A DNA stretch of 64,000 nucleotides from a virus. Shown in pieces: positions 1 to 64,000 of the stretch. The translations under genes were made by a program, and so were the position numbers. How positions within the stretch are numbered: position 1 is the first letter of the stretch; every line of letters starts with the position of its first letter. The stretch is from IMG/VR virus record IMGVR_UViG_3300045988_128133; one strand, written 5' to 3'. Below the pieces are notes generated by a model, which saw only the letters and a program-made list of their open reading frames with translations, had not been told where the DNA came from and ran no database searches.

Positions 1-158
1 ACTCATTAACACTCAATAAAAATTTGTACCAATCTTACTTTGTTCCATCTTGTTCGGAACCCACGGAACCCATTGCCTCCAAGGAACTTACGTAACCTCC
101 GAACCTTGTTGTTCCATCGTTCACCATGTAAGAAGTTTCAAGTTAGAACACAATTCTC

Positions 159-164
159 TTGACA
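159..164 (+). promoter_or_regulatory. sigma70-like promoter: TTGACA(159-164)-17 nt-TAAGGT(182-187)
   Basis: The -35/-10 hexamers have 17-nt spacing. The predicted TSS is ~194-195, immediately at ATG 195, so the first gene may be leaderless. Confidence 0.4.
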
Positions 165-194
165 CTTGGGTCTCTCTGTGCTAAGGTCCCATCG

Positions 195-944
195 ATGACA
201 ACAAATCAATCAATCGACCCGTTCGGCCACTATCGGCAGTGGCTCTTCGCCGATTATCTCAATCAGAAGCACCCCATCCGTAAGCCCCGGCGCAAGACGG
301 GCCCGCTTCAACGGCTGACAGATATTGTATCTACGGAACCCGTGGCTCCCCTCAACGAGGAATTATACCACCTCATATTCCTCTCCCGGCCACAACCTCA
401 GTTGTTTACCCGCGAAGCCCTCACCGAACTCTATGCTACATTGGGAGGGGATGCAAGCCCCGCCTGCATGGATTTTATTCTCACTCACTTCTATTATAAG
501 CTGGAGAGCCCTGGTCTCCATCCAAACCTTGCTCCCCGTTACACGGCAAACGACATGGCTCACGACTACTCCCATTATGTTTCTCTCAGCCTCTCAGGCC
601 GACTGAACAAGGACCTTCTCAGGGCGGGCTGTGCCGTGATTGAGGCGCGCGCCCTGCCAGGACCAAAGGCCTTCAGCCACCGCCATTTGTGGGCCTGGGG
701 GTCGGGAGCGCAGGCGGTCTCTCTGCTCTACCTGCTGGACCGGAATCGGGATAACCCCCGCAACAGGTCTATCGACAGTCTCACCTTCGGGTTGGGACAT
801 CTTCCGAACTCCAGCAGGGTCACGCTTCGCACTATCCTGCAAGGCCTTGAACGGGACAGGTATGTTACCCGCACCGGACGGCACGCCAACCGTTCCATCT
901 ATCTTCTCAACCCCAATAGCATCGTATTCTCTTACGTAGACTAA
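195..944 (+). CDS. hypothetical protein (start chosen at ATG 195 inside ORF 159..944)
   Basis: Long ORF in the track. The TTG at 159 overlaps the -35 box, so the ATG at 195 (MTTNQS...) is preferred. No recognisable motif. Confidence 0.45.
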   Translation: MTTNQSIDPFGHYRQWLFADYLNQKHPIRKPRRKTGPLQRLTDIVSTEPVAPLNEELYHLIFLSRPQPQLFTREALTELYATLGGDASPACMDFILTHFYYKLESPGLHPNLAPRYTANDMAHDYSHYVSLSLSGRLNKDLLRAGCAVIEARALPGPKAFSHRHLWAWGSGAQAVSLLYLLDRNRDNPRNRSIDSLTFGLGHLPNSSRVTLRTILQGLERDRYVTRTGRHANRSIYLLNPNSIVFSYVD

Positions 945-955
945 ATCATACGACA

Positions 956-3820
956 ATGACTACATCCAGCCAAACCGCATTCACGCTTACAGCCCTATCC
1001 GAACGCCAGCTGTTCGATTCCCCCATACCTCTCACCAAACACGGTTCCTGCAACTACACTTCCCGTCTTTCGCTTGGTGAAATCATCAACTTCCTGCACG
1101 GGGATATTACACCTCAGCTGTTGAGTGCCAGCCAGTTGTCTTCCCTCATCCAGGTTCAGAACGGGGAACTCTCTTTGGATAGCGTTCCAGCTTCCTACCG
1201 CTCCCTGTACGAGAAGTGGTCCCGGAACTGGGCTTCGCCCGATAACCGGGATAAGGATAAGCCGCTTCCTGTTAAGGCGGCACTCCCTGCTATCGTTCCC
1301 TCCATCCGCATCCTCAACTCCCGCAACAACCTGCTCCCGGACTACCAGAGTCAGTCCGTCAAACGCCTCATTAACATCCTGCCCGACCTGTGGGAGCATA
1401 CGGGTATCTTCGGGATTGACATCGACCGGGGCAAGGATGGGAATAGCGATGACCCCGCAGAGCTTCTTGCCATGGCACGGGAGAAGCTCGCCACTTTGCC
1501 GGGGTTCGTCTTCGCCTACACCAGCCCGAACAAGGGGATTAAGGCTTTCTTCCGCGCAAGCGATGAGATTGTCTACTACCTCAACAATCCGAAGAGCGTG
1601 GATTCCCCGGAACCCGTGGAATCCGAGATACAGGCTCGCAAGGTATTCCATGAGGCAGTATATGAGGAACTGGTCCGGCAGATTGCAGAGGTGGCCCATG
1701 TCGAGATGGACCGTAAGTGCAGTGATATTGCCCGGTTGCAGTTCCTGTATCGAGGGGAATATATCGCACCCGCCGAGGGTACATCCTCCGTATTTACCAT
1801 TGAAAACATGGAGAAGTTCTTCCGTGAGGCTATGGAGCGCGGAGTCAGTTCCTATATTGCGGATAACCTCCTTTCCCCAACTGAACCGCTCCCGCCACTA
1901 CTGCTGGAGTTCGCCCAGTGGCTCGATTTGCAGGGCCGCCCCAAAGAAGCGGAGACTATCCGCAACATGAAGCCGGGCGTAGATAAGCAGGGTACTTATA
2001 TCCGTACAGCATACTGCCCCTGCTGTGAAGGCATATGCACTGGCAAGAGGGGGGAAGATGACCTGGGCCTCTACATCCCGGCAGGGGACCCGGCCCGTTC
2101 CCGATTCACCTGCTTCCATGATACCTGTAGTAAGGAAAGCGATACCGCGAAGCGGCACCCGGGATTCCGCTCCATGGCTCAGCTCTTCTATGACTTCAGG
2201 ACCAGCAGGGTGCGCCGTCGCGCCGAAACTGCTACCGCCGTTGTTTCTACGGGACACCCTGACCTGGACAGGTTGTACAATCCACCTCAAGTCGTGCTGG
2301 ATGCCCTTAAGGGACGCATGGACCTTGCTTCCGGTTCTGCTCTGGATATTAAGGACCCGGAATCCGTGGCTTCCATGGACTTCCCGGTTACAAAGGAGAA
2401 GTCCTCCTCTATCCCGGTTACTGCTCTCAATATTAAGGCGTTAATGAATCATCTGAACCTGGTCCCCATTCATAATAAGGTTGCTCAGACAACTCTGGTT
2501 ATCGACTCCTCCACCAATAAGGCATATACTCTTGCAGGCGGATTGACGGGACCCCTGACGGACTTCTGGGTATCTTACCTCGACAGGTCAGCCAAGTCGG
2601 CACCTACTCAGAACGAGATTAACACAGTGATTACTAACGCGGCTTATCAGAACCTCTACCACCCGATTGCAACACTGACCCGCTTGCGCCCCTGGGATGG
2701 CGAGGACCGTCTTTCCGCGTATAATGCCACATTAACTCTCGACCCAGCCCGCACCCCCGCTGGTTGGGAACCCGCCGCCTGGCTCGATTATGTACTCCGT
2801 ACCTGGCTCTACACCCTATACGGGAGGCTTGAAGGTCACATTAAGGGCTCCCGCAAGCTTCTTGATTCCTATTGCCCCATCCTTATCGGACCCCAGGGCT
2901 GTGGTAAGACGACGTGGTGTGACCAGCTGTTCTGGCCATTTGACGGTTGCTACTCTTCCCGCATGGCTACGGATGCCAAGGACTTGGCCCGACAGAAGGG
3001 TACGCTGGTCGCTATCCAGCTGAATGAAATTGACAAACTTCTGTCTGACCGCGAACAAAGTTCCCAGCTCAAGGACACGCTGGACAACTTTGCCGAGTTT
3101 GTCCGTTTCGCTTTCGCTAAGGAACCGAGCATGGTCTATCCGTGTGCCAGCTTTATCGGAAGCACCAATGAGAACCACCCCCTGTCCGATGTGACTGGGA
3201 ACCGACGCTTCTCCCTCCTGTACGTCAAGTCTGCACACGACGACGCTCGCCTGGACTACGCGGCTCGCGCCAGTCTGGACCTTCAACAGATTTGGGCACA
3301 GATTCGTGAAGAGTACAACCGGGAGGCTCCAAGGCTCTCAGACCGCGTAGGCCTGGTGGTTAAGATGTCTAAGGAAATCAATGATACTTATGGTATTATG
3401 GAGAGCCCTGAAGCCGCTTACGCATGTCGGCTCCGCTATGTGGACTGGGTACAAGATACAGATATTAACGGAGACCCCCTGTGGAAGCATACCTATCCCC
3501 ACATGAAGTGTTCCTCCAATCTGCTCAACGCCCTGGCCCAGATTGACCAGACGGGAGTCCCATCTATCAACCCACCGAGGGTGGATATCAAGCTGACGAA
3601 AGCCGCAATCCGAGATTTCTCTTCCGCTCTCATCAAGCTGTATGGACCTAACGCCGCAGAAGCCAAGCAGAAGGTAGGTGAGACACGGGCTCGCCGCATG
3701 CCATATCTGCTGGTAGAGGACTGGATTAAGTGGGCCAGCAAGGAGACTAAGGAACGCTGGTACAACAAGTTCCCCGAATGGAGGGAGCAAGACGAACAAA
3801 AAACGGAAATTATGTTATAA
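956..3820 (+). CDS. primase-helicase: N-terminal AEP/PrimPol-like domain, Cys/His zinc ribbon, C-terminal D5-like SF3 helicase
   Basis: AEP motif I-like FGIDID (hhhDhD). Cys cluster CPCCEGICTG...CFHDTC. Walker A GPQGCGKT, Walker B-like AIQLNEID and SF3 motif C GSTN in a 954-aa ORF. Confidence 0.65.
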   Translation: MTTSSQTAFTLTALSERQLFDSPIPLTKHGSCNYTSRLSLGEIINFLHGDITPQLLSASQLSSLIQVQNGELSLDSVPASYRSLYEKWSRNWASPDNRDKDKPLPVKAALPAIVPSIRILNSRNNLLPDYQSQSVKRLINILPDLWEHTGIFGIDIDRGKDGNSDDPAELLAMAREKLATLPGFVFAYTSPNKGIKAFFRASDEIVYYLNNPKSVDSPEPVESEIQARKVFHEAVYEELVRQIAEVAHVEMDRKCSDIARLQFLYRGEYIAPAEGTSSVFTIENMEKFFREAMERGVSSYIADNLLSPTEPLPPLLLEFAQWLDLQGRPKEAETIRNMKPGVDKQGTYIRTAYCPCCEGICTGKRGEDDLGLYIPAGDPARSRFTCFHDTCSKESDTAKRHPGFRSMAQLFYDFRTSRVRRRAETATAVVSTGHPDLDRLYNPPQVVLDALKGRMDLASGSALDIKDPESVASMDFPVTKEKSSSIPVTALNIKALMNHLNLVPIHNKVAQTTLVIDSSTNKAYTLAGGLTGPLTDFWVSYLDRSAKSAPTQNEINTVITNAAYQNLYHPIATLTRLRPWDGEDRLSAYNATLTLDPARTPAGWEPAAWLDYVLRTWLYTLYGRLEGHIKGSRKLLDSYCPILIGPQGCGKTTWCDQLFWPFDGCYSSRMATDAKDLARQKGTLVAIQLNEIDKLLSDREQSSQLKDTLDNFAEFVRFAFAKEPSMVYPCASFIGSTNENHPLSDVTGNRRFSLLYVKSAHDDARLDYAARASLDLQQIWAQIREEYNREAPRLSDRVGLVVKMSKEINDTYGIMESPEAAYACRLRYVDWVQDTDINGDPLWKHTYPHMKCSSNLLNALAQIDQTGVPSINPPRVDIKLTKAAIRDFSSALIKLYGPNAAEAKQKVGETRARRMPYLLVEDWIKWASKETKERWYNKFPEWREQDEQKTEIML

Positions 3821-3827
3821 TTTTTTC

Positions 3828-3856
3828 TTGACAAAAATAAAACCGTAGTCATAATG
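3828..3856 (+). promoter_or_regulatory. sigma70-like promoter TTGACA(3828-3833)-17-ATAATG(3851-3856)
   Basis: Intergenic consensus hexamers upstream of ORF 3943. Confidence 0.5.
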
Positions 3857-3887
3857 GGCTCACTTCGCAGGTACGAGGTGAGCCCAT
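3854..3887 (+). other. 5'-proximal stem-loop (10-bp stem ATGGGCTCAC/GTGAGCCCAT, 14-nt loop) at start of predicted transcript
   Basis: Perfect 10-bp inverted repeat immediately after the -10 box. Not followed by a T-tract, so not a terminator. Confidence 0.45.
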
Positions 3888-3942
3888 TAAGCTTCCTCCC
3901 TTACCTGCCACCGATTACTAAAAAGCCAACCAGCAATATAAC

Positions 3943-4341
3943 ATGAAGACAACCAACGAAAACGAATCCCTCCTGAATGAGCTGACCCAGCTCGAAGCGG
4001 ACCTCAGCAATCAGGTCAAGGAAGCTGAGCAGAAGCTCAAGTCACTGCGTGCCAACCATGCGCGTATCTCCAAGCTCATCAACCTCTTGAATGGTTTGGG
4101 CAATCTCATCAATCAGGACCAGAACAAGGTTCATGTAACGGAAGCCGCCCGCCCCGGCTATAGCCGCAACGGCAAGAAACTGGGCAGGCCGAGCAATGAA
4201 CGTCTCGCCAACTTGAAGGCTCAGAACGCCAATATGCAGGAACGCTTCGCGCTGTCCCAGAAGCGTGACCAGCTGAACAAGGCCATTGACTCCCTTGATT
4301 GGATTATCGACATGCAGGAAGCCGAGGAAGCCATGTACTAA
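3943..4341 (+). CDS. hypothetical coiled-coil protein
   Basis: 132-aa ORF with heptad-like leucine-rich sequence (LKSLRANHARISKLINLLNGLGNLI). No catalytic motif. Confidence 0.5.
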   Translation: MKTTNENESLLNELTQLEADLSNQVKEAEQKLKSLRANHARISKLINLLNGLGNLINQDQNKVHVTEAARPGYSRNGKKLGRPSNERLANLKAQNANMQERFALSQKRDQLNKAIDSLDWIIDMQEAEEAMY

Positions 4342-4351
4342 TTGAACTGCC

Positions 4352-4522
4352 ATGTTGAAGACTTTGTTTAATATCGCCTGTGTCCTCCTGACCATCAGCA
4401 CCTTTGTCGGTGCCTGCTTCTTCAGGCTCGAACCCAACGAGAAATGGTGGCACCGCGGCATCGTCTATCTCGTGCTCATCATCCTCTTTACCGCCCTCCA
4501 CTTGCTTACATCAACCCACTAA
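4352..4522 (+). CDS. small membrane protein (56 aa, 2 predicted TM helices)
   Basis: ATG-initiated ORF not in the track because it is under 60 aa. Translation is MLKTLFNIACVLLTISTFVGACFF...IVYLVLIILFTALHLL, which is strongly hydrophobic. It fills an otherwise empty gap. Confidence 0.35.
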   Translation: MLKTLFNIACVLLTISTFVGACFFRLEPNEKWWHRGIVYLVLIILFTALHLLTSTH

Positions 4523-4535
4523 GACTAAACCAATC

Positions 4536-4742
4536 ATGGACACATTCATTAAAGATTACAGATTTCATTTCCGCGAGTTCCTCTGGCTCACGGCGACCTG
4601 CTTTGCCATTTCCGCAATATTCAACATCTTCAGTACTCAGATTTACAGGACTAAGCCCAAACACGAAACGTTCTACTTCTGCTGTCTATTCCTCCTGTGG
4701 CTCATCGCCCAGTGTGTTGTAGTTCTCAACCTGTTCAAATAA
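4536..4742 (+). CDS. small membrane protein (68 aa, 2 TM)
   Basis: Internal ATG of track ORF 4404..4742 (MDTFIKDYRF...). Two hydrophobic helices (LWLTATCFAISAIFNIF; FYFCCLFLLWLIAQCVVVL). Confidence 0.45.
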   Translation: MDTFIKDYRFHFREFLWLTATCFAISAIFNIFSTQIYRTKPKHETFYFCCLFLLWLIAQCVVVLNLFK

Positions 4743-4746
4743 GCAC

Positions 4747-5199
4747 ATGAAAGACAACGACATGACCCTCTACTCCGGCGACGGGATTCCGCTCATCAGC
4801 ATTCCCCGTCTCTGCCCTTACTGCCACCAGAGCGACATACAGTTCGAAACAAGGACACAAGTCCTTCCGTCTCTGGCCAGTATGTATCTGACCTGCCCCT
4901 TCTGCGGGGTTTCCACTCCACCCTACGAATTCGACCCAGATACTTCGGTAATTACCGCACAGTTCGAGGTCATGGAGCAGTGGCTTCGGCAGATTGCCAT
5001 TCTCCCGGTGTTCATGCTGTTGCGCCCTGGGGATGAAACGTTCCTCAAAGGCACAGCACCCATAACCGTGGTAACAACTCCGCAAGGTGCTGATTATAAG
5101 TTTCTTGTAGAGAATAAGGAGGGTCGGGTCTTTATGGTAGGCCCCGACGATATTGACCCTGAACCTAACGACCGCATCAAAGAAATCCTTAAACACTAA
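4747..5199 (+). CDS. hypothetical zinc-ribbon protein
   Basis: CxxC...CxxC pairs (CPYCHQ...CPFCG) in a 150-aa ORF. Confidence 0.5.
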   Translation: MKDNDMTLYSGDGIPLISIPRLCPYCHQSDIQFETRTQVLPSLASMYLTCPFCGVSTPPYEFDPDTSVITAQFEVMEQWLRQIAILPVFMLLRPGDETFLKGTAPITVVTTPQGADYKFLVENKEGRVFMVGPDDIDPEPNDRIKEILKH

Positions 5200-5202
5200 A
5201 CC

Positions 5203-5592
5203 ATGAACGACCTCGCCATATCCTGCACCACACTTGCCGATTACATCGACCGGACCTTCAAGCAAATGGGTCTTGTCGAATCTGCCTCTGACCTCCTTCG
5301 TCACCTGCAATGGGAGATTGAAGAATATAAGGAGGCAGAGGATGAAACGGAACGGGCTAAGGAAGCCTATGACATTGCGGTTCTTGCCGCCCGTCTCTTT
5401 ACGGCTGTCCTGAACGAAGCAGTTGATAGCAGTGCAGTAAACTATGCCGCGTTCGAAAAGGAGGACCAGATACGCAGGCGTATGCTCTATGCCCTCAAGT
5501 ATTTTAAGGAACGAACCAAAGAAAACCTTTCCGGGACTACTCCTTACGAATGCTACGCTGACGCTAAGAAACACCTTAACCAGAACGACTAA
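5203..5592 (+). CDS. hypothetical protein (weak MazG-like all-alpha NTP pyrophosphohydrolase pattern)
   Basis: 129-aa acidic helical ORF with an E..EE..E..D cluster (WEIEEYKEAEDETERAKEAYD). The assignment is tentative. Confidence 0.45.
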   Translation: MNDLAISCTTLADYIDRTFKQMGLVESASDLLRHLQWEIEEYKEAEDETERAKEAYDIAVLAARLFTAVLNEAVDSSAVNYAAFEKEDQIRRRMLYALKYFKERTKENLSGTTPYECYADAKKHLNQND

Positions 5593-7490
5593 TGGATAAT
5601 ACATTCTCACTGCCGAAGATTCCGGGCTACGAAATGGAAATCACGGATGACCAGACAAAGCTGACGGGCGATACTCTGGCCATTGACTTCGAAACGTTTT
5701 ACGAAGGGGATTACTCCATGACCTGCATGGATGCCCGGTCCTACTGCACCCACGAAAAGTTTGACGCGTACATCATGTCGGCGTATGACGGCAAGCACTG
5801 CTGGGTAGGTCATCCCAAGGATTTCAACTGGGCAGAGACTACCAAGGGCAAAACCCTCGTGTCCTTTAACGCCAGTTTCGACTATGCCGTTTACCTGTTC
5901 GGCCTGAAAGCCCCAGGCTGTACCGGAACCCCCGGAACCCCCGGATTCCGTACTCCCTTCAACGCATGGGTATGTTCACGCGCCGCGGCCAACTACCTGT
6001 CCATATATGGCGCACTATCAAAGATTGTGGCCAAGATATGGGGCATTGAGATTAGCAAGGAGGTACGAGCCAAAGCTGAGGGCGTGGACTTCCGAACCCT
6101 TGACGTAATCCCCGACGATATGAAGGAATACGTGGCAGGCGACTCCTACTACTGCCTTGCCGTCTGGGATAAGTTCGAACGCTTCTGGCCCGACTACGAA
6201 CGCGAGTGCTGGCTCAATACCTGCATGATGGGATGGAGGGGAGTACCTACCAACCGTGAGGCTATTGAAGAGGGATTGGAAATCCTGAACGAAGCGAGGG
6301 AGCAGTACAAGGAAGCCATCCCGCTGGAGAAGAAACTCTCCATTCCCCAACTCCGTAAAGCCTGTGCGGACCTGAACATCCCACCGCCGGAGACTACCAG
6401 CAAGAACAGCGACAAGTTCACGGACTGGCTCGAACAGTATGGAAAACTCGTTCCCTGGGTTTCCCTCATTGGCAAGTATCGAAGCGTCAACCGTCTCATC
6501 TCCCTGACCGAGCGCATGCTTTCCCGTGTCTATACCGACCACGAAGGCATTGACCGAATCCCTTACACGCTCACCTATTGCGGTGCGAGTACGGGACGCT
6601 GGACGGCAGGTGGTGACAAATTAAACTTGCAACAGCTTAACCGTGATAGTGTTATGGGATTCAACCAGCGCGAGCTAATACAAACTCCAGAGAACTATAA
6701 ACTGGTGGTATGTGACTGGGCAGGTATCGAAGCGCGTCTCACCGCATGGCTCTGCGGACAGGAGAAAATTCTTGAAACGCTTCGTGCCGGGGAAAAGGAT
6801 ATCTATGCCGCTAACGCGAAGGGCTGGGGCCTCATCCCCACATCCGTCAAGGACTTCAAACAATACTGCAAGGAAACTCCGGGTCAGGAAAACCTCCGTC
6901 AGCATGTGAAGGCTGGGGTGCTTGCCTGTGGTTTTAGTGCTGGGTGGTCAGCTATCCAACGGGCGAACCCCGGTATGGACCGGGACCAGTGCCAGGCCAT
7001 TGTCGATATGTACCGAAGCCGAAGCCCCGAAGTGGTTGCATGGTGGCGCGAGCTTGACGCACTGGCCGCTCGTGGCTACCGGACTCCCTCCCACAGTTTC
7101 GCTCTCGCCCTGCCCTCTGGCCGGAAGCTCTATTATCGTAACTGCTACAAGAAGCTTATCCAGCCCAAGGATGGCCGTCGCCCCTATTTTGCCACCTGTG
7201 TCGATTTCGGCTACAAGTCCTCCATTGTCAATACTAACCTATTGAGCAACAACAACATCCAGTCCATTGCCCGCGACCTGATGGTCCGTGCCTTCAACCG
7301 TCTCTGCAAGGAATTGCCCGGTGCCGCCCCCTGCCTTCTTGTCCACGACGAGGCGGTGGTGATGGTTCCCGCGGATAAAGCGGAAGAGTACGCCCAGCGG
7401 ATTGAGGATATTATGGAAGATACGCCTGACTGGGCAAACACCCTCCCTCTCCTCGCTGAACCTGAAATCATGGATAAGTACAGAAAATGA
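5592..7490 (+). CDS. DNA polymerase, family A, with 3'-5' exonuclease motif
   Basis: Exo I-like AIDFETF. Pol motif A VVCDWAGIEARL (DxxxxExR). Motif B-like RQHVKAGVLACGFSAGW. Motif C LLVHDEAVV. Confidence 0.8.
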   Translation: MDNTFSLPKIPGYEMEITDDQTKLTGDTLAIDFETFYEGDYSMTCMDARSYCTHEKFDAYIMSAYDGKHCWVGHPKDFNWAETTKGKTLVSFNASFDYAVYLFGLKAPGCTGTPGTPGFRTPFNAWVCSRAAANYLSIYGALSKIVAKIWGIEISKEVRAKAEGVDFRTLDVIPDDMKEYVAGDSYYCLAVWDKFERFWPDYERECWLNTCMMGWRGVPTNREAIEEGLEILNEAREQYKEAIPLEKKLSIPQLRKACADLNIPPPETTSKNSDKFTDWLEQYGKLVPWVSLIGKYRSVNRLISLTERMLSRVYTDHEGIDRIPYTLTYCGASTGRWTAGGDKLNLQQLNRDSVMGFNQRELIQTPENYKLVVCDWAGIEARLTAWLCGQEKILETLRAGEKDIYAANAKGWGLIPTSVKDFKQYCKETPGQENLRQHVKAGVLACGFSAGWSAIQRANPGMDRDQCQAIVDMYRSRSPEVVAWWRELDALAARGYRTPSHSFALALPSGRKLYYRNCYKKLIQPKDGRRPYFATCVDFGYKSSIVNTNLLSNNNIQSIARDLMVRAFNRLCKELPGAAPCLLVHDEAVVMVPADKAEEYAQRIEDIMEDTPDWANTLPLLAEPEIMDKYRK

Positions 7491-8851
7491 GCAATCCTCT
7501 TAAACCATTCCCACCGCAGGTGGAGTGCATTGACGCTATGGTCAAGGCGATTCGCGCCCACGGATTCGTCGTCAACAAATCATGCACGGGTACGGGTAAA
7601 ACCCTGACCACGATTGAGACGGCCCGCATCCTAGAGCGTAAGCCCCTCATCGTCTGTCCGGCCATTGTTGTTACCCAGTGGAAGCGCGCCATGGAGGCGC
7701 AGGGTGTAGTTGATGCGGGCATCTATTCCTGGGAGAAAATCCGTATGGGTAACACACCGTTCTACTCAAAACCCGCACGCCTCACCCGCAACCGGATTGC
7801 CTACGGCCGGTGGTCCCTGCCCGAAGATGCCGTCCTTGTTCTGGATGAAAGCCACAAGGCCAAGACCTATCGGAGCCAGAGCAACATCATGGCATTGTCG
7901 GCGGCAGTCCAGAAGATTCCCACCATCATGCTTTCGGCCACCCCGTTCATTACGCCGCTGGATATGAGTGTCCCCGCCACCTATGCCGGATGGATTAAAG
8001 ACCCCCGTATCGGTTTCTGGATGTGGGCCAGACAGCAGGGATGTACCGAATCTTTTTGGGGTGGGTTGGAATTTAAGTTATCCACTAGAACTCAATCCCT
8101 TATGGAGAACCTGAAACGCAAGCTGTTCGATGCGGGCGTTATGACGGAGATTGACAAGGAAAAGCTTGACACTTTCTTCCCGAAGAATAGAATCGAATAT
8201 CTGTCCGTTGACGTGGACGTGAAGGGTATGAACAAGATTAAGGCATTGCAGAAAGCTCTGACCAGACTGGACAACGCCTGGGACGAATCTATTGAACGCG
8301 CCAATGAGAAAGGTATTGAGCTTCCTGCTGTTGTAGAATTGCTTCGCCTTCGCCAGCAGTCGGAGCTTGCCAAACTTCCCACCATGGCAGAGAAGGCAGT
8401 TGAACTGTTGGAGAGCGGATATAGCGTTGCCATCTTTGTCTCCTTCATCGACAGCATCCTTACCCTTTCGGACCTCATTAACCAGAAGGCCGGAGAGGTG
8501 GTTCAGTATTCCGAAATTAGCGGACAGCTGACGGGAACCCAGAGACAAGCAGAAGTCGATAAGTTTCAATCGAATACGACACGGCTCGCTCTCGTTCAGA
8601 TTAGTGCGGGCGGGACCGGAGTGTCCCTTCATGATACGGACGGCAACTATCCCCGCGCGGCTCTCATCTCCCCGGACTACTCCATTCAGAACCTGTTGCA
8701 GGCCCAAGGCCGCATTGCCCGACTGGGTACGAAATCCTCCACGATTCAATATATCGTGACTGCCGCGGACACTGTGGAAGAAAAAATCATCAAAGCACTC
8801 AACACTAAGGAAATCTGTTTTAACTCACTGACACACAATGCAAACGAATAA
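7487..8851 (+). CDS. SF2 (SNF2/DEAH-like) helicase
   Basis: Motif I CTGTGKT. Motif II VLDESHKAK. Motif VI QAQGRIARLGT. Confidence 0.75.
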   Translation: MSNPLKPFPPQVECIDAMVKAIRAHGFVVNKSCTGTGKTLTTIETARILERKPLIVCPAIVVTQWKRAMEAQGVVDAGIYSWEKIRMGNTPFYSKPARLTRNRIAYGRWSLPEDAVLVLDESHKAKTYRSQSNIMALSAAVQKIPTIMLSATPFITPLDMSVPATYAGWIKDPRIGFWMWARQQGCTESFWGGLEFKLSTRTQSLMENLKRKLFDAGVMTEIDKEKLDTFFPKNRIEYLSVDVDVKGMNKIKALQKALTRLDNAWDESIERANEKGIELPAVVELLRLRQQSELAKLPTMAEKAVELLESGYSVAIFVSFIDSILTLSDLINQKAGEVVQYSEISGQLTGTQRQAEVDKFQSNTTRLALVQISAGGTGVSLHDTDGNYPRAALISPDYSIQNLLQAQGRIARLGTKSSTIQYIVTAADTVEEKIIKALNTKEICFNSLTHNANE

Positions 8852-10073
8852 CGAAAAACCAGCAGACAACTCTGAGGCTACGCACAGCAAGTACAGCCCC
8901 AGCAAGATAGCACTCCTTGCTACCTGCCCCGGTTACGTGCCCCGCCCCCTGACACAGGAAGAAGAGGAAGATGATTTCTCTCCCTCTGCCGTGGGTACCC
9001 GAGTCCACGGAGCCCTGGAAACCCAGAACCCGGATATGCTTCTGACCAAGCATGAACGTTCCCTCTACACCGCGGCCAACAATATGGTTGGCATCCTGCG
9101 GGGGATGATGGAGAAGGAAGTAGGGACGGCAGACTTTGAAGTCCTGCCCGAACATAAGTTCCCCGGAATCCTTTTTAACCCGGACGACCCGGAACAGACG
9201 GGGACTGCCGACGTGTTATTCCGACATGGGAATACCTCCATGATTATCGACTACAAGATGGGCATGGTGCCCGTTTCCAACCCTGAGGTCAATAGCCAAT
9301 TTATTTACTACGGACTGTTGGAATTTGCGGAACGTCCTGAATGTGAAAGGATTATACTTGCAGTAATTCAACCGAGCCAGCAGGATGCGCTTAAAACCGC
9401 CGCCTTCTACCGGACGAAGGAATCACCGACATTTTCTTCCGACATGCCCGCGGTACCCATGGGTGCCACGGAAGCCATGAAATCCATTGCCTCAGTTATT
9501 ATCCGTCATGGCCGTGATGCGGACAACCCGTATGCCTACAGCTCATCCCCCCATGTCTGCCCTTACTGCGACCGACTGGCAACCTGTAAGAAGATTACCA
9601 GCATGGCCCGTAACTTCTCCCTCAAAGTATTGAAGGACAAGGATTTAGCGGAGGGGATGATTGACAGCGTAGGCACTGCCATGGACAACCCGGAAACCCT
9701 GGGCTCCCTTCTCTCCTTCGCAAGCATTATTGGGGAGGCGAATAAGGTGCATAAGGATTATGCCAAGACCCTGTTCGCCTGTGGGGTAGATGTACCCGGA
9801 TGGAAGTACGCGAGCCGCGGGAATACGATTAAGGTGGACAACGATACGTTCCGCGCCTATGTCGAACAGCATCTATCCCCGGAAGAGATTCTGGACACTG
9901 TTTCCCGGCTTCCCGTAGCTAAGCTCCTTGACATCGTACTGGAACGAACCGCGGTCGAGGGAGCGAGCAAGGCAGAGAAGAAAGCCGCTAAGGAACTCCT
10001 GTTGAAGGACTTGCAGGACCTGGGCATTGTCCGCGAAGTGAAGAGCGCAATGGCTCTGCTGAAAATGAAGTAA
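8838..10073 (+). CDS. PD-(D/E)XK nuclease, Cas4/RecB-like with Fe-S cysteine cluster
   Basis: D...IIDYK nuclease motif. N-terminal Cys (LLATCPGY) plus C-terminal CPYCDRLATC, a typical Cas4/AddB arrangement. Confidence 0.7.
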   Translation: MQTNNEKPADNSEATHSKYSPSKIALLATCPGYVPRPLTQEEEEDDFSPSAVGTRVHGALETQNPDMLLTKHERSLYTAANNMVGILRGMMEKEVGTADFEVLPEHKFPGILFNPDDPEQTGTADVLFRHGNTSMIIDYKMGMVPVSNPEVNSQFIYYGLLEFAERPECERIILAVIQPSQQDALKTAAFYRTKESPTFSSDMPAVPMGATEAMKSIASVIIRHGRDADNPYAYSSSPHVCPYCDRLATCKKITSMARNFSLKVLKDKDLAEGMIDSVGTAMDNPETLGSLLSFASIIGEANKVHKDYAKTLFACGVDVPGWKYASRGNTIKVDNDTFRAYVEQHLSPEEILDTVSRLPVAKLLDIVLERTAVEGASKAEKKAAKELLLKDLQDLGIVREVKSAMALLKMK

Positions 10074-10080
10074 AAAGTTG

Positions 10081-10108
10081 TTGACATTTTCGGAAGTTCT
10101 GATATGTT
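10081..10108 (+). promoter_or_regulatory. sigma70-like promoter TTGACA-16-TATGTT
   Basis: Intergenic consensus hexamers upstream of ORF 10190. Confidence 0.45.
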
Positions 10109-10189
10109 CACTTCCACCGAGAGGTTAAGAGGGCGGTTCACTCGCTAAAGAAATTCCCTCAACTCGAATACAAGAATACTAGAATACAT

Positions 10190-10951
10190 ATGGCAACCGT
10201 AAGAAATACAAGTAACCCCGACACGCAGGACGAAGCCCTTGACCTCTGCACCACTGAAAAGCAGGAGCTTGCCACTGCCGAAACCTATCAGTCCTTTGAA
10301 GGTGAAACGGACGCGTCCGACATCCAGATTCCCTACCTCAAACTCTGGCAGGCCTCCTGTGAGGAAGCCAAGCTTGAGGAACCTGTAGGTAGCCTTGGTG
10401 CCTTCCTCCTTAACGGTCTCGTTGTCGCCGAGCGCAATAATCCTTTGGAATGCATTGTGCTGAAAGCCAAAAAGTTTTTCCGGGAATACATCCCGTTCAA
10501 CGAGCGTCAGCCTGGAGTCTTCGCCAAGTCCTGGAATACCAAGGAAGAATACGAAGCCGAAGGCTACGACAAGTCCCAGGTCAACCGCGCCCTGGCCATG
10601 TGGCTCCTGATTAAGAAGCCCGAAGGTATTAAGGATGCCTCCACCACGGAGGATGACCTTGATGCTCTCTTCACGATTGACTTCATGGGTGCCCAGTGGA
10701 CCCTTGCCCGCTACACCCCGGAAGGTAATCAGTACACAGGTGTTGGGGCTCCCTTCATTCAGTTCATGATGCTGAAGGGTGCCAAGACGGGTTCTCTCGC
10801 TTACCGTGTCCAGATTGGAGCTCAGCGTGCTGTAAGCCGCGATGGTAAGAACAGCTACGCGAAAGCGTTCCTTAAGTTCAAACCCCATCCCGTTGAAGGC
10901 CAGGTGGAGGCCATTCAGGAGATGGGCCTACTCTCCGCAGTCGCCAAGTAA
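10190..10951 (+). CDS. hypothetical protein; positional candidate for a single-strand annealing/ssDNA-binding partner of the upstream nuclease
   Basis: 253-aa ORF between the Cas4-like exonuclease and the RuvC-like resolvase. No diagnostic motif; the function is inferred from synteny only. Confidence 0.45.
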   Translation: MATVRNTSNPDTQDEALDLCTTEKQELATAETYQSFEGETDASDIQIPYLKLWQASCEEAKLEEPVGSLGAFLLNGLVVAERNNPLECIVLKAKKFFREYIPFNERQPGVFAKSWNTKEEYEAEGYDKSQVNRALAMWLLIKKPEGIKDASTTEDDLDALFTIDFMGAQWTLARYTPEGNQYTGVGAPFIQFMMLKGAKTGSLAYRVQIGAQRAVSRDGKNSYAKAFLKFKPHPVEGQVEAIQEMGLLSAVAK

Positions 10952-11007
10952 GCGGCTCGCCTCATTGCCTTTGATTTTTCCATAGTTTAGTGTTTAGCAC
11001 TAGGAGT

Positions 11008-11047
11008 CCCCCTGTTGCGCTGGGAAGCGTGGCAGGGGGTTTTCTTT
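11008..11047 (+). terminator. rho-independent terminator (CCCCCTG...CAGGGGG + TTTTCTTT)
   Basis: GC-rich 7-bp stem and T-tract directly after the stop of ORF 10190..10951. Confidence 0.6.
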
Positions 11048-11051
11048 AGGC

Positions 11052-11080
11052 TTGACTATCCTCCGTTTCTTCGGTATATT
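11052..11080 (+). promoter_or_regulatory. sigma70-like promoter TTGACT-17-TATATT
   Basis: Consensus hexamers 6 nt upstream of ATG 11086. Confidence 0.55.
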
Positions 11081-11085
11081 CCCGA

Positions 11086-11601
11086 ATGCAACTGGTAGCA
11101 TGTGACCCCGGAGTCCACGGAGCCCTTGTACTCGCGGACACCCAGCAGAAAAAAATCTACGTACAAAATATGCCGGAAGATACCCATGAGTTGGAAGGGC
11201 TCCTGAATCGGCTTCCTCGCCACAAGCATCGCAAGCTCGTAATTGAGAAGATGAGCTACGCTATGAGCGGAGGCGGTAAGGTGAGCAACCCCCGAAGCTC
11301 TGGAATCCTGGGCTATGCTACTGGGCGCGTTGTCGGTTATGCCGCCGCCTGCGGATATGAGCTGACGGAAGTTCCCCCTGTCAAATGGATGCGGGCTGTT
11401 GGAGCCTACGATACGGGCCTGACTGCGCGGGATAGAACCCGCTGGAAGAACAACCTTAAACAGATAGCAATGGAGAACTTTCCGGGAGTGAAGGTAACGC
11501 TACAGAACGCGGATGCCCTGCTTATTCTCCTGTGGGCCTACCGCGAACTCAATGGCGACCACACCCTGACCCTTGACTCCTGGGATATTGTTCGACTCTG
11601 A
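11086..11601 (+). CDS. RuvC-like Holliday junction resolvase
   Basis: N-terminal VACDPG (catalytic Asp), VIEKMS (Glu) and C-terminal ADALLILLWAY (Asp-x2-Asp equivalent) align with the RuvC catalytic tetrad order. Confidence 0.7.
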   Translation: MQLVACDPGVHGALVLADTQQKKIYVQNMPEDTHELEGLLNRLPRHKHRKLVIEKMSYAMSGGGKVSNPRSSGILGYATGRVVGYAAACGYELTEVPPVKWMRAVGAYDTGLTARDRTRWKNNLKQIAMENFPGVKVTLQNADALLILLWAYRELNGDHTLTLDSWDIVRL

Positions 11602-11604
11602 ATT

Positions 11605-13440
11605 ATGGCAAGACATTTTACACGATATGGGAGGCAATGGGAATACGGAGTCTCCGAACTGGATATTGAGCTTTGGTGCTTCAAATATGACTGGCCTGTA
11701 GAGAAGGGTGGTCTGGGCCGATACGGCCATGCCCACAATGCGATTGACCTGCTCTGGAATTACGAGGGTAGTCCGACTCCTATTACCTGGACTCCCTGGC
11801 TGGAGCAAATGATAGAGACCGCATCGAAGTACAACGTCTGCATTATGGGTGGCGGTTCCTCCTGTGGGAAGTCCCTGTCCATGGCCATCATGGCCCTGCT
11901 CTTCTATCTGGCTGACCCTATTGACACTCTGTGTCTCGTCACCTCTACCACCATTGAAGGTGCGAAGAAACGTATCTTCAAGGATATTAAGAGGTTATGG
12001 CGTAAGGAGTTTCCTGGCAAACTCGTTGATGGTAAGGGCCAGATTAAAGGTATTAACGAGGAAGGAGATATTGATGACTCCCGCGGCATCTCCATTATTC
12101 CCTGTGCCAACGTTGGCGACCCCAGTTCCCGGTTCATTGGTATTAAAGCAAAGAACATGCACGTCTTCTATGACGAGCTTTCCGAATTGCCCATTGAACT
12201 GGTGGAAGTCTGGCGCACCAACCTTATCACCAACCGCGCAGACACGCCCCCCACACTGATGGCCGCTTCCAACCCCAAGAGCCGCACAGATGCTTTCGGG
12301 GTGATGGCCATGCCGAAGGATGGTTGGAACTCCGTTGATATTTTCGAAGAGTACTCCTGGGAGACTAAGGACGGGATTTACATCCGCTTCGACAACACCC
12401 AAAACCCGCGAATCAAATACAAGCGCGAAGACTGGAGCTTCTATACTCCGCTCGACATTGTTCAGCAGACTATCGAACAGTACGGGGAAAACAGCCCGTT
12501 CGTCCTCCGGTTCCACAAGGCCACCTTCTCTGACGACGCTGAAGAAGGTAGCCTTATGTCGGAAGCGGAAATTTACGGGAGTGGAGCGGACGCTATGCCT
12601 GTCTGGGGTGAAGGTGAACTTATCACCATTGCGGGCCTCGACCCTGCCTACACTAATGGAGGGGACCAGACCTGCCTAAAACTCGCGAAGGTAGGGAAGA
12701 CCGTGGAAGGTCTCTGGGCCTGTGCCGTTACTCAGACATTCCTGCTCAAATCCACCAGAGCCAAGGAGAAGATGAAACAGCGCAACTTCGACATCGCTCA
12801 GCAGGTGGGTGAAATTCTTCGTGCCAATAACGTTCAGAGCAAGCACCTTGCCGTTGACGTTACCGGGGGTACTGGGTTCATCGAGATTCTGGCCCAGCAC
12901 GTCGGTACGGATTTCCAGACGGTCAGCTTCGCGGGCCAGGCCAGCAAGGTACCGCTGGGCCTTCTCCAAAATCAGGAAGCGTGTCAGCAGTATTCCAATA
13001 AGGTCTCTGAACTGTGGGGGTGCATGAAACTCGCCATTAACGCACGACAGCTGTATGGCCTTGACCCTACGACGATTGTGGAGTTGAAGTCCCGCAACTA
13101 TACCATGAATGGCACCCGTATTTCCGTGGAGCCCAAGGTAGCAATGAAGAAGCGGATTCGCAAATCCCCTGACAACGCTGACGCTCTGGCTCTTATTGTC
13201 CACGTATGCCGCGGAATCATGGGGCCTGAGTTCGGTAAAATTCGACTTGACATCAGGAACCAGCAAGTGGTAAAACATGAAGAAGTTATCAAATACCGCA
13301 CGGACGGCACAGCCTACATCGAAGCCCAGGATATTGGGAGATACCTTGGAGGCTTTACCCCAGCTACCGAAGCGGACCGACCCAAGCGGGATAATTTCCG
13401 CGAGGAAGTGAACCAAGCCATGAATCTGTTATGGACCTGA
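11605..13440 (+). CDS. terL: terminase large subunit
   Basis: Walker A GGGSSCGKS near the N-terminus of a 611-aa ORF. It sits immediately upstream of the portal/capsid module. Confidence 0.75.
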   Translation: MARHFTRYGRQWEYGVSELDIELWCFKYDWPVEKGGLGRYGHAHNAIDLLWNYEGSPTPITWTPWLEQMIETASKYNVCIMGGGSSCGKSLSMAIMALLFYLADPIDTLCLVTSTTIEGAKKRIFKDIKRLWRKEFPGKLVDGKGQIKGINEEGDIDDSRGISIIPCANVGDPSSRFIGIKAKNMHVFYDELSELPIELVEVWRTNLITNRADTPPTLMAASNPKSRTDAFGVMAMPKDGWNSVDIFEEYSWETKDGIYIRFDNTQNPRIKYKREDWSFYTPLDIVQQTIEQYGENSPFVLRFHKATFSDDAEEGSLMSEAEIYGSGADAMPVWGEGELITIAGLDPAYTNGGDQTCLKLAKVGKTVEGLWACAVTQTFLLKSTRAKEKMKQRNFDIAQQVGEILRANNVQSKHLAVDVTGGTGFIEILAQHVGTDFQTVSFAGQASKVPLGLLQNQEACQQYSNKVSELWGCMKLAINARQLYGLDPTTIVELKSRNYTMNGTRISVEPKVAMKKRIRKSPDNADALALIVHVCRGIMGPEFGKIRLDIRNQQVVKHEEVIKYRTDGTAYIEAQDIGRYLGGFTPATEADRPKRDNFREEVNQAMNLLWT

Positions 13441-14105
13441 CAAGCGCATCTAAAAACACCACAGCCCCTGTCACTGCCGACTACGACTGGCAGAACACCT
13501 TGTACCGCAAAGCATTAAGCCTGTATAAAGCAGGGGCTCCCGTCTCTGTTATTTCTGAAATCACCGGACTTACGGAGGACAAGGTTAATAAGCTGGTGGA
13601 CCAGGTGCAACTCTCTCGTGAAGAGTTGACCATAAGGAATCAGCTTCTCAACAGCTACACCCAGAATACCCAGGCCCGCATCCTGCAACGTCAGGAAGCT
13701 CGCACCAAGATTGAGCTTGATATTGTCGAGAACATGAGTGAGCAGTATAAGGGACTGATGAACAGTGGGTTTAAGAAGGTTGCCAGCTTCATGGCCGATG
13801 CTGACATTGAATCCATTAAGGACGTTCCTCTCTTCCTCTCCATCATGGAACGAAGCCACGGCTTGTGGGAACGGTTTAACGAAGCCATCGCCAAACGGGA
13901 TATGGACCTGCTCGCTTCGGTCATTAAACAATTTGAACTTGAACAGACTGAGACGATTACCCAGATGGGATTGCAGGGTGGGCCTATAGCTCTCAACAAA
14001 GACGGCACTCGTCCAGAGATTAAAGAAAACAGTGCCAGCCGTACTATCACACTTAAACTCAAGAAGAAAGGTGATAAGCCGGAAGAAGACGTAAAAAATA
14101 GTTGA
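13431..14105 (+). CDS. hypothetical protein (HTH-like N-terminus)
   Basis: 224-aa ORF overlapping the terL stop. The helix-turn-helix-like segment is VISEITGLTEDKVNKLV. Confidence 0.45.
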   Translation: MDLTSASKNTTAPVTADYDWQNTLYRKALSLYKAGAPVSVISEITGLTEDKVNKLVDQVQLSREELTIRNQLLNSYTQNTQARILQRQEARTKIELDIVENMSEQYKGLMNSGFKKVASFMADADIESIKDVPLFLSIMERSHGLWERFNEAIAKRDMDLLASVIKQFELEQTETITQMGLQGGPIALNKDGTRPEIKENSASRTITLKLKKKGDKPEEDVKNS

Positions 14106-14130
14106 CAATTTTGAGGAAGCTCCTATAGTC
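14103..14130 (+). promoter_or_regulatory. sigma70-like promoter TTGACA-16-TATAGT
   Basis: Consensus hexamers 6 nt upstream of ATG 14137. Confidence 0.55.
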
Positions 14131-14136
14131 AGGTGC

Positions 14137-14889
14137 ATGACCCAAGACGAAAACTTACACGAACTATTACGTCGTTGGACTCCGGTCACTCTTATCAACC
14201 TGCCGGAAGAAATTAAATCACCCGATATTTATCCTGACTACATGGGGAAGGAAAAGAAACCCCACCCCGTTGGTCAGGAGGTAGGGCTCCTCACTATTGT
14301 GGGCTATTCTCACGATGTTAATAAGCCCTACGTATTTAAGTGCGCTTGCGGTAATCTGATTAAGGCCTCTTATTCTGGTGCCAGTAAGGTACCTCATTGC
14401 GGATGTTTTAGCCAGATTACGCGCACAGCTTATCTCATCCGACTGCGAATTGAGGCCTTGCGCTCCTGGTGCCAGCAAATGAATGCATGGCTGGACGACC
14501 TCAATGCCCTTCGGAATCATGCTAATAAATATAAGGTAAAGTACAGTCAGCATAAGCAATCCATATCCCCCGTCCTACAGAGGATAGAGTATGCGGATGA
14601 CCCCCTGACCTTTGACCGGAAAGTCAGCCCGGAGAAGATTACCGACTATGATGTATTCATGAAGCTGATAGCTCCCTCTCCCGAATATGAAAAATTCCTC
14701 CGGGATATGGTGGACAAACTGGCAAACGTATATGAACCCTGGTCTGCAATACCTATGGCAAGTCTTAGTGCCTATGCCAGTTATAAGCGCGAATTGCCAG
14801 AATTCGATTCTGCCACCTTCATCAATTTTGTAAATTATCTGATTGACATTAAGAACAAACCATGTAAATGTACGTCAGACGATGAGTAA
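14137..14889 (+). CDS. hypothetical Cys-containing protein
   Basis: 250-aa ORF with CACGN...HCGC. Confidence 0.5.
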   Translation: MTQDENLHELLRRWTPVTLINLPEEIKSPDIYPDYMGKEKKPHPVGQEVGLLTIVGYSHDVNKPYVFKCACGNLIKASYSGASKVPHCGCFSQITRTAYLIRLRIEALRSWCQQMNAWLDDLNALRNHANKYKVKYSQHKQSISPVLQRIEYADDPLTFDRKVSPEKITDYDVFMKLIAPSPEYEKFLRDMVDKLANVYEPWSAIPMASLSAYASYKRELPEFDSATFINFVNYLIDIKNKPCKCTSDDE

Positions 14890-15424
14890 ACCAAAGAAAG
14901 GGTCAGGTCCCCTGCGGTCAGAAAACTCGAAACTCTTCACCTCTGTGATGAGGGATAAGGAGATATGGGGCAAGTCCTGGAAATATCGACAGTATTATAC
15001 CTCCTGGATTTCCTCTAGCTCCCTGTCGAAAGCCAATGTTACTGCTACTACTCTAGTCCCCAAGGCCACTGAAGTGGACAATCCTAGAAAGGATGTCCGT
15101 AATGTTCAGCATCTTATGTGCCCCAAGGATATTACGCTTAAAGACGTGCGCCATGTGTATTTTAGACGAAACATGTTTCAGAACTACATGGGTGTGGCAA
15201 AACCTTTAGGAGGGCTGGAGGACCGTAAGTACCCTTACTTCAACTTTCTAATGTACGAGCCCATCGTGGAGGCTCAATTCTATTTTCGCTGGTATGCGTT
15301 TAGCGCATTGATGACTCACAGGGCTTTCAGCATCCTGCCACCGCAGGCGGCCCTGTCACTGACGGATGCCGCAGTAGAGGCTTCGTTAGTACCTTCAGAA
15401 ACTAAACTACACACTGTATTATAA
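14843..15424 (+). CDS. hypothetical protein
   Basis: 193-aa ORF overlapping the previous stop. No motif. Confidence 0.4.
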   Translation: MTLRTNHVNVRQTMSKPKKGSGPLRSENSKLFTSVMRDKEIWGKSWKYRQYYTSWISSSSLSKANVTATTLVPKATEVDNPRKDVRNVQHLMCPKDITLKDVRHVYFRRNMFQNYMGVAKPLGGLEDRKYPYFNFLMYEPIVEAQFYFRWYAFSALMTHRAFSILPPQAALSLTDAAVEASLVPSETKLHTVL

Positions 15425-15430
15425 CCAAAT

Positions 15431-16339
15431 ATGGCAACCATAGTAATCCCGTGTGAGCCCCGCGTACTCGTTAATGGTACGCGGATTGCTCAAAACCTGC
15501 TCGACAGCGTAGCGGTGTCCAGCCGCACTGACCATGAAATCTGGCTTATGCTCCCGTACCGGGCGAGAGCGGCGGCTGAACCCATGCTCAACCTGTTACG
15601 TAATCAGTTCAAGGACCTTCGAACTATCGAACTCCTTACCCCCGTCACTGATAATTACAAGCTGGTGACTCACATGTTCGCCCGTCTTCATCAGGCCCTT
15701 GCTTACGAGAACGACCTGAACGAGCGTCCCATTATCTGGGTATCTGAACGAGGCAATGAAACGTTCCTTCCAGGAGCCATTGATGCCCTGGATGCCGCGT
15801 TCTTCCGCAAGAAATGTGATACCGTTGCTGGTAAGTACTTCACTATCCCGGCCACGGAATCTTCTAAGGAATCTCACACGCTTGACGGCACGTTCGTCAT
15901 GTCCAGCCAACTGGCTAAGATTTACCCCCACCGGGTACCTTATGTCACAGTGTCTCCCCACTTCCGACTCTTCCTTGACAGCGTTCTGACTGAAAAGTGC
16001 TACAACGTGGACAACTGGGATGAGCTTATTGAAACCGGAGATATCCCCGACACCACCGGGTTTGAACTGCCCCAGGAACTGGGACAAAGCCCAGTAACCA
16101 CTCTGGCCGAAGTCTCTATTGCCAAGTTTAGCGAAGAGACTGTTAAAATCATGGGACAGAGTGAACAGAAGGGAGGACCGACGAAAGCTCGTGAAGACCT
16201 CTCTGAGGCCGAAGGCTTAAAGCCCACTGCCCGTGTCGTAGCTCCTAGAGCTGTCAAGCCTAAAACCAAGAAGGCCATCAAGGAGGATGCCGCAACCGCA
16301 TCCGTAGATGAAGAAGATTCCGAACCTGAATTCATTTAA
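15431..16339 (+). CDS. hypothetical protein (possible head-morphogenesis protein by position)
   Basis: 302-aa ORF between terminase and portal. Confidence 0.45.
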   Translation: MATIVIPCEPRVLVNGTRIAQNLLDSVAVSSRTDHEIWLMLPYRARAAAEPMLNLLRNQFKDLRTIELLTPVTDNYKLVTHMFARLHQALAYENDLNERPIIWVSERGNETFLPGAIDALDAAFFRKKCDTVAGKYFTIPATESSKESHTLDGTFVMSSQLAKIYPHRVPYVTVSPHFRLFLDSVLTEKCYNVDNWDELIETGDIPDTTGFELPQELGQSPVTTLAEVSIAKFSEETVKIMGQSEQKGGPTKAREDLSEAEGLKPTARVVAPRAVKPKTKKAIKEDAATASVDEEDSEPEFI

Positions 16340-16344
16340 CCTCT

Positions 16345-18624
16345 ATGTCTAAGCCCGATTCCATAGCCCCCGTAGGGCCCGGAGTCATTGGCGTGGTTGA
16401 CGAGAAGGGGAACCTGCTGAAACAGCGGGTCCCCACCGCCGACCAGGCAAGAGCCCTTCTGTACTTCTGTCTCACCGCTGACCAGCTCTCTATGCAGGCA
16501 CGGACGGAAGCGCAGGCTGAACTCGACGGCCAACGCCCTTATGACCCCATGGCTCTCTCCGCTGTTGGTCAGAACTACCGGACCAACTACAACTTCCGCA
16601 CCATGCGTATCATTCGCGAAAAGGTTGCGGCAAGTCTGCGTGAAGTTTGGGATAACCCCGAATTCATTTCCGTCCAGACCCGTTTTGGCGATGATGCCCG
16701 CAGACCCATCTACTCTGACATTCTTTCCTCAGAGATTACCCAGATGGTTAAGTCTATGCCGGGATTCACCTCCATCATTACGGACCTCTTGCACTACTTC
16801 TCTTTCCACGGCTTTGGCCTTGCCTACTTCGAGGACCCGGATTCCTGGTTCTTTAAGGCAGGCAGTCTGAATGAGTTTGCGTTTGAGCGCAAGGTTAAGC
16901 CGGACAGCAAGACGTTGGAAGTAGTATTCGCAACGCGCACCCTGCGTGCCCATGAGCTTTACGATTATGTTCGTGACCCGCAGACGGCACGCGAAGCGGG
17001 CTGGGATGTGGAAGAAGTCATGAAGGTTCTCCGCACAGCCAGCTACAACCAAACCGTTCAGCCTCAGCGCGTCTCCTGGGAAACTGAGAAGATGCTCAAG
17101 AACGGAGACTACACTCTGACCGATATTATCGGTACCAGCATTCCGATTTCCCACATGTGGGTTCGTGAATTCGATGGCACCGTAACCCATTCCATTTTCT
17201 TCGTGAACGGCAATGGTGGCAATAGTCAGGATGTGAAGAGCGACAAGGAAGGAAACGTTGATGATACCAAATTCCTTTACACGAAGTATGGAGCCTATGA
17301 CTCCATGGAACAGGCGTTCGTCCTCTTCCCTCTGGGCAGTAGCACCAATGGAGACATCCATGCTCTGCGCGGATATGGCAATGACCTTCTTCCGCATACT
17401 CGTGTTATCGACAAGCTCATGAACCAGGCAACGGATGCCGCGTTCCTGGGTATGGCGTTGAACGTGATGGCCACCAACGAGTCCTCCCGTCTCTCTGCCA
17501 TGGTTAATCCCATGGGTGCCTACACCATTCTGGACCCCTCTGTTCAGATTCAGAGCAATGCGACTCCTAACCTTCAGCAGGTTGCGGGTATGCCACTTAC
17601 CTTATTGCAAAGCCAAATCCGTGAACGTCTTGGTGAAATCGACGTAAACGCGGATGGTGGTATGGGCCGCACTCAGCTGGAAGCGGAAATCCGCATGGGT
17701 AATGCAAGCAAGGTCAGCAACAACATTATGGATATGTTGCTGGAACACCTGTCCATCCTCCTGCGTGAAATCGTCCGTCGCGTCATCCGCAAGGACTACG
17801 ATGAAGGAATTGCAGGAGCCGAGGAACGCAAGCGCATGATAGCCCGACTGACCGAAGCCGGAGTACCTGTGGAAGCCTTGTATGAAATCGACCTCGACAG
17901 CGTTACGGCTCTTCCTCCCATTGGTGCAGGTAGTAAGGTAAGAAGGACTCTGGCCCTTCGGCAGTGCCTCAACTACATGCAGTTCATGCCCAGGGCAGGT
18001 CAGGAACGTCTGGTTCGCATGGCTATCGCTAACGAAACGAACGGGCGCACTGCTCGCCTTCTCATGCCCTTGAAGGATGACCCGAACCCGTCCGAAACAA
18101 TCGCCGCTTCTATTGCATCTATGCAGAACAACCAGCTTCTGGCAGGACAGGAAGTTCCGGTAATGCCGAACGAGGACCACAGGACGCACGCCGAAGTGCA
18201 TGCCAATTACATCCTGTCCCTCGTCCCGGATGCCCAGCTTTCCCCTGAAGAAATGGCTCAACTTGCTCAGCCTCTCCAGCTTCTGGTCAGCCAACTGGCG
18301 GGTCATATGGACTATTTGCAGGCCAGTAAGGAAGTCGTCCCCGAATTCGAACAATACGAAAAACTGGTGAAGCGGTGCAACGAAGTCATCACTAACGGCA
18401 TGCGAGCCCTGGAAGCTATGCAGGCTCAACAGCAGGCTGAGGGTGCTGAAGGTGAAGGTCCTACGCCGGAACAAATGAAAGCGCAGGCTGACATTGAGTT
18501 GAAGCGCATGAAGACCGAAGCCGAAATCAAACTTGCCGAAGAAAAGCAACAGGCAGAGATAGCGGCTAAGACTGTAGAAGCCAACGCCAAGGCCGCGGCA
18601 AACCTGGGAGGTACCAATGTCTAA
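16345..18624 (+). CDS. portal protein
   Basis: 759-aa ORF downstream of terL and upstream of scaffold/MCP. The size and synteny are typical of a portal; the call rests on gene order. Confidence 0.6.
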   Translation: MSKPDSIAPVGPGVIGVVDEKGNLLKQRVPTADQARALLYFCLTADQLSMQARTEAQAELDGQRPYDPMALSAVGQNYRTNYNFRTMRIIREKVAASLREVWDNPEFISVQTRFGDDARRPIYSDILSSEITQMVKSMPGFTSIITDLLHYFSFHGFGLAYFEDPDSWFFKAGSLNEFAFERKVKPDSKTLEVVFATRTLRAHELYDYVRDPQTAREAGWDVEEVMKVLRTASYNQTVQPQRVSWETEKMLKNGDYTLTDIIGTSIPISHMWVREFDGTVTHSIFFVNGNGGNSQDVKSDKEGNVDDTKFLYTKYGAYDSMEQAFVLFPLGSSTNGDIHALRGYGNDLLPHTRVIDKLMNQATDAAFLGMALNVMATNESSRLSAMVNPMGAYTILDPSVQIQSNATPNLQQVAGMPLTLLQSQIRERLGEIDVNADGGMGRTQLEAEIRMGNASKVSNNIMDMLLEHLSILLREIVRRVIRKDYDEGIAGAEERKRMIARLTEAGVPVEALYEIDLDSVTALPPIGAGSKVRRTLALRQCLNYMQFMPRAGQERLVRMAIANETNGRTARLLMPLKDDPNPSETIAASIASMQNNQLLAGQEVPVMPNEDHRTHAEVHANYILSLVPDAQLSPEEMAQLAQPLQLLVSQLAGHMDYLQASKEVVPEFEQYEKLVKRCNEVITNGMRALEAMQAQQQAEGAEGEGPTPEQMKAQADIELKRMKTEAEIKLAEEKQQAEIAAKTVEANAKAAANLGGTNV

Positions 18625-18937
18625 AATCTGGCCCATCTATTCCGAAGAAGCCTTCAGGTCGAACGTTAAAACACAAGGCACTCTGTTCGACCTCTTAAAC
18701 GACCCGGTGATGCAGGAAGCCCTTCTCATCATCCAATCTAAATTAAACGTCTCGCTTCCATCAACCATGGAAGCGGCGGCACTCGCCGGAGCTTATGCGG
18801 CTGGAGCTAAAGCGGTCATTGCCGGACTGCACACTCTCGCCCAACCCATGGAATCCATGGAAGCCCCGGTATCTGCGGTTCCTCACGAAACCCTTGAACG
18901 AAACGCTTGGATTAACTCACTCAAACCTAATCTCTAA
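18617..18937 (+). CDS. hypothetical protein
   Basis: 106-aa ORF coupled to the portal stop. Confidence 0.45.
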   Translation: MSKIWPIYSEEAFRSNVKTQGTLFDLLNDPVMQEALLIIQSKLNVSLPSTMEAAALAGAYAAGAKAVIAGLHTLAQPMESMEAPVSAVPHETLERNAWINSLKPNL

Positions 18938-18946
18938 TACACATTT

Positions 18947-20137
18947 ATGTCAGACAATCAAATTCCCGCTACTGCGGAGGCCCCCGTATCTAGAGCAATC
19001 GACACCGCCATTCATGGCCTTTTTGAACAAGTATTTAATGACTCCCCGGCACCCACGGAATCCGTGGCTCCCGTGGGTACAGTTGTTACCTCTGACCAGC
19101 CACGCATAGCGGAGGCCGAGGTAGAACAGAAAGTCCCCATTGAATTGTCCAACCCCAATGGCAATCCCGTAGAACCGGAACCAGAAGAAGGGGACGATGA
19201 GAAGGACACGGAAGAAGGGGACGATGAGAAGGACACGGAAGAGGGGGACGATGAGAAGGACACGGAAGAAGCTCAGCCCAAGGAAAAGCGGGCAAGCAAG
19301 GCCGCAAGCAAGGCGTTTGCTGAAATGCGAGTCCAGCTGAAAGAGGCCAAGAAGGAGATTCAGGAACTGAAACAGCAACTGGATGCGGCTAAGACGGCAA
19401 CCCCGAATAACGAAGAACTGGAAGCCCTTCGCGAAATTGTCAAGGGATATGCCTTCACTGCGACAGAGGAATACAAGACCCAAGTCACCAACCCCTACAA
19501 CAAAGCTAATGCCAGGATTGCCGACATTGCTCGCGAGGCTGGGGTATCTGTCGATATGAACAAGCTGAACGAAGTTGCCCTCAACCCTGAGCTGGATGCC
19601 TTCGACAGAGAGGAAGCCTATGAAACAATCGGAACGGACGCTGGATTGAGTGGAGCTTCCCTCTCCCGTTTTGTTCGGATGGCCAAAGTCCGTGACGCGG
19701 CTATCGAAGCTCACGGGAATTTCCAGGCTGACGCTGACAAGTATGTTGAAGAGCTGAAGGCGAGCAGGGGTAAATCGGGAGATGGCGGCAAGTATGAAGT
19801 CAACCTTGACAATTATACGCTGGAAGCCATGAAGGACCGGGCTAAGGAGCTGGGGATTACCACCGAAATTACGGAAGAGAATCTTAAACATGCCCGCCAT
19901 TTGGCTCACAAAATAAATAACAGTTCCTTCATGGATGGAGCCCTTGCGGAAATCATGCAGAAGGAACTGCTGGAAGCTCGCGGGCAGATTGAAGCTCTGG
20001 AAGCCAAGGTGAAGAAGCTTCGTGGTGTCCGACCCTCCCCAGGGAAGGGCAGTCCAGAAGCTCCAGAAACGCCGAAAGCCGCTAAGCCTATGAGCGTAAG
20101 CGACGCTATCCACAGTGCGTTTGACCTGCTTCATTAA
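18947..20137 (+). CDS. scaffolding protein (acidic repeats + coiled coil)
   Basis: EEGDDEKDTE x3, then a long predicted coiled coil, immediately upstream of the MCP. Confidence 0.55.
   Translation: MSDNQIPATAEAPVSRAIDTAIHGLFEQVFNDSPAPTESVAPVGTVVTSDQPRIAEAEVEQKVPIELSNPNGNPVEPEPEEGDDEKDTEEGDDEKDTEEGDDEKDTEEAQPKEKRASKAASKAFAEMRVQLKEAKKEIQELKQQLDAAKTATPNNEELEALREIVKGYAFTATEEYKTQVTNPYNKANARIADIAREAGVSVDMNKLNEVALNPELDAFDREEAYETIGTDAGLSGASLSRFVRMAKVRDAAIEAHGNFQADADKYVEELKASRGKSGDGGKYEVNLDNYTLEAMKDRAKELGITTEITEENLKHARHLAHKINNSSFMDGALAEIMQKELLEARGQIEALEAKVKKLRGVRPSPGKGSPEAPETPKAAKPMSVSDAIHSAFDLLH
19184..19264 (+). repeat. 27-nt tandem repeat x3 (GAAGAAGGGGACGATGAGAAGGACACG) inside scaffold gene
   Basis: Three tandem near-identical units encoding EEGDDEKDT. 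Confidence 0.9.
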
Positions 20138-20155
20138 GAATTATTAAATATTTCC

Positions 20156-20178
20156 TTGACATTCAGTCGGGAATACTC
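20156..20178 (+). promoter_or_regulatory. possible promoter TTGACA with weak -10
   Basis: TTGACA at 20156-20161 in the 210-nt leader upstream of the MCP. The -10 is poor. Confidence 0.3.
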
Positions 20179-20185
20179 CAAAAAG

Positions 20186-20263
20186 GGTGCATCCAAAGCG
20201 GTGCATCCTTTTTGCTTTCCCGCGAGCAAACCAAATTCCTATATATTGCAGGTGCATAAATCC
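20186..20263 (+). promoter_or_regulatory. three direct repeats GGTGCAT(C/A) upstream of MCP gene
   Basis: GGTGCATCC at 20186-20194 and 20200-20208, and GGTGCATAAATCC at 20251-20263. This is a candidate activator/late-regulator site. Confidence 0.35.
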
Positions 20264-20349
20264 TGGTCCTGTCCCTGCCATGACCGCCAAAGAACCCCTC
20301 AAATTCTTCCAAGAGAATAACGTTGCCATATTAACTACAAAACTACAAA

Positions 20350-21609
20350 ATGGCTACTACTTCTCCTAACGACATTCAGGCCCAGGAACTTAAGTTGGTT
20401 ACGATGACCAACCTTCTCAACGCTACCATGTACAGCACGTTTGCTCGTACATCTCCGTGGAACTCCCAGATGATTATGTCTGGCGAATGGACGGACGGCG
20501 TGGGTGACTCCGGGCGTATCGCAACCTTCGGTGCTACGGACCCCCGTCCCGAATGGATGAACATCAGTCTCGACTCCACCTCTGACCAGATTCCGATTAC
20601 GGTCAACCGTACGGGTGCCACCACCTATTCCTACAGCCGCTTCATTACGCGCCTGGCTTCTGAAAAACTGGACGTGCTTCGTATGCGCCAGTCCTGGCAG
20701 GCTCAACAGCAGGCTGAAAACATCGTCAAGCAGTTGGTGCGTGCCGTGGGTAACGCCTGGTCCCGTTTCTACCGTCAGAGCTACATCAACATTGCGTCCT
20801 ACAAGCTTATCCCCACGAAGGCTGGTATCGTCGGTCTCGACGTGGTGAGCAACGATATTAACTCCATGCCGGAAGTTAAGCCGGAAGCCGCGCTTAACGA
20901 CGACCTGATGAACCAGGCATGGCAGTTGCTCATTAACGAAGGAGCTGGCGACTCTGCCGCCTTCATGGACCAGGGTTCCCCTGTGTTCCTGGCCTACACC
21001 TCAAAAGATACGGTTGACTTCATCCTGCGTGAAAACCAGGTCATCCATAAGGACTGGAACTTTGCCGAAGCCGCTGAAGGCAAGGAAGCTACTCTGCTTC
21101 GTCAGCTGGGTGTGAAGTGGACGTACAAGGGCTTCACCTACGTCGTGGACAACATGAACCCCCGCTACACCTTCGACGACTCCAAGCCGACTGGTCAGAA
21201 GTGGGTTGAAGTTCCGCAGTACATCCCGGTCGAAACCACGGTGGGTACCCGCTATGTCCCGAACCCTGCCTACATGAACGCCCCGTATGAAGATACCATC
21301 ATCTTCGTGAAGGACGTGTACAAGTCTCTGGTTCCTCGCCCCGTGTCTGCCTACGGCCAGGCCAAGTGGGACCCCGTGACCTACGCTGGGGAACTCACCT
21401 GGGTGAACAACAAGGACAACGATGCCAACTACATGGGTACTCAGGGTCTGTTCGTGGCTACGCTGTCTGCGGCCCCGATGCCTGTCTTCCCGCGTCACGG
21501 TGTTGTCATTCGTCACATCCGCACGACCTCTGGTCGCAACCTCGTGGGTGCCGACGGTCAGCCCATTGGCTCTCTGGTCAGCACTCCGTCCGCTGTTGCT
21601 GGTCTGTAA
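20350..21609 (+). CDS. major capsid protein
   Basis: 419-aa ORF directly after scaffold and followed by a strong terminator. The call rests on position and size. Confidence 0.6.
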   Translation: MATTSPNDIQAQELKLVTMTNLLNATMYSTFARTSPWNSQMIMSGEWTDGVGDSGRIATFGATDPRPEWMNISLDSTSDQIPITVNRTGATTYSYSRFITRLASEKLDVLRMRQSWQAQQQAENIVKQLVRAVGNAWSRFYRQSYINIASYKLIPTKAGIVGLDVVSNDINSMPEVKPEAALNDDLMNQAWQLLINEGAGDSAAFMDQGSPVFLAYTSKDTVDFILRENQVIHKDWNFAEAAEGKEATLLRQLGVKWTYKGFTYVVDNMNPRYTFDDSKPTGQKWVEVPQYIPVETTVGTRYVPNPAYMNAPYEDTIIFVKDVYKSLVPRPVSAYGQAKWDPVTYAGELTWVNNKDNDANYMGTQGLFVATLSAAPMPVFPRHGVVIRHIRTTSGRNLVGADGQPIGSLVSTPSAVAGL

Positions 21610-21632
21610 TATAAACCCTTAACTCAGTAACC

Positions 21633-21672
21633 GGGGCGGGTGGGACATTCCTGCCCGCCCCAATTTTATTCT
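21633..21672 (+). terminator. rho-independent terminator GGGGCGGG-loop-CCCGCCCC + AATTTTATT
   Basis: 8-bp GC stem and T-rich tail right after the MCP stop. Confidence 0.7.
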
Positions 21673-21676
21673 CACA

Positions 21677-21946
21677 ATGAAGATTGCTTACGACCCTGAA
21701 AAATTTGGTGAACTTAAACCCGGCGATGACGTACAGGTCATGGGTGTCGGTATAGTTTCCGACGACGGTAAATCCATCGAAATCGTCTCCATCGAAGACC
21801 AGGAACTGGATGAAGAGGGTGACGATAAAGATGGCGATAAAGATGACGAAGAATCCCCCAAAGACGAAACCCAGGAAGAAACTGATGAAGAAATGGCTGA
21901 AGGTGCTGACCTTGATGCAATCATTGCTTCCGGCTTCGGCGCGTAA
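21677..21946 (+). CDS. small acidic protein
   Basis: 89-aa ORF with a D/E-rich middle (DEEGDDKDGDKDDEE). Confidence 0.5.
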   Translation: MKIAYDPEKFGELKPGDDVQVMGVGIVSDDGKSIEIVSIEDQELDEEGDDKDGDKDDEESPKDETQEETDEEMAEGADLDAIIASGFGA

Positions 21947-21964
21947 CTTAACCCTTTTACTCTA

Positions 21965-22492
21965 ATGGAAATCGACCTCCCAACCACTAAACCCATCGTA
22001 CTGACTCCCGGTGAAGAGAACATGCTCATCCCCGAAAGTGAAGGGGATTTCATCATTACCCTCACCAGCGACCGCGGCACGCCTACGGCAACTTTTACTG
22101 AGGATGACACTCCGAAGGCCCAAGGCACTTCCCTGTTTAATAGAGAGTTCAAACTCCATATTAAAACACAGGCAATCCTTGTCGTAAAGGAAACCGTAGC
22201 AGACACCGTAATTACTTTGTCGGTAGCAGAAGCTCCCGAAAGCAAGTATGGGACGGCGGCAGTCGCCCCTGGCGTTGCTCACCAGGTGAACTTTGTCCCA
22301 GACAGCAACAAGCCGGAAACCCAGTCTGCCGTCATCTACTTCGGCGAATCTGTACAGGCTTCTGTGCAGGAAGTTTTCGTACACGACGGAGATGTTGTCA
22401 TTCCCGCGCACGCCACAGCCCATGTACCTGTAGGTCACAGTATCACCATTACCCCGCTGGTTGAACAGACCAAAGCGGTGTCTCAAGCTTAA
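21965..22492 (+). CDS. virion structural protein (hypothetical)
   Basis: 175-aa ORF in the head/tail module. Confidence 0.45.
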   Translation: MEIDLPTTKPIVLTPGEENMLIPESEGDFIITLTSDRGTPTATFTEDDTPKAQGTSLFNREFKLHIKTQAILVVKETVADTVITLSVAEAPESKYGTAAVAPGVAHQVNFVPDSNKPETQSAVIYFGESVQASVQEVFVHDGDVVIPAHATAHVPVGHSITITPLVEQTKAVSQA

Positions 22493-22511
22493 CTCCTAAC
22501 TCATTTATTTT

Positions 22512-23486
22512 ATGCCTGCAACTAAACTTCCCATTCCTGCAACCAAGGCCGCCATCAACCGTGGCGAACTCTATCAACTGACGGGGCTTCAAAACGGTAC
22601 CCGGTACAAGTTTGAAGTCACCTCCACTAAGAGAGCCTTTGTAACCATTGCTGAAGATGAACAGCTGAAGAAGGTTCAAGCTGAAGGTTTCCTCGATGGA
22701 ACCGCTTATCACTTCTCGACAGAGGGCAGTCAAACCTCAGCCTATCTTCGCATTGACGCACTGGAAGGTGCCGAGATTGTGCTGAACATGAAAGCTGACC
22801 CGGTACCCGCACCTGAAGGAGCCCAGCTCCCGAAGGACCTTTCGCCTGATAAGTGGTACAGTGTTGAGAACCTTACGGAGAACACTCTGTACGAATTGAA
22901 GGTAAGCGCGGATGCTCCTGTAACCGTGTTCGTCAAGACTGGCGACCAGATTATAAGCGCGATTGAAGAGCCTCCCTTCACCACACAGGAAGGTTCTGTT
23001 CGATTCTATGCAACCGGAACGAATGCCTGGATTTACGTGGATGGGGCCGTTCCTGCAAATGTTGCCCTCGTTCCTGCAACAGGTATCGAAGGATTTACGA
23101 AGCCGCAAATTACGGCCCTCTCCAGCACGGTGACAGCCGTATCTCTCATGGGCCCTGCCCCTGCTGGGTACTACAGTGTTGAGTTCGTAACGCATGCGGA
23201 CGACCTCTCCTTCAAACAGGACCAGGTTCTTACAGTTGTTTCTCAGAATGTAGCCTTCTCTCTTCTGAACTCAGTTGCTTCTGACGGGCAGACTATGCAA
23301 CCTGCTTATCTTGCTAACAGTGAGTTCACTGGGAAAGACGTTCGAGGTAAGATTGTTTTCTCCCAGACCACGCCGCTTGGTGAAGGGCAGAGCGCACAGG
23401 TTCTTACCATTACGCCGCCCACGGGTGGGAACGCACAGCAGTACTCCGGCACGGCCATCATCACCTTTGCTGGGAATATCGCGTAA
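22512..23486 (+). CDS. virion structural protein (hypothetical)
   Basis: 324-aa ORF in the structural module. Confidence 0.45.
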   Translation: MPATKLPIPATKAAINRGELYQLTGLQNGTRYKFEVTSTKRAFVTIAEDEQLKKVQAEGFLDGTAYHFSTEGSQTSAYLRIDALEGAEIVLNMKADPVPAPEGAQLPKDLSPDKWYSVENLTENTLYELKVSADAPVTVFVKTGDQIISAIEEPPFTTQEGSVRFYATGTNAWIYVDGAVPANVALVPATGIEGFTKPQITALSSTVTAVSLMGPAPAGYYSVEFVTHADDLSFKQDQVLTVVSQNVAFSLLNSVASDGQTMQPAYLANSEFTGKDVRGKIVFSQTTPLGEGQSAQVLTITPPTGGNAQQYSGTAIITFAGNIA

Positions 23487-23519
23487 TACAGCAACTTAAA
23501 CCTTGACGGGCCCGACCCC

Positions 23520-25676
23520 ATGAGCTATAAGCTTTACCGGGCCGGGCCCAAATTATTTTCAATCATGAATATCAAAGAATACGTAAACGGTTCAGCTATC
23601 GAGCCGGGTGTAACTTACAAGATTGGAACCGCGGATGCCAATTCTGCGTGGACTCTAATCTCCGACCGTCCGATTCTCTTTAAGCTGTCAGCCACGGAAC
23701 CCACGGATTCCGAGTGGTCTAATGTAACTGAAGAGCAATACCTCATCAATGGTGCGCTCTCCAACCAGGTTCTTAAAATTGAATCACCTGCTGGAAAGTT
23801 CTTCGTCGTCCCCACTAATGCACAGGATTCCGCGGCTACCGTGGAATCCGCGTATGCCAAGGTCTCTCTCAAGCCCCTGGGGTTTGACTATGAGGACACG
23901 TATGAGGCACTGCCGCTGGAGGGCGATGGCCCCGTAGCCGAAGGCTTCTACAAGATTTCCAACCTTGAATCCGGCAAGCTCTACTCCATCAATGTATCTC
24001 CTGATGCTGGTGGTCTTAGAGCGAACAACCCTATCCCCGAATACGCCTTTGCCCTTTTCGCTGTAGATGGTTCGAACAATCCCAAGGCTCTTCTGGCCGC
24101 GGGGAATTCCGGTAAGCAACTGGTCTTCGTGGCTACCGAAGCTACGGCTATCATCAACCTCAGCTCCACCATTGAAGAGAGCGAGTTCTTTGTCAGCATC
24201 CGAAATTTTAGTGTAGGCTCTGGTGGTGGAAGCGGCTCTGGTTTTGACCCTGCGTCTGACCAGAACATTACCGGGGCCTGGTCTTTCTCCAATGTAACGG
24301 GCTTAACCATGGCTGATAACGCGGCCATTAAGCTGGGCACGGGAGACGACGCTGTTCAGATTAGAGGGTCGAGCAATGGAGCGGCGGTGATTGAGGGGAC
24401 AAACAAGTCCCATCTTGACATTGCTGTCCCCCTGAAATTGCAGAACCCGGTGACGGTAGATGATAGCCTCAACTTCATTGCCACTACTGGTGAGAAGATG
24501 AAGGCCATTCAGTTTGGCACAGCCGCGGGCATGGCTCGTTGCATTGTGTTTGAAGAGGCCAACAAATTCCTCAGCATTGCTAATCCTGCCAACGTTAACC
24601 AGAAGACGCTCACCATCGACGGTAGCGGCAATATCTGGTTCTATCTGGTAGAGAACCATAATGGACAGTGCAACTTCAACACAGAGGTGCGACTCAATAG
24701 CACGGTTTCAGTTGGCGGGGTTGCCTCGTTCAACAAGACCGTCAACGCGAACCAGGGGATAAACATCCCCCTGACCGTGGGAATCCCTACGGACACCTCC
24801 GTAGTGAACCGTGCCTATGCGGCAGGGTTGGGAACCATTGCCAATATTCTGTCCACTGAGGCCTATCTTAACACAGAGTCCCTGTCGGCTACACAAAGTG
24901 CGGCTATCACCAAGAACGTTCCTTACGCCAGTGCTGATATTCGAGTAAATAACGGAGCCCATTCTACCATTCAGGGAGAATTTCATGCTCGCAGTTTCCA
25001 GTGGAACTATTCCAGTTTTGCGGGTATCTCCTTTATTTGGAGGTGCACGGGGGCAAGTAAGCTCACCTTTGGCATTGGCCGTGGTAGCAAGGACATTCGC
25101 ACAGACCTGTCCATCAATTCGTACAGCATGATACCGGGCAGTTCCCTCGCATACAATCATGGGGAAATCTTTGACATCACCTTCGACAATTCCAGAGATT
25201 CTTCCCGTAATGGATATACTGTGAAGGTCCGGGAGATTTATGCTCTCTCCGCTGATACTGGCTGGAAGGTCAAGACGACTACCAGCTTCATTCCTGCAAC
25301 CAATAACGAACCCATACCGTGGACGGTATGCAAGGTCATTTACATGCAGGAGAAAGTTGCGGCAATAAATAAATACGAACCCACGGGAGCTATTTATCTC
25401 ATGGTCACAGGTGGGCAAGGGAATACCCTGTTCAAAATCGCCACCTGCCGGGGTATCTCCAACTTCGAGTCGGGTGTAGGCCTGAGCCGCTGGGTGACGG
25501 ACGTAGTGAATAATACCACCGGAAGTATTTCCGTAAGCGTTGGCAACGGCGACTACACCTTCTACCAACCAGGTGGTACCAACCCCGCGTACTACGCACT
25601 GAACGCTCTGGCCCGCGACTGTGTGGAAAGTGAAGATACCGCAGACTTCGCGGACATCAATGAACCTATTCAGTAA
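23520..25676 (+). CDS. tail fiber/structural protein (hypothetical)
   Basis: 718-aa ORF with a Gly-rich linker (GSGGGSGSGF). Confidence 0.45.
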   Translation: MSYKLYRAGPKLFSIMNIKEYVNGSAIEPGVTYKIGTADANSAWTLISDRPILFKLSATEPTDSEWSNVTEEQYLINGALSNQVLKIESPAGKFFVVPTNAQDSAATVESAYAKVSLKPLGFDYEDTYEALPLEGDGPVAEGFYKISNLESGKLYSINVSPDAGGLRANNPIPEYAFALFAVDGSNNPKALLAAGNSGKQLVFVATEATAIINLSSTIEESEFFVSIRNFSVGSGGGSGSGFDPASDQNITGAWSFSNVTGLTMADNAAIKLGTGDDAVQIRGSSNGAAVIEGTNKSHLDIAVPLKLQNPVTVDDSLNFIATTGEKMKAIQFGTAAGMARCIVFEEANKFLSIANPANVNQKTLTIDGSGNIWFYLVENHNGQCNFNTEVRLNSTVSVGGVASFNKTVNANQGINIPLTVGIPTDTSVVNRAYAAGLGTIANILSTEAYLNTESLSATQSAAITKNVPYASADIRVNNGAHSTIQGEFHARSFQWNYSSFAGISFIWRCTGASKLTFGIGRGSKDIRTDLSINSYSMIPGSSLAYNHGEIFDITFDNSRDSSRNGYTVKVREIYALSADTGWKVKTTTSFIPATNNEPIPWTVCKVIYMQEKVAAINKYEPTGAIYLMVTGGQGNTLFKIATCRGISNFESGVGLSRWVTDVVNNTTGSISVSVGNGDYTFYQPGGTNPAYYALNALARDCVESEDTADFADINEPIQ

Positions 25677-25681
25677 ACGAC

Positions 25682-26170
25682 ATGAACAACGCAGAGATTC
25701 AAATCCAATTCCCCGAACCTGGTATATGGACGGTGATGAGCATGTCCGCGGTTTATGCGGATGCCGATGGTTTCAACCGGGTAGATACCTATACACAAGA
25801 CACTCTCCCTCCTGAACAGATACCAGCCCTGGAAGCCGCGATTACTGCGATAGCCACGCTGGAAGAAGACTGGAGGGCAAGGCAGGTCTGGGCCCGACTG
25901 GTTACGGAAACCATAGTAACCGCGGAATCCGTGGAATCCGTGGAAACCATTCTTCTCACTGTCGAGGCTATCAACAAAAACGGAGGGACTCGAATGTTCC
26001 GGCCATCCGAATACGAACAATTTCGGCTGACGGACACAGGTTCCCTGTCCTTCTTTAAATACTTCACAACTAAACAACCATCAACCATTTATGGAGATAC
26101 AGGAACTTCTGAACCTACTCCTGCTCCTGAAGCGGTAAAGAAGGTTCGAAAGACTAGAAAGTCCAAGTAA
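25682..26170 (+). CDS. hypothetical protein
   Basis: 162-aa ORF. Confidence 0.45.
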   Translation: MNNAEIQIQFPEPGIWTVMSMSAVYADADGFNRVDTYTQDTLPPEQIPALEAAITAIATLEEDWRARQVWARLVTETIVTAESVESVETILLTVEAINKNGGTRMFRPSEYEQFRLTDTGSLSFFKYFTTKQPSTIYGDTGTSEPTPAPEAVKKVRKTRKSK

Positions 26171-26177
26171 ACCATGG

Positions 26178-26211
26178 GGGCCGGGGGAACAATCCTCCGG
26201 CCCTCTTTTGT
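26178..26211 (+). terminator. rho-independent terminator GGGCCGG-GGGAACAATCCT-CCGGCCC + TCTTTTGT
   Basis: Stem-loop plus T-tract after ORF 25682..26170. Confidence 0.6.
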
Positions 26212-26229
26212 CATACTAAAATAAACTTA

Positions 26230-26257
26230 TTGACAAAAGTAAAAATCCCTGTATGTT
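26230..26257 (+). promoter_or_regulatory. sigma70-like promoter TTGACA-16-TATGTT
   Basis: The consensus hexamers open the accessory island. Confidence 0.5.
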
Positions 26258-26264
26258 GATGCAC

Positions 26265-26585
26265 ATGGATAACAACCCATCCACAAAAAACATCGTAGTA
26301 GTTCAAGACATGACTAATGGTCTTAGCCATGTCATTGAAAGTGAAACCAACGGGGGAGAAGATGTGAAGAAGTACGTTTCTGTCGTGTCCCCCACGGCTC
26401 CCCGTCCAGTACCTCTGTCCCAAATGACCTGGGAGGAAGCGGAGATTGATGCTTTCTGTATCGTTCGGCTCCTCGACCCATCACTGTCCCCTGAACGGGA
26501 ACCTTCGGAGTCGGAATCACAAATTAAGAAAGAAGTGGAATTGACCATTAAATGTGCTAAGAAACGATTGAACAAACAAAACTAA
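26265..26585 (+). CDS. hypothetical protein (start moved to ATG 26265; ATG 26253 lies in the -10 box)
   Basis: In-frame ATG 12 nt downstream of the track start. Confidence 0.4.
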   Translation: MDNNPSTKNIVVVQDMTNGLSHVIESETNGGEDVKKYVSVVSPTAPRPVPLSQMTWEEAEIDAFCIVRLLDPSLSPEREPSESESQIKKEVELTIKCAKKRLNKQN

Positions 26586-26586
26586 A

Positions 26587-26994
26587 ATGGAAAAGCAAGA
26601 TAGATTCTTCCAGAGAGGAGACGAGGTGCGGTTCATCAACCGAGGCAGACCTCTCCCCAAACAGTTCAAGTATGATAAAACGTATATAGTAACTCGAAAT
26701 GAAACGGAAACTGGGCTAGTAGCTATTGAGGGTTTAGACTTCTCAAGTTTCATGTTGGAATTGGTTTCACCCGTTGAAAAGAACTTTCCTTTCGGATTTC
26801 AGGAAGCAGTAAAATACATGATGGAAGGACATATTCTGGAAAGATTGTCCCCTATACATAATGCTAGATTTCGGGTACGAATGATTGATGGGCACATTCA
26901 AAGCAGGCATAATGAATCTACTGACGACAGGGACTGGTGCTCTTGTGCGCTCGATGACGAAGATGTTATGTCCAGGTGGAAAATTGTTGACTAA
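26587..26994 (+). CDS. hypothetical protein, member of GD(E/K)VR(F/Y) beta-barrel-like paralog family
   Basis: The RGDEVRF motif is shared with ORFs 27037, 28386, 28737 and 52973. Confidence 0.45.
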   Translation: MEKQDRFFQRGDEVRFINRGRPLPKQFKYDKTYIVTRNETETGLVAIEGLDFSSFMLELVSPVEKNFPFGFQEAVKYMMEGHILERLSPIHNARFRVRMIDGHIQSRHNESTDDRDWCSCALDDEDVMSRWKIVD

Positions 26995-27026
26995 TTAACC
27001 AATTAACCAATTAACCAATTAACTAA
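26995..27026 (+). repeat. tandem 8-mer TTAACCAA x3 + TTAACTAA
   Basis: Perfect tandem octamers between the stop at 26994 and ATG 27037. Confidence 0.9.
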
Positions 27027-27036
27027 TTGAAACACA

Positions 27037-27609
27037 ATGAAGAGAGAAGATTGTAAACCGAACAAGATTGTCATGTTGAAAGGAGTCATTGACCATGATG
27101 ATAAAACTACAGTACGTCCTATTAAAGTGAACTTCATTCGCCCTGATGAGGACGAACCGCCTTATGCGTGGTTCGACCCGGACCAGTTGCTCGAAGTTAA
27201 GGAACCCACAATTAGCCGGACAAGAAAGTTCTGCAAGGGGGATAAGGTACGGTACGTTTCCAGTGGACGTATGGATTATATTAAGGTACCAAAAGCAGAT
27301 GAAGAGTATGTAGTCACTGTCTCTGAGTTGGATGGCTGGGTTAATATAAAGAACGACCAGTATGACAACTGCGTTAAATGGCATGACCTGGAACTCGTGG
27401 AACCCGTGGATTCCGTGGGTGAAAGGAACCCCTATGAAATCGGGGACTATGAAGGTGCTTATTTCCGCATCCAGCGTGATGGACGATATATCCATGAAAT
27501 CTGGTATAGTTCAAACCTGGGCAGTCCCTATACTAAAGCGGAAGCCCGCCAGATAGCGCAGGAACTCTGTGATGAATTAAACCGTAAGTACAACCCCTCA
27601 AACAATTAA
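27037..27609 (+). CDS. hypothetical protein (MKREDCK N-terminus; KGDKVRY family)
   Basis: 190-aa ORF. Its N-terminus and 5' flank are near-identical to ORF 52973. Confidence 0.5.
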   Translation: MKREDCKPNKIVMLKGVIDHDDKTTVRPIKVNFIRPDEDEPPYAWFDPDQLLEVKEPTISRTRKFCKGDKVRYVSSGRMDYIKVPKADEEYVVTVSELDGWVNIKNDQYDNCVKWHDLELVEPVDSVGERNPYEIGDYEGAYFRIQRDGRYIHEIWYSSNLGSPYTKAEARQIAQELCDELNRKYNPSNN

Positions 27610-27634
27610 ACCGTAAGTACAACCCCTCAAACAA
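27577..27634 (+). repeat. 29-nt perfect tandem duplication (TTAAACCGTAAGTACAACCCCTCAAACAA x2) spanning stop codon of ORF 27037..27609
   Basis: Two identical 29-mers at 27577-27605 and 27606-27634, followed by a partial TTAAACC. Confidence 0.9.
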
Positions 27635-27650
27635 TTAAACCCAACAAGAT

Positions 27651-28112
27651 ATGCCAATACTCAATCTTACAGTCAGCCAGTATATTGTCGTTGCCCTTCT
27701 CATCACCCTGTGGGCTTTCATTGCCCGCTGGGTTATGGCCTGGGTGAATGGCCGTAAAACGGAAGAGGTGAAAAAACTTTGGAAGAAGCAGGGGATAGAA
27801 ACCAACTCCTTCCGAACCCGCGGAAGCCAATACACTCTGTACGAGAAGGGAGCCATGGAACAAATGCATGATACTCTGGTCAACAGGTTTATGCACATTG
27901 TCTATGGAGCCTGCATCTTCTTCATTATGGTGGTCACGGCAGAAAGCATTTACTTCTTCATGACCCCAACTACTGTTGGTGCTTACTTCGCAGGGCTGGC
28001 AGTATGGCTCGCAGGAACTTTCTTCTGGTCTATCTTAGCTACCCAGTTTACTTACTACATCACCCTGCTGTGTGAAAAGCGCAGGCTGACAAATAATAAG
28101 CTTGACGAATAA
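27651..28112 (+). CDS. membrane protein (about 4 TM)
   Basis: 153-aa ORF with multiple hydrophobic helices. Confidence 0.5.
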   Translation: MPILNLTVSQYIVVALLITLWAFIARWVMAWVNGRKTEEVKKLWKKQGIETNSFRTRGSQYTLYEKGAMEQMHDTLVNRFMHIVYGACIFFIMVVTAESIYFFMTPTTVGAYFAGLAVWLAGTFFWSILATQFTYYITLLCEKRRLTNNKLDE

Positions 28113-28135
28113 AACTCCTATTACATAATAACTGC

Positions 28136-28399
28136 ATGTCACCAACACCAATCAAAGAGACGCTTAATTGTCCAGTGTGCGGCTTGCCCTTGTACCTATC
28201 TGACGACCTGTTTACGAAGGACCATCTGGGATATAGTTGCTATGAAGACCGTAATGTCTATTACTACGAATGCCCCGACTGTCCTCTGGCAACCGAATAT
28301 GGAGATACGGAAGAAGATGCTTGGGAGAAAGCTAAACAACTTGTAGATAAGTGTCTTGAAAAATTTAACCAGAAGGAGGCTTCCAATGGCGATGCTTAG
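28136..28399 (+). CDS. zinc-ribbon protein, paralog family A (CPVCG...)
   Basis: CPVCGLPL...CPDCP. Its N-terminus is homologous to the next two ORFs. Confidence 0.5.
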   Translation: MSPTPIKETLNCPVCGLPLYLSDDLFTKDHLGYSCYEDRNVYYYECPDCPLATEYGDTEEDAWEKAKQLVDKCLEKFNQKEASNGDA

Positions 28400-28718
28400 A
28401 TGCCCTGTATGTAACACTCCCCTAAAAGAATTCGAGGATTCCGCATACGAACTTAGTTCTGTAGGCTGTCCCCGGTGCGAATGGACTACGTTTAAAGCGT
28501 ACCCGGAAGAAGCGTGGAAGGCCGCTGAAAAATTTATCAACGAGTTCCCGCCCGCTATGCGGGTGCATCCAGGAGATAAGATTATCTACTTCGATAACCT
28601 GTATCATAGGGTAGGAGGAACCGTTATGGGGAAAGACCCGGTTACCATGCGAATCATACTCGAAGACGGAAGCACTACAGCTGACATGGTGTACAAATGG
28701 CCCTGGCAACTGAACTAG
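28386..28718 (+). CDS. zinc-ribbon + PGD beta-barrel protein, paralog family A
   Basis: ATG 28386 is preceded by GGAGG. CPVCNTPL...CPRCEW and FPPAMRVHPGDKII closely parallel ORF 28737 (FPPLMRVWPGDVVS; KWPWQL/KWPWEL). Confidence 0.5.
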   Translation: MAMLRCPVCNTPLKEFEDSAYELSSVGCPRCEWTTFKAYPEEAWKAAEKFINEFPPAMRVHPGDKIIYFDNLYHRVGGTVMGKDPVTMRIILEDGSTTADMVYKWPWQLN

Positions 28719-28736
28719 AAAGGAGAAAGGAGAATA

Positions 28737-29234
28737 GTGAAAACGTTTAAATGTCCCGTGTGCGGAGGCACCTTCGAACTGCAATCCGATTTGGCCTTCT
28801 ACGATTACCATGAAGCAACCTACGAACAGGTGCATTACTATGTCTGCGACACCTGTGCCCTCACTTCGGACTGGCAGTATATCGAAGATGAGGCGAGGAA
28901 AAAGCTGGAAGCCCTTATCCGCAGGTTTCCCCCTCTCATGAGGGTCTGGCCCGGGGATGTAGTTTCATGGGGAGTCCATCCCGTTACGGTTCTGGATAAG
29001 GATGTCCAGTGCGGAGAACTGCTGGTACTAGATTCTTATGGAAATAAACAGCTTCTTGAACAACGCGTCATTGATAAATGGCCATGGGAACTTGAACAGG
29101 AAAAGGAAGAGAGAAACTGCTATAACTGCAAATATAGCGCACTGTCTTGCAGGGACCATCCCTGTAACGCATGTTCGTCACCGGAAGCACCTGAGTGTTA
29201 TAAGTATTGGGAAGCTGAACCGAAAGAAAACTAA
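28737..29234 (+). CDS. zinc-ribbon + PGD beta-barrel protein with extra C-terminal Cys cluster, paralog family A
   Basis: GTG start after AAAGGAGAAAGGAG. CPVCGGTF...CDTC, then C-terminal CYNCK...CRDHPCNAC. Confidence 0.45.
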   Translation: MKTFKCPVCGGTFELQSDLAFYDYHEATYEQVHYYVCDTCALTSDWQYIEDEARKKLEALIRRFPPLMRVWPGDVVSWGVHPVTVLDKDVQCGELLVLDSYGNKQLLEQRVIDKWPWELEQEKEERNCYNCKYSALSCRDHPCNACSSPEAPECYKYWEAEPKEN

Positions 29235-29389
29235 TGCTATTCGACATCATATATTTGTTCGTCATATTGGCCACCATCGCTGTCTTTGGGTATTACTACT
29301 ACATGGCAGGCAAGGTGCAAGGAGTTCTTATGGCCCTCGAAATTTATCTGACGCACAACGACGAAAAGGAAAATGAAACTGACACCTGA
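29234..29389 (+). CDS. small single-TM protein (51 aa)
   Basis: ATG ORF with a hydrophobic N-terminus (LFDIIYLFVILATIAVFGYYYY) absent from the track. It overlaps the next start by 17 nt. Confidence 0.3.
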   Translation: MLFDIIYLFVILATIAVFGYYYYMAGKVQGVLMALEIYLTHNDEKENETDT

Positions 29390-29726
29390 ACAGCAGGCCT
29401 TTTACCGATATGGGTTTGTCAAAGCCTGTTTATGTCTTAAAATCCAAGAGGCTCGTGATTATGCGCGATACACCTACGGGACAACCTACGCTAAATTAAC
29501 ACCGAAGGAACGGGCAGACTGTCGAAAGCAATTTCAAATTGAATTTCTTCTCGACCTGGTAAGGGACCGAAGAGTCACGTGCCGGGCGTGGGTACCGCCG
29601 CGACAACGCGGTTGCTCAACCTGTAGGCATGACGGAACTCATTACAAGCTTTGTGCACTCTGCCACGGTGAAGGATGGCCTGTCAGCTGGGTACCGAAAA
29701 GGAATTCCCTAGGTAAGATGAAATGA
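29373..29726 (+). CDS. Cys/His-rich hypothetical protein
   Basis: CRAW...CSTCRHDGTHYKLCALCHGEGW. Confidence 0.45.
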   Translation: MKLTPEQQAFYRYGFVKACLCLKIQEARDYARYTYGTTYAKLTPKERADCRKQFQIEFLLDLVRDRRVTCRAWVPPRQRGCSTCRHDGTHYKLCALCHGEGWPVSWVPKRNSLGKMK

Positions 29727-29748
29727 CAAATTCTACTAAATAATATTC

Positions 29749-29776
29749 TTGACAAAACAACCGGGGGTACTACAAT
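29749..29776 (+). promoter_or_regulatory. sigma70-like promoter TTGACA-16-TACAAT
   Basis: Consensus hexamers 25 nt upstream of ATG 29801. Confidence 0.5.
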
Positions 29777-29800
29777 ACCTCCGAACTCCAATCAAATTCA

Positions 29801-30022
29801 ATGATGAAGTTAGACCCTATCGTACCCTCCTGCGCTCACTGCCATTACAGCGACCTGCCTTCGGAGTCGTTCCCGTGTTCAGATTGTGACAAAGACTATA
29901 GCCAATTTACAGCCAAGTCTATCTGCCGTATCTGTTCACTCGCAAGCATGTCACTCTGCCAACCTGATTGTTTCACCTGCAATTCATCCTGGGCAGAGAT
30001 TAAGAACAACAAAAAGAAATAA
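29801..30022 (+). CDS. CxxC zinc-finger protein, paralog family B
   Basis: CAHCHYSDLPSESFPCSDCD...CRICS...CFTC. It matches the pattern of ORF 30030. Confidence 0.45.
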   Translation: MMKLDPIVPSCAHCHYSDLPSESFPCSDCDKDYSQFTAKSICRICSLASMSLCQPDCFTCNSSWAEIKNNKKK

Positions 30023-30029
30023 CCACCCC

Positions 30030-30602
30030 ATGTCTCAAACCAAACTTACAGAATCCTGTGACCATTGTGTCTATAATGAATTGAGAGGGAATGATTATCC
30101 CTGCTCAGATTGTTCATCCCAAGGGACCCATTTCACCCCGGACCCCATATGTCAAAAATGTGAACATGCGGACACCCCTGTGGCAGATTATCCTTGTTCA
30201 ACCTGCCGCATCGAATCTGATAGGGGACATTACGTAGAATCCACGGAATCCACGGAACCTGTGTCTCCGTGCCAGTCCTGCCCGCACGCGGGGACCCCTC
30301 CGCTCCAACAGCCATGCGCGGACTGCGGTCACAATGGGCTTAGTGCGGGCATTCAAAGGAACAGAGAAGCAGAGTACCAGCGGTTCGTGGAGGAAATGAA
30401 TGCACGCCCAGCCGCCTGTATCTGCGGGGAGAATCCCGAATATGTGGAAGACAACATCTATCCCGGAGAAGTCCACCGCTATGTGGTCTGCAACGGGAGT
30501 CACCCCGTCCCCCATTCCCTGTCGGTCCACGGCGGCAATAGCCGGGAGGAAACCATTGGACGATGGAACGCTTTTATTTTCAATCTTAAAAACAATAAAT
30601 AA
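30030..30602 (+). CDS. multi-CxxC zinc-finger protein, paralog family B
   Basis: The start is at MSQTKLTESCDHCVYNELRGNDYPCSDCS. The pattern repeats about four times (CQKC...CSTC...CQSC...CADC). Confidence 0.5.
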   Translation: MSQTKLTESCDHCVYNELRGNDYPCSDCSSQGTHFTPDPICQKCEHADTPVADYPCSTCRIESDRGHYVESTESTEPVSPCQSCPHAGTPPLQQPCADCGHNGLSAGIQRNREAEYQRFVEEMNARPAACICGENPEYVEDNIYPGEVHRYVVCNGSHPVPHSLSVHGGNSREETIGRWNAFIFNLKNNK

Positions 30603-30604
30603 TT

Positions 30605-30838
30605 ATGTATATGGCAAACACACCGCTCTATCATAATCAGGTCCGACAAATGCGTAAACTACTTCAGATTAACTTCGGCATACCCTGGGAAGAACTTGCG
30701 CTCATGACAGACAATGAAGCCGAAGAAACTCTGTCCTCCCTGGGGTACACCCTCGTCAAAACCGCCTCTGTGGATGACGGCACTCTGTACGTCGTCCCCA
30801 AAGACCTGCTCGAAAACGCTTTCACTCTAAACCGATGA
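30605..30838 (+). CDS. hypothetical protein
   Basis: 77-aa ORF. Confidence 0.4.
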   Translation: MYMANTPLYHNQVRQMRKLLQINFGIPWEELALMTDNEAEETLSSLGYTLVKTASVDDGTLYVVPKDLLENAFTLNR

Positions 30839-30914
30839 TTATGTTTCTAATCGGCGCGGCCATGGCTCTCTGCCTAATCTACATCATTGAGAATAACGAA
30901 CCACTTTTACCTGC

Positions 30915-31397
30915 ATGAAGAATCAAGGAAAACTCATCCAGCACCCAGGGCTCAAGTACCCACGGAAACCACGGAATTGTACACCCGCTGTAAAGAAGAT
31001 TCCCTATGGCTACATGTCCACCCAGGAAATCGCGGAAGCCGTGGGTAGAACTCCCACCTGTGTTCTCGTTACTCTGGAACGCCGCAAGGTGCCGAAGGTA
31101 CGTTCCGGCAAGATGGTTTACTGGGACGGAGACATAGCACGGGAATATATTAAAACACTTAACTCAGACGTGTACGAGGGAATTCCTAACGGATATACGG
31201 ATATGGAAGGAGCCCTGGAACTCACTGGTTTTAAGAATGGAGCGACCCTCTCCACCATGTTTAAGCGCGGGCGGGTCCGGCGTGTCCGGTACCGTGATGA
31301 CATGGGTGCCGGGAGAAAGACGCGATTCGCGTATAATATTCTTGACCTGGAACGGCATATGGGCTTAACTAATGTCACCGAAGATGACGACGAATAA
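30915..31397 (+). CDS. HTH DNA-binding protein (Xis/AlpA/MerR-like helix-turn-helix)
   Basis: MSTQEIAEAVGRTPTCVLVTLERRKVPKVRSGKMVYW fits the AlpA/excisionase-type HTH pattern. Confidence 0.45.
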   Translation: MKNQGKLIQHPGLKYPRKPRNCTPAVKKIPYGYMSTQEIAEAVGRTPTCVLVTLERRKVPKVRSGKMVYWDGDIAREYIKTLNSDVYEGIPNGYTDMEGALELTGFKNGATLSTMFKRGRVRRVRYRDDMGAGRKTRFAYNILDLERHMGLTNVTEDDDE

Positions 31398-31728
31398 TAA
31401 CCATCAAATGGCAAAAGTCAGCAATCAGGAGGCATTACTGACAATTCTGTCCTGGGTCGATTTATTCGACCCTGACATGAGCCTGACCCGACTCCGCATC
31501 CTGCTTGCCCTTCACGGTGCGGGGGGCACCCCCACGCTGACGGTCAAGGTTTTGTCTCGCTATCTGTCTCTTTCCACGTCCAACCTTAACTATAATCTCA
31601 AGAAACTGATGGAGGATGGATGGGTGGAGATTGTAGAGGATAGCGAACCTGCTCTCTATCAACTGACAAGACGTGGCAGAACCTTCTGCCGCGATATATT
31701 CAAACCCCGAAAGTACATCAACAAATGA
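31372..31728 (+). CDS. winged-helix (MarR/ArsR-like) transcriptional regulator
   Basis: LTRLRILLALHGAGG...NLNYNLKKLMEDGWVEIVED is a typical wHTH recognition helix plus wing. Confidence 0.5.
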   Translation: MSPKMTTNNNHQMAKVSNQEALLTILSWVDLFDPDMSLTRLRILLALHGAGGTPTLTVKVLSRYLSLSTSNLNYNLKKLMEDGWVEIVEDSEPALYQLTRRGRTFCRDIFKPRKYINK

Positions 31729-32147
31729 CTCACGAAGAAATTGAAAAGGTAGCTGAACAGCTATACACCCTGACAGAATCCCGTACTGCATGGTCTGAAC
31801 TTGACACTGCGGGCCAATACCCCTACGTCAAACTGGCACTCAATCTGGGAGAAAAGAAACCGGAAATTCTTGGTGAACTGGTTTCAAAGTACTGCGTCGA
31901 TTTCGGAATGCCCAGCAAGTACAAGGCGATTGTCGCTGGGATTATTTCCGGGATTCTTACGGTACTGGCCGCTTTCGGTCTCATCTCCCAGAACAGCTGT
32001 ACCCGTGTCGATATGACGGAAGACCATGCAATTATTTGTCGTGGCGATTCCTGCATTGTCCTTGAGCCGGGCCGGATTTCCTACAGCCAGGCCCAGCCGG
32101 AAACGGACGTGCCTCCGGTGGTTCAGGTAAAACCCAGCAAGAAGTAA
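31725..32147 (+). CDS. membrane protein
   Basis: The hydrophobic helix is IVAGIISGILTVLAAFGLI. Confidence 0.45.
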   Translation: MTHEEIEKVAEQLYTLTESRTAWSELDTAGQYPYVKLALNLGEKKPEILGELVSKYCVDFGMPSKYKAIVAGIISGILTVLAAFGLISQNSCTRVDMTEDHAIICRGDSCIVLEPGRISYSQAQPETDVPPVVQVKPSKK

Positions 32148-32148
32148 T

Positions 32149-33186
32149 ATGGCCGACAACGAGGTTCAATATTCAGAACTGCCCTCAGCCCCGGACCTCT
32201 TTAATCATCCGGTACCCACGGTTCCCGTGGGTACCGAATTGTTTAATGACATGCCGCCGTTCGATTCCCTCCCTGACCCCATTGCCCCAGTTTACGGTGA
32301 AAGCGATGTCATGGTACATACTCCGTCGCCGTACAACGACGACCCCCTGATGCGGAACCGACCGGAGAATATGTTCGCTATCGTCTATGACCCAACGAAC
32401 AGCGGAGCCAACGCGGCCGTCCAGTACGTTGCCGGGGTAATCATCGACAGCAATGAGGTTACTAAAATAGGTGGGGAACCGGGAACCCTGCACAATGTCG
32501 ATTCCAAAGAGCAGGCACCGCTGGACGAGGACATCACCTGGTACCTCAATGTGAAAAGCGACCGGGCCAGTTCCACGGTGACAAGCGTAAAGGACGAGAG
32601 TGCTGACTTCTCTGTCCCTCTGGCCAAGATGACTCGCGGCAATAACGGGTACATTCAGCAGTTACACCGTGGTGCTGTGTTCATTGGTGGCGGTAGCGGA
32701 GGCGGCACGTTCCCGTTTAAAGTCACTACCTCTAAGGAACAGGATGGTTCTGGCGTATGGCATACCTACGCAGTAATCGTTGAGGGCGGCTTCCGGGACA
32801 CCGACCGGAAGAAGGCTACCATAGATGGGTTCAAGGACGGGAAGGCTAAAGTGGAAATTGTCACGGATGGTGAACTCCCTATCCTGTTGGAGTGGGAATA
32901 TGCATGGCCCTATACGGGGCTGACCCAAGCTAAGGTGGTTGTCGATGATAAGCCCTGGGATGGGAAGGAAGTCATTACACCCATTACCAGTGAAGAGGGG
33001 AATGGTAAAAGTAAATGCGCTTTAGCCATCCTTACTGTCACCCGTGCCAAAGATGGGACGCTCGACGCAGTTGTTAAATCCCAGCTGGTCAATACCGGGT
33101 TAATCGCCATGTGGTATAGCGGCTACGTTGACGGGGTATCGGGCAACGTCGGCCAGTATGCAGAAGCCAGTACTGTATCACCATGA
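32149..33186 (+). CDS. virion structural protein (hypothetical)
   Basis: 345-aa ORF. It contains the perfect 11-bp palindrome at 32211-32235. Confidence 0.45.
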   Translation: MADNEVQYSELPSAPDLFNHPVPTVPVGTELFNDMPPFDSLPDPIAPVYGESDVMVHTPSPYNDDPLMRNRPENMFAIVYDPTNSGANAAVQYVAGVIIDSNEVTKIGGEPGTLHNVDSKEQAPLDEDITWYLNVKSDRASSTVTSVKDESADFSVPLAKMTRGNNGYIQQLHRGAVFIGGGSGGGTFPFKVTTSKEQDGSGVWHTYAVIVEGGFRDTDRKKATIDGFKDGKAKVEIVTDGELPILLEWEYAWPYTGLTQAKVVVDDKPWDGKEVITPITSEEGNGKSKCALAILTVTRAKDGTLDAVVKSQLVNTGLIAMWYSGYVDGVSGNVGQYAEASTVSP

Positions 33187-33998
33187 GTTCTCTTCTTCTC
33201 TACCCCAAGCCATTGCAGGGGAATAGACCTGCATCCTTCCTGCAACAGTGGCACCAGAAGCTGACACATCCCTTCAATGAGATGTACTGGTATGGGACAC
33301 CCGGACCTACACTCCATGGCATGCCAACTCCGAACGGGCTTGCTATTCCCATTAAAGCAGATGCAACTTATCGACCGGGAGTCCGGTGCAAAAATATCAG
33401 TGATGCGTGGAAGATATACAATACCCTGAAAGGATTAAAGACTCCAGAAATGACACCTGTATTGCCGAGCCAGGCAGGATGGAAGACCCATATCTACCCT
33501 ACGGAATCTGTACGTGTCTTTGACTACGAAGTCTGGAAAGTGTGGCACCCGAATCAGCCACAGCATGAGATGACGCTGGATGAGGTCAAGACCTGGCCCA
33601 TACCTACAGAGGGTGGCCTGGGAGGTTCCATTTACGTGGTGACGTATAATGAGAACGGGGTTCTCATCGATAACACAGCCCGGTTCCTAATTGACCAGGT
33701 ATGGTACATTGAAGAAGAGACGGGAGCTGTTTACCTGGACCTTCGCTACAATATCACAGGCCAGTATGAACAGAGGGTTTCCGGTGTTGGCCGAACCTTC
33801 AACGTATCAGCTGACTTCGGAAGACGACAGCACATCAATGGAACACAGTCCCGTATCATCCAGTGGACTGGCGAGATATGCGGCGTGACAGTCGATTTCC
33901 TTGCTTCCTACTTCAGCTATGCTCCTTCCACGGTAACAGTCCCCCAGGTGCCTGTTCTTACCACATTCTTCAAAGGAATCCAGTTTACTACCCTTTGA
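33183..33998 (+). CDS. hypothetical structural protein
   Basis: 271-aa ORF, translationally coupled to the previous gene. Confidence 0.45.
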   Translation: MSSLLLYPKPLQGNRPASFLQQWHQKLTHPFNEMYWYGTPGPTLHGMPTPNGLAIPIKADATYRPGVRCKNISDAWKIYNTLKGLKTPEMTPVLPSQAGWKTHIYPTESVRVFDYEVWKVWHPNQPQHEMTLDEVKTWPIPTEGGLGGSIYVVTYNENGVLIDNTARFLIDQVWYIEEETGAVYLDLRYNITGQYEQRVSGVGRTFNVSADFGRRQHINGTQSRIIQWTGEICGVTVDFLASYFSYAPSTVTVPQVPVLTTFFKGIQFTTL

Positions 33999-34061
33999 AC
34001 ATTTCAATACAGCTGTACAATCCCCCAGCGGATTTCGTACATTGAAATGTCAGAGCGTTTA

Positions 34062-34100
34062 GATTGCGAGAATATACGGAAAATGTATATTCTCGCAATC
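34062..34100. terminator. perfect 16-bp palindrome GATTGCGAGAATATAC-GGAAAAT-GTATATTCTCGCAATC followed by ATTTTAT
   Basis: Intergenic, 7-nt loop, T-rich tail. It is a terminator or operator. Confidence 0.55.
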
Positions 34101-34113
34101 ATTTTATGGAGGA

Positions 34114-34866
34114 ATGACGAGGAAAGTAGTTGACAGAAACAAACTCTCCACTATGATGGGGGTCATGTCCGAACCATTACCCAATCACGAATTCGATGAT
34201 TTTGTTTTCATCATCTTTGCGTACAACGCTACGCTTGACTGGCCGGAACGAGAGTCCCTGCTTGTCCACTACTCCGTCAACTACCTGCTCAACCACGGAA
34301 TCCACGGAACCCGTATCACCGTTCTGGCCAATGACCTGTCGGTATGTTCCTGGGCAAATTTGCAGGGATTGAAGTTTATTCAGCTTAAAGCCACTGACAA
34401 GGAAACTGTTACGGAAGCCATATCCACCGTGATGCGGGAAAACCCTGAGAAGAATGTTGCATGCCTCAATACTGTATTCCCTGTACGTGAATCCGACCTC
34501 CTGTCTCTGATATGTAGCCAAACCCGAACGGAAAAGGATAAGCTCTTTATCTCTGCCCACATGGGTGCCAAGTATGAGAAGGACGACAGGACAACATCCT
34601 GGGGCACTACTCTGAACGGAAGTATCATAGGCTTTCGTCATGACTCTGATATTAAAGCTCTCTTCCATCCTAAGAACATTTACCCCGTACTTCACACTGC
34701 TGAATGCGGAAATTATAAGGTCTGTTTCAGGTATGAGTACATGAAGGAACCCCTGGAATCCGCGGTTGCCGTGGGATATAAGATGTCCGCATGGTCTGCC
34801 CCCTGTCCATCAGAATATCCTCGCAGGGTGGAAATAAAGCTGGACAACGGAACGGATGCCCGCTAA
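34114..34866 (+). CDS. hypothetical protein
   Basis: 250-aa ORF. Confidence 0.45.
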   Translation: MTRKVVDRNKLSTMMGVMSEPLPNHEFDDFVFIIFAYNATLDWPERESLLVHYSVNYLLNHGIHGTRITVLANDLSVCSWANLQGLKFIQLKATDKETVTEAISTVMRENPEKNVACLNTVFPVRESDLLSLICSQTRTEKDKLFISAHMGAKYEKDDRTTSWGTTLNGSIIGFRHDSDIKALFHPKNIYPVLHTAECGNYKVCFRYEYMKEPLESAVAVGYKMSAWSAPCPSEYPRRVEIKLDNGTDAR

Positions 34867-35320
34867 CCTGAAGCCCATGAACAACACCAACTTATACTTT
34901 GACGGTGCGCTTGGCCAGTTCATAGGAAAGCACAACTATGACCTCATCAGCGTTGACCCAGACCTCGAAGTCCAGCACGCCACGTCGTCTAAGACAATCT
35001 GCCTTGGAGCCGACTTCCAGGGAAACATCAACCTGTACATCTCCCATGCCGCCGCGCTGGGGTTGACGGGCCGTGCTTTCTCCTGGGATATTTATCTGGC
35101 TCCATACAACAATGCCAATCTCCCTGTCTGGGAGAATATAGCATCCGGCAATACCTCCGCAGAGAAACCGGGAGGGACTACAGATACAGTTCTCCTGGCC
35201 ACTGACATGTTTACCCTGGGCCTCGAAAACTATCCGCGAGGCGTTTACTGGATGAAACTGCATTTCAGCAATATGTCTGACTGGATGCGTTCCTTCCCCT
35301 TCATTCTTCACATCATTTAA
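34856..35320 (+). CDS. hypothetical protein
   Basis: 154-aa ORF. Confidence 0.45.
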   Translation: MPANLKPMNNTNLYFDGALGQFIGKHNYDLISVDPDLEVQHATSSKTICLGADFQGNINLYISHAAALGLTGRAFSWDIYLAPYNNANLPVWENIASGNTSAEKPGGTTDTVLLATDMFTLGLENYPRGVYWMKLHFSNMSDWMRSFPFILHII

Positions 35321-35325
35321 CCGAC

Positions 35326-35700
35326 ATGAAATTAGACCTCAACAAAATACTCCGGCTCTACCCTCTCCTTAAAATCCTCCACTATCAAACAGGGGCGGGG
35401 TTCCATCATGAGAAATATGACGATGCCCTCGACTGTCTGGGGGAGATAGCAGACAAGTACATCGAGACTTACATGGGGCTGAACGGACGGGACTGGGTTG
35501 CAGGGACTTCCCCCATGCCCAAGCTCGTAACTGGTACGCGCCCCTGTGTTGTGCAGTTCCGCATGGAAATCGTCGAGACACTTGTTCCCTACCTCTATCA
35601 ACTGGCCAAGGGACAGAAGGCTCTGAACAAACTGGCAGAAGACTTTGACGAAGCCGCCCACGGAATCCTTGGTCTCCTGGAAAACTACAGCAATCAATAA
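35326..35700 (+). CDS. hypothetical protein
   Basis: 124-aa ORF. Confidence 0.45.
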   Translation: MKLDLNKILRLYPLLKILHYQTGAGFHHEKYDDALDCLGEIADKYIETYMGLNGRDWVAGTSPMPKLVTGTRPCVVQFRMEIVETLVPYLYQLAKGQKALNKLAEDFDEAAHGILGLLENYSNQ

Positions 35701-35716
35701 ATCAACCAAACACACT

Positions 35717-36226
35717 ATGCCCTGCAACGTACAGCGCGGAGAATTCTATATTGCCAACGACGGACCGGAAAGCAATTCCGAAATCATAGCAAACGTACTT
35801 CCCAGGATGGACGGGATTCTGTCGCGGTCCCGCTCCATGACCTGGGGTATGATTAGCTACACCCTGTCCCACCTGAACAATCCGTTCGGCATTGCTCTGG
35901 AACATATGCGGGTAGGTTTCGCGGCGCGTACCGCATCCCTGCCGGACGCTATGGGGGTGGTCGATGTATCTCACTGGATTATCATTGAGAAGGTACCTAT
36001 CTCTTTTGAGGACTTCCGCTGTGTCTTCAAGATTCTGGAACCCACGGATTCCCCGGATGAGCGGAAGGATTATCTCCTTCATGGCAAGTGGTTTACACCT
36101 ACCAAGGAAATCAAACTGAGCAACGATATGATTACCCGGTTCCACTGGGAACTGGGCTATCCTGAAAACGAACGAATCAACCTGCTGGAAGACAGCACAG
36201 AAGAAGACGATGACACAGAAAGCTAA
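35717..36226 (+). CDS. hypothetical protein (start at internal ATG MPCNVQRGEF)
   Basis: The first ATG after the upstream stop. The track ORF starts earlier at a non-ATG codon. Confidence 0.4.
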   Translation: MPCNVQRGEFYIANDGPESNSEIIANVLPRMDGILSRSRSMTWGMISYTLSHLNNPFGIALEHMRVGFAARTASLPDAMGVVDVSHWIIIEKVPISFEDFRCVFKILEPTDSPDERKDYLLHGKWFTPTKEIKLSNDMITRFHWELGYPENERINLLEDSTEEDDDTES

Positions 36227-36959
36227 AATCAAAAAGATTCAACAGCTGGTCGGCGTGACCGCTGACGGCATTATCGGACCGAAGACCATTGATGCAATTC
36301 TTAAACGGCTGACCCCGGAATCCACGGGTACCGGGGATTCCGCGGGTACCGTGGATGCTCATGAAATCCGCAACCGGATGGCCGCTAAAATCCTGAACAT
36401 GGAGGACTACAAGATTACGGGGCCAGAATCCCTGCGGGTTACGCGCCTCCCCTCCGGCGATGGTGGCGGCACCTGGGAGATTGCAGGTATCTGTGACGGG
36501 ATTGAACCGAAGGTGTTTAACCGGATTAAATCCCTGCTGGACAAGGGACTGCGGGATGAAGCATGGGAAGAATGCCTTAGCTACGTACTGGAGAACACCT
36601 CCAAGATTGTAAGCTATCTTCCGAACTATGGTTTCGGCTACGAATTCATGGTACGCGACCTCGCGTTCAACATGGGTACCGGAGGTGCCGTCAATGTCAT
36701 CCAACGCATGCTCAACTCTGTGGGAGATGCTGGCCTTACAGTGGATGGCAAATGGGGACCTAAGACTCAAGCCGCCCTACGAAGCGTAACGGATGTTATT
36801 CCAGAAGCTGAAGTTGTCAGGGGGCTGGACAGGGCGGCCCGTGCAAGGTATGAAAGCATTGTCAAGGCCAACCCTGTTAAGAAGAAGTTCCTTAAAGGTT
36901 GGTTTAACCGATGCGAAGCTCGTGTTAAGTTTGCCGAGACTATTATGTCAAGAAAATAA
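36210..36959 (+). CDS. endolysin: GH108-like muramidase domain + PG_binding_3-like C-terminus, with N-terminal PG-binding repeat
   Basis: DGIIGPKT and DGKWGPKTQAAL PG-binding repeats. GGGTWEIAGI and C-terminal FLKGWFNRCEARV match the GH108/PG_binding_3 architecture. Confidence 0.55.
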   Translation: MTQKAKIKKIQQLVGVTADGIIGPKTIDAILKRLTPESTGTGDSAGTVDAHEIRNRMAAKILNMEDYKITGPESLRVTRLPSGDGGGTWEIAGICDGIEPKVFNRIKSLLDKGLRDEAWEECLSYVLENTSKIVSYLPNYGFGYEFMVRDLAFNMGTGGAVNVIQRMLNSVGDAGLTVDGKWGPKTQAALRSVTDVIPEAEVVRGLDRAARARYESIVKANPVKKKFLKGWFNRCEARVKFAETIMSRK

Positions 36960-36988
36960 TTCTTTACAGCAATAAATTCATTTAGTAC

Positions 36989-37027
36989 CATGGCGGTGAG
37001 GTAAACCTTGCCGCCATGTTTTTGTAT
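36989..37027 (+). terminator. rho-independent terminator CATGGCGG-loop-CCGCCATG + TTTTTGTAT
   Basis: 8-bp stem plus T-tract after the endolysin stop. The stem contains ATG 37016 of the track ORF. Confidence 0.6.
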
Positions 37028-37063
37028 AGTCTCGCAAGCGTGGATGCAAATGTCTGGACGATG

Positions 37064-37372
37064 TTCCTGACGCGCATCGTTGATGAGATGAGCCCTGCGT
37101 ATCTGGTGTTCGTAGGGCTTATTTACGTGGCGGCGAAGCTTGCCTATAAGTACCTTAGTAAAAAAATTGATTATACTCTTGACAAGGAGAAATCTTTTTT
37201 AGTACTTCTACAGGAGGCACTGCGGGTTATCTCTGAACTGGATGAAACTCTGGACCAGCTCCACGGTAAACTGGATTCCCTGCGGAGTGGCCACGAAGAA
37301 CTGTTAGAAATCGTCAAACACAGCGGCATGAACAATGAAGCTACTCCCAAAACTATTCCGAAAAGAACCTGA
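37064..37372 (+). CDS. membrane + coiled-coil protein (holin/spanin-like by position)
   Basis: Start moved to ATG 37064 (MFLTRIV...). TM helix AYLVFVGLIYVAAKLAY, then a coiled coil, downstream of the endolysin. Confidence 0.4.
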   Translation, partial: FLTRIVDEMSPAYLVFVGLIYVAAKLAYKYLSKKIDYTLDKEKSFLVLLQEALRVISELDETLDQLHGKLDSLRSGHEELLEIVKHSGMNNEATPKTIPKRT

Positions 37373-37847
37373 ACCAGAAGGAGTGATTAAGAACATCACC
37401 AGTCTGGCTGATGAGTTGCAGGTTAAATTACACACCTGCGGCGAACGCATTGCCAAGCGGAATCAGTTCTACGCGACTCTGCCCCTGGGCCGTGAAGGTG
37501 AAAGAAAGCTACCCAAGAATCAGTGGGTTTACTTTCTGCGTGGTTCGGTAGGTATCAAGTATGTTGGAGAAAACCTCACAAGCTCTGTTACTTACATCCG
37601 AACACATGAAGAGATTAAGCTTCCCAATTTTATTGACAGCGAACGCTCACATAAACTTCGTGTCATAAACGGATATATTATTGACAGAAGAACAAACCGG
37701 AAGTATTCTGCGGGTGAGTCGATAGACTTTCAGCGGGGAGAACCTATGCACTTAACCATAAACGGATATGTGTGGATGACCTGGACACCCCCGCTTCCGG
37801 GTTCAACACTTCCGTTCTACCACTCAAATCATGCCTCTAATTCCTAA
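37335..37847 (+). CDS. hypothetical protein
   Basis: 170-aa ORF. Confidence 0.4.
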   Translation: MKLLPKLFRKEPEPEGVIKNITSLADELQVKLHTCGERIAKRNQFYATLPLGREGERKLPKNQWVYFLRGSVGIKYVGENLTSSVTYIRTHEEIKLPNFIDSERSHKLRVINGYIIDRRTNRKYSAGESIDFQRGEPMHLTINGYVWMTWTPPLPGSTLPFYHSNHASNS

Positions 37848-40710
37848 TACAGGAGCATCAAACCCACAACCTCCGATAATTCCGATAGGAACCACGGACA
37901 GTTCATGGCGTAACGGGCATAACCCGGACCGTCCCATGGGGGAACCCATCATCAATTTCCCCTATGCCGTAGTCAAGAACGTCATGTTCTTCGTGGAAAG
38001 GATTGTCAAGAATCCCAACGAATTGTCGGCAGAACTGGGTACTCCCTACAACCCCACAGCGGGGACTACTTTCCTCCCCTTCATGCGTGAAGCTGTGCTT
38101 GTCCATGTCGAACCCGTAGCGGAAGACACGCGCCGCCACATCTATCGGTTCTACTACATGGTCCCACCGCAGGAGCAGTATCGGTATAACATCCAGGATA
38201 TGAAGAAGATTCAGGATGGCTATACACTCAAGGACACTGCCGCGGACGGGAACTTCATGAGCAGTGCCGCTGACGCTGAAGACCTCAAGGACTTCTATGA
38301 AATCATTCGTGAATGGGTTGAACCCACGGATTCCGCGTACACCCCGTTAGCCCTAGGGTCTTTCGACCCCAGCAACGAGAAGCTTGACCCTGACTTCTAT
38401 GACCTCCATGATTATACGGCCTACGATGCCCAGCTGGTCTATGAAGAAGTTGGCCGCTTCGAGCAGGAACATCTCAACAAGTACTTCCGTAAAGTTACAC
38501 GGGTGTATAAAACTCTGCCCGGCCCTGTCGTTAAGGAGTTCATGCCCAATAACATGTGGGTAAAGGGAGACACTGTATGGGAAAACGGTGGGCCCGGAAC
38601 TTCCGTACCGGAGAACGAATGGGTATCTCAGAACGCTATCAAACTTTCCCGCGAGGTGTGGGCCGCCCCACTGTGGGAGGGTGAAGGTGGAGCAGAGCCC
38701 GGACAGGCACGCATCCCTTTCATGCCCACCAAAGAGTTCGAAGGTAAACCTCTTAGCACTGGATGGGATAAGGGCACGTACCCCAGCCTCCAGAACTATA
38801 CGGTGGTTACGATGTTCAAGCGCAATTCCTCCATCGTGGAGAATGAACAGCAGAACAGCCTTTCCGGCAACTGTTGCAACCCGGACTCCCGGTTTGTGCG
38901 TTGCATCAATACCACGGTGACGACCAGCCAGTCAGTGGACTGGACGGCCAACGGAGACCTTCCATCCATTGAACCCCCGGAACCCGGTGAGAACTGTAGC
39001 CAGTGGAGAGTGGATAGTAGTGTCGTTGTCCGGGAAGGCTATAGCCAGAAGGAGACGAGAAAGCAGTGTACCACTTACGAACAGATTGACGAGTTCTGGG
39101 AGAGCCAGTTCGACCGGATAACGAATCAGGTTTATCCGGTGCTTCGTAAAATCGTGCATGAACCCTCCACCGAGTTCGATAAGGACTGGCAGGAAGAAGG
39201 GTTCAAGAAATACACGGACTCCGTGGGTAACGTCTATTACGGACGCAAACTGGAATCCCCGGTAACTGAGGTTTCCATATCCATCCCTGACACTGTGTGG
39301 GTTAAAGAGAACTACAGCCTCAGCGATTTCTCCGTTGGCGAGGACAACCCCAGCCCTACGGGATTGCTTTCTAACCTTAATGTCATCAACGGATGGAACG
39401 ACCCCAGCTATCCTTCGTTCTCCAACTACTTCGCATTCACCTGCGAATTCACTTCCAACAATCCGGGGAGAGACAGGGGAACCGTGGTAACGGTCTATTA
39501 CAAGAACAAACGCTGGTGGCCCATGTATGTGCAGAATAGCATGCCCGTGGAGCAATCTCCTGGCACCATCTCTACGGCCAACCATTACTACAATGTCAAC
39601 CCGGATGGCCCATGGTACACTGCGGACGGCCTTTATCGGATTAGCATGGAGGGGATTATCTCCGACACGCTGTACGGTGAAGGAGTATCTGGCCAGACCT
39701 GGACGCTTCCCATAGGTTATATGGATGGTTCAGGGATATATAAGCGGGGAACCTACAACCCCGAAATGAAGTTTACGGTTGGTTCTCTCCCCACGGGGAT
39801 TAGCAAGGTATTCCTTGATGTCACTAACGGTCAGCTCAATATGCTGGTCTGGGTAGAGAACCCCAATGGCATCTCCATTAACGGGAACATTCCCATTAAG
39901 CTCAACGGCACCAAGATATTCGACATTGCAGTAACCTCTTCCGTGTCCTCATCTAATGAGCCTCCTTCTGTTGTGACCCGCAATGGCGAGAAGAGCGAAT
40001 ACACGGATGGAACCTACTCATTGAAGGCGGCAGTAGCAAACCGGATTGAACTCTCCTACAATGGAACGAGATACCCTTACTTCCAGTTTGGTGCGACCGT
40101 AGCTACCTTGACCGGGAATACATTCAAGCTCCAGAAGAATACCAACGTGTCCCGCGTCGTACTCCGGCAGTGGGTGAACCCCTGTTACGCTGTTGATAGC
40201 TACATGCAGATTCCCGGCATTGGCTATTACCGAAAGTACACCACCACCATGAACTACAGTTTCCCCGCAGTGCTGGGAAATGTTTCATGGATGGCCTGGA
40301 ATACGAGGCCCGACATGTCGGGTAAACAGGGTGGCCAATACTTCCCGTCCACGAACATGAAACGGGATTCCTACTCAGGCCCCTGCCGTGCCGTGGTGGA
40401 AGAGCTTTTCAGCCCGGACGGCTCCTGGCCCAGCACCTGGGGCCTGGGAACTTCTCCCCAGTTCACTACGGCCAGCGGATATTTCTCTACGCCGTTAGTG
40501 GACTTCCGTCTTCCGGCCTGCCTCCACACCCAGTTGAACTTTACGGTCACTATTGGAAACCAGGATGCCAAGTGGACTCCCGGAGTCTTCAATGCAACCT
40601 TCCCGGCAACCAGTGTTACCGACTGGACCTCCGTGACATCCTACTATGCATCCCCGTGGAACGGCGGCATGCTGTGCAAGAAAGTAACCATCTATCCTCC
40701 AACCGCATAA
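37831..40710 (+). CDS. tail fiber / receptor-binding structural protein
   Basis: 959-aa ORF. The C-terminal half is rich in N/S/T/G/W/Y, as in receptor-binding proteins. Confidence 0.5.
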   Translation: MPLIPNTGASNPQPPIIPIGTTDSSWRNGHNPDRPMGEPIINFPYAVVKNVMFFVERIVKNPNELSAELGTPYNPTAGTTFLPFMREAVLVHVEPVAEDTRRHIYRFYYMVPPQEQYRYNIQDMKKIQDGYTLKDTAADGNFMSSAADAEDLKDFYEIIREWVEPTDSAYTPLALGSFDPSNEKLDPDFYDLHDYTAYDAQLVYEEVGRFEQEHLNKYFRKVTRVYKTLPGPVVKEFMPNNMWVKGDTVWENGGPGTSVPENEWVSQNAIKLSREVWAAPLWEGEGGAEPGQARIPFMPTKEFEGKPLSTGWDKGTYPSLQNYTVVTMFKRNSSIVENEQQNSLSGNCCNPDSRFVRCINTTVTTSQSVDWTANGDLPSIEPPEPGENCSQWRVDSSVVVREGYSQKETRKQCTTYEQIDEFWESQFDRITNQVYPVLRKIVHEPSTEFDKDWQEEGFKKYTDSVGNVYYGRKLESPVTEVSISIPDTVWVKENYSLSDFSVGEDNPSPTGLLSNLNVINGWNDPSYPSFSNYFAFTCEFTSNNPGRDRGTVVTVYYKNKRWWPMYVQNSMPVEQSPGTISTANHYYNVNPDGPWYTADGLYRISMEGIISDTLYGEGVSGQTWTLPIGYMDGSGIYKRGTYNPEMKFTVGSLPTGISKVFLDVTNGQLNMLVWVENPNGISINGNIPIKLNGTKIFDIAVTSSVSSSNEPPSVVTRNGEKSEYTDGTYSLKAAVANRIELSYNGTRYPYFQFGATVATLTGNTFKLQKNTNVSRVVLRQWVNPCYAVDSYMQIPGIGYYRKYTTTMNYSFPAVLGNVSWMAWNTRPDMSGKQGGQYFPSTNMKRDSYSGPCRAVVEELFSPDGSWPSTWGLGTSPQFTTASGYFSTPLVDFRLPACLHTQLNFTVTIGNQDAKWTPGVFNATFPATSVTDWTSVTSYYASPWNGGMLCKKVTIYPPTA

Positions 40711-40714
40711 TCTC

Positions 40715-41452
40715 ATGGCGTTCATTACTAAATCCTATTTGACGTATCGAAACGTATGCGACGAATTGTGTATGCTCATTACCAATACGCCGCCCTCCAA
40801 ATCCAATGTTGACTTCCGCAGGATTCTGAAGGAAGCCCAGAACCTCCTGCTTAACGAGGCCACGGTTTCCCCGGATTCCATGGCAATCCTTGATTTCGAA
40901 GGAGTTGAACGGAATGGAATCATTGCCCTCCCTGATGAGTACGATAGTATCGTTGCGGCATGGACACCGGGGGGACAACGGTATAACATCGTTGACCGGG
41001 CCATGTTCGAATCCAACACCTGGTTCCGTAGCGAGTACCCCCGCAGGCCGCACGGCTCACCCCCTCTCATGGTGGACATGGGGCTGAACGAGATGAACCT
41101 CCGTACCTATGCCGTACTGTCTGGTAGCAATGGCATCAATGACAAGGATATGGGCATGACCGTTTCCGCGCGTTGCGCTCTCCGCGGTCTCTCCCTCAAT
41201 GTCTATGATGATAAGGCATGGGAAGATAAGGAGGTTCGTATCTATCCCGGATGCCTCCCCGCCCTCAAGGCCATGATGCTGTCAGTGGTCTATAATGAAC
41301 AGGGCAATACCCAGATGGGCACCGACAGCTATGGACTTGCGGTCAAGTACCTGAACGACCACCTCCGCAAATATCGTCAGGGAACTTATCAGGCTCCCAA
41401 CATTGTACAGAACGGCGGGCTGATGCAGAGCCCCGGCCTTAACCTCATGTAA
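40715..41452 (+). CDS. hypothetical structural protein
   Basis: 245-aa ORF. Confidence 0.45.
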   Translation: MAFITKSYLTYRNVCDELCMLITNTPPSKSNVDFRRILKEAQNLLLNEATVSPDSMAILDFEGVERNGIIALPDEYDSIVAAWTPGGQRYNIVDRAMFESNTWFRSEYPRRPHGSPPLMVDMGLNEMNLRTYAVLSGSNGINDKDMGMTVSARCALRGLSLNVYDDKAWEDKEVRIYPGCLPALKAMMLSVVYNEQGNTQMGTDSYGLAVKYLNDHLRKYRQGTYQAPNIVQNGGLMQSPGLNLM

Positions 41453-41458
41453 ACCATC

Positions 41459-42529
41459 ATGGCAACTCAATCCACAGATATCAGCAGTGAAGGGAAGAAC
41501 CCGGCAACCAAGTCTCCCCGGCAGAAGATAACCGAAGAAGTCCTGCCCAAGGTGAACCCGGATGTTCCCCTTCGTCCCGTAACCAATAACGACCCGAACA
41601 AACCAGTGGACGCTAAGGCATTGAACGAGGTAGCCGCGGCTAACAGCAACCGGGGGATTCAACGTCCCCCGGCATCCCCGGCACCCGCGAATCAGTATGG
41701 CCGCGGCATTACGGAACCTACGGTTCCGGGTGCCGTGGACCCGAACAGTCAGGCCTATGCGGAAGCACAACGTGCCAATTACCAGAAGCTCATGGCCCAG
41801 GGACCCACTGCGGAGGATAGGCTTCTCATGCGAGGGGTGGACCAGAATGTAAGCAGAGGGCAGATGCCCGTTGGTAGGGTACCAGGAGCCACGGCATCCC
41901 CGGTACCCACGGGTTCCGGTGCCACCCGTCCCACGGGTTCCGCTACTCCGGCATCGCTATCGCAGGAAGCTTTCGGCACAGACATTAAGAACAGGCTCAG
42001 CCCTGACGACTATAAGCTATATCAATCACTGAACCCGGCCAAGCAGACTGAGCTCTACAATAAATGGAAGGAACAGCAGGTAAAGCAGAACCCCTCCCTG
42101 CTCACAGCACCGACAGGTTCTCCGGCGGCCCCGGCGGCCCCCGCTGGTGCCCTACCCTCCGGCGGCTCCCCTATACCCACGGCGCAGGTATCGCCGCCCG
42201 GACGTGATGAGAAAATGCTGGAGGTACTGCGTGACCCTACGGCAGACCCGCAGGCAAGGTCTCAGGCCAGCACCTATCTGAAGGTCAAAACCATGTACGC
42301 ACAGAAGGCGAAATTCGGCAACGAGATTAAAGCTCTGGAACGGGCCAGCCGCGCATATACACGCCAGCTGGGGAACATGTTTAAGAATCCCCTGAACAGG
42401 AGAGACCCGAAGTACCAGCAACAGTACGAGCACTGGAAGGCTCTCCGAAAAGGAAATCCACAGGCGAAGCTCATCATGTTCAATGAGTTAATGAAGCGAC
42501 CGGAGTTTGCTTCCCTCAGTTTCAAATAA
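41459..42529 (+). CDS. Pro/Ala-rich hypothetical protein
   Basis: 356-aa ORF with low-complexity repeats (PTGSGATRPTGSATP). Confidence 0.45.
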   Translation: MATQSTDISSEGKNPATKSPRQKITEEVLPKVNPDVPLRPVTNNDPNKPVDAKALNEVAAANSNRGIQRPPASPAPANQYGRGITEPTVPGAVDPNSQAYAEAQRANYQKLMAQGPTAEDRLLMRGVDQNVSRGQMPVGRVPGATASPVPTGSGATRPTGSATPASLSQEAFGTDIKNRLSPDDYKLYQSLNPAKQTELYNKWKEQQVKQNPSLLTAPTGSPAAPAAPAGALPSGGSPIPTAQVSPPGRDEKMLEVLRDPTADPQARSQASTYLKVKTMYAQKAKFGNEIKALERASRAYTRQLGNMFKNPLNRRDPKYQQQYEHWKALRKGNPQAKLIMFNELMKRPEFASLSFK

Positions 42530-42559
42530 TATTGCTGACAGAAAAAGTTAGTATTTCTC

Positions 42560-42587
42560 TTGACCTTAGCCCCTGCTTTGATAGACT
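42560..42587 (+). promoter_or_regulatory. sigma70-like promoter TTGACC-16-TAGACT overlapped by 10-bp inverted repeat (42569-42578 / 42602-42611)
   Basis: Hexamers plus GCCCCTGCTT...AAGCAGGGGC upstream of the giant gene. Confidence 0.4.
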
Positions 42588-42642
42588 TAGGCAGTCCCTC
42601 GAAGCAGGGGCGCATTGTATTAGAAACCAACCTATTAAGTAA

Positions 42643-45600
42643 ATGGCTATTGACTTTACTACAGCTAGCCCGGCAGACTGGAACCCCAGTTCTGAAATCA
42701 CCGGAATCCGAGAAGCCCGCGCCGCAGAAAAGCATGCGGCATGGCAACGGGGTCAGGAGCAGAAAGCTCTCGACCGTCAGAAGAAGGAAGCAGAAGAAGC
42801 ACAGAAACAGGCCGTTAAAGGCGTAGAAGCGGAAGCGGATTTCTTCACTCACCTGTCCGGCGTACTGGACACCGAACGCAAGGAACAGGAAAAACGAGCC
42901 AAGGAACAGAAGACGGAAGCAAGGAAAGAAGTTACCGAGGCCCGTGCCGACATTCAGTTTGAGCAAGGGCAGGCTGACCGTGCGCGTGCTGAACGCGACC
43001 GGGATGTCAAATCCCTGTCCCGCCGCAACATGGGGCTCAACTTCGAAGCCCTTGAGGACATGACCGACTACGTTGGCCGCAGTGCCGATAGCTTTGTTGA
43101 CCTGAAAGAAGGGGCCAAGGCTAACCCGCAGGTGATGGAAAAGCTTGGCAACTCTCTGGGTCTCAATGTCGTAAGCTCCAACTCCCTTACGCCTACCGAC
43201 CCTGCATTCACTTCCCGGTTCGGCTTCTCTGTCGGTGCGGATGGACAGCCAGTTATTACTGAAAAGTTCCTCGCTATTGCCGCCGACCGGAACCGTAGCA
43301 GTAAGGATGTAAGCACGGCGATTGCCCGGACTCTGGCCGCTGAACGGAAGAGCTACATTAAAGCGAATACGACTGTGGCTCCTGACAGTGCCGCGAAAGC
43401 GGAAGCGGAAGCCCCGGAAACCATGGAAGCCGAAGAGATTAAGGCAATCATCGACAGCATTCGCCGCGAGGATGTAAATACCTTCAATGCGGCACGCAAG
43501 GTTTACGACAAATATAATACGGCATCCACGGAATCCATTCAGGGTAAAGCCGCTAAACCCCGCGAGGCTAGCGTGGGGGAGCTTGGCGTTGGCGAATCCT
43601 TTGACACGGCACCTTCATTCACTGGGAATGTATTTGCTGAGCTCGCCAACTTGTCCAAGTCCCCCAGCACCATGTTCCGTCTCGTCCGCGACTACGGCAA
43701 ATACGTAGCTGACACGGCATCCACGGTAGCCGCGGATGCCCGTGCCGCTGAGGCCGGGAAGCGGGCCGTCACTGCCGCGAAGACGATTGACAATCTAGTT
43801 AAGCAGATGGAGGACGAGTATGAGGGCATCAACTCCGTAGCCCTCCGGGATGCTTTGATGAACGAAGCCAAGGTTGCCGAGGCCGCCGTGAAACGGTTGG
43901 CCCCCATGGTTGACCTCGACGAGATGCGGGCCATGGCTGACAAGAAGAGCCATGAACTGGGCCGCACCATTGAATCGGATTACCGCCGCGATTATGCTGA
44001 CACGCTGTATGCCGAACTGGAGAAGCGCAATCCAGGATTGAGCCGTGACCTGATTCGCACGCTGGGAACTACGGAACTTCTCGACAAACATACCGTTGGA
44101 CTGAAGAAGAGAGGAAGTCTGGATGACGCAGTAGCGGGAGCTATGAGCCAGTACAGAAGTGCGGCAGGCCAGGTTGCCGACGTTCTCACCTTCCAGCCGA
44201 AGGCTTCGGTAGGCAAAACCAGTGACCCCCTGAGTGCTATGGAATGGCGGCAGGGTGCGCGTGGCTGGGAATATGGCGTAGTTGGCGGTCCTACCTTTGA
44301 GGTCAGCACCGAACAGCTCCGCGACTACATGAAGAACTATGGGATTAAGAGTACGAAGGACGCGCTTAATTCCCTCAGTCATGCGGCGAGGCAGGGGGAC
44401 CTCAACCTTGGCAGGGGTACGCTGTTTGCATACAACCCCCATACTAAGGAGGTAGATACAAACGCCACGCTTCAATACAACCCCAACGCCCTGTACGATG
44501 ATGACCTATTTAACCGTAGCGTCAATCAATTACAGGAATCCGGGGCGAATCCCGAACTCATCGAGAGAACGATTGAACAGTGGAAGAAGGCCCGCACCAA
44601 ATCCGCAAGCGAAATGGTCAAGCAGAACATGGAACTGGAAGAAACTCTGGGCGCGCTCCGCGATACCTGGATGGGAACTGGTGCCGGGTTTGCTGGAGGC
44701 TGGGTTATGGACCGTCTGGACAAGATGCTGTCCTTCAAGGAGTTCTATAACAGCGGCAAGGAGAATGGCCAGAGTGATGAGCAGATTCTTGCCGCATGGC
44801 AGAAGGAAGGACAGGGGGCTATTAACTCCATCCTGCGTGGCCTTCAAATCGGCGCACACAAATTTGCTGACATTGGGACGGGTGCTGTTGCGGGCTCCCT
44901 TCTTTTCGCCTCCAACCTTATAGGCAGTGACACTGGCCGGGAAAAAGCCCGCACCATGTGGAACACGCTGAATGAAAAACAGCAGGCAGAAGGTGAACTG
45001 GTCAAGGGGAATCTCATGGCTGACATGTCTGCGGAGATTGTCAACCTGGGATATCAAATGGTAGCGACCCATGTCGGTGGTACGGTTGGCAGTGTTGCGG
45101 GCCGTGCTCTGGAACGGACTGCGGTCAATGGTCTCATTAAGGCCAGTGCCAAAGTCATCGCCCGAAAGACGGAAGCCCTTGTCCCTGCCGCGCGTCCCGG
45201 CCTTGCTAGTGGTATTAGCGGCGGTGTCCAGCGTGTATTAAACCAAGCCGCCGCGATTGACCTCCAGCGGGTTGGAGCTGGTGCCGGGGTTAATACCGTC
45301 ATTGCCAGCCAGATAGTTCCGCAGGCATACTCCGAAATCTTCTATGCGGTTTACGACCGTGAAATGGATGGTAAGGAACACACTGCGGAAAACCTCGAAG
45401 CCGCTCAGGCAAAGGCTAATCGCCGGGCCATGATGGGTGCAGGTATCGCGGGTGGCATGTCCGTCCTGATTAACAACCGTATGGGTATGGAATCCTTTAT
45501 CCGTAAAGCAGTTGGAGCTAAAAACCTTCGCAGGGAAAACTGGTTCAACCGTGTGGATGACCGTCTTTCCAACTGGCGCAGGAAGAACTGGAAGGACATG

Positions 45601-48600
45601 ACCAATGTGGAGAAGGTGAAAGCTGTATCTTCCTACCTGTACAGCTGTGCCAAGGTGTCCGCTGAAGGCGCAACCGAAGAACTCGCGGATGAGTTTCAGG
45701 AATGGGCCGTCACGGAACTGGCCAAGAACGGAGAGATTTCTGAACAGTCTATCGGTACGTTCGAAGGAGTCGTTGAAGTAGGAGCAAAGGTTGCTTTCCT
45801 TGGTGCGCTTGGCGGTGTCTATGGAGCGCGGATTGCAGGGGAGACCCCGGCCCAGTTCCAGTTGCCCGCTATCGAACCCACGGAATCCAAGGTATTCAGG
45901 GATGCGAGTCAGCTGGTGGATAGCACGGGCAAAGCCCTGGAATCCGTGGACCCCACGGGACCCGCGGCACCCTTGCTTGAAACAGGAATGCGGACGATTG
46001 AAATCGCAGGGGATAGGGGAGACGTGGAACTGGTGGCAACTGAATGGGTAAACAAGACCATAACTGACGAGGCCCTACAGCTGACGGATGAGCAGAGAAA
46101 GCAATGGATATCTAGGGCACCTGCCCTGGGTATGACCAACTTCCAGTCTTTCCGTGGCTACGTGCAGGAAGCTTCCGACAGGTATCAGTACGAAGGCGAA
46201 TCCGCCGCGGCTGAATACCTTGCGGGCGTTATTCGCGACCTGCCCAACACGATGGCCTATGCCAACGATACAAACGTCAGTGTCATGCGCTCCATGCTGA
46301 CCGAAGCATTCGACGCAATGAAGAGCCGCGAAGCCAACGTTCCCCTTGATGACCACCTCGACCTTCAGGGTACGGGGGATGAAAGCCTTGATGAAGCATC
46401 CGTCGTAATCAATACGCTGACCAATGAACCCACGGAAACCACGGAAGCCGTAGCTCCCACGGAAACCACGGAGACCGCGGCCCGTGAGGAAGCCAATAAG
46501 ATAGTAGCTCCTGTGCAGAACTTCCTCGACAATGGTACGGGGAGAGAAGCCGCCGAGGAAACCGTAAATACTTTGGCCGCAGGGACGGCTACGTTTGACC
46601 CCAACACCGGGGCATGGCTAGCCAGCGGCTCCTTGGAACAGCGGGCAGAAAAGCTGGTGGTGCTTAATAGCATGACCAGTCCCACGGGCCCCGTAGTTAC
46701 CACGAACACCGGGGAGAGTATTGTCATGACTCCCAACGCCAGTATGTATGCGCCAAGTGCCAACGCCAAAGCGGAAGAAGCTCCTACTACCAAATGGGGG
46801 AACGCCGTCATGAGCCTTGACCTGCCTACGGACGGGACTGGAGTCAATGGTATTAACCTCCTGAACAGGTTGAGCGTCAACGCTACACCTGCTCAGAAGA
46901 AAGCCATTGAAGGATTGACGCAGGCTCTCAATGCCGCGGGCCTTGACCTCGCAGTCCGTATGAGCACAGCGACTGACGGTAACTTCTCCCCTGCCATGAT
47001 TACCTACAATCAAGGTGCGGATGGTGAACTGGCTGGTGGCGTTATTGACCTCTTCACCAACAGGGAGAACGCGGTGGAAGGCACTACGGGTACACTCATC
47101 CATGAAGCTATCCACCTGCTGGACCGACACCTGCGGAAGAACAATGCAGAATATGGCCGGGAAATGAGCAAGCTTCGCTCAGCTATGGCGGCTCGCTTCA
47201 ACGACATCCATGCAGTCTTGCGGGAGGCTTACGACAATAGCCTTGACCCCAACGAGATGAACGCAATCGCCGCTGTCATGAACGACCTGGCCTACGGGAT
47301 TAAGGGTGCTGACGAGTTCGCCTCTGTGGTCTTCTCCAACCCCGTCATCAATTCTCTGGTAATGGGATTCACCGGGAAGAATGCGGATATGGACATGCTT
47401 ACCCGGTATGCGGAAACGACAGGTAAACGTAAGCCGATTCACAATCGTATCATCGACTGGTTGCGCGACCTCTTTCATGAGGTTCGCAATGAAATGCAGA
47501 ATGCGCCTGTTCTCGATGAGGCAGAATGGAACGCCTATGTCCAGCGCGTGGCCGACGTAGCCCCGGAAGGTGCCTGGTATAGTCTTGACCGACCGGAAAC
47601 CTATGCAGTAAATGTGACGGACTACACCGGGAATAAGCTGGGTAAATCCTATTTCAACCCCATGGCCTATGAGAGCGGCCTCTCCCAGCGCATGAGCTTC
47701 GGTGTGGCCGCAGAAATTGTAGGCTCTTCCTCCGGCAACTGGGCGACCATGTTCCGCAACGGTTGGCGCATGACCCGCTGGGGGCAGGGAGGTATCAACG
47801 TTCCCACCCCGGAACAGCGTCTCGTCCTACAAGAACAAATGGTCAACCTGAGCGCATCCTATGAGCGCGTCAATAAGCGTCTGGGTAAGGTGAAGGAGCT
47901 TGCGGATAAGTATGTCCAGAAGAACAACCTCACCACTGATGCCCGGCAGAAACTTGCCTCTGCCATCATTGACACGGCAGGTAATCTGGACAATGACATC
48001 GACCCGGAAACCGTGGAACGTATTAACCGTGAAACGAATGCGGAGATTGCTCAGCTCAAGGAAACCCGTGACTACCGTATCAATGCGGCGAAGCAACACG
48101 TACAGAGGGTGGTTAATCAGAACGCTGAACTGATTCGTGCCGCCAACCTCATGGCCAACACCAGTGAAGGACGTGCATCCATCAATGAAATGATTCGTCT
48201 CCTTAACGAAGTTGGCCGGGAAGGATATGCATCTACGGTCAATGCCGAAACTATGGCTCCCGCTATGAACCAAAGGCTCACGGAATCCATGGATTCCCTG
48301 GGTTCACGGGTTCGTGACCTGGGGAATGCGGCTCTCGCCTCCCGCTACTATGCACTGGCACGGGACACCAAGAGCTACATTCTGGACCAGGTGAATGGGG
48401 TGGAATCTCCCTTCACTCTGGATGAATTGCAGGAGGGCTGGGATAATCTGCGCTCCGACTACCTGCGTGACGAGCTGTCCAAGAACGTTGAAACGGCCAA
48501 CATGCTCCGTGACATTAAGGAGGCTAAGGCTCAAGCTCGTGAATGGATTAAAGAGGCTAACGCGGAATACGCGCAAGCCACACGCCATACGGGTATTAAG

Positions 48601-51600
48601 GCAGACGGTACGGTCGTTGAATCCGGCATCGTTTGGAAGAAGCGTGATGCCGCCCTGCTGGAAGCCCGAAGGAAGAAGCAGGCTGAATTCATGGCTCGTC
48701 GTGAAGCTGGTGAAAAATACCTGAAGGAGCAAGGCGTAATCGGAAACCTCATCTACAATGCAGTTGTCGATGCCCGCAAGGAAATCGCAGTAACGCAAAT
48801 GGCTATCGCCCGCATCACGGGTGACAGCAAGATGGAAGACAATGCCAAGCGCATGGACTACCTGCATCGCACCTATCTGGCTGTGGGTAAGCACGCTGGG
48901 GACTACACGAAGACGATGCGGGAAATCATCGCCAATCCTAACGGTGAAACCGCACAAGCCTTTAAGGGGCTTACCGTTCTGTTGAATGAAGCCGCGACGG
49001 CTCATGCCGAAACCCATCAGAGGGAGATGGCCGAAACCGTAAGCACCGTGCTGGACAATATGCAGGCACTTGCAACCCTGCATGATGAACTGAACCTTGA
49101 GGTAGTGCCCGCAGGGGACACGGCTAACGAGAACAACGCACTCCTGTTCAATGGTGTTGCCAAGAACTTCAGAAGTCGCAATATTCTTGACTTCATCCAT
49201 GACAACTATGGGGAAATTCAGTTGGCTTCTGACCTCAAGAACGGAATGAATATGTCCAGCATCTACGATAAGGCCATGTCCATGATTGTGCAGAGCGACA
49301 GGTACACGGCCAAACGTCTGGACAAAGTGAAGCGCAGGCTTCGCACGGAAGCCCAGGATAAATACATTGAATCCCTCCTACAAGGTGTGCCGGGCGATAC
49401 GCTTCTGGACAAGCTGGGTTCCTTCAATTCAGGAGATGCTTTGGCCCACAGGATAAATGAAATCCTCCCCATGGTTCCGGTCAATGCCATCAACCAAATC
49501 TGGAATACCCCGCACCTGGATATTGAAGAGAAGCTGAACGACGTGGTGGACCTTCTCCGTAAGCAGGCAGAGATTCAGATGAACCTCAATGGTCTGGGCA
49601 ATGTCATTAACGCTCAGGACATTAAGACGTTGGAATACCCCCAGCTCGCGGAACTGGCCATGGCTCATGCCAAGGAAGCCATTGACGAAGTACTGTCCAA
49701 GAAACGCACCCGTGAAGACGTAACGTCTATGCGGAAACGTGAACCGGAATGGAAGCGCAAGGCCATGCACGAACTCCACGATACTACCATTGGTGAAGCC
49801 ATTGGCGTATTGCAGAACACTGTTTCCCTCCAGTCTAAACTGGCAGTGAATCAGGTGCTGTCTGATGAATATGCAACAGTGCTTAAGGACCAGGGGGTTG
49901 TAGTCGCGGAGGACAGTGCGGACCGTACCCCCGACATGGTGGAAGTCATGTTGAAGAATAAGCGTAATTCCCTGAACGGACTCTACACTACGCCGGATGT
50001 GGCTCGTGCCATTTACAAAATCTACATGCCCTCCGACGAAATCATGGACTCCAAGACCAGCACGTATGAGGATGTCCGCAAGTACTGGAAGAGCCACACA
50101 GGAAGACCTGGCTTCCTCTCAAAGACGGGCGGCTACATCAACATGGCCACTCTTATCGCCAGCCCAGGTTCCACCTTCCGTAACGCCTATGGTACTGCGG
50201 CTCAGATGCTTCATGCTGGTGCGTTCCCTGTGAAGGGGCTTAAGGACATTGGTTCCCTCGTGAAAGAATGGGGCCAGATGCACAAGCTCTACCTTAAAGC
50301 ACAGGAAGGAGGCATTGGTGCGGAGTCTTCTGCTCAGAAGCTCCTACAGGCTGAGTCTAAATACAATGAGAAGATTCGCTACTGGCAGGAGATTGGTCTT
50401 CTTGATGCGGGGCAGGGTGAATTCCTTCGGAATATTTGGAAGTCCGAAGAGTTCGCGACAATGCAGGGAGAACTGGAATCCACGGATTCCGAGGATTCCT
50501 TCTATGCCTTTGCCGAAGCGTTAGAGGATAAGAGGTCCAAGACCACCATCAAAGATGTGGCCAAGAAGGCAGGACATGGTGTTGCATACCCCGTGAAATT
50601 GGCCGCCTTTGCTTACGGGATGCCGGATGCCGCGGCTAAGATTGCGTTGTTCGGTAATCAGCAGGCACTCAGCCGCAAGCAGTTGGAGGTCCAGCTGGAA
50701 CGGGCGACCATGAGAGCGGCCGCTGGGGAAGAACTCAATGCAAGGCAGAAGGCCCTTGTCCGCGCGGCAGGTAATGGTGAAGTGGCATGGAATGCGTATG
50801 TCGATAGGCATGCGGCTTCCAAGGTGAAAACCCTGCTTCCGACAGGTACGCGCACCCCGAAGTGGGTGAAGTACATGGGGCAGTATGTTGCGCCCTACTT
50901 CATGTTCCAGTACCATACCTTCCAGTCCGCTATGTATAACGTGGGCTACGGCATGGAAGAAATTAGCGATGGTGTATGGGCTATGAAGAACGGCATGAGT
51001 AAGGACGGTGCCTACCTCGTAACCCGCGGGCTTGGCCGATTCATGGGTTCCGCGGCGGCTCTGACTGCCATGCCCATGCTTTCCCGCTGGGCTCTCATCA
51101 CAGCGTTGCATACTCTTTATGGTGATGATGAGGACAAGATGCAATTCATTACGAATGAGGGGGCACTCCGTAAGATGGCAGAGGCTGGACTCTTCCCGGA
51201 ATATGACAAGTACGGTGACTTACTCGCCGTAGTGGACAAGGAAAGGAACGAGTTTACCTACTTTAATCTTGACTATGTGAACCCCTACAAGAACGTGGTC
51301 AAGAGCTTTGGTACACTCTACAGACTAGCAGTCAAGTATGACGAAGACAAGTGGTCCAGCAATCCTATGGGTGAACTTCACAACCTGTTGGAAGGCACTG
51401 TGTTATCTCCGTCCATGGGGCTCGCTACCTTGTTTGAAGTGTTAGATGCTGAAGGATTCCATTATCAGTATGCGACTACGGGCAATGAGAACGTGGACTT
51501 CATACCTGCGGTCGTCAATGCTCTAACCCTCACGGCGGGCTTCGAACCGTCCATGAGTGGCGGCCATACCTGGGAATGGGCTGAACGTCTGGCAACTACA

Positions 51601-52242
51601 GCGAATAGCAAACTCCCGGTCTATAGTTGGGGTGTCAAGTCTATCCGTTCTCTGGGTGGAGATACCCCCGACCTTAGCTGGGGAGCATTCGCCGCGCAGA
51701 CGATTGGTACGGGGATGCGTAGGCCGAAGGACCTGACGGAAACCTTCGCTCAAGGGTTGAAGAATTCCCAAGCTTCGCTCAACCGAGCCAAGCGTATGAC
51801 GATTCTCAAGCCGAACTACTATAAGCGAATGGAGTCCGGGGCTGACGTGGATGCCGTGGTTGCCGAGGAATCCGAGGCTATCATTAAGAGCTATACCAAC
51901 GTGGTGAACGGGGTGCGCTTCGTCTATGGACTGAGCCGAACCTTGCCAGAGAATATGAGGGATGCTGTCCTTGCCTCCGCTATTGAACGTTCCGGCATGA
52001 GTGCCAACAGGTTCAAGGCGGCCATGAGTGGCATCCTCCCTGAACTGATTAGCAAGGAGTCTGCCAAGGAAGCCATTGCTCGTCTCCAACTGGAAGATAA
52101 AAAGGCAAGCACGACGGAACGTGGTCATGAACTGATTCAGAAACAGATTGACCTCATCCTCCAGCAGGCTGGAAGCGGTTCCGTGGATGTCAATGACAGA
52201 GCCTTGAGCCAGAAGGAAATTGATGGTTCTCTTCGACAGTAG
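42643..52242 (+). CDS. giant 3199-aa protein with HEAIH zincin-like metallopeptidase motif; candidate polyvalent/ejected virion protein or tape-measure-like protein
   Basis: Single uninterrupted ORF. N-terminal K/E-rich coiled coil; TLIHEAIHLLDRH (HExxH) near aa 1480. Long helical/Ala-rich segments. Followed by a strong terminator. Confidence 0.65.
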   Translation: MAIDFTTASPADWNPSSEITGIREARAAEKHAAWQRGQEQKALDRQKKEAEEAQKQAVKGVEAEADFFTHLSGVLDTERKEQEKRAKEQKTEARKEVTEARADIQFEQGQADRARAERDRDVKSLSRRNMGLNFEALEDMTDYVGRSADSFVDLKEGAKANPQVMEKLGNSLGLNVVSSNSLTPTDPAFTSRFGFSVGADGQPVITEKFLAIAADRNRSSKDVSTAIARTLAAERKSYIKANTTVAPDSAAKAEAEAPETMEAEEIKAIIDSIRREDVNTFNAARKVYDKYNTASTESIQGKAAKPREASVGELGVGESFDTAPSFTGNVFAELANLSKSPSTMFRLVRDYGKYVADTASTVAADARAAEAGKRAVTAAKTIDNLVKQMEDEYEGINSVALRDALMNEAKVAEAAVKRLAPMVDLDEMRAMADKKSHELGRTIESDYRRDYADTLYAELEKRNPGLSRDLIRTLGTTELLDKHTVGLKKRGSLDDAVAGAMSQYRSAAGQVADVLTFQPKASVGKTSDPLSAMEWRQGARGWEYGVVGGPTFEVSTEQLRDYMKNYGIKSTKDALNSLSHAARQGDLNLGRGTLFAYNPHTKEVDTNATLQYNPNALYDDDLFNRSVNQLQESGANPELIERTIEQWKKARTKSASEMVKQNMELEETLGALRDTWMGTGAGFAGGWVMDRLDKMLSFKEFYNSGKENGQSDEQILAAWQKEGQGAINSILRGLQIGAHKFADIGTGAVAGSLLFASNLIGSDTGREKARTMWNTLNEKQQAEGELVKGNLMADMSAEIVNLGYQMVATHVGGTVGSVAGRALERTAVNGLIKASAKVIARKTEALVPAARPGLASGISGGVQRVLNQAAAIDLQRVGAGAGVNTVIASQIVPQAYSEIFYAVYDREMDGKEHTAENLEAAQAKANRRAMMGAGIAGGMSVLINNRMGMESFIRKAVGAKNLRRENWFNRVDDRLSNWRRKNWKDMTNVEKVKAVSSYLYSCAKVSAEGATEELADEFQEWAVTELAKNGEISEQSIGTFEGVVEVGAKVAFLGALGGVYGARIAGETPAQFQLPAIEPTESKVFRDASQLVDSTGKALESVDPTGPAAPLLETGMRTIEIAGDRGDVELVATEWVNKTITDEALQLTDEQRKQWISRAPALGMTNFQSFRGYVQEASDRYQYEGESAAAEYLAGVIRDLPNTMAYANDTNVSVMRSMLTEAFDAMKSREANVPLDDHLDLQGTGDESLDEASVVINTLTNEPTETTEAVAPTETTETAAREEANKIVAPVQNFLDNGTGREAAEETVNTLAAGTATFDPNTGAWLASGSLEQRAEKLVVLNSMTSPTGPVVTTNTGESIVMTPNASMYAPSANAKAEEAPTTKWGNAVMSLDLPTDGTGVNGINLLNRLSVNATPAQKKAIEGLTQALNAAGLDLAVRMSTATDGNFSPAMITYNQGADGELAGGVIDLFTNRENAVEGTTGTLIHEAIHLLDRHLRKNNAEYGREMSKLRSAMAARFNDIHAVLREAYDNSLDPNEMNAIAAVMNDLAYGIKGADEFASVVFSNPVINSLVMGFTGKNADMDMLTRYAETTGKRKPIHNRIIDWLRDLFHEVRNEMQNAPVLDEAEWNAYVQRVADVAPEGAWYSLDRPETYAVNVTDYTGNKLGKSYFNPMAYESGLSQRMSFGVAAEIVGSSSGNWATMFRNGWRMTRWGQGGINVPTPEQRLVLQEQMVNLSASYERVNKRLGKVKELADKYVQKNNLTTDARQKLASAIIDTAGNLDNDIDPETVERINRETNAEIAQLKETRDYRINAAKQHVQRVVNQNAELIRAANLMANTSEGRASINEMIRLLNEVGREGYASTVNAETMAPAMNQRLTESMDSLGSRVRDLGNAALASRYYALARDTKSYILDQVNGVESPFTLDELQEGWDNLRSDYLRDELSKNVETANMLRDIKEAKAQAREWIKEANAEYAQATRHTGIKADGTVVESGIVWKKRDAALLEARRKKQAEFMARREAGEKYLKEQGVIGNLIYNAVVDARKEIAVTQMAIARITGDSKMEDNAKRMDYLHRTYLAVGKHAGDYTKTMREIIANPNGETAQAFKGLTVLLNEAATAHAETHQREMAETVSTVLDNMQALATLHDELNLEVVPAGDTANENNALLFNGVAKNFRSRNILDFIHDNYGEIQLASDLKNGMNMSSIYDKAMSMIVQSDRYTAKRLDKVKRRLRTEAQDKYIESLLQGVPGDTLLDKLGSFNSGDALAHRINEILPMVPVNAINQIWNTPHLDIEEKLNDVVDLLRKQAEIQMNLNGLGNVINAQDIKTLEYPQLAELAMAHAKEAIDEVLSKKRTREDVTSMRKREPEWKRKAMHELHDTTIGEAIGVLQNTVSLQSKLAVNQVLSDEYATVLKDQGVVVAEDSADRTPDMVEVMLKNKRNSLNGLYTTPDVARAIYKIYMPSDEIMDSKTSTYEDVRKYWKSHTGRPGFLSKTGGYINMATLIASPGSTFRNAYGTAAQMLHAGAFPVKGLKDIGSLVKEWGQMHKLYLKAQEGGIGAESSAQKLLQAESKYNEKIRYWQEIGLLDAGQGEFLRNIWKSEEFATMQGELESTDSEDSFYAFAEALEDKRSKTTIKDVAKKAGHGVAYPVKLAAFAYGMPDAAAKIALFGNQQALSRKQLEVQLERATMRAAAGEELNARQKALVRAAGNGEVAWNAYVDRHAASKVKTLLPTGTRTPKWVKYMGQYVAPYFMFQYHTFQSAMYNVGYGMEEISDGVWAMKNGMSKDGAYLVTRGLGRFMGSAAALTAMPMLSRWALITALHTLYGDDEDKMQFITNEGALRKMAEAGLFPEYDKYGDLLAVVDKERNEFTYFNLDYVNPYKNVVKSFGTLYRLAVKYDEDKWSSNPMGELHNLLEGTVLSPSMGLATLFEVLDAEGFHYQYATTGNENVDFIPAVVNALTLTAGFEPSMSGGHTWEWAERLATTANSKLPVYSWGVKSIRSLGGDTPDLSWGAFAAQTIGTGMRRPKDLTETFAQGLKNSQASLNRAKRMTILKPNYYKRMESGADVDAVVAEESEAIIKSYTNVVNGVRFVYGLSRTLPENMRDAVLASAIERSGMSANRFKAAMSGILPELISKESAKEAIARLQLEDKKASTTERGHELIQKQIDLILQQAGSGSVDVNDRALSQKEIDGSLRQ

Positions 52243-52265
52243 GCTACATTAAATCCTTGACTTAC

Positions 52266-52308
52266 AGAGGGCATGGGGGGTACAATCCTCCCATGCCCTC
52301 TTTTCGTA
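52266..52308 (+). terminator. rho-independent terminator (12-bp stem AGAGGGCATGGG / CCCATGCCCTCT, loop GGGTACAATCCT, TTTTCG)
   Basis: It overlaps the candidate promoter TTGACT(52257-52262)...TACAAT(52281-52286). Confidence 0.65.
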
Positions 52309-52370
52309 TAGTACCCAATCATGTCAGAGCCACCCCTCCCGGTGGCTGGAAATTTATTGTCCCGGAATCT

Positions 52371-52904
52371 ATGAGCGTTCGACTGAAAGGTGTTAAGGTT
52401 GAAGGACCTACGCTTGAACAGCTCAGGAAAAACGTTACCCGCCTCTTCATCAACAACGGGGAACCTTTCCGAAATGAAGCTTTCGAATCTGAACTATGCT
52501 CCTATCTCCCCCCGGAGTATTGTCAGACGTGCGGAGATAAGGGTATCGAGTGGCGGGAATATGAACCCATGTCTGCACGCAAAGTCCTGTCCTTCTTTGC
52601 CACGATGGTATTGTGGTATAGACAGGGGCACAGGTTTGTAAGCAGTGAAGAGGCTCGACGACGCTACGATATTTGCAGGAACTGCCCTCGTGCTACGGAC
52701 GTACCTCCCCCAGGTTTGGATAAGGAAGGGTGTGCTACCTGCGGTGCCGAAGGGGCTGGAAGAAAATTCTTAAAAGAGAAAACACAAAATCTTGTGGACC
52801 TCTCTGGCGGGCGGCCTCCCTTATACTGCACCTTGTGTGGTTGTGACCTGACGGTGAAGGCCCACTTTGATATAGACTCTGACTGTTGGAAGAAAAATTC
52901 TTGA
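52371..52904 (+). CDS. Cys-rich (4x CxxC) hypothetical protein
   Basis: Start moved to the first ATG downstream of the terminator. CQTC...CRNC...CATC...CTLCGC. Confidence 0.4.
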   Translation: MSVRLKGVKVEGPTLEQLRKNVTRLFINNGEPFRNEAFESELCSYLPPEYCQTCGDKGIEWREYEPMSARKVLSFFATMVLWYRQGHRFVSSEEARRRYDICRNCPRATDVPPPGLDKEGCATCGAEGAGRKFLKEKTQNLVDLSGGRPPLYCTLCGCDLTVKAHFDIDSDCWKKNS

Positions 52905-52951
52905 CAATAATAAAACAACAGTCATACTGGCGTTGCTATGAAAGAGCAACG
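52901..52951 (+). promoter_or_regulatory. sigma70-like promoter TTGACA-17-ATACTG followed by 5' stem-loop CGTTGCT/AGCAACG
   Basis: Hexamers at 52901-52906 and 52924-52929. The hairpin is at 52931-52951. Confidence 0.45.
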
Positions 52952-52972
52952 AACTAGAAAGAAACTAACACA

Positions 52973-53539
52973 ATGAAGAGAGAAGAATGCAAAGTAGGAA
53001 CAATGGTCCGGGTTACTTGTGGCGAACACAAATCTGCTATAGGTATTATCAAGGAAGATGATGGAACCGGAACATTGCCTATCAGAGTCAGATACATTGA
53101 TGAGACAGGCTACGATTTCTACGAACCCTTTGAGTTAGAACCTTACTCATGCACAGACATTAACCACAACGAATCCAAAATGAAAACCACCTTTGAACCT
53201 GAAGAACTTAAAAACATAACCCTGCATAAGGGAAGCACCGCATATATCAAATCTTCACAGGGCGGGGTCCCTGTCGTCCTTGGCGTTGAAGTGGACCATA
53301 TCTCCTACGATATTGAACGCAAAACTGTTGAAGTGACATACACCAACCACCATTTCAGGACTCAGGAATGCGGCACTTTGAATCTGGAAGTATTCTTCTG
53401 TGCAGACGATGCCAACATGTCAGCTATTCGAGAATACGAACGTGTAGTCCAGAGCCTCAAGCGCGGCTGGGAATCAGCAGAAGCTCATTTAGAACAGCTC
53501 AAAAAAAATCATAAGGATAAAAACTATATCGTCAAATAA
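52973..53539 (+). CDS. hypothetical protein (MKREECK N-terminus, paralog of ORF 27037)
   Basis: About 27 nt around the start codon are near-identical to 27031-27057. Confidence 0.5.
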   Translation: MKREECKVGTMVRVTCGEHKSAIGIIKEDDGTGTLPIRVRYIDETGYDFYEPFELEPYSCTDINHNESKMKTTFEPEELKNITLHKGSTAYIKSSQGGVPVVLGVEVDHISYDIERKTVEVTYTNHHFRTQECGTLNLEVFFCADDANMSAIREYERVVQSLKRGWESAEAHLEQLKKNHKDKNYIVK

Positions 53540-53542
53540 AGA

Positions 53543-53572
53543 TTGACAGCTTGAATGGTAACATGGTATAAA
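53543..53572 (+). promoter_or_regulatory. sigma70-like promoter TTGACA-18-TATAAA with no downstream ORF
   Basis: Consensus hexamers. The next 55 nt are non-coding and end in a strong hairpin. Confidence 0.4.
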
Positions 53573-53578
53573 ACCCTT

Positions 53579-53665
53579 GCAACGATAGACATTCTGTTTG
53601 GACTGTAAGTTGTGTTTGGGTTCTTAGCATCGGCCCCCGTAGGTTAATTCCTACGGGGGCCATGT
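53579..53665 (+). ncRNA. candidate small RNA (about 85 nt) between promoter and terminator
   Basis: Promoter at 53543-53572, no ORF, and a 12-bp-stem terminator at 53632-53661 followed by a U-rich tail. Confidence 0.3.
53632..53661. terminator. bidirectional terminator at convergence point (GGCCCCCGTAGG-TTAATT-CCTACGGGGGCC)
   Basis: 12-bp perfect stem between the last + gene/sRNA and the stop of the - strand ORF 53668..54168. Confidence 0.7.
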
Positions 53666-53667
53666 GC

Positions 53668-54168
53668 TTATTTAGATTCAAGGTGGGCGACAAGTTGTGT
53701 AATCGCTCCAATGCAGGCTTGCAATTCGGAAGCTGGATTAACATCCGCTAGCCTGTCATGTGTCCAGATGTTGAAGAGTCGTACAAGAATCCTGTCCTCT
53801 TCACATTCTTTATAGCTTTTAGCCATCACTGTGCGCTGAAACTGTTTCAAGATTAGGTGAAGCTCATAGGTCTCAAATACTTTCGCCCAGTTTTTGGCAT
53901 GGTATTCGAGGTACCACTTAGCCTTCTTGAGGTCTTCAATGCGGTTCTTCTTGTACCGTGAACGCATCAAATATTTTACGGCGTTGCCAAGGGCAAAGGG
54001 AAGCTTGCCTGTAATCTGGATAGCTTCAATTCCGCTGGGGTGTGATGTATAATGGGAGGGATGATTAACTGCATCATGGGTAATGGAATCCTCTTCAGGA
54101 ATATCTGCAAAAGCCTGGGTCTTTACCCGGCTTGCCACTACCGCATTGATTACTTCGTGTTCTTGCAT
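53668..54168 (-). CDS. hypothetical protein with NHPxHY motif (DUF3310-like)
   Basis: VNHPSHYTSHP resembles the conserved NHP motif of the phage DUF3310 family. The assignment is from memory only. Confidence 0.4.
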   Translation of the reverse strand: MQEHEVINAVVASRVKTQAFADIPEEDSITHDAVNHPSHYTSHPSGIEAIQITGKLPFALGNAVKYLMRSRYKKNRIEDLKKAKWYLEYHAKNWAKVFETYELHLILKQFQRTVMAKSYKECEEDRILVRLFNIWTHDRLADVNPASELQACIGAITQLVAHLESK

Positions 54169-54734
54169 TGATTTATAAGAGCTTTATAGATTAAACGTTG
54201 TTGATATTTTTGAACAAAGTGTTGGATGTTTAGAATGAAATCCGCAGGGACTGCGACTAGAGTATATTTTCTAGCGTATCTTCGTAGCAGATACCGCACC
54301 ATTCCATTTGTTTTTCCTACGATTTCTTTAGCTTTAACAGCATCTCCCACCAGTGTCACTACCATGGAAATATGGTGCTGAACACCGTTAAGATAATAAC
54401 CGACCGAAAAGGCGTTGCTGTCTGCCTTCCACATTATAGCACACTCTGAGTCCTCACCGTAGCGAGGACCTTTGGATGCCTTCGGTCTATCACTGGCGAG
54501 AATTGCGCCATAGTTTAATTGACTGCTGGTTAAGGGTTTGGCACTGGATAGGTCCGTATCTACCCACTTGTCGTGTTTAGGGTATAAGTCTGTTATAATA
54601 CGCCTGCGGGCTTCAAGCTGGTCTCTCCCCAGGCGCACACCCCATGCGTGGTATGTCTCTTTAATTCGCCGATAGGAATCCGGGGTATTATTGAACAGCT
54701 GATAGCGGCCAGGGCCGTAGTATAGGCGAGGCAT
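54150..54734 (-). CDS. hypothetical protein
   Basis: 194-aa ORF. Confidence 0.45.
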   Translation of the reverse strand: MPRLYYGPGRYQLFNNTPDSYRRIKETYHAWGVRLGRDQLEARRRIITDLYPKHDKWVDTDLSSAKPLTSSQLNYGAILASDRPKASKGPRYGEDSECAIMWKADSNAFSVGYYLNGVQHHISMVVTLVGDAVKAKEIVGKTNGMVRYLLRRYARKYTLVAVPADFILNIQHFVQKYQQRLIYKALINQCKNTK

Positions 54735-55405
54735 TAGTCCAGATATATAGCTGAGTTATGGATGCGATTTGGGCAGTGGGGGATATCCTCGAATGCCCAG
54801 CTTAAGCCGTATTTGTAGCTCATGGCTATCTTCAATGTAGTGAAGAGACTCCGTATCTGAGGCTGAGCCGCGCCATCAAGACGCATACGGAAGATATGCC
54901 TCCACTCCCGGAGGTTAGCAGTCATAGCAATGGTTGTGGCTGTGCAGTTAGGGAGAAGACCGCGGGCTTCTTCAGGGGGCAGTCCTTCTTCACTAATCAG
55001 CTCAGCATAAGTGTACACCAGAGATAGGCACTTACCTTTGAACAGCCTGACAACTGTGGAAGGGGTTGAAGGGTCTCCAAAGAACTGAGGCTTAACCAGT
55101 TGAATAATTCCCTTCTTGTTGTAGTTCACGTACCTCTGAGACTCCATAGAGAAGGCGCAGTGGCGGTGACGTACCAGCTGGTGAGTTACACTCCTGTCCG
55201 TAGTTAGAACGGCAGAGATATTGATGTGTTCCAGTACGCTTTCATGTCCCCTATGGAGAATTTTAGACAGGAAAGCTACCGGGTCTCCTTTAGGTTCGCT
55301 TTTGTAGCAGGTGCGTCCGGCTTCTTCTGCCATAGATATGGCCTCAGAAACAGTTTCCTTACTAAGGGGGAGTCTTACCTGCTGGTCAATCCATTCGATG
55401 TCCAT
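54734..55405 (-). CDS. thyX: flavin-dependent thymidylate synthase
   Basis: ThyX signature RHRHCAFSMES (RHR-x7-S). The size of 223 aa is typical. Confidence 0.75.
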   Translation of the reverse strand: MDIEWIDQQVRLPLSKETVSEAISMAEEAGRTCYKSEPKGDPVAFLSKILHRGHESVLEHINISAVLTTDRSVTHQLVRHRHCAFSMESQRYVNYNKKGIIQLVKPQFFGDPSTPSTVVRLFKGKCLSLVYTYAELISEEGLPPEEARGLLPNCTATTIAMTANLREWRHIFRMRLDGAAQPQIRSLFTTLKIAMSYKYGLSWAFEDIPHCPNRIHNSAIYLD

Positions 55406-55417
55406 TGTTGTCTGTGT

Positions 55418-55735
55418 TTAAGAGTTCTTTAATTCATTTTCCATTCTTCTCAATGCTGTTCTGGATAAGAGTTCTTTAACTCTTTCCTCAGCATCTTCAA
55501 TGCTGGTGTAAGTCCAACCGTAAGTTCCCCATTCTTCAGGGCTTGGCAAGTATTCATCCCCAGCTTTAGTACCAGTGAAGTCATTGTCTTTTGTTCTGGT
55601 TCGGACAACGACCACTTCATACCTCCGGGTCTTCCCTTCGGGGTGGGTTTGTGAATAAAGGGCTACGTGTTTTTCCCTCCTTATCAGAGTACATGTGAAG
55701 GGTTTGCGGATGTATTCGTCAGGAATCTTTTTCAT
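55418..55735 (-). CDS. hypothetical protein
   Basis: 105-aa ORF. Confidence 0.45.
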   Translation of the reverse strand: MKKIPDEYIRKPFTCTLIRREKHVALYSQTHPEGKTRRYEVVVVRTRTKDNDFTGTKAGDEYLPSPEEWGTYGWTYTSIEDAEERVKELLSRTALRRMENELKNS

Positions 55736-57707
55736 TTTGTTTGAGCATGTTTAGGAATTCTTTCTCACTAATCACCGGGACTTTATGGAGTGCCGCAACC
55801 TTTTGCTTGTGTTCTCCGGGGGAGTCTCCGACAACTAGATAGCTGGTCTTTCTGGATATATTCTCCTTAACACTGCCACCCATCCGTTTTACCAGCATAG
55901 CATACACAGAGCGGGGCTGGTTCAGCGTTCCCGTGATAACGAAGTTAATGCCTTTCAGGGTCTGGTTCTCTGGAAGGTTGCCCTTAACATCAACAATATC
56001 TTCACGCAGAACTGCGTAGTACATATCATTCCATGCAGGGTGCTGTTCAATCCAGTTCAGGATTTCCTCCGTCATTGCGCTTCCGAAACCTTCAATGTTC
56101 CCCTTCTTCAAATCGTCAGGGAAGAGGGTAAAGAAAGCTGACAGGGAAGAATATCTCCAGGACAGGTTTACGGCTCTGGTTTTGCCTATGTGGGGAATAC
56201 CCATTGCCGTAATCCATTGCTCCAGTTTAGCGTCCTTTCTCCGCTTGTCAAGACATTCCTTCAACCTTTTAGTCCCCGGTATCTGTGTAATCATGTCATC
56301 ATAATCTCCAAGCATCAGAGGGAGCCACGGGTACTGGGCATCCGAAGGTATCTCTGCACACAGGTCAAGGCTGTCGTCAACGTATTCACGGAACCGGGCA
56401 ACGAGGTTGCGGGCTACCGCAGGCCCCATGCCGTCAATGTCCAGAGCGTTCTTCCCACAGGCGTAAACGAGACTAGCCGCCATGCGTCCCCAGCAGTTGG
56501 GGTTAGGGCATACGAGGTTATCCGCTTCCAGACCTTTCTGCACGATGAGAGAGTGCTGACATTCCGGGCAGGATGCAGGGGACTTCGTACTAGTATTTGC
56601 AAGCTGAACCACCTTTCGGATAAAGGGAATGATTTCTCCTGCTTTCACCACTTCAACCACGTCCCCGACATGATAGAGCTGGGCGTTGGAGTAGTTGGAA
56701 AGCGTGGCACGCCGGACTTCGGTACCTCCAATGATAACTGGGTCAAACTCTGCCACTGGGGTCAATACTCCGGTTCTTCCTACCTGCCAGACAATCTTTC
56801 GGATGGTGGTATCTACCCCTCGCGGGTGGAACTTGAACGCAATAGCATCCTTCGGGTGATGAGCCGTAGGTTCTCCGGCCTCTTCAATATCCTGCAACGA
56901 AATCAGTTTAAGGACAAGGCCGTCCGTAGGATATTCCGTATCATACTGAAGTCCCTTTTGAAGAGCCTCCAGAAAATCCTGGGTAATTTCCCCATCAGTC
57001 AGGGGATTCCATATGCGTTGAGGGGGAACTACTCCGAACTGGCGTTCCATATAGACACCCGCATAAGCGCGAGATACGGGGGCTTCCATGTCGAAGGGCA
57101 TGAAACGGATAAGGAGGTCTTCCGCATTGAGGCGATTGTTCCTGAGCTGTCCCACAGCACAGGCCCGGAGATTAGAGTAGCCCATAGCCAGAGCTTTCGC
57201 TTCATTCTCCACAGCTACCACCACTTCACCGCGAATGGTACCAGAGAAGGGGGAGTCCAACGCAAAGGCCGTATCGGGAAGGAAGGATTTAAGCCGGGAC
57301 ATGGGAACAATTTCTCCACGGGTTCCGTTGCCACGGGTGACACCGCGGATGAGCAAACCATCCTCATAATAGAGAACGAGAGTTAGCCCATCGTATTTAG
57401 GCTCAATGTACACCTTGCGTCCATTTATCCAGCTGTTAAGCTGGGCCACCCCGCTACCATCCTCCCCCTCATGAATCTTGTCGAGGGAGAGGATGCGGTG
57501 GGTATGGACTACAGTCTTCGCTCCCCGCTGTGCGTCGTCACCGAGGGAACAGAGAAGCGGGGACTCAGGGTTACGGCTTCGGAGTTCAGCAATAAGTGCA
57601 TCGTATTCACAATCGGGAACAACAGATAACCCTTCCCCATAATACTTCTGGTTCAGGAATTCAATCCGCTTTTCGAGTTCTGGTGTACTGTAGTCTTGAG
57701 GTTTCAT
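55719..57707 (-). CDS. ligA: NAD-dependent DNA ligase
   Basis: Adenylation motif EPKYDGLTL (KxDG). Zn finger CPECQH...CPNPNC. C-terminal BRCT-like end with GDSPGEHKQK. Confidence 0.8.
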   Translation of the reverse strand: MKPQDYSTPELEKRIEFLNQKYYGEGLSVVPDCEYDALIAELRSRNPESPLLCSLGDDAQRGAKTVVHTHRILSLDKIHEGEDGSGVAQLNSWINGRKVYIEPKYDGLTLVLYYEDGLLIRGVTRGNGTRGEIVPMSRLKSFLPDTAFALDSPFSGTIRGEVVVAVENEAKALAMGYSNLRACAVGQLRNNRLNAEDLLIRFMPFDMEAPVSRAYAGVYMERQFGVVPPQRIWNPLTDGEITQDFLEALQKGLQYDTEYPTDGLVLKLISLQDIEEAGEPTAHHPKDAIAFKFHPRGVDTTIRKIVWQVGRTGVLTPVAEFDPVIIGGTEVRRATLSNYSNAQLYHVGDVVEVVKAGEIIPFIRKVVQLANTSTKSPASCPECQHSLIVQKGLEADNLVCPNPNCWGRMAASLVYACGKNALDIDGMGPAVARNLVARFREYVDDSLDLCAEIPSDAQYPWLPLMLGDYDDMITQIPGTKRLKECLDKRRKDAKLEQWITAMGIPHIGKTRAVNLSWRYSSLSAFFTLFPDDLKKGNIEGFGSAMTEEILNWIEQHPAWNDMYYAVLREDIVDVKGNLPENQTLKGINFVITGTLNQPRSVYAMLVKRMGGSVKENISRKTSYLVVGDSPGEHKQKVAALHKVPVISEKEFLNMLKQNEKDS

Positions 57708-57708
57708 G

Positions 57709-57945
57709 TTAATTCAAGTTTTGAGGATTTCTTAAAATAGTACCGGGGCGTGGTATAGCCATCCGTTCCACGGCCAGCTGGACTTCCTCCCGCACAATGG
57801 ATTTAATACCCCGGATGCCTGTGTTATAGAACGCCAGTCCGATATAGTGGTCCATATTCATGGGGATTCCTTTCTTACTGGCCGCCTTATACCACAGTGG
57901 GATATGCTTTCGGAGGTATTCCCGGATTGATGCTTCGTCTTTCAT
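57709..57945 (-). CDS. hypothetical protein
   Basis: 78-aa ORF. Confidence 0.4.
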   Translation of the reverse strand: MKDEASIREYLRKHIPLWYKAASKKGIPMNMDHYIGLAFYNTGIRGIKSIVREEVQLAVERMAIPRPGTILRNPQNLN

Positions 57946-57947
57946 GA

Positions 57948-58514
57948 TTACCAGGTGGTCATAACAGACACATTATGTCCCTGCCAGTGGTGATATTTAA
58001 CCGCCCGGCCCTGCTCATCCCGCTCTATCACGGATATATGGGTTCCATGGGTGTTGGTTAGCATATCCAAATCGGAGACCTTGAGTTTATCGAACCCCTT
58101 GATGCAGGTGCCACCGACAAAGATAAGGCATTGAGTATAAACATCATCCACTTTTGTGGGACGTTCGGGGGAGTCGCAGGATGAGAGGCATACCACGGCA
58201 ATCAGACCCGCCACGAGGGCCAGAACCAGTGTGAGAATCCTATGGGTTAAATGCTTCATATATTTTCGTTGTCTTCTCCGTTTGAGTTTAAGCTGTTTCT
58301 TAATTCTTTTCCGATTGTTCTTTACCAGACAACGTATGTTGTCGGGCAGAGGTTTAAGGGAAGAGCGCATCCTTTCCAGTTCATAGAAAAACAGGAGGAC
58401 ATACCCGCAGGTAGCGCATACTATTTGTGGATTGGAACCATCAGTAACCTGATAGGGGCCTCCGCAAACAGGGCATACCGGAGTATTAGGCGAGGATGAT
58501 TTTGGACTTGGCAT
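57948..58514 (-). CDS. zinc-ribbon / basic linker / TM protein (anti-sigma-like topology). Alternatively two genes, with an internal lipoprotein-like start MKHLTH...LSSC at 58259
   Basis: N-terminal CPVCGG...CATCGY, Lys/Arg-rich stretch, then hydrophobic LTLVLALVAGLIAVVCLSSC with a lipobox-like LSSC. Confidence 0.4.
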   Translation of the reverse strand: MPSPKSSSPNTPVCPVCGGPYQVTDGSNPQIVCATCGYVLLFFYELERMRSSLKPLPDNIRCLVKNNRKRIKKQLKLKRRRQRKYMKHLTHRILTLVLALVAGLIAVVCLSSCDSPERPTKVDDVYTQCLIFVGGTCIKGFDKLKVSDLDMLTNTHGTHISVIERDEQGRAVKYHHWQGHNVSVMTTW

Positions 58515-59133
58515 CTTCTACTTGCTGTTGCAGAACTTCTTTACTGATGAAGGAGTATTTGGAAAGCCTCAACAGCTTCATGCTTACGACGTTGGACAGT
58601 ACGGTGAAATACCTGAACGCGTTAATCTTTCCTTCACCCTCACCCACGAGGTCAGGCTTGTTCAGGGTGGTGTAGGAAATGAGCATATGCACTGCCATGA
58701 CCATGATAATGGCACGAACCATTGTGTTCGTATCAGTGTACATAGCGCATGCCTGTCCCGCATTCTCAATCTCCTGCGTGAACATGATAGAATCCCGGAG
58801 GTTGGACACCAGTTCAATAGCCTTCTCCAGCATGAACTTGACACCATGAGTTGTGGGAAGTTCTATACCTGGGAAAATAGAAGCCGCATGTTCCCCAATC
58901 TCCGTAGCCTTTTCAGCCACGGCTTCCGCGGATGCATCGGGTGCCAGACCGAAGGTGGGAATGGATTCCCAGGCCAGTTCCATTTCCTCTTTGAGCTTAA
59001 TGGATTCCGGTTCCTTCAACAGGGCGGCCACTGCTTCTTCAACTGCGTCGAGCTTGATTTCTTTAGTAGATTCGTTCATTTGTGTAGGTTGGTTAATGGG
59101 TTTAAATGATACCGTGGGTTCCGTGGATGTCAA
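58486..59133 (-). CDS. hypothetical protein with internal TM segment
   Basis: 215-aa ORF with a TTG start. Its N-terminal STEPTV is encoded by the dispersed motif. Confidence 0.4.
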   Translation of the reverse strand: MTSTEPTVSFKPINQPTQMNESTKEIKLDAVEEAVAALLKEPESIKLKEEMELAWESIPTFGLAPDASAEAVAEKATEIGEHAASIFPGIELPTTHGVKFMLEKAIELVSNLRDSIMFTQEIENAGQACAMYTDTNTMVRAIIMVMAVHMLISYTTLNKPDLVGEGEGKINAFRYFTVLSNVVSMKLLRLSKYSFISKEVLQQQVEDAKSKIILA

Positions 59134-59612
59134 TGAAAATCATCGAACATTTTAGGGACACAGGAAACTGCATTACAGATGGAAAACCGGGGGATAGATG
59201 CACCCGAAGGGGCCTCAATCTCCAGCTGGTTCTCAACCTGGGAGAGCAGAGCTAAAACATCCTTGCAGAATATCTGCTCCTTCCCCGATTCAATATTTTT
59301 ACAGCGGTACTGGAGAGTGTCTGCGATAAAGGATGAAATTACAACGTAGTCCCTACATGGGCACGAATCCAGCGAACAATATCCAATGTATCGAACTACA
59401 TCCCCCACTTGCAGTTCGCGGTCGGGATAATAAAACATCGGCGTAAGGTCTAGAGGATTAGCCAGAATCGGTTTCGTGTTCGAGGCCTTCAACAGCTTAA
59501 TCAGGTAGTTCCGGTCCTGTGCAAGAACCACTCCGGGGGTTATCCCATCAAAGAGAACGTGGTCTCCGATTACTGGATGTCTTAACTGGTCGAGAAGTAT
59601 GTTAATGGTCAT
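59130..59612 (-). CDS. hypothetical protein
   Basis: 160-aa ORF. Confidence 0.45.
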   Translation of the reverse strand: MTINILLDQLRHPVIGDHVLFDGITPGVVLAQDRNYLIKLLKASNTKPILANPLDLTPMFYYPDRELQVGDVVRYIGYCSLDSCPCRDYVVISSFIADTLQYRCKNIESGKEQIFCKDVLALLSQVENQLEIEAPSGASIPRFSICNAVSCVPKMFDDFH

Positions 59613-59758
59613 TGTTTCTGATTGGTTTTATAATTTCTTTCGTCGTCAAAGCGTTTCCATTCTTCCTTGTACTGGTGGTAGGCATCCCACAGGATGATGA
59701 AGACGCACAGAGATAGGATGAAGGAAAAAATGATACCAAGATATAACAGAATTTGCAT
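59609..59758 (-). CDS. small single-TM protein (49 aa)
   Basis: ATG ORF (MQILLYLGIIFSFILSLCVFIILW...) absent from the track. Its stop overlaps the start of the next gene (ATGA). Confidence 0.3.
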   Translation of the reverse strand: MQILLYLGIIFSFILSLCVFIILWDAYHQYKEEWKRFDDERNYKTNQKQ

Positions 59759-59792
59759 AGAACTTATTAGTAGCGTTATATGAGGGTTCTAG

Positions 59793-60359
59793 TTAGGCGC
59801 GGGTGTTGTCCTGAAGAGAACCACCAAGGATGAGACTTTCTATATCCAGCGGGTGTGCCGGGTCGAGGCTGATAGCTAAAGCGTCCACGTTAAAATCTAC
59901 CAACGTTTCCCCGTAGGGTTCAATGTCCGCGGGCCTGTATTTAACCTCACGGGTCAGGGCCGGGCGAGCCTTGAATAGTGCGGAGAAGAGGTTCGTAGAG
60001 TAGCGTACTGCATTGAAGCCCATTTGATATGGCGTGTAGAAGAGTGTCGCATAGTAGTGTTCTTGTCCGCGCTTAATTATGGGAGTGTTTAGCCGCATAA
60101 TCTGAACACATCTCCGGTCATGGTCGTTGCGGTAGGTGGCCGTCAGGGTTACTTGCTTTTTCTGCCACCAGGCGGGACCAAGCCCGAAGCCTTCCAGTTC
60201 AATGACATTTGGAGTCACTGGCTTCCGGGGAATAACTATCTGGGTCGGCTCATCTACCATAAACAGAAGACCTTTCGGAAGTCCTTCGTAAACCGTCGGG
60301 TTCTTCTTCACGTAGTCAGCGAGAAGCCAAATCTGCTGGGCGAGTGCGATTGATTTCAT
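59793..60359 (-). CDS. hypothetical protein
   Basis: 188-aa ORF. Confidence 0.45.
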   Translation of the reverse strand: MKSIALAQQIWLLADYVKKNPTVYEGLPKGLLFMVDEPTQIVIPRKPVTPNVIELEGFGLGPAWWQKKQVTLTATYRNDHDRRCVQIMRLNTPIIKRGQEHYYATLFYTPYQMGFNAVRYSTNLFSALFKARPALTREVKYRPADIEPYGETLVDFNVDALAISLDPAHPLDIESLILGGSLQDNTRA

Positions 60360-60396
60360 TATCTTATTGATTAGTAGGGTTATATGAGGGTTCTAG

Positions 60397-60744
60397 TTAG
60401 AGAATAGGTGGGTTAATTCCGAAGTCCTTCATCCAGCGGGCCAGTACTGCGGCCTGGCTGATATGTTTACGCATGCGCTTCCTGCATATGTTGGTTGCAA
60501 TCTCAATCAGGAAGGAGGGAAGGAACCAAACCAAGATGAGAGCGCACCATACATGGAAACCCAGGTCAAACTTTCCAACCACACCCGCAACAAGCATGGC
60601 GGTGGAGAGAAGGAATCCCACAACAGTGGTTGCAATCGTAGATTTTTCGAGCAAGTCCCATGCGGTGTGGTACCTATCCGCAAGGCCCATGTGCTTCAAA
60701 TACTGGGCACGGGTATTAAGCACGGCTTCCTTAAACGTGTTCAT
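60397..60744 (-). CDS. membrane protein (2-3 TM)
   Basis: The hydrophobic helices are VVGFLLSTAMLVAGVV and VWCALILVWFLPSFLI. Confidence 0.45.
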   Translation of the reverse strand: MNTFKEAVLNTRAQYLKHMGLADRYHTAWDLLEKSTIATTVVGFLLSTAMLVAGVVGKFDLGFHVWCALILVWFLPSFLIEIATNICRKRMRKHISQAAVLARWMKDFGINPPIL

Positions 60745-60767
60745 AGCGTTCTATGAGGGTTCTAGAA

Positions 60768-61376
60768 TTAACGGAAAACTACCTTAATTTCAGTCACATC
60801 TGAATCACCCTTCTTCTCAACCACCGTGCTAAACTTCACCATGCAGGGGAGGAACATCTTTTCGGCCATGCGGCGAGCCTTAATAGAGTTCAGCTTCTGA
60901 GCCTGTGGTTCGTCGGCGTTCAGTACCCTGAATTTCATGTAGGTCAGGCTTTGGTCTACCATGAAGTCAACGGCTTGAATCTCATTTGCAATTCTGAATG
61001 CCACATCCTGCCAGTTCTGGGTTATCACCTCCATGAAGGTACGTGCCCACTGCACGGCATCCTTGAGTGACAGGGAAGCCACTTCCAAAATCGTCAGCAC
61101 CTGCCCATTCCACTTCATCTTGTGAATACGGGTAATGTACGAAGTAAGGGAAATGCGTTGCAGTTCAACGGCATAAGGTCTCCGATACGGTTTGATGAAT
61201 ACCGAGCCTTCACCATTCCAAAGTTCCGGCTTCTCAATGCGTACAGACTCTTCATCCTTATGTAGGAGCAGGGTGTTAGGCTGAATTTTATTTACATAGG
61301 TGGTCAATCTAATCCATTCAGGGCGAGAAAGTTCTTCACGGCTCTTGCATTCAGTATTTACGAAAAAGGCTTTCAT
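60768..61376 (-). CDS. hypothetical protein
   Basis: 202-aa ORF. Confidence 0.45.
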   Translation of the reverse strand: MKAFFVNTECKSREELSRPEWIRLTTYVNKIQPNTLLLHKDEESVRIEKPELWNGEGSVFIKPYRRPYAVELQRISLTSYITRIHKMKWNGQVLTILEVASLSLKDAVQWARTFMEVITQNWQDVAFRIANEIQAVDFMVDQSLTYMKFRVLNADEPQAQKLNSIKARRMAEKMFLPCMVKFSTVVEKKGDSDVTEIKVVFR

Positions 61377-61478
61377 GATTTATAGCGTTCTATGAGGTTT
61401 CTAGTATTTTGGTTGATGTTAATTTAGGTTAATTATCTTTTTTCTTTTGGATTGTTAGGGTAGCCTAATTTGTTAGTT

Positions 61479-62555
61479 CTATCTAAGGGAAGAAGTATCA
61501 AGCACCGGGTGCACTGGGTTAGTCTCCGAGTTGACAAGATAGGAAGAATGGGAAGACATGAGGACGTGAAGCCGTTGATGCACCGCCTGATAGTGGCGGT
61601 GAGCATCTAACCATTCCGTCAAGAGACTGCGTAGGTACCGCTCACTTTTAGCACTAGTCAAAGCCGCTTCCACCTTTTCAAGCTCGCTTTTAATACGGTT
61701 CTCCTGCTCTTTCAAGACTTGCGCCAATTCCGCTTGCGCCCCTTCATCCAGTCGGAAGCTGACGGAACCACGGCATACATTGAAGGCACTTGCAGGGAAA
61801 GAAATAAGCTCAATAGCTTCCGCATCCGTTGAACAGTCTTCGCACCTTACCCAGACTTGCACGGCTAATCTCTCCATATCCACAAGAACATCAAGGCCAT
61901 GTTTGTCATGCAGATTGCGAAGGGCCTCAATTTCGCCGGACGCACGGTTGAATAAATGTTCAGCAAGGTAGGGTGTGAAGCGATACCCTGCTAATGCCTT
62001 CAAATCAAGGCGTAATGCGGTCAGGAGATACTGGGAAACTGTCAAAGCTATCCGGCGATTGATTAGATAAGACTGTGTGCGCTTGATATCATGGAGAATA
62101 GACCACGCCGCATTGTGACATGCGGCCCCTTCATCAGGAGAGAGCAGGGGAAGAAAAGTACTCATGGCTCCAGCGCAAGCATTATCCACCTGCTTTAAAT
62201 GGTTGTCTATTTGGTCATACCCGTTCACGCTCAAGAAGTTGAACAGGTTTGCATGGGGAGAAGCGGCTAAAGTTTTTCCGTTGGTAATATGAACTCCGTA
62301 CGTTGGCATGAAATGGGAGGTTGCCAGCGTTACGCCGTTTCTCCGGCGCATTTGCGCCCCTTCTGCGTCATACGTCCAATTATAATCTGCATAGTTTATC
62401 CCATTGAACAGGAAAGCTTTCTGGATATCGTCCGGTTCCGGGTTGTCCAAATATTTCACAGGTCGAAGGCAATCCAAATCACCGCAGAATTGAATGAGAG
62501 AAAGGGTGTTGTCCTTGAAACTCTTGACAAGTTTAGTTGCGGAAATGTTTGTCAT
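61479..62555 (-). CDS. hypothetical protein
   Basis: 358-aa ORF. Confidence 0.45.
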   Translation of the reverse strand: MTNISATKLVKSFKDNTLSLIQFCGDLDCLRPVKYLDNPEPDDIQKAFLFNGINYADYNWTYDAEGAQMRRRNGVTLATSHFMPTYGVHITNGKTLAASPHANLFNFLSVNGYDQIDNHLKQVDNACAGAMSTFLPLLSPDEGAACHNAAWSILHDIKRTQSYLINRRIALTVSQYLLTALRLDLKALAGYRFTPYLAEHLFNRASGEIEALRNLHDKHGLDVLVDMERLAVQVWVRCEDCSTDAEAIELISFPASAFNVCRGSVSFRLDEGAQAELAQVLKEQENRIKSELEKVEAALTSAKSERYLRSLLTEWLDAHRHYQAVHQRLHVLMSSHSSYLVNSETNPVHPVLDTSSLR

Positions 62556-62590
62556 ACTTAAATAATTGCTTAGGGTTAATGAGTTAGGAA

Positions 62591-63391
62591 TTAGCGGTTG
62601 TACTTAGGAAGGGCGGCGTTGTAGTCCGTGCGCTTGTAGTGATATGTTTTCGGTGACGTAATGGACGCAATAAGGGCATCCTGCTTCACCAGTTCACGCT
62701 TTACTTTAATTGTAGATTGCACAATCTTTCGCAAGATGCTTTCTTTCTGCATGTTGTGGAGAGATGTAAGAGCACTTTCCGCCTTAGATTCCAGATATTC
62801 CACAGTTGCGTTTAGCTTGTCAATCACGGGTTGCATGTCATCTACGCTAACAATGCGCCCAGTTTCCGGACTCACTAACACCTTAAAATCCAACGGGAAA
62901 GAAATATGTTCCTCCAATCCTAGGCTTCCGTGGAATCGGAGGCAATGCAAATCGTAATTGCTGAAATCTACATAGCCTTTAATTGTACGGAGAGTCTCTT
63001 TTTTCCGGGCATCATCCAAAGAGTCGGAGAAGCAAGCCTTTATGGCATTGTCCAACCGGGCGTTGTAGACCTTACCCGCAAAACTGGGAAGCTTAGCAAT
63101 TAGCCGCCTGATGAAGTCAATGGAGATATTGGCGGCGTAATAATAATTAAAAAGTTTCACTCGTGTAACATTCAAATCATCCAAAAAGGTACGGATTGAT
63201 GCACCCAGTTCCCGCCAGTCATCTTTACCGAGGCCTTCCCCCGGTTCACCGTTGAACTGGTTCCAGACTTCTTCCCGAACCGTTTTAATAGCGGCATCAC
63301 TTTTCGTCATGTATGCAATCGTTTCGTTATGTGTGGTATATTTCATTTTCTTATTCTTTCTATTGGTTTTGTTAATATCCTTAAATATCAA
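62591..63391 (-). CDS. hypothetical protein
   Basis: 266-aa ORF. Confidence 0.45.
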   Translation of the reverse strand: MIFKDINKTNRKNKKMKYTTHNETIAYMTKSDAAIKTVREEVWNQFNGEPGEGLGKDDWRELGASIRTFLDDLNVTRVKLFNYYYAANISIDFIRRLIAKLPSFAGKVYNARLDNAIKACFSDSLDDARKKETLRTIKGYVDFSNYDLHCLRFHGSLGLEEHISFPLDFKVLVSPETGRIVSVDDMQPVIDKLNATVEYLESKAESALTSLHNMQKESILRKIVQSTIKVKRELVKQDALIASITSPKTYHYKRTDYNAALPKYNR

Positions 63392-63939
63392 TCAATTATG
63401 CGTAACACCCTTGCTTCTGCGTCATCCGTACTGGGTGCCATATAACGCCCGCAACCGTCAAAAGTTTCCGTTGCGGATGCGTCCATGAAATTAGTATGGA
63501 CGTAATAGCTAAGATAAGGGCGGCCGTGCTTCGCATAATTCCACCCTACGGGAGCATATTCATCATTCCAACGCATATCTGCAACACGCTTAAAACCTGC
63601 GTTTTTATATATTTTCGATAAATGGGGCGTATCGAGGCACATCAGCCACCCGGCACCGTGAGCAACCGCATCACAGACTAGCCCGCTTCCGAGTATGATA
63701 CTTTTCGGAGACTTAATGAGAGATACTAGCTCAAGATTTTCCGTGATTGCATAAACTGCAACCGGGTTTGACGGTGTGCCTATCAAGTGGCAGTGCGCTT
63801 TCTTTTGGACATACCAGCTTTCTTCATGCACATCCACCGCGCCGCGCGTTCCTTCGTCAATCTTATTACGCAATTTATGCGCGGCGGTCAGCCATTCATT
63901 AAGGTCTTCGGTTTCGGCGTTGTAGCAATATCTATTCAT
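63388..63939 (-). CDS. hypothetical protein
   Basis: 183-aa ORF overlapping the downstream start. Confidence 0.45.
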   Translation of the reverse strand: MNRYCYNAETEDLNEWLTAAHKLRNKIDEGTRGAVDVHEESWYVQKKAHCHLIGTPSNPVAVYAITENLELVSLIKSPKSIILGSGLVCDAVAHGAGWLMCLDTPHLSKIYKNAGFKRVADMRWNDEYAPVGWNYAKHGRPYLSYYVHTNFMDASATETFDGCGRYMAPSTDDAEARVLRIID

Positions 63940-64000
63940 AATCTATTGTCTTTCTATTGTTCGGTTGTTTTGTTCACCGCCCCTTATTGGCGGCTGATGT

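Follow-up and report, generated by a model that had tools for sequence, protein, structure and literature searches.

A giant phage protein with a zincin-like domain homologous to the C1 domain of N4-like virion RNA polymerases, a possible polymerase-less ejection protein

The window analysed here, a stretch of 64,000 nt of viral DNA (IMG/VR record IMGVR_UViG_3300045988_128133), contains one reading frame for a protein of 3199 residues. In our assessment the chances are somewhat better than even that this protein is an internal virion or ejection protein of the N4 gp50 type lacking the RNA polymerase (RNAP), packaged and ejected with the DNA, and either a relative or an analogue of gp50; the packaging in the virion and the ejection are what we infer. 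An earlier note on this DNA, made from the letters alone, had proposed a giant packaged protein of the polyvalent or ejection type, as in N4-like or crAss-like phages. The N4-like part of this proposal is supported by the homology of its HExxH domain to the C1 domain of Schitoviridae virion RNA polymerases (vRNAPs), by a gp50-like position of the gene and by an accessory module in some alleles, whereas the crAss-like and polyvalent parts are not supported. This is a first hint at the function of a protein that fills about 14% of the genome in an uncultured group of phages of about 70 kb.

The giant reading frame and its family

Translation of the frame gave zero internal stops, which confirms the uninterrupted ORF described in the earlier note; its position and that of all other features are listed in Table 1. 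The 9.6-kb frame is a real, conserved gene and not a chance frame, because homologues cover the full length in 400 database matches and distant full-length homologues are found at 25-29% identity. More than 120 full-length relatives are carried on metagenomic phage contigs of about 70 kb, whose IMG/VR names presumably point to a human-gut origin. Across clades, conservation is even and the sequences are colinear, with no domain-by-domain shuffling.

Domain scans as proposed in the earlier note were made with Pfam, PHROGs and NCBIfam, for the whole protein and for the HExxH segment, and yielded no match, nor did searches of PDB sequences with profiles of the full-length protein and of the domain; an hhalign profile comparison matched the C1 domain of the Schitoviridae vRNAPs. 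Megablast and tblastn searches against 50,697 GenBank phages found no match, two scans of GTDB genomes revealed neither a sign of a prophage nor a host, and a profile of aa 1301-2450 matched only 7 of 1.84 billion cluster representatives.

Table 1. Features of the giant gene and its surroundings in the window.
Feature	Position (nt)	Strand	Description
959-aa gene	37831-40710	+	beta-rich product
245-aa gene	40715-41452	+	upstream of giant gene
356-aa gene	41459-42529	+	P/A/S-rich product
Giant ORF	42643..52242	+	3199 aa, ATG start, stop codon included; ORF listing and translation
N-terminal K/E-rich region	42643..43062	+	aa 1-140; composition
Strongly conserved block VGELGVGESFDTAPSFTGNVFAELANLSKSPS	43540..43752	+	aa ~300-360; conservation 0.77
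Gly/Ala-rich, moderately hydrophobic helix region	44860..45837	+	hydropathy scan, uncharged stretches
Low-complexity T/E/P-rich linker	46405..46527	+	aa ~1255-1295; NEPTETTEAVAPTETTETAAREE
Zincin-like HExxH domain	46840..47562	+	aa ~1400-1640; hhalign to Schitoviridae C1/MPTase
C-terminal region	47563..52239	+	~1560 aa; predicted almost wholly alpha-helical (AlphaFold)
Terminator-like hairpin	52266-52301	+	15-pair stem, 24 nt past the stop of the giant ORF

The charged, K/E-rich N-terminus noted earlier is borne out by the composition of residues 1-200 (K/R 15%, D/E 18%), and aa 1-140 are probably helical or coiled-coil. The whole protein contains a single Cys in 3199 aa, which, in our own reading, would fit a protein obliged to unfold and refold in translocation. 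The dispersed motif arrays mentioned in the earlier note are present as well: six arrays with a 9-bp period lie within the giant ORF (at 43412, 43721, 45878, 46430, 50480 and 51854), and the + strand of the window holds 17 such arrays as opposed to 0.14 expected from base composition in mononucleotide shuffles. Part of the T/E/P-rich linker, a region of low conservation (0.35), is encoded by one of these 9-bp motif arrays. The most invariant block of the family, KxLxPTGxRTPxWV...PxFxFxxHTxxSxxY (aa 2724-2767, nt 50812-50943), is located in the C-terminal region, for whose ~1560 aa no relatives beyond the giant-protein family were detected. A hairpin follows the gene as previously described, with the difference that the scan gives 15 pairs instead of a 12-bp stem, and its T tail is weak (TTTCGTATAG).

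The HExxH domain

The zincin signature HEAIH, which had already been recognised in the earlier note, is confirmed as part of a conserved domain homologous to the C1 or MPTase domain of N4-like vRNAPs. It lies within TLIHEAIHLLDRH at aa 1487-1491 (nt 47101-47115) and is the sole HExxH of the giant protein; D1494 stands three residues past the motif, and the third zinc ligand may be E1558 in the sequence DEF (nt 47314-47316). HExxHxxD is present in 127 of the 128 full-length family members and retained in the homologues at 25-29% identity, and [DNS]EF is present in 126 of the 128. The exception is the family member P0128, which carries HKxxH, so that catalysis may be dispensable in this lineage.

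For the comparison with C1, a profile of 17 family sequences was aligned by hhalign with a profile of C1 regions from 10 Schitoviridae vRNAPs, which was assembled from GenBank records; a search for homologues of the N4 C1 fragment gave one protein only. The alignment reached a probability of 85.5% and an E-value of 5.6e-6 over 181 colinear columns, and its score of 45.7 compares with 8-16 for column shuffles and 24-33 for block shuffles that keep the motif. It pairs the N-terminal helix, TLIHExxH and the [DN]EF helix, with E1558 of [DNS]EF aligned to the NEF of the N4-like C1. When the full-length family was compared with 7 vRNAPs, the HExxH region was the only clear match (score 60, E 1e-4); the matches of the N-terminal domain (NTD) and of C2 were colinear but below threshold, with scores of 30-33 against 38 for a reversed-template control, and when N4 gp50 was the only vRNAP aligned with the full-length family, hhalign gave a probability of 0.3%. 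Pfam's own models, any MPTase model included, did not match the giant protein. In the AlphaFold model, a helix (1416-1431) is followed by three strands, the HExxH helix (1481-1500) and later helices, at pLDDT 60-79.

At the level of sequence profiles, these comparisons establish homology between the HExxH domain and C1 of the Schitoviridae. The HExxH domain probably binds zinc, and its putative peptidase activity may serve in the processing of the giant protein itself or of partner proteins, or in the cleavage of a host target.

Structure models and the accessory module

Structure prediction by segment, also suggested in the earlier note, yielded two AlphaFold models, mostly helix and with mean pLDDT values of 44-50: aa 530-1729 (50.3) and aa 2000-3199 (43.6), with aa ~1730-1999 outside both. 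Almost only helix was predicted, at low confidence, for aa 2000-3199 and most of aa 530-1729. The long Ala-rich helical regions of the earlier note are found as helices of low confidence, and the share of Ala varies from 7 to 18% per 200-aa block. Neither in PDB nor in BFVD did Foldseek find a usable match for the models, so that a concealed fold is conceivable. Four Gly/Ala-rich hydrophobic stretches (aa 744-762, 799-820, 877-897 and 1042-1061) were modelled as helices, again at low confidence, and are candidate membrane-active segments; a family-invariant block, EGxxEExxDExxxW, is situated at aa 1006-1024.

In the alleles P0007, P0064 and P0114, a module of about 95 aa is inserted at aa ~357-370, which the allele of the window does not have. 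This module is 55-61% identical to parts of the phrog_770 'DNA transfer protein' of phage Bas106, and in the same range of identity to an 'IVP-C-like protein' (Klyazma) and to proteins of Salmonella phages, e.g. SPN1S, that are annotated as head, structural or minor structural.

Insertions of this kind, together with the very large size, could also be expected of a polyvalent anti-defence effector as described by Iyer et al. (2017), in which several effector domains are delivered with the DNA and freed by a metallopeptidase, the MPTase being the hub domain of polyvalent proteins (PMC5512222). This reading overlaps with the explanation preferred here, because both assume delivery with the DNA. 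However, ART, methylase, SNF2, nuclease, lysozyme and MuF domains were undetected with Pfam, PHROGs, NCBIfam and PDB profiles, the search for polymerase, ART, methylase and MuF domains that the earlier note had outlined detected none, and the even, colinear conservation across clades speaks against it as well. With only one enzymatic-type domain recognised, the label 'polyvalent' is not borne out, although domains that escape these profiles are conceivable, and we consider an effector of this type rather unlikely.

The polymerase question

No similarity to an RNAP module, T7-like or two-barrel, is detectable in the giant protein. The T7-like motif B (Rx3Kx7YG) does not occur in it, T/DxxGR is found only at aa 142 and 1840, and the Pfam scan gave no RNAP match. 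With the RNAP domains of 7 Schitoviridae vRNAPs as the profile, hhalign scores did not exceed 31.5, with nothing inside the catalytic core; the best score of the RNAP-domain comparison was 25 over 22 columns in a search which did detect C1. Motif search and profile comparison agree with the earlier note, in which no T7-like RNAP motifs had been recognised, and a T7-like RNAP was rejected. A two-barrel RNAP, at which the sole DxDxD of the protein (DNDID, aa 1783) might hint, was rejected too, as the motif is not conserved: it reads DNDIE in P0008 and is absent in P0121 and P0122. A link to crAss-like proteins is likewise not supported. If the RNAP is absent, early transcription would use the host RNAP.

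It is nevertheless conceivable that the protein is a true vRNAP or some other enzyme acting on nucleic acids, with a catalytic module that has diverged beyond recognition in the sequence. In size, in operon position and in its C1 domain it agrees with N4 gp50, no other RNAP was recognised among the scanned ORFs of the window, about 2,800 aa are without a confident fold, and a conserved 31-nt element, with copies in the region 59766-61408, lies just upstream of several genes on the - strand and might act as a promoter specific to the phage. We nonetheless regard this as distinctly improbable, given that the RNAP profile of the 7 Schitoviridae vRNAPs found no similarity though C1 was detected, that neither the T7-like motifs nor a comparable motif set were found, and that DNDID is lost in three family members. 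Moreover, the RNAP of N4 is located between the linker and C1, whereas here the linker ends ~100 residues from C1, and the modelled C-terminal part is predicted to be almost purely helical.

Genomic neighbourhood

The 959-, 245- and 356-aa genes always accompany the giant gene, with synteny in both the ~50% and the ~29% clade, and the series of 959, 245, 356 and 3199 aa stands near the end of the + strand structural operon, the giant gene being inside the block of structural and lysis genes. The 959-aa product has no family match, and the fibre genes that the earlier note had placed upstream could not be identified as such. Judged by position alone, the three products are candidates for a tail or plug protein and smaller ejection proteins. 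The portal and capsid candidates of the window gave no match, and TerL is weakly P22-like.

Downstream of the giant gene only two small ORFs precede a strand switch, so that distal-tail and baseplate genes are absent there, and the tube, sheath, chaperone and tape-measure families of PHROGs and Pfam were unmatched anywhere in the window. As the earlier note had observed, the gene does not lie in a classical tape-measure context. A tape measure protein (TMP) of a very long-tailed siphovirus or myovirus with a tail-associated peptidase domain would be in line with a huge, almost wholly helical (predicted) product with hydrophobic Gly-rich segments, and has a precedent in the giant TMP of phage P23-45, which comprises 5,002 residues and an enzymatic module (PMC10770324). 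Several TMPs also appeared in the weak Foldseek list from BFVD, at TM ~0.06-0.09 and E-values of at least 0.03, which is not meaningful. Under the usual rule of ~1.5 A per residue, a tail of ~480 nm would be expected from 3199 aa. Beyond this length and the missing neighbours, the HExxH domain has its homologue in an ejection protein of podoviruses, and the module of some alleles otherwise occurs in DNA-transfer, IVP-C-like or structural proteins; a tape-measure role is unlikely, and we give it little credence. A non-virion protein of late expression, for example an intracellular scaffold or a membrane-remodelling factor, for which nothing speaks specifically, is very improbable in view of the structural and lysis block around the gene, the homology with a domain of a virion protein and the alleles carrying a module of DNA-transfer and structural proteins.

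Proposed role and implications

As an ejection protein of the gp50 type, the giant protein would be the largest component of a DNA ejectosome; it would travel inside the capsid and leave through the tail when the phage infects a cell. Its layout would consist of an N-terminal part of ~1250 aa, whose Gly/Ala-rich hydrophobic helices may engage the cell envelope or the inner membrane, the low-complexity linker, the C1-type zincin-like HExxH domain and a ~1560-aa all-alpha C-terminal region, which may be likened to C2 of gp50, a structural orphan. The C2 region of Schitoviridae serves in encapsidation and in contact with the periplasmic-tunnel protein.

More tentatively, and as a possibility to which we attach a clearly lower probability than even, the family could be an RNAP-less sister or derivative of gp50, in which case NTD, C1 and C2 would represent an older autonomous ejection machine, into which the polymerase was inserted in N4-like phages or from which it was lost here. 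If this were true, the role of the C1 metallopeptidase would relate to ejection and would not depend on transcription. A bolder variant of this reading would have a new enzymatic activity hidden in the ~2,800 unmodelled aa. A lineage with a gp50-sized protein and C1 but no polymerase would offer a natural test case for separating ejection and packaging from transcription, and searches for N4-like phages that are keyed on the polymerase hallmark would miss such relatives.

Comparison with known systems

Shared between the polyvalent MPTases and the giant protein are a HExxH-bearing helix that follows a small sheet, a Glu in a helix further on and an Asp at +3 (Iyer et al. 2017, PMC5512222), and an Asp three residues past HExxH has been described as a widespread variant of the phage-type polyvalent MPTases (PMC5512222). 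The giant protein differs from the proteins of this class in that it has no Pfam MPTase match and no additional effector domains are fused to it, so the polyvalent architecture is not seen. The tape-measure-fused vRNAP of P23-45 and the vRNAPs of crAss-like phages are likewise giant virion proteins with an enzymatic module, if the packaging assumed here is correct. However, they are two-barrel enzymes with an invariant DxDxD, while the only DxDxD of the giant protein is not conserved, and in contrast to the TMP of P23-45 the giant gene is not in a tape-measure context.

A trio of a small, a mid-sized and a giant protein is the pattern of the ejection operons of T7, DEV and N4, whose members often have no detectable homology (PMC11445570). 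The same operon logic, from small through mid-sized to largest, is found in T7 gp14-gp15-gp16, P22 gp7-gp20-gp16 and phrog_770, and these podoviral ejection proteins have a predicted helical fold with hydrophobic segments in common with the giant protein; phrog_770-type and IVP-C-like proteins additionally share the ~95-aa module with some of its alleles. Compared with the T7, P22 and phrog_770 proteins, the giant protein is two to five times larger, is without a transglycosylase domain in Pfam and PHROGs, and shows no sequence similarity outside the accessory module.

Among the Schitoviridae vRNAPs (N4 gp50, DEV gp71), differences are seen first in the surroundings, as capsid, portal and terminase of the window phage are unlike those of Schitoviridae, and hhalign detected no homology of the 959-, 245- and 356-aa proteins with N4 gp53, gp52 and gp51. 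Within the protein, the ~1100 aa that hold the RNAP between linker and C1 in N4 are missing, and the motif reads HExxHxxD in the family but HExxHA(S/A)T in N4-like phages. Encapsidation of N4-type vRNAPs requires their C-terminal region, whose C1 HExxH domain is without an assigned function (PMC5512222, PMC13434306). In N4 gp50, C1 spans residues 2124-2375 (PDB 9PNR). The likenesses comprise the homologous C1 HExxH domain and a comparable size (3199 aa here and ~3400-3600 aa in the vRNAPs). In N4, gp53 (partly in the stretch examined), gp52 (150 aa), gp51 (644 aa) and gp50 (3500 aa) follow one another to the end of the block, an order with rough sizes that is mirrored by the 959, 245, 356 and 3199 aa of the window; gp50 is the last large gene of the structural block and comes after one mid-sized and two smaller genes, as does the giant gene. 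N4 gp50 itself is composed of a membrane-binding NTD, a low-complexity linker (907-1006), the HExxH-bearing C1 and a C2 that is mostly helical and has no structural relatives (PMC13434306), to which the giant protein offers an analogous hydrophobic N-terminal region, a low-complexity linker and an orphan C-terminal region that is predicted to be all-alpha.

The giant gene and its relatives

The coordinates and length proposed in the earlier note for the giant ORF were borne out by the ORF listing and the translation, and composition likewise agreed with the charged N terminus described there, charged residues being abundant in aa 1-200. HEAIH is present at aa 1487-1491 as the sole HExxH of the protein, and six of the dispersed 9-bp-period arrays lie inside the ORF. 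The hairpin reported behind the gene was also found, its stem counting 15 pairs rather than 12. The gene is real, as the homologue search returned 400 proteins, and of the 120 matches listed nearly all are full-length (3200-3310 aa).

Features of the window discussed in the text
Feature	Position	Strand	Description
Replication genes	1-10 kb		VapE-type primase-helicase, PolA, SF2 helicase, PD-(D/E)XK nuclease (family matches)
Large terminase	11605-13440		26% identical to P22-like terminases
27-nt repeats	19177-19271		three tandem copies
9-bp arrays (examples)	25915-25949, 30239-30257, 34291-34309, 46428-46473		2-4 tandem copies
Endolysin	36210-36959		PG_binding_3 domain
Giant ORF	42643..52242	+	ATG start, 3199 aa
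Site of ~95-aa insertion	43711-43752		aa ~365; occupied in some alleles
20-nt direct repeat	52177-52196, 59117-59136		exact copies, 7 kb apart
Downstream ORF	52257-52904		TTG start, as listed
Terminator-like hairpin	52266-52301	+	15-pair stem, 24 nt past giant-ORF stop
ORFs at second 20-nt copy	58486-59133, 59130-59612	-	overlapping
~31-nt element	59766-59796, 60370-60400, 60739-60769, 61378-61408	-	four copies

Identity to the window protein is 90-99% in one group of relatives and ~50% in another large group. A profile of aa 1301-2450 matched seven proteins among 1.84 billion cluster representatives, two of which are full-length giants, P0121 (29% identity) and P0122 (~25%); a follow-up homologue search added P0127-P0132. 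No match to the giant gene or protein was obtained in 50,697 GenBank phage records by DNA search and tblastn, nor to the protein in GTDB with one genome per species. In IMG/VR, 36 loci carry the gene, nearly all of one collection, and every source calls the product hypothetical or leaves it unnamed. The contigs of the relatives reach ~70 kb, and the genomes of these phages are probably of that length. In the relative L001 (~50% identity), two ORFs at 8628-9840 separate the giant gene from a 384-aa gene; the first of these matches is to HTH_OrfB_IS605, while the other ORF matches OrfB_IS605 and Cas12f1-like_TNB, which points to a putative TnpB-type insertion of the IS605 family within the phage structural operon.

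The protein contains one cysteine in 3199 residues. Its last 1200 aa are predicted to be nearly all helix by AlphaFold, at a mean pLDDT (43.6) too low to define a fold. Foldseek searches of the PDB and BFVD with the models gave no meaningful match.

The HExxH domain

Little or no variation is seen across the family at H1487, H1491, D1494 and E1558, the last of which belongs to a DEF motif preceding NP. The pattern [ILVM]HExxH[ILVM][ILVM]D occurs in 127 and [DNS]EF in 126 of the 128 full-length members. The lone exception to HExxH, P0128 (L041 10001-20227), reads HKAAH for HEAAH by a single G-to-A change (AAG for GAG), which keeps both histidines and loses the predicted catalytic glutamate. In the AlphaFold model of aa 530-1729 (mean pLDDT 50.3), residues ~1416-1565 reach 60-79 and form three strands that are preceded by one helix and followed by the HExxH helix and more helices, which as modelled is the topology of zincin-like MPTases (PMC5512222). 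Iyer et al. placed such a domain in the C-terminal part of the N4 vRNAP, aa 2130-2448, and noted that in a phage-type variant of wide occurrence HExxH is followed, three residues on, by an Asp (PMC5512222), a residue also present in this family. The same region was named C1 (residues 2124-2375) in the 2026 N4 structure paper, where its HExxH motif is noted (PMC13434306). N4 gp50 carries HELVH at aa 2228 within ETLIHELVH, and the window protein has GTLIHEAIH.

When a 17-sequence alignment of the family domain was compared by hhalign with the C1 regions of N4 and nine other Schitoviridae (10 sequences), the probability was 85.5% (E 5.6e-6, score 45.7) over 181 colinear columns, pairing the N-terminal helix, the HExxH helix and the [DN]EF helix. 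Column-shuffled control templates scored 8-16 and block-shuffled ones with the motif kept 24-33, so the signal is greater than that of the motif alone. C1 was also the best match in the full-length comparison with seven vRNAPs (score 60, E 1e-4). By profile comparison, the domain is thus very likely homologous to C1 of the Schitoviridae, and the zincin assignment of the earlier note stands. Its term "polyvalent" is not borne out, as just one enzymatic-type domain was recognised; a multi-effector polyvalent protein, a reading that overlaps with the one preferred here, is unlikely.

Search for a polymerase module

The earlier note had recognised no T7-like RNAP motifs, in agreement with the lack of any motif-B-like pattern in the protein and of similarity to the RNAP domain in the full-length comparison with the seven vRNAPs. 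The best RNAP-domain score of the C-terminal half was 25 over 22 columns, and a score of 31.5 against the RNAP segment touched only the end of the linker. RNA polymerase families were also absent from the window ORFs scanned. A two-barrel polymerase, briefly suggested by a lone DxDxD (DNDID, aa 1783), was rejected, the motif being DNDIE in P0008 and missing in P0121 and P0122; the crAss-like comparison of the earlier note is not supported by this non-conserved motif. The protein therefore appears likely, judged from its sequence, to have no polymerase module, and a cryptic polymerase is improbable.

Genomic context and accessory module

The portal and capsid candidates of the window gave no match. 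Between them lies a 396-aa ORF, probably a scaffolding protein, whose 27-nt repeats code for an acidic G/D/E/K/T-rich stretch. Tube, sheath, tape-measure and baseplate families were found in none of the window ORFs scanned, and a tape measure protein is hardly to be expected. The fiber genes that the earlier note placed ahead of the giant gene were not borne out, the 959-aa upstream product matching no family. The giant gene is followed by two small ORFs and then by a switch of genes to the minus strand. The downstream ORF is listed as beginning within the terminator-like hairpin, and its counterpart in relatives (190-201 aa) starts 50-85 nt past the giant gene; its true start therefore probably lies after 52257.

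Three alleles (P0007, P0064, P0114) carry an insertion of ~95 aa with the pattern GNLDLxxRPxVKNxDGSxSTVRS...GKEYLIPTVSxDG..., which matched no Pfam family and shares 55-61% identity with parts of several phage proteins. In phage Bas106 this mobile module stands at the N terminus of a phrog_770 "DNA transfer protein", next to products annotated as ejection proteins. In Klyazma, of the Zobellviridae, it lies at the C terminus of an "IVP-C-like protein", and several Salmonella phages, SPN1S among them, have it in products annotated as head, structural or minor structural. Among the annotated matches it was confined to such proteins, which fits a giant protein of the same functional class; a non-virion protein is very improbable.

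Repeats in the window

The arrays scattered in coding regions of window 1-52000 are built of a 9-bp unit close to CCACGGAAT or CCGTGGAAT, with 17 on the plus and 11 on the minus strand under a loose pattern and 0.14 expected from base-composition shuffles; those in the giant ORF partly code for a T/E-rich low-complexity peptide. The ~31-nt element reads CTAGAACCCTCATATAACGCTACTAAT on the coding strand, each copy preceding a minus-strand gene with 0-15 nt left before the start codon, and could be a phage-specific promoter, leader or translational operator. Of the two copies of the 20-nt repeat GGTTCCGTGGATGTCAATGA, one lies close to the 3' end of the giant ORF, the other in the overlap of two minus-strand ORFs.

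Comparison with N4

In the ~50% and ~29% clades, a conserved block leads from the endolysin to genes of ~850-960, ~245 and ~360-417 aa and the giant gene. Transcription in N4 passes through gp53, gp52 (150 aa), gp51 (644 aa) and gp50 (3500 aa) in that order, with gp52 and gp51 as ejection proteins and gp53 as tail plug (PMC13434306); the window proteins of 959, 245, 356 and 3199 aa match these in relative position. No homology was detected by hhalign between the three partners and gp53, gp52 and gp51, so the operon argument is purely positional. DEV and T7 follow the same logic of small, mid-sized and giant proteins, with partner homology often undetectable (PMC11445570).

Four further sub-threshold hhalign matches were colinear with N4, among them the NTD against the N-terminal region and a pair linking C2 to the C-terminal region; they are taken as suggestive only because a reversed template reached 38. 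Gly/Ala-rich, moderately hydrophobic predicted helices (aa 744-762, 799-820, 877-897, 1042-1061) are candidate membrane-active segments resembling the NTD of gp50. On the best-supported reading, held with modest confidence, the protein is one of the giant ejection proteins typified by N4 gp50 but has no polymerase module. Packaging into the virion followed by ejection, which the earlier note also proposed, is inferred with slightly more confidence than this reading as a whole. The N4 polymerase is placed after a low-complexity linker and before C1, whereas in the window protein a T/E/P-rich linker (aa ~1255-1295) precedes the C1-like domain by only ~100 residues.
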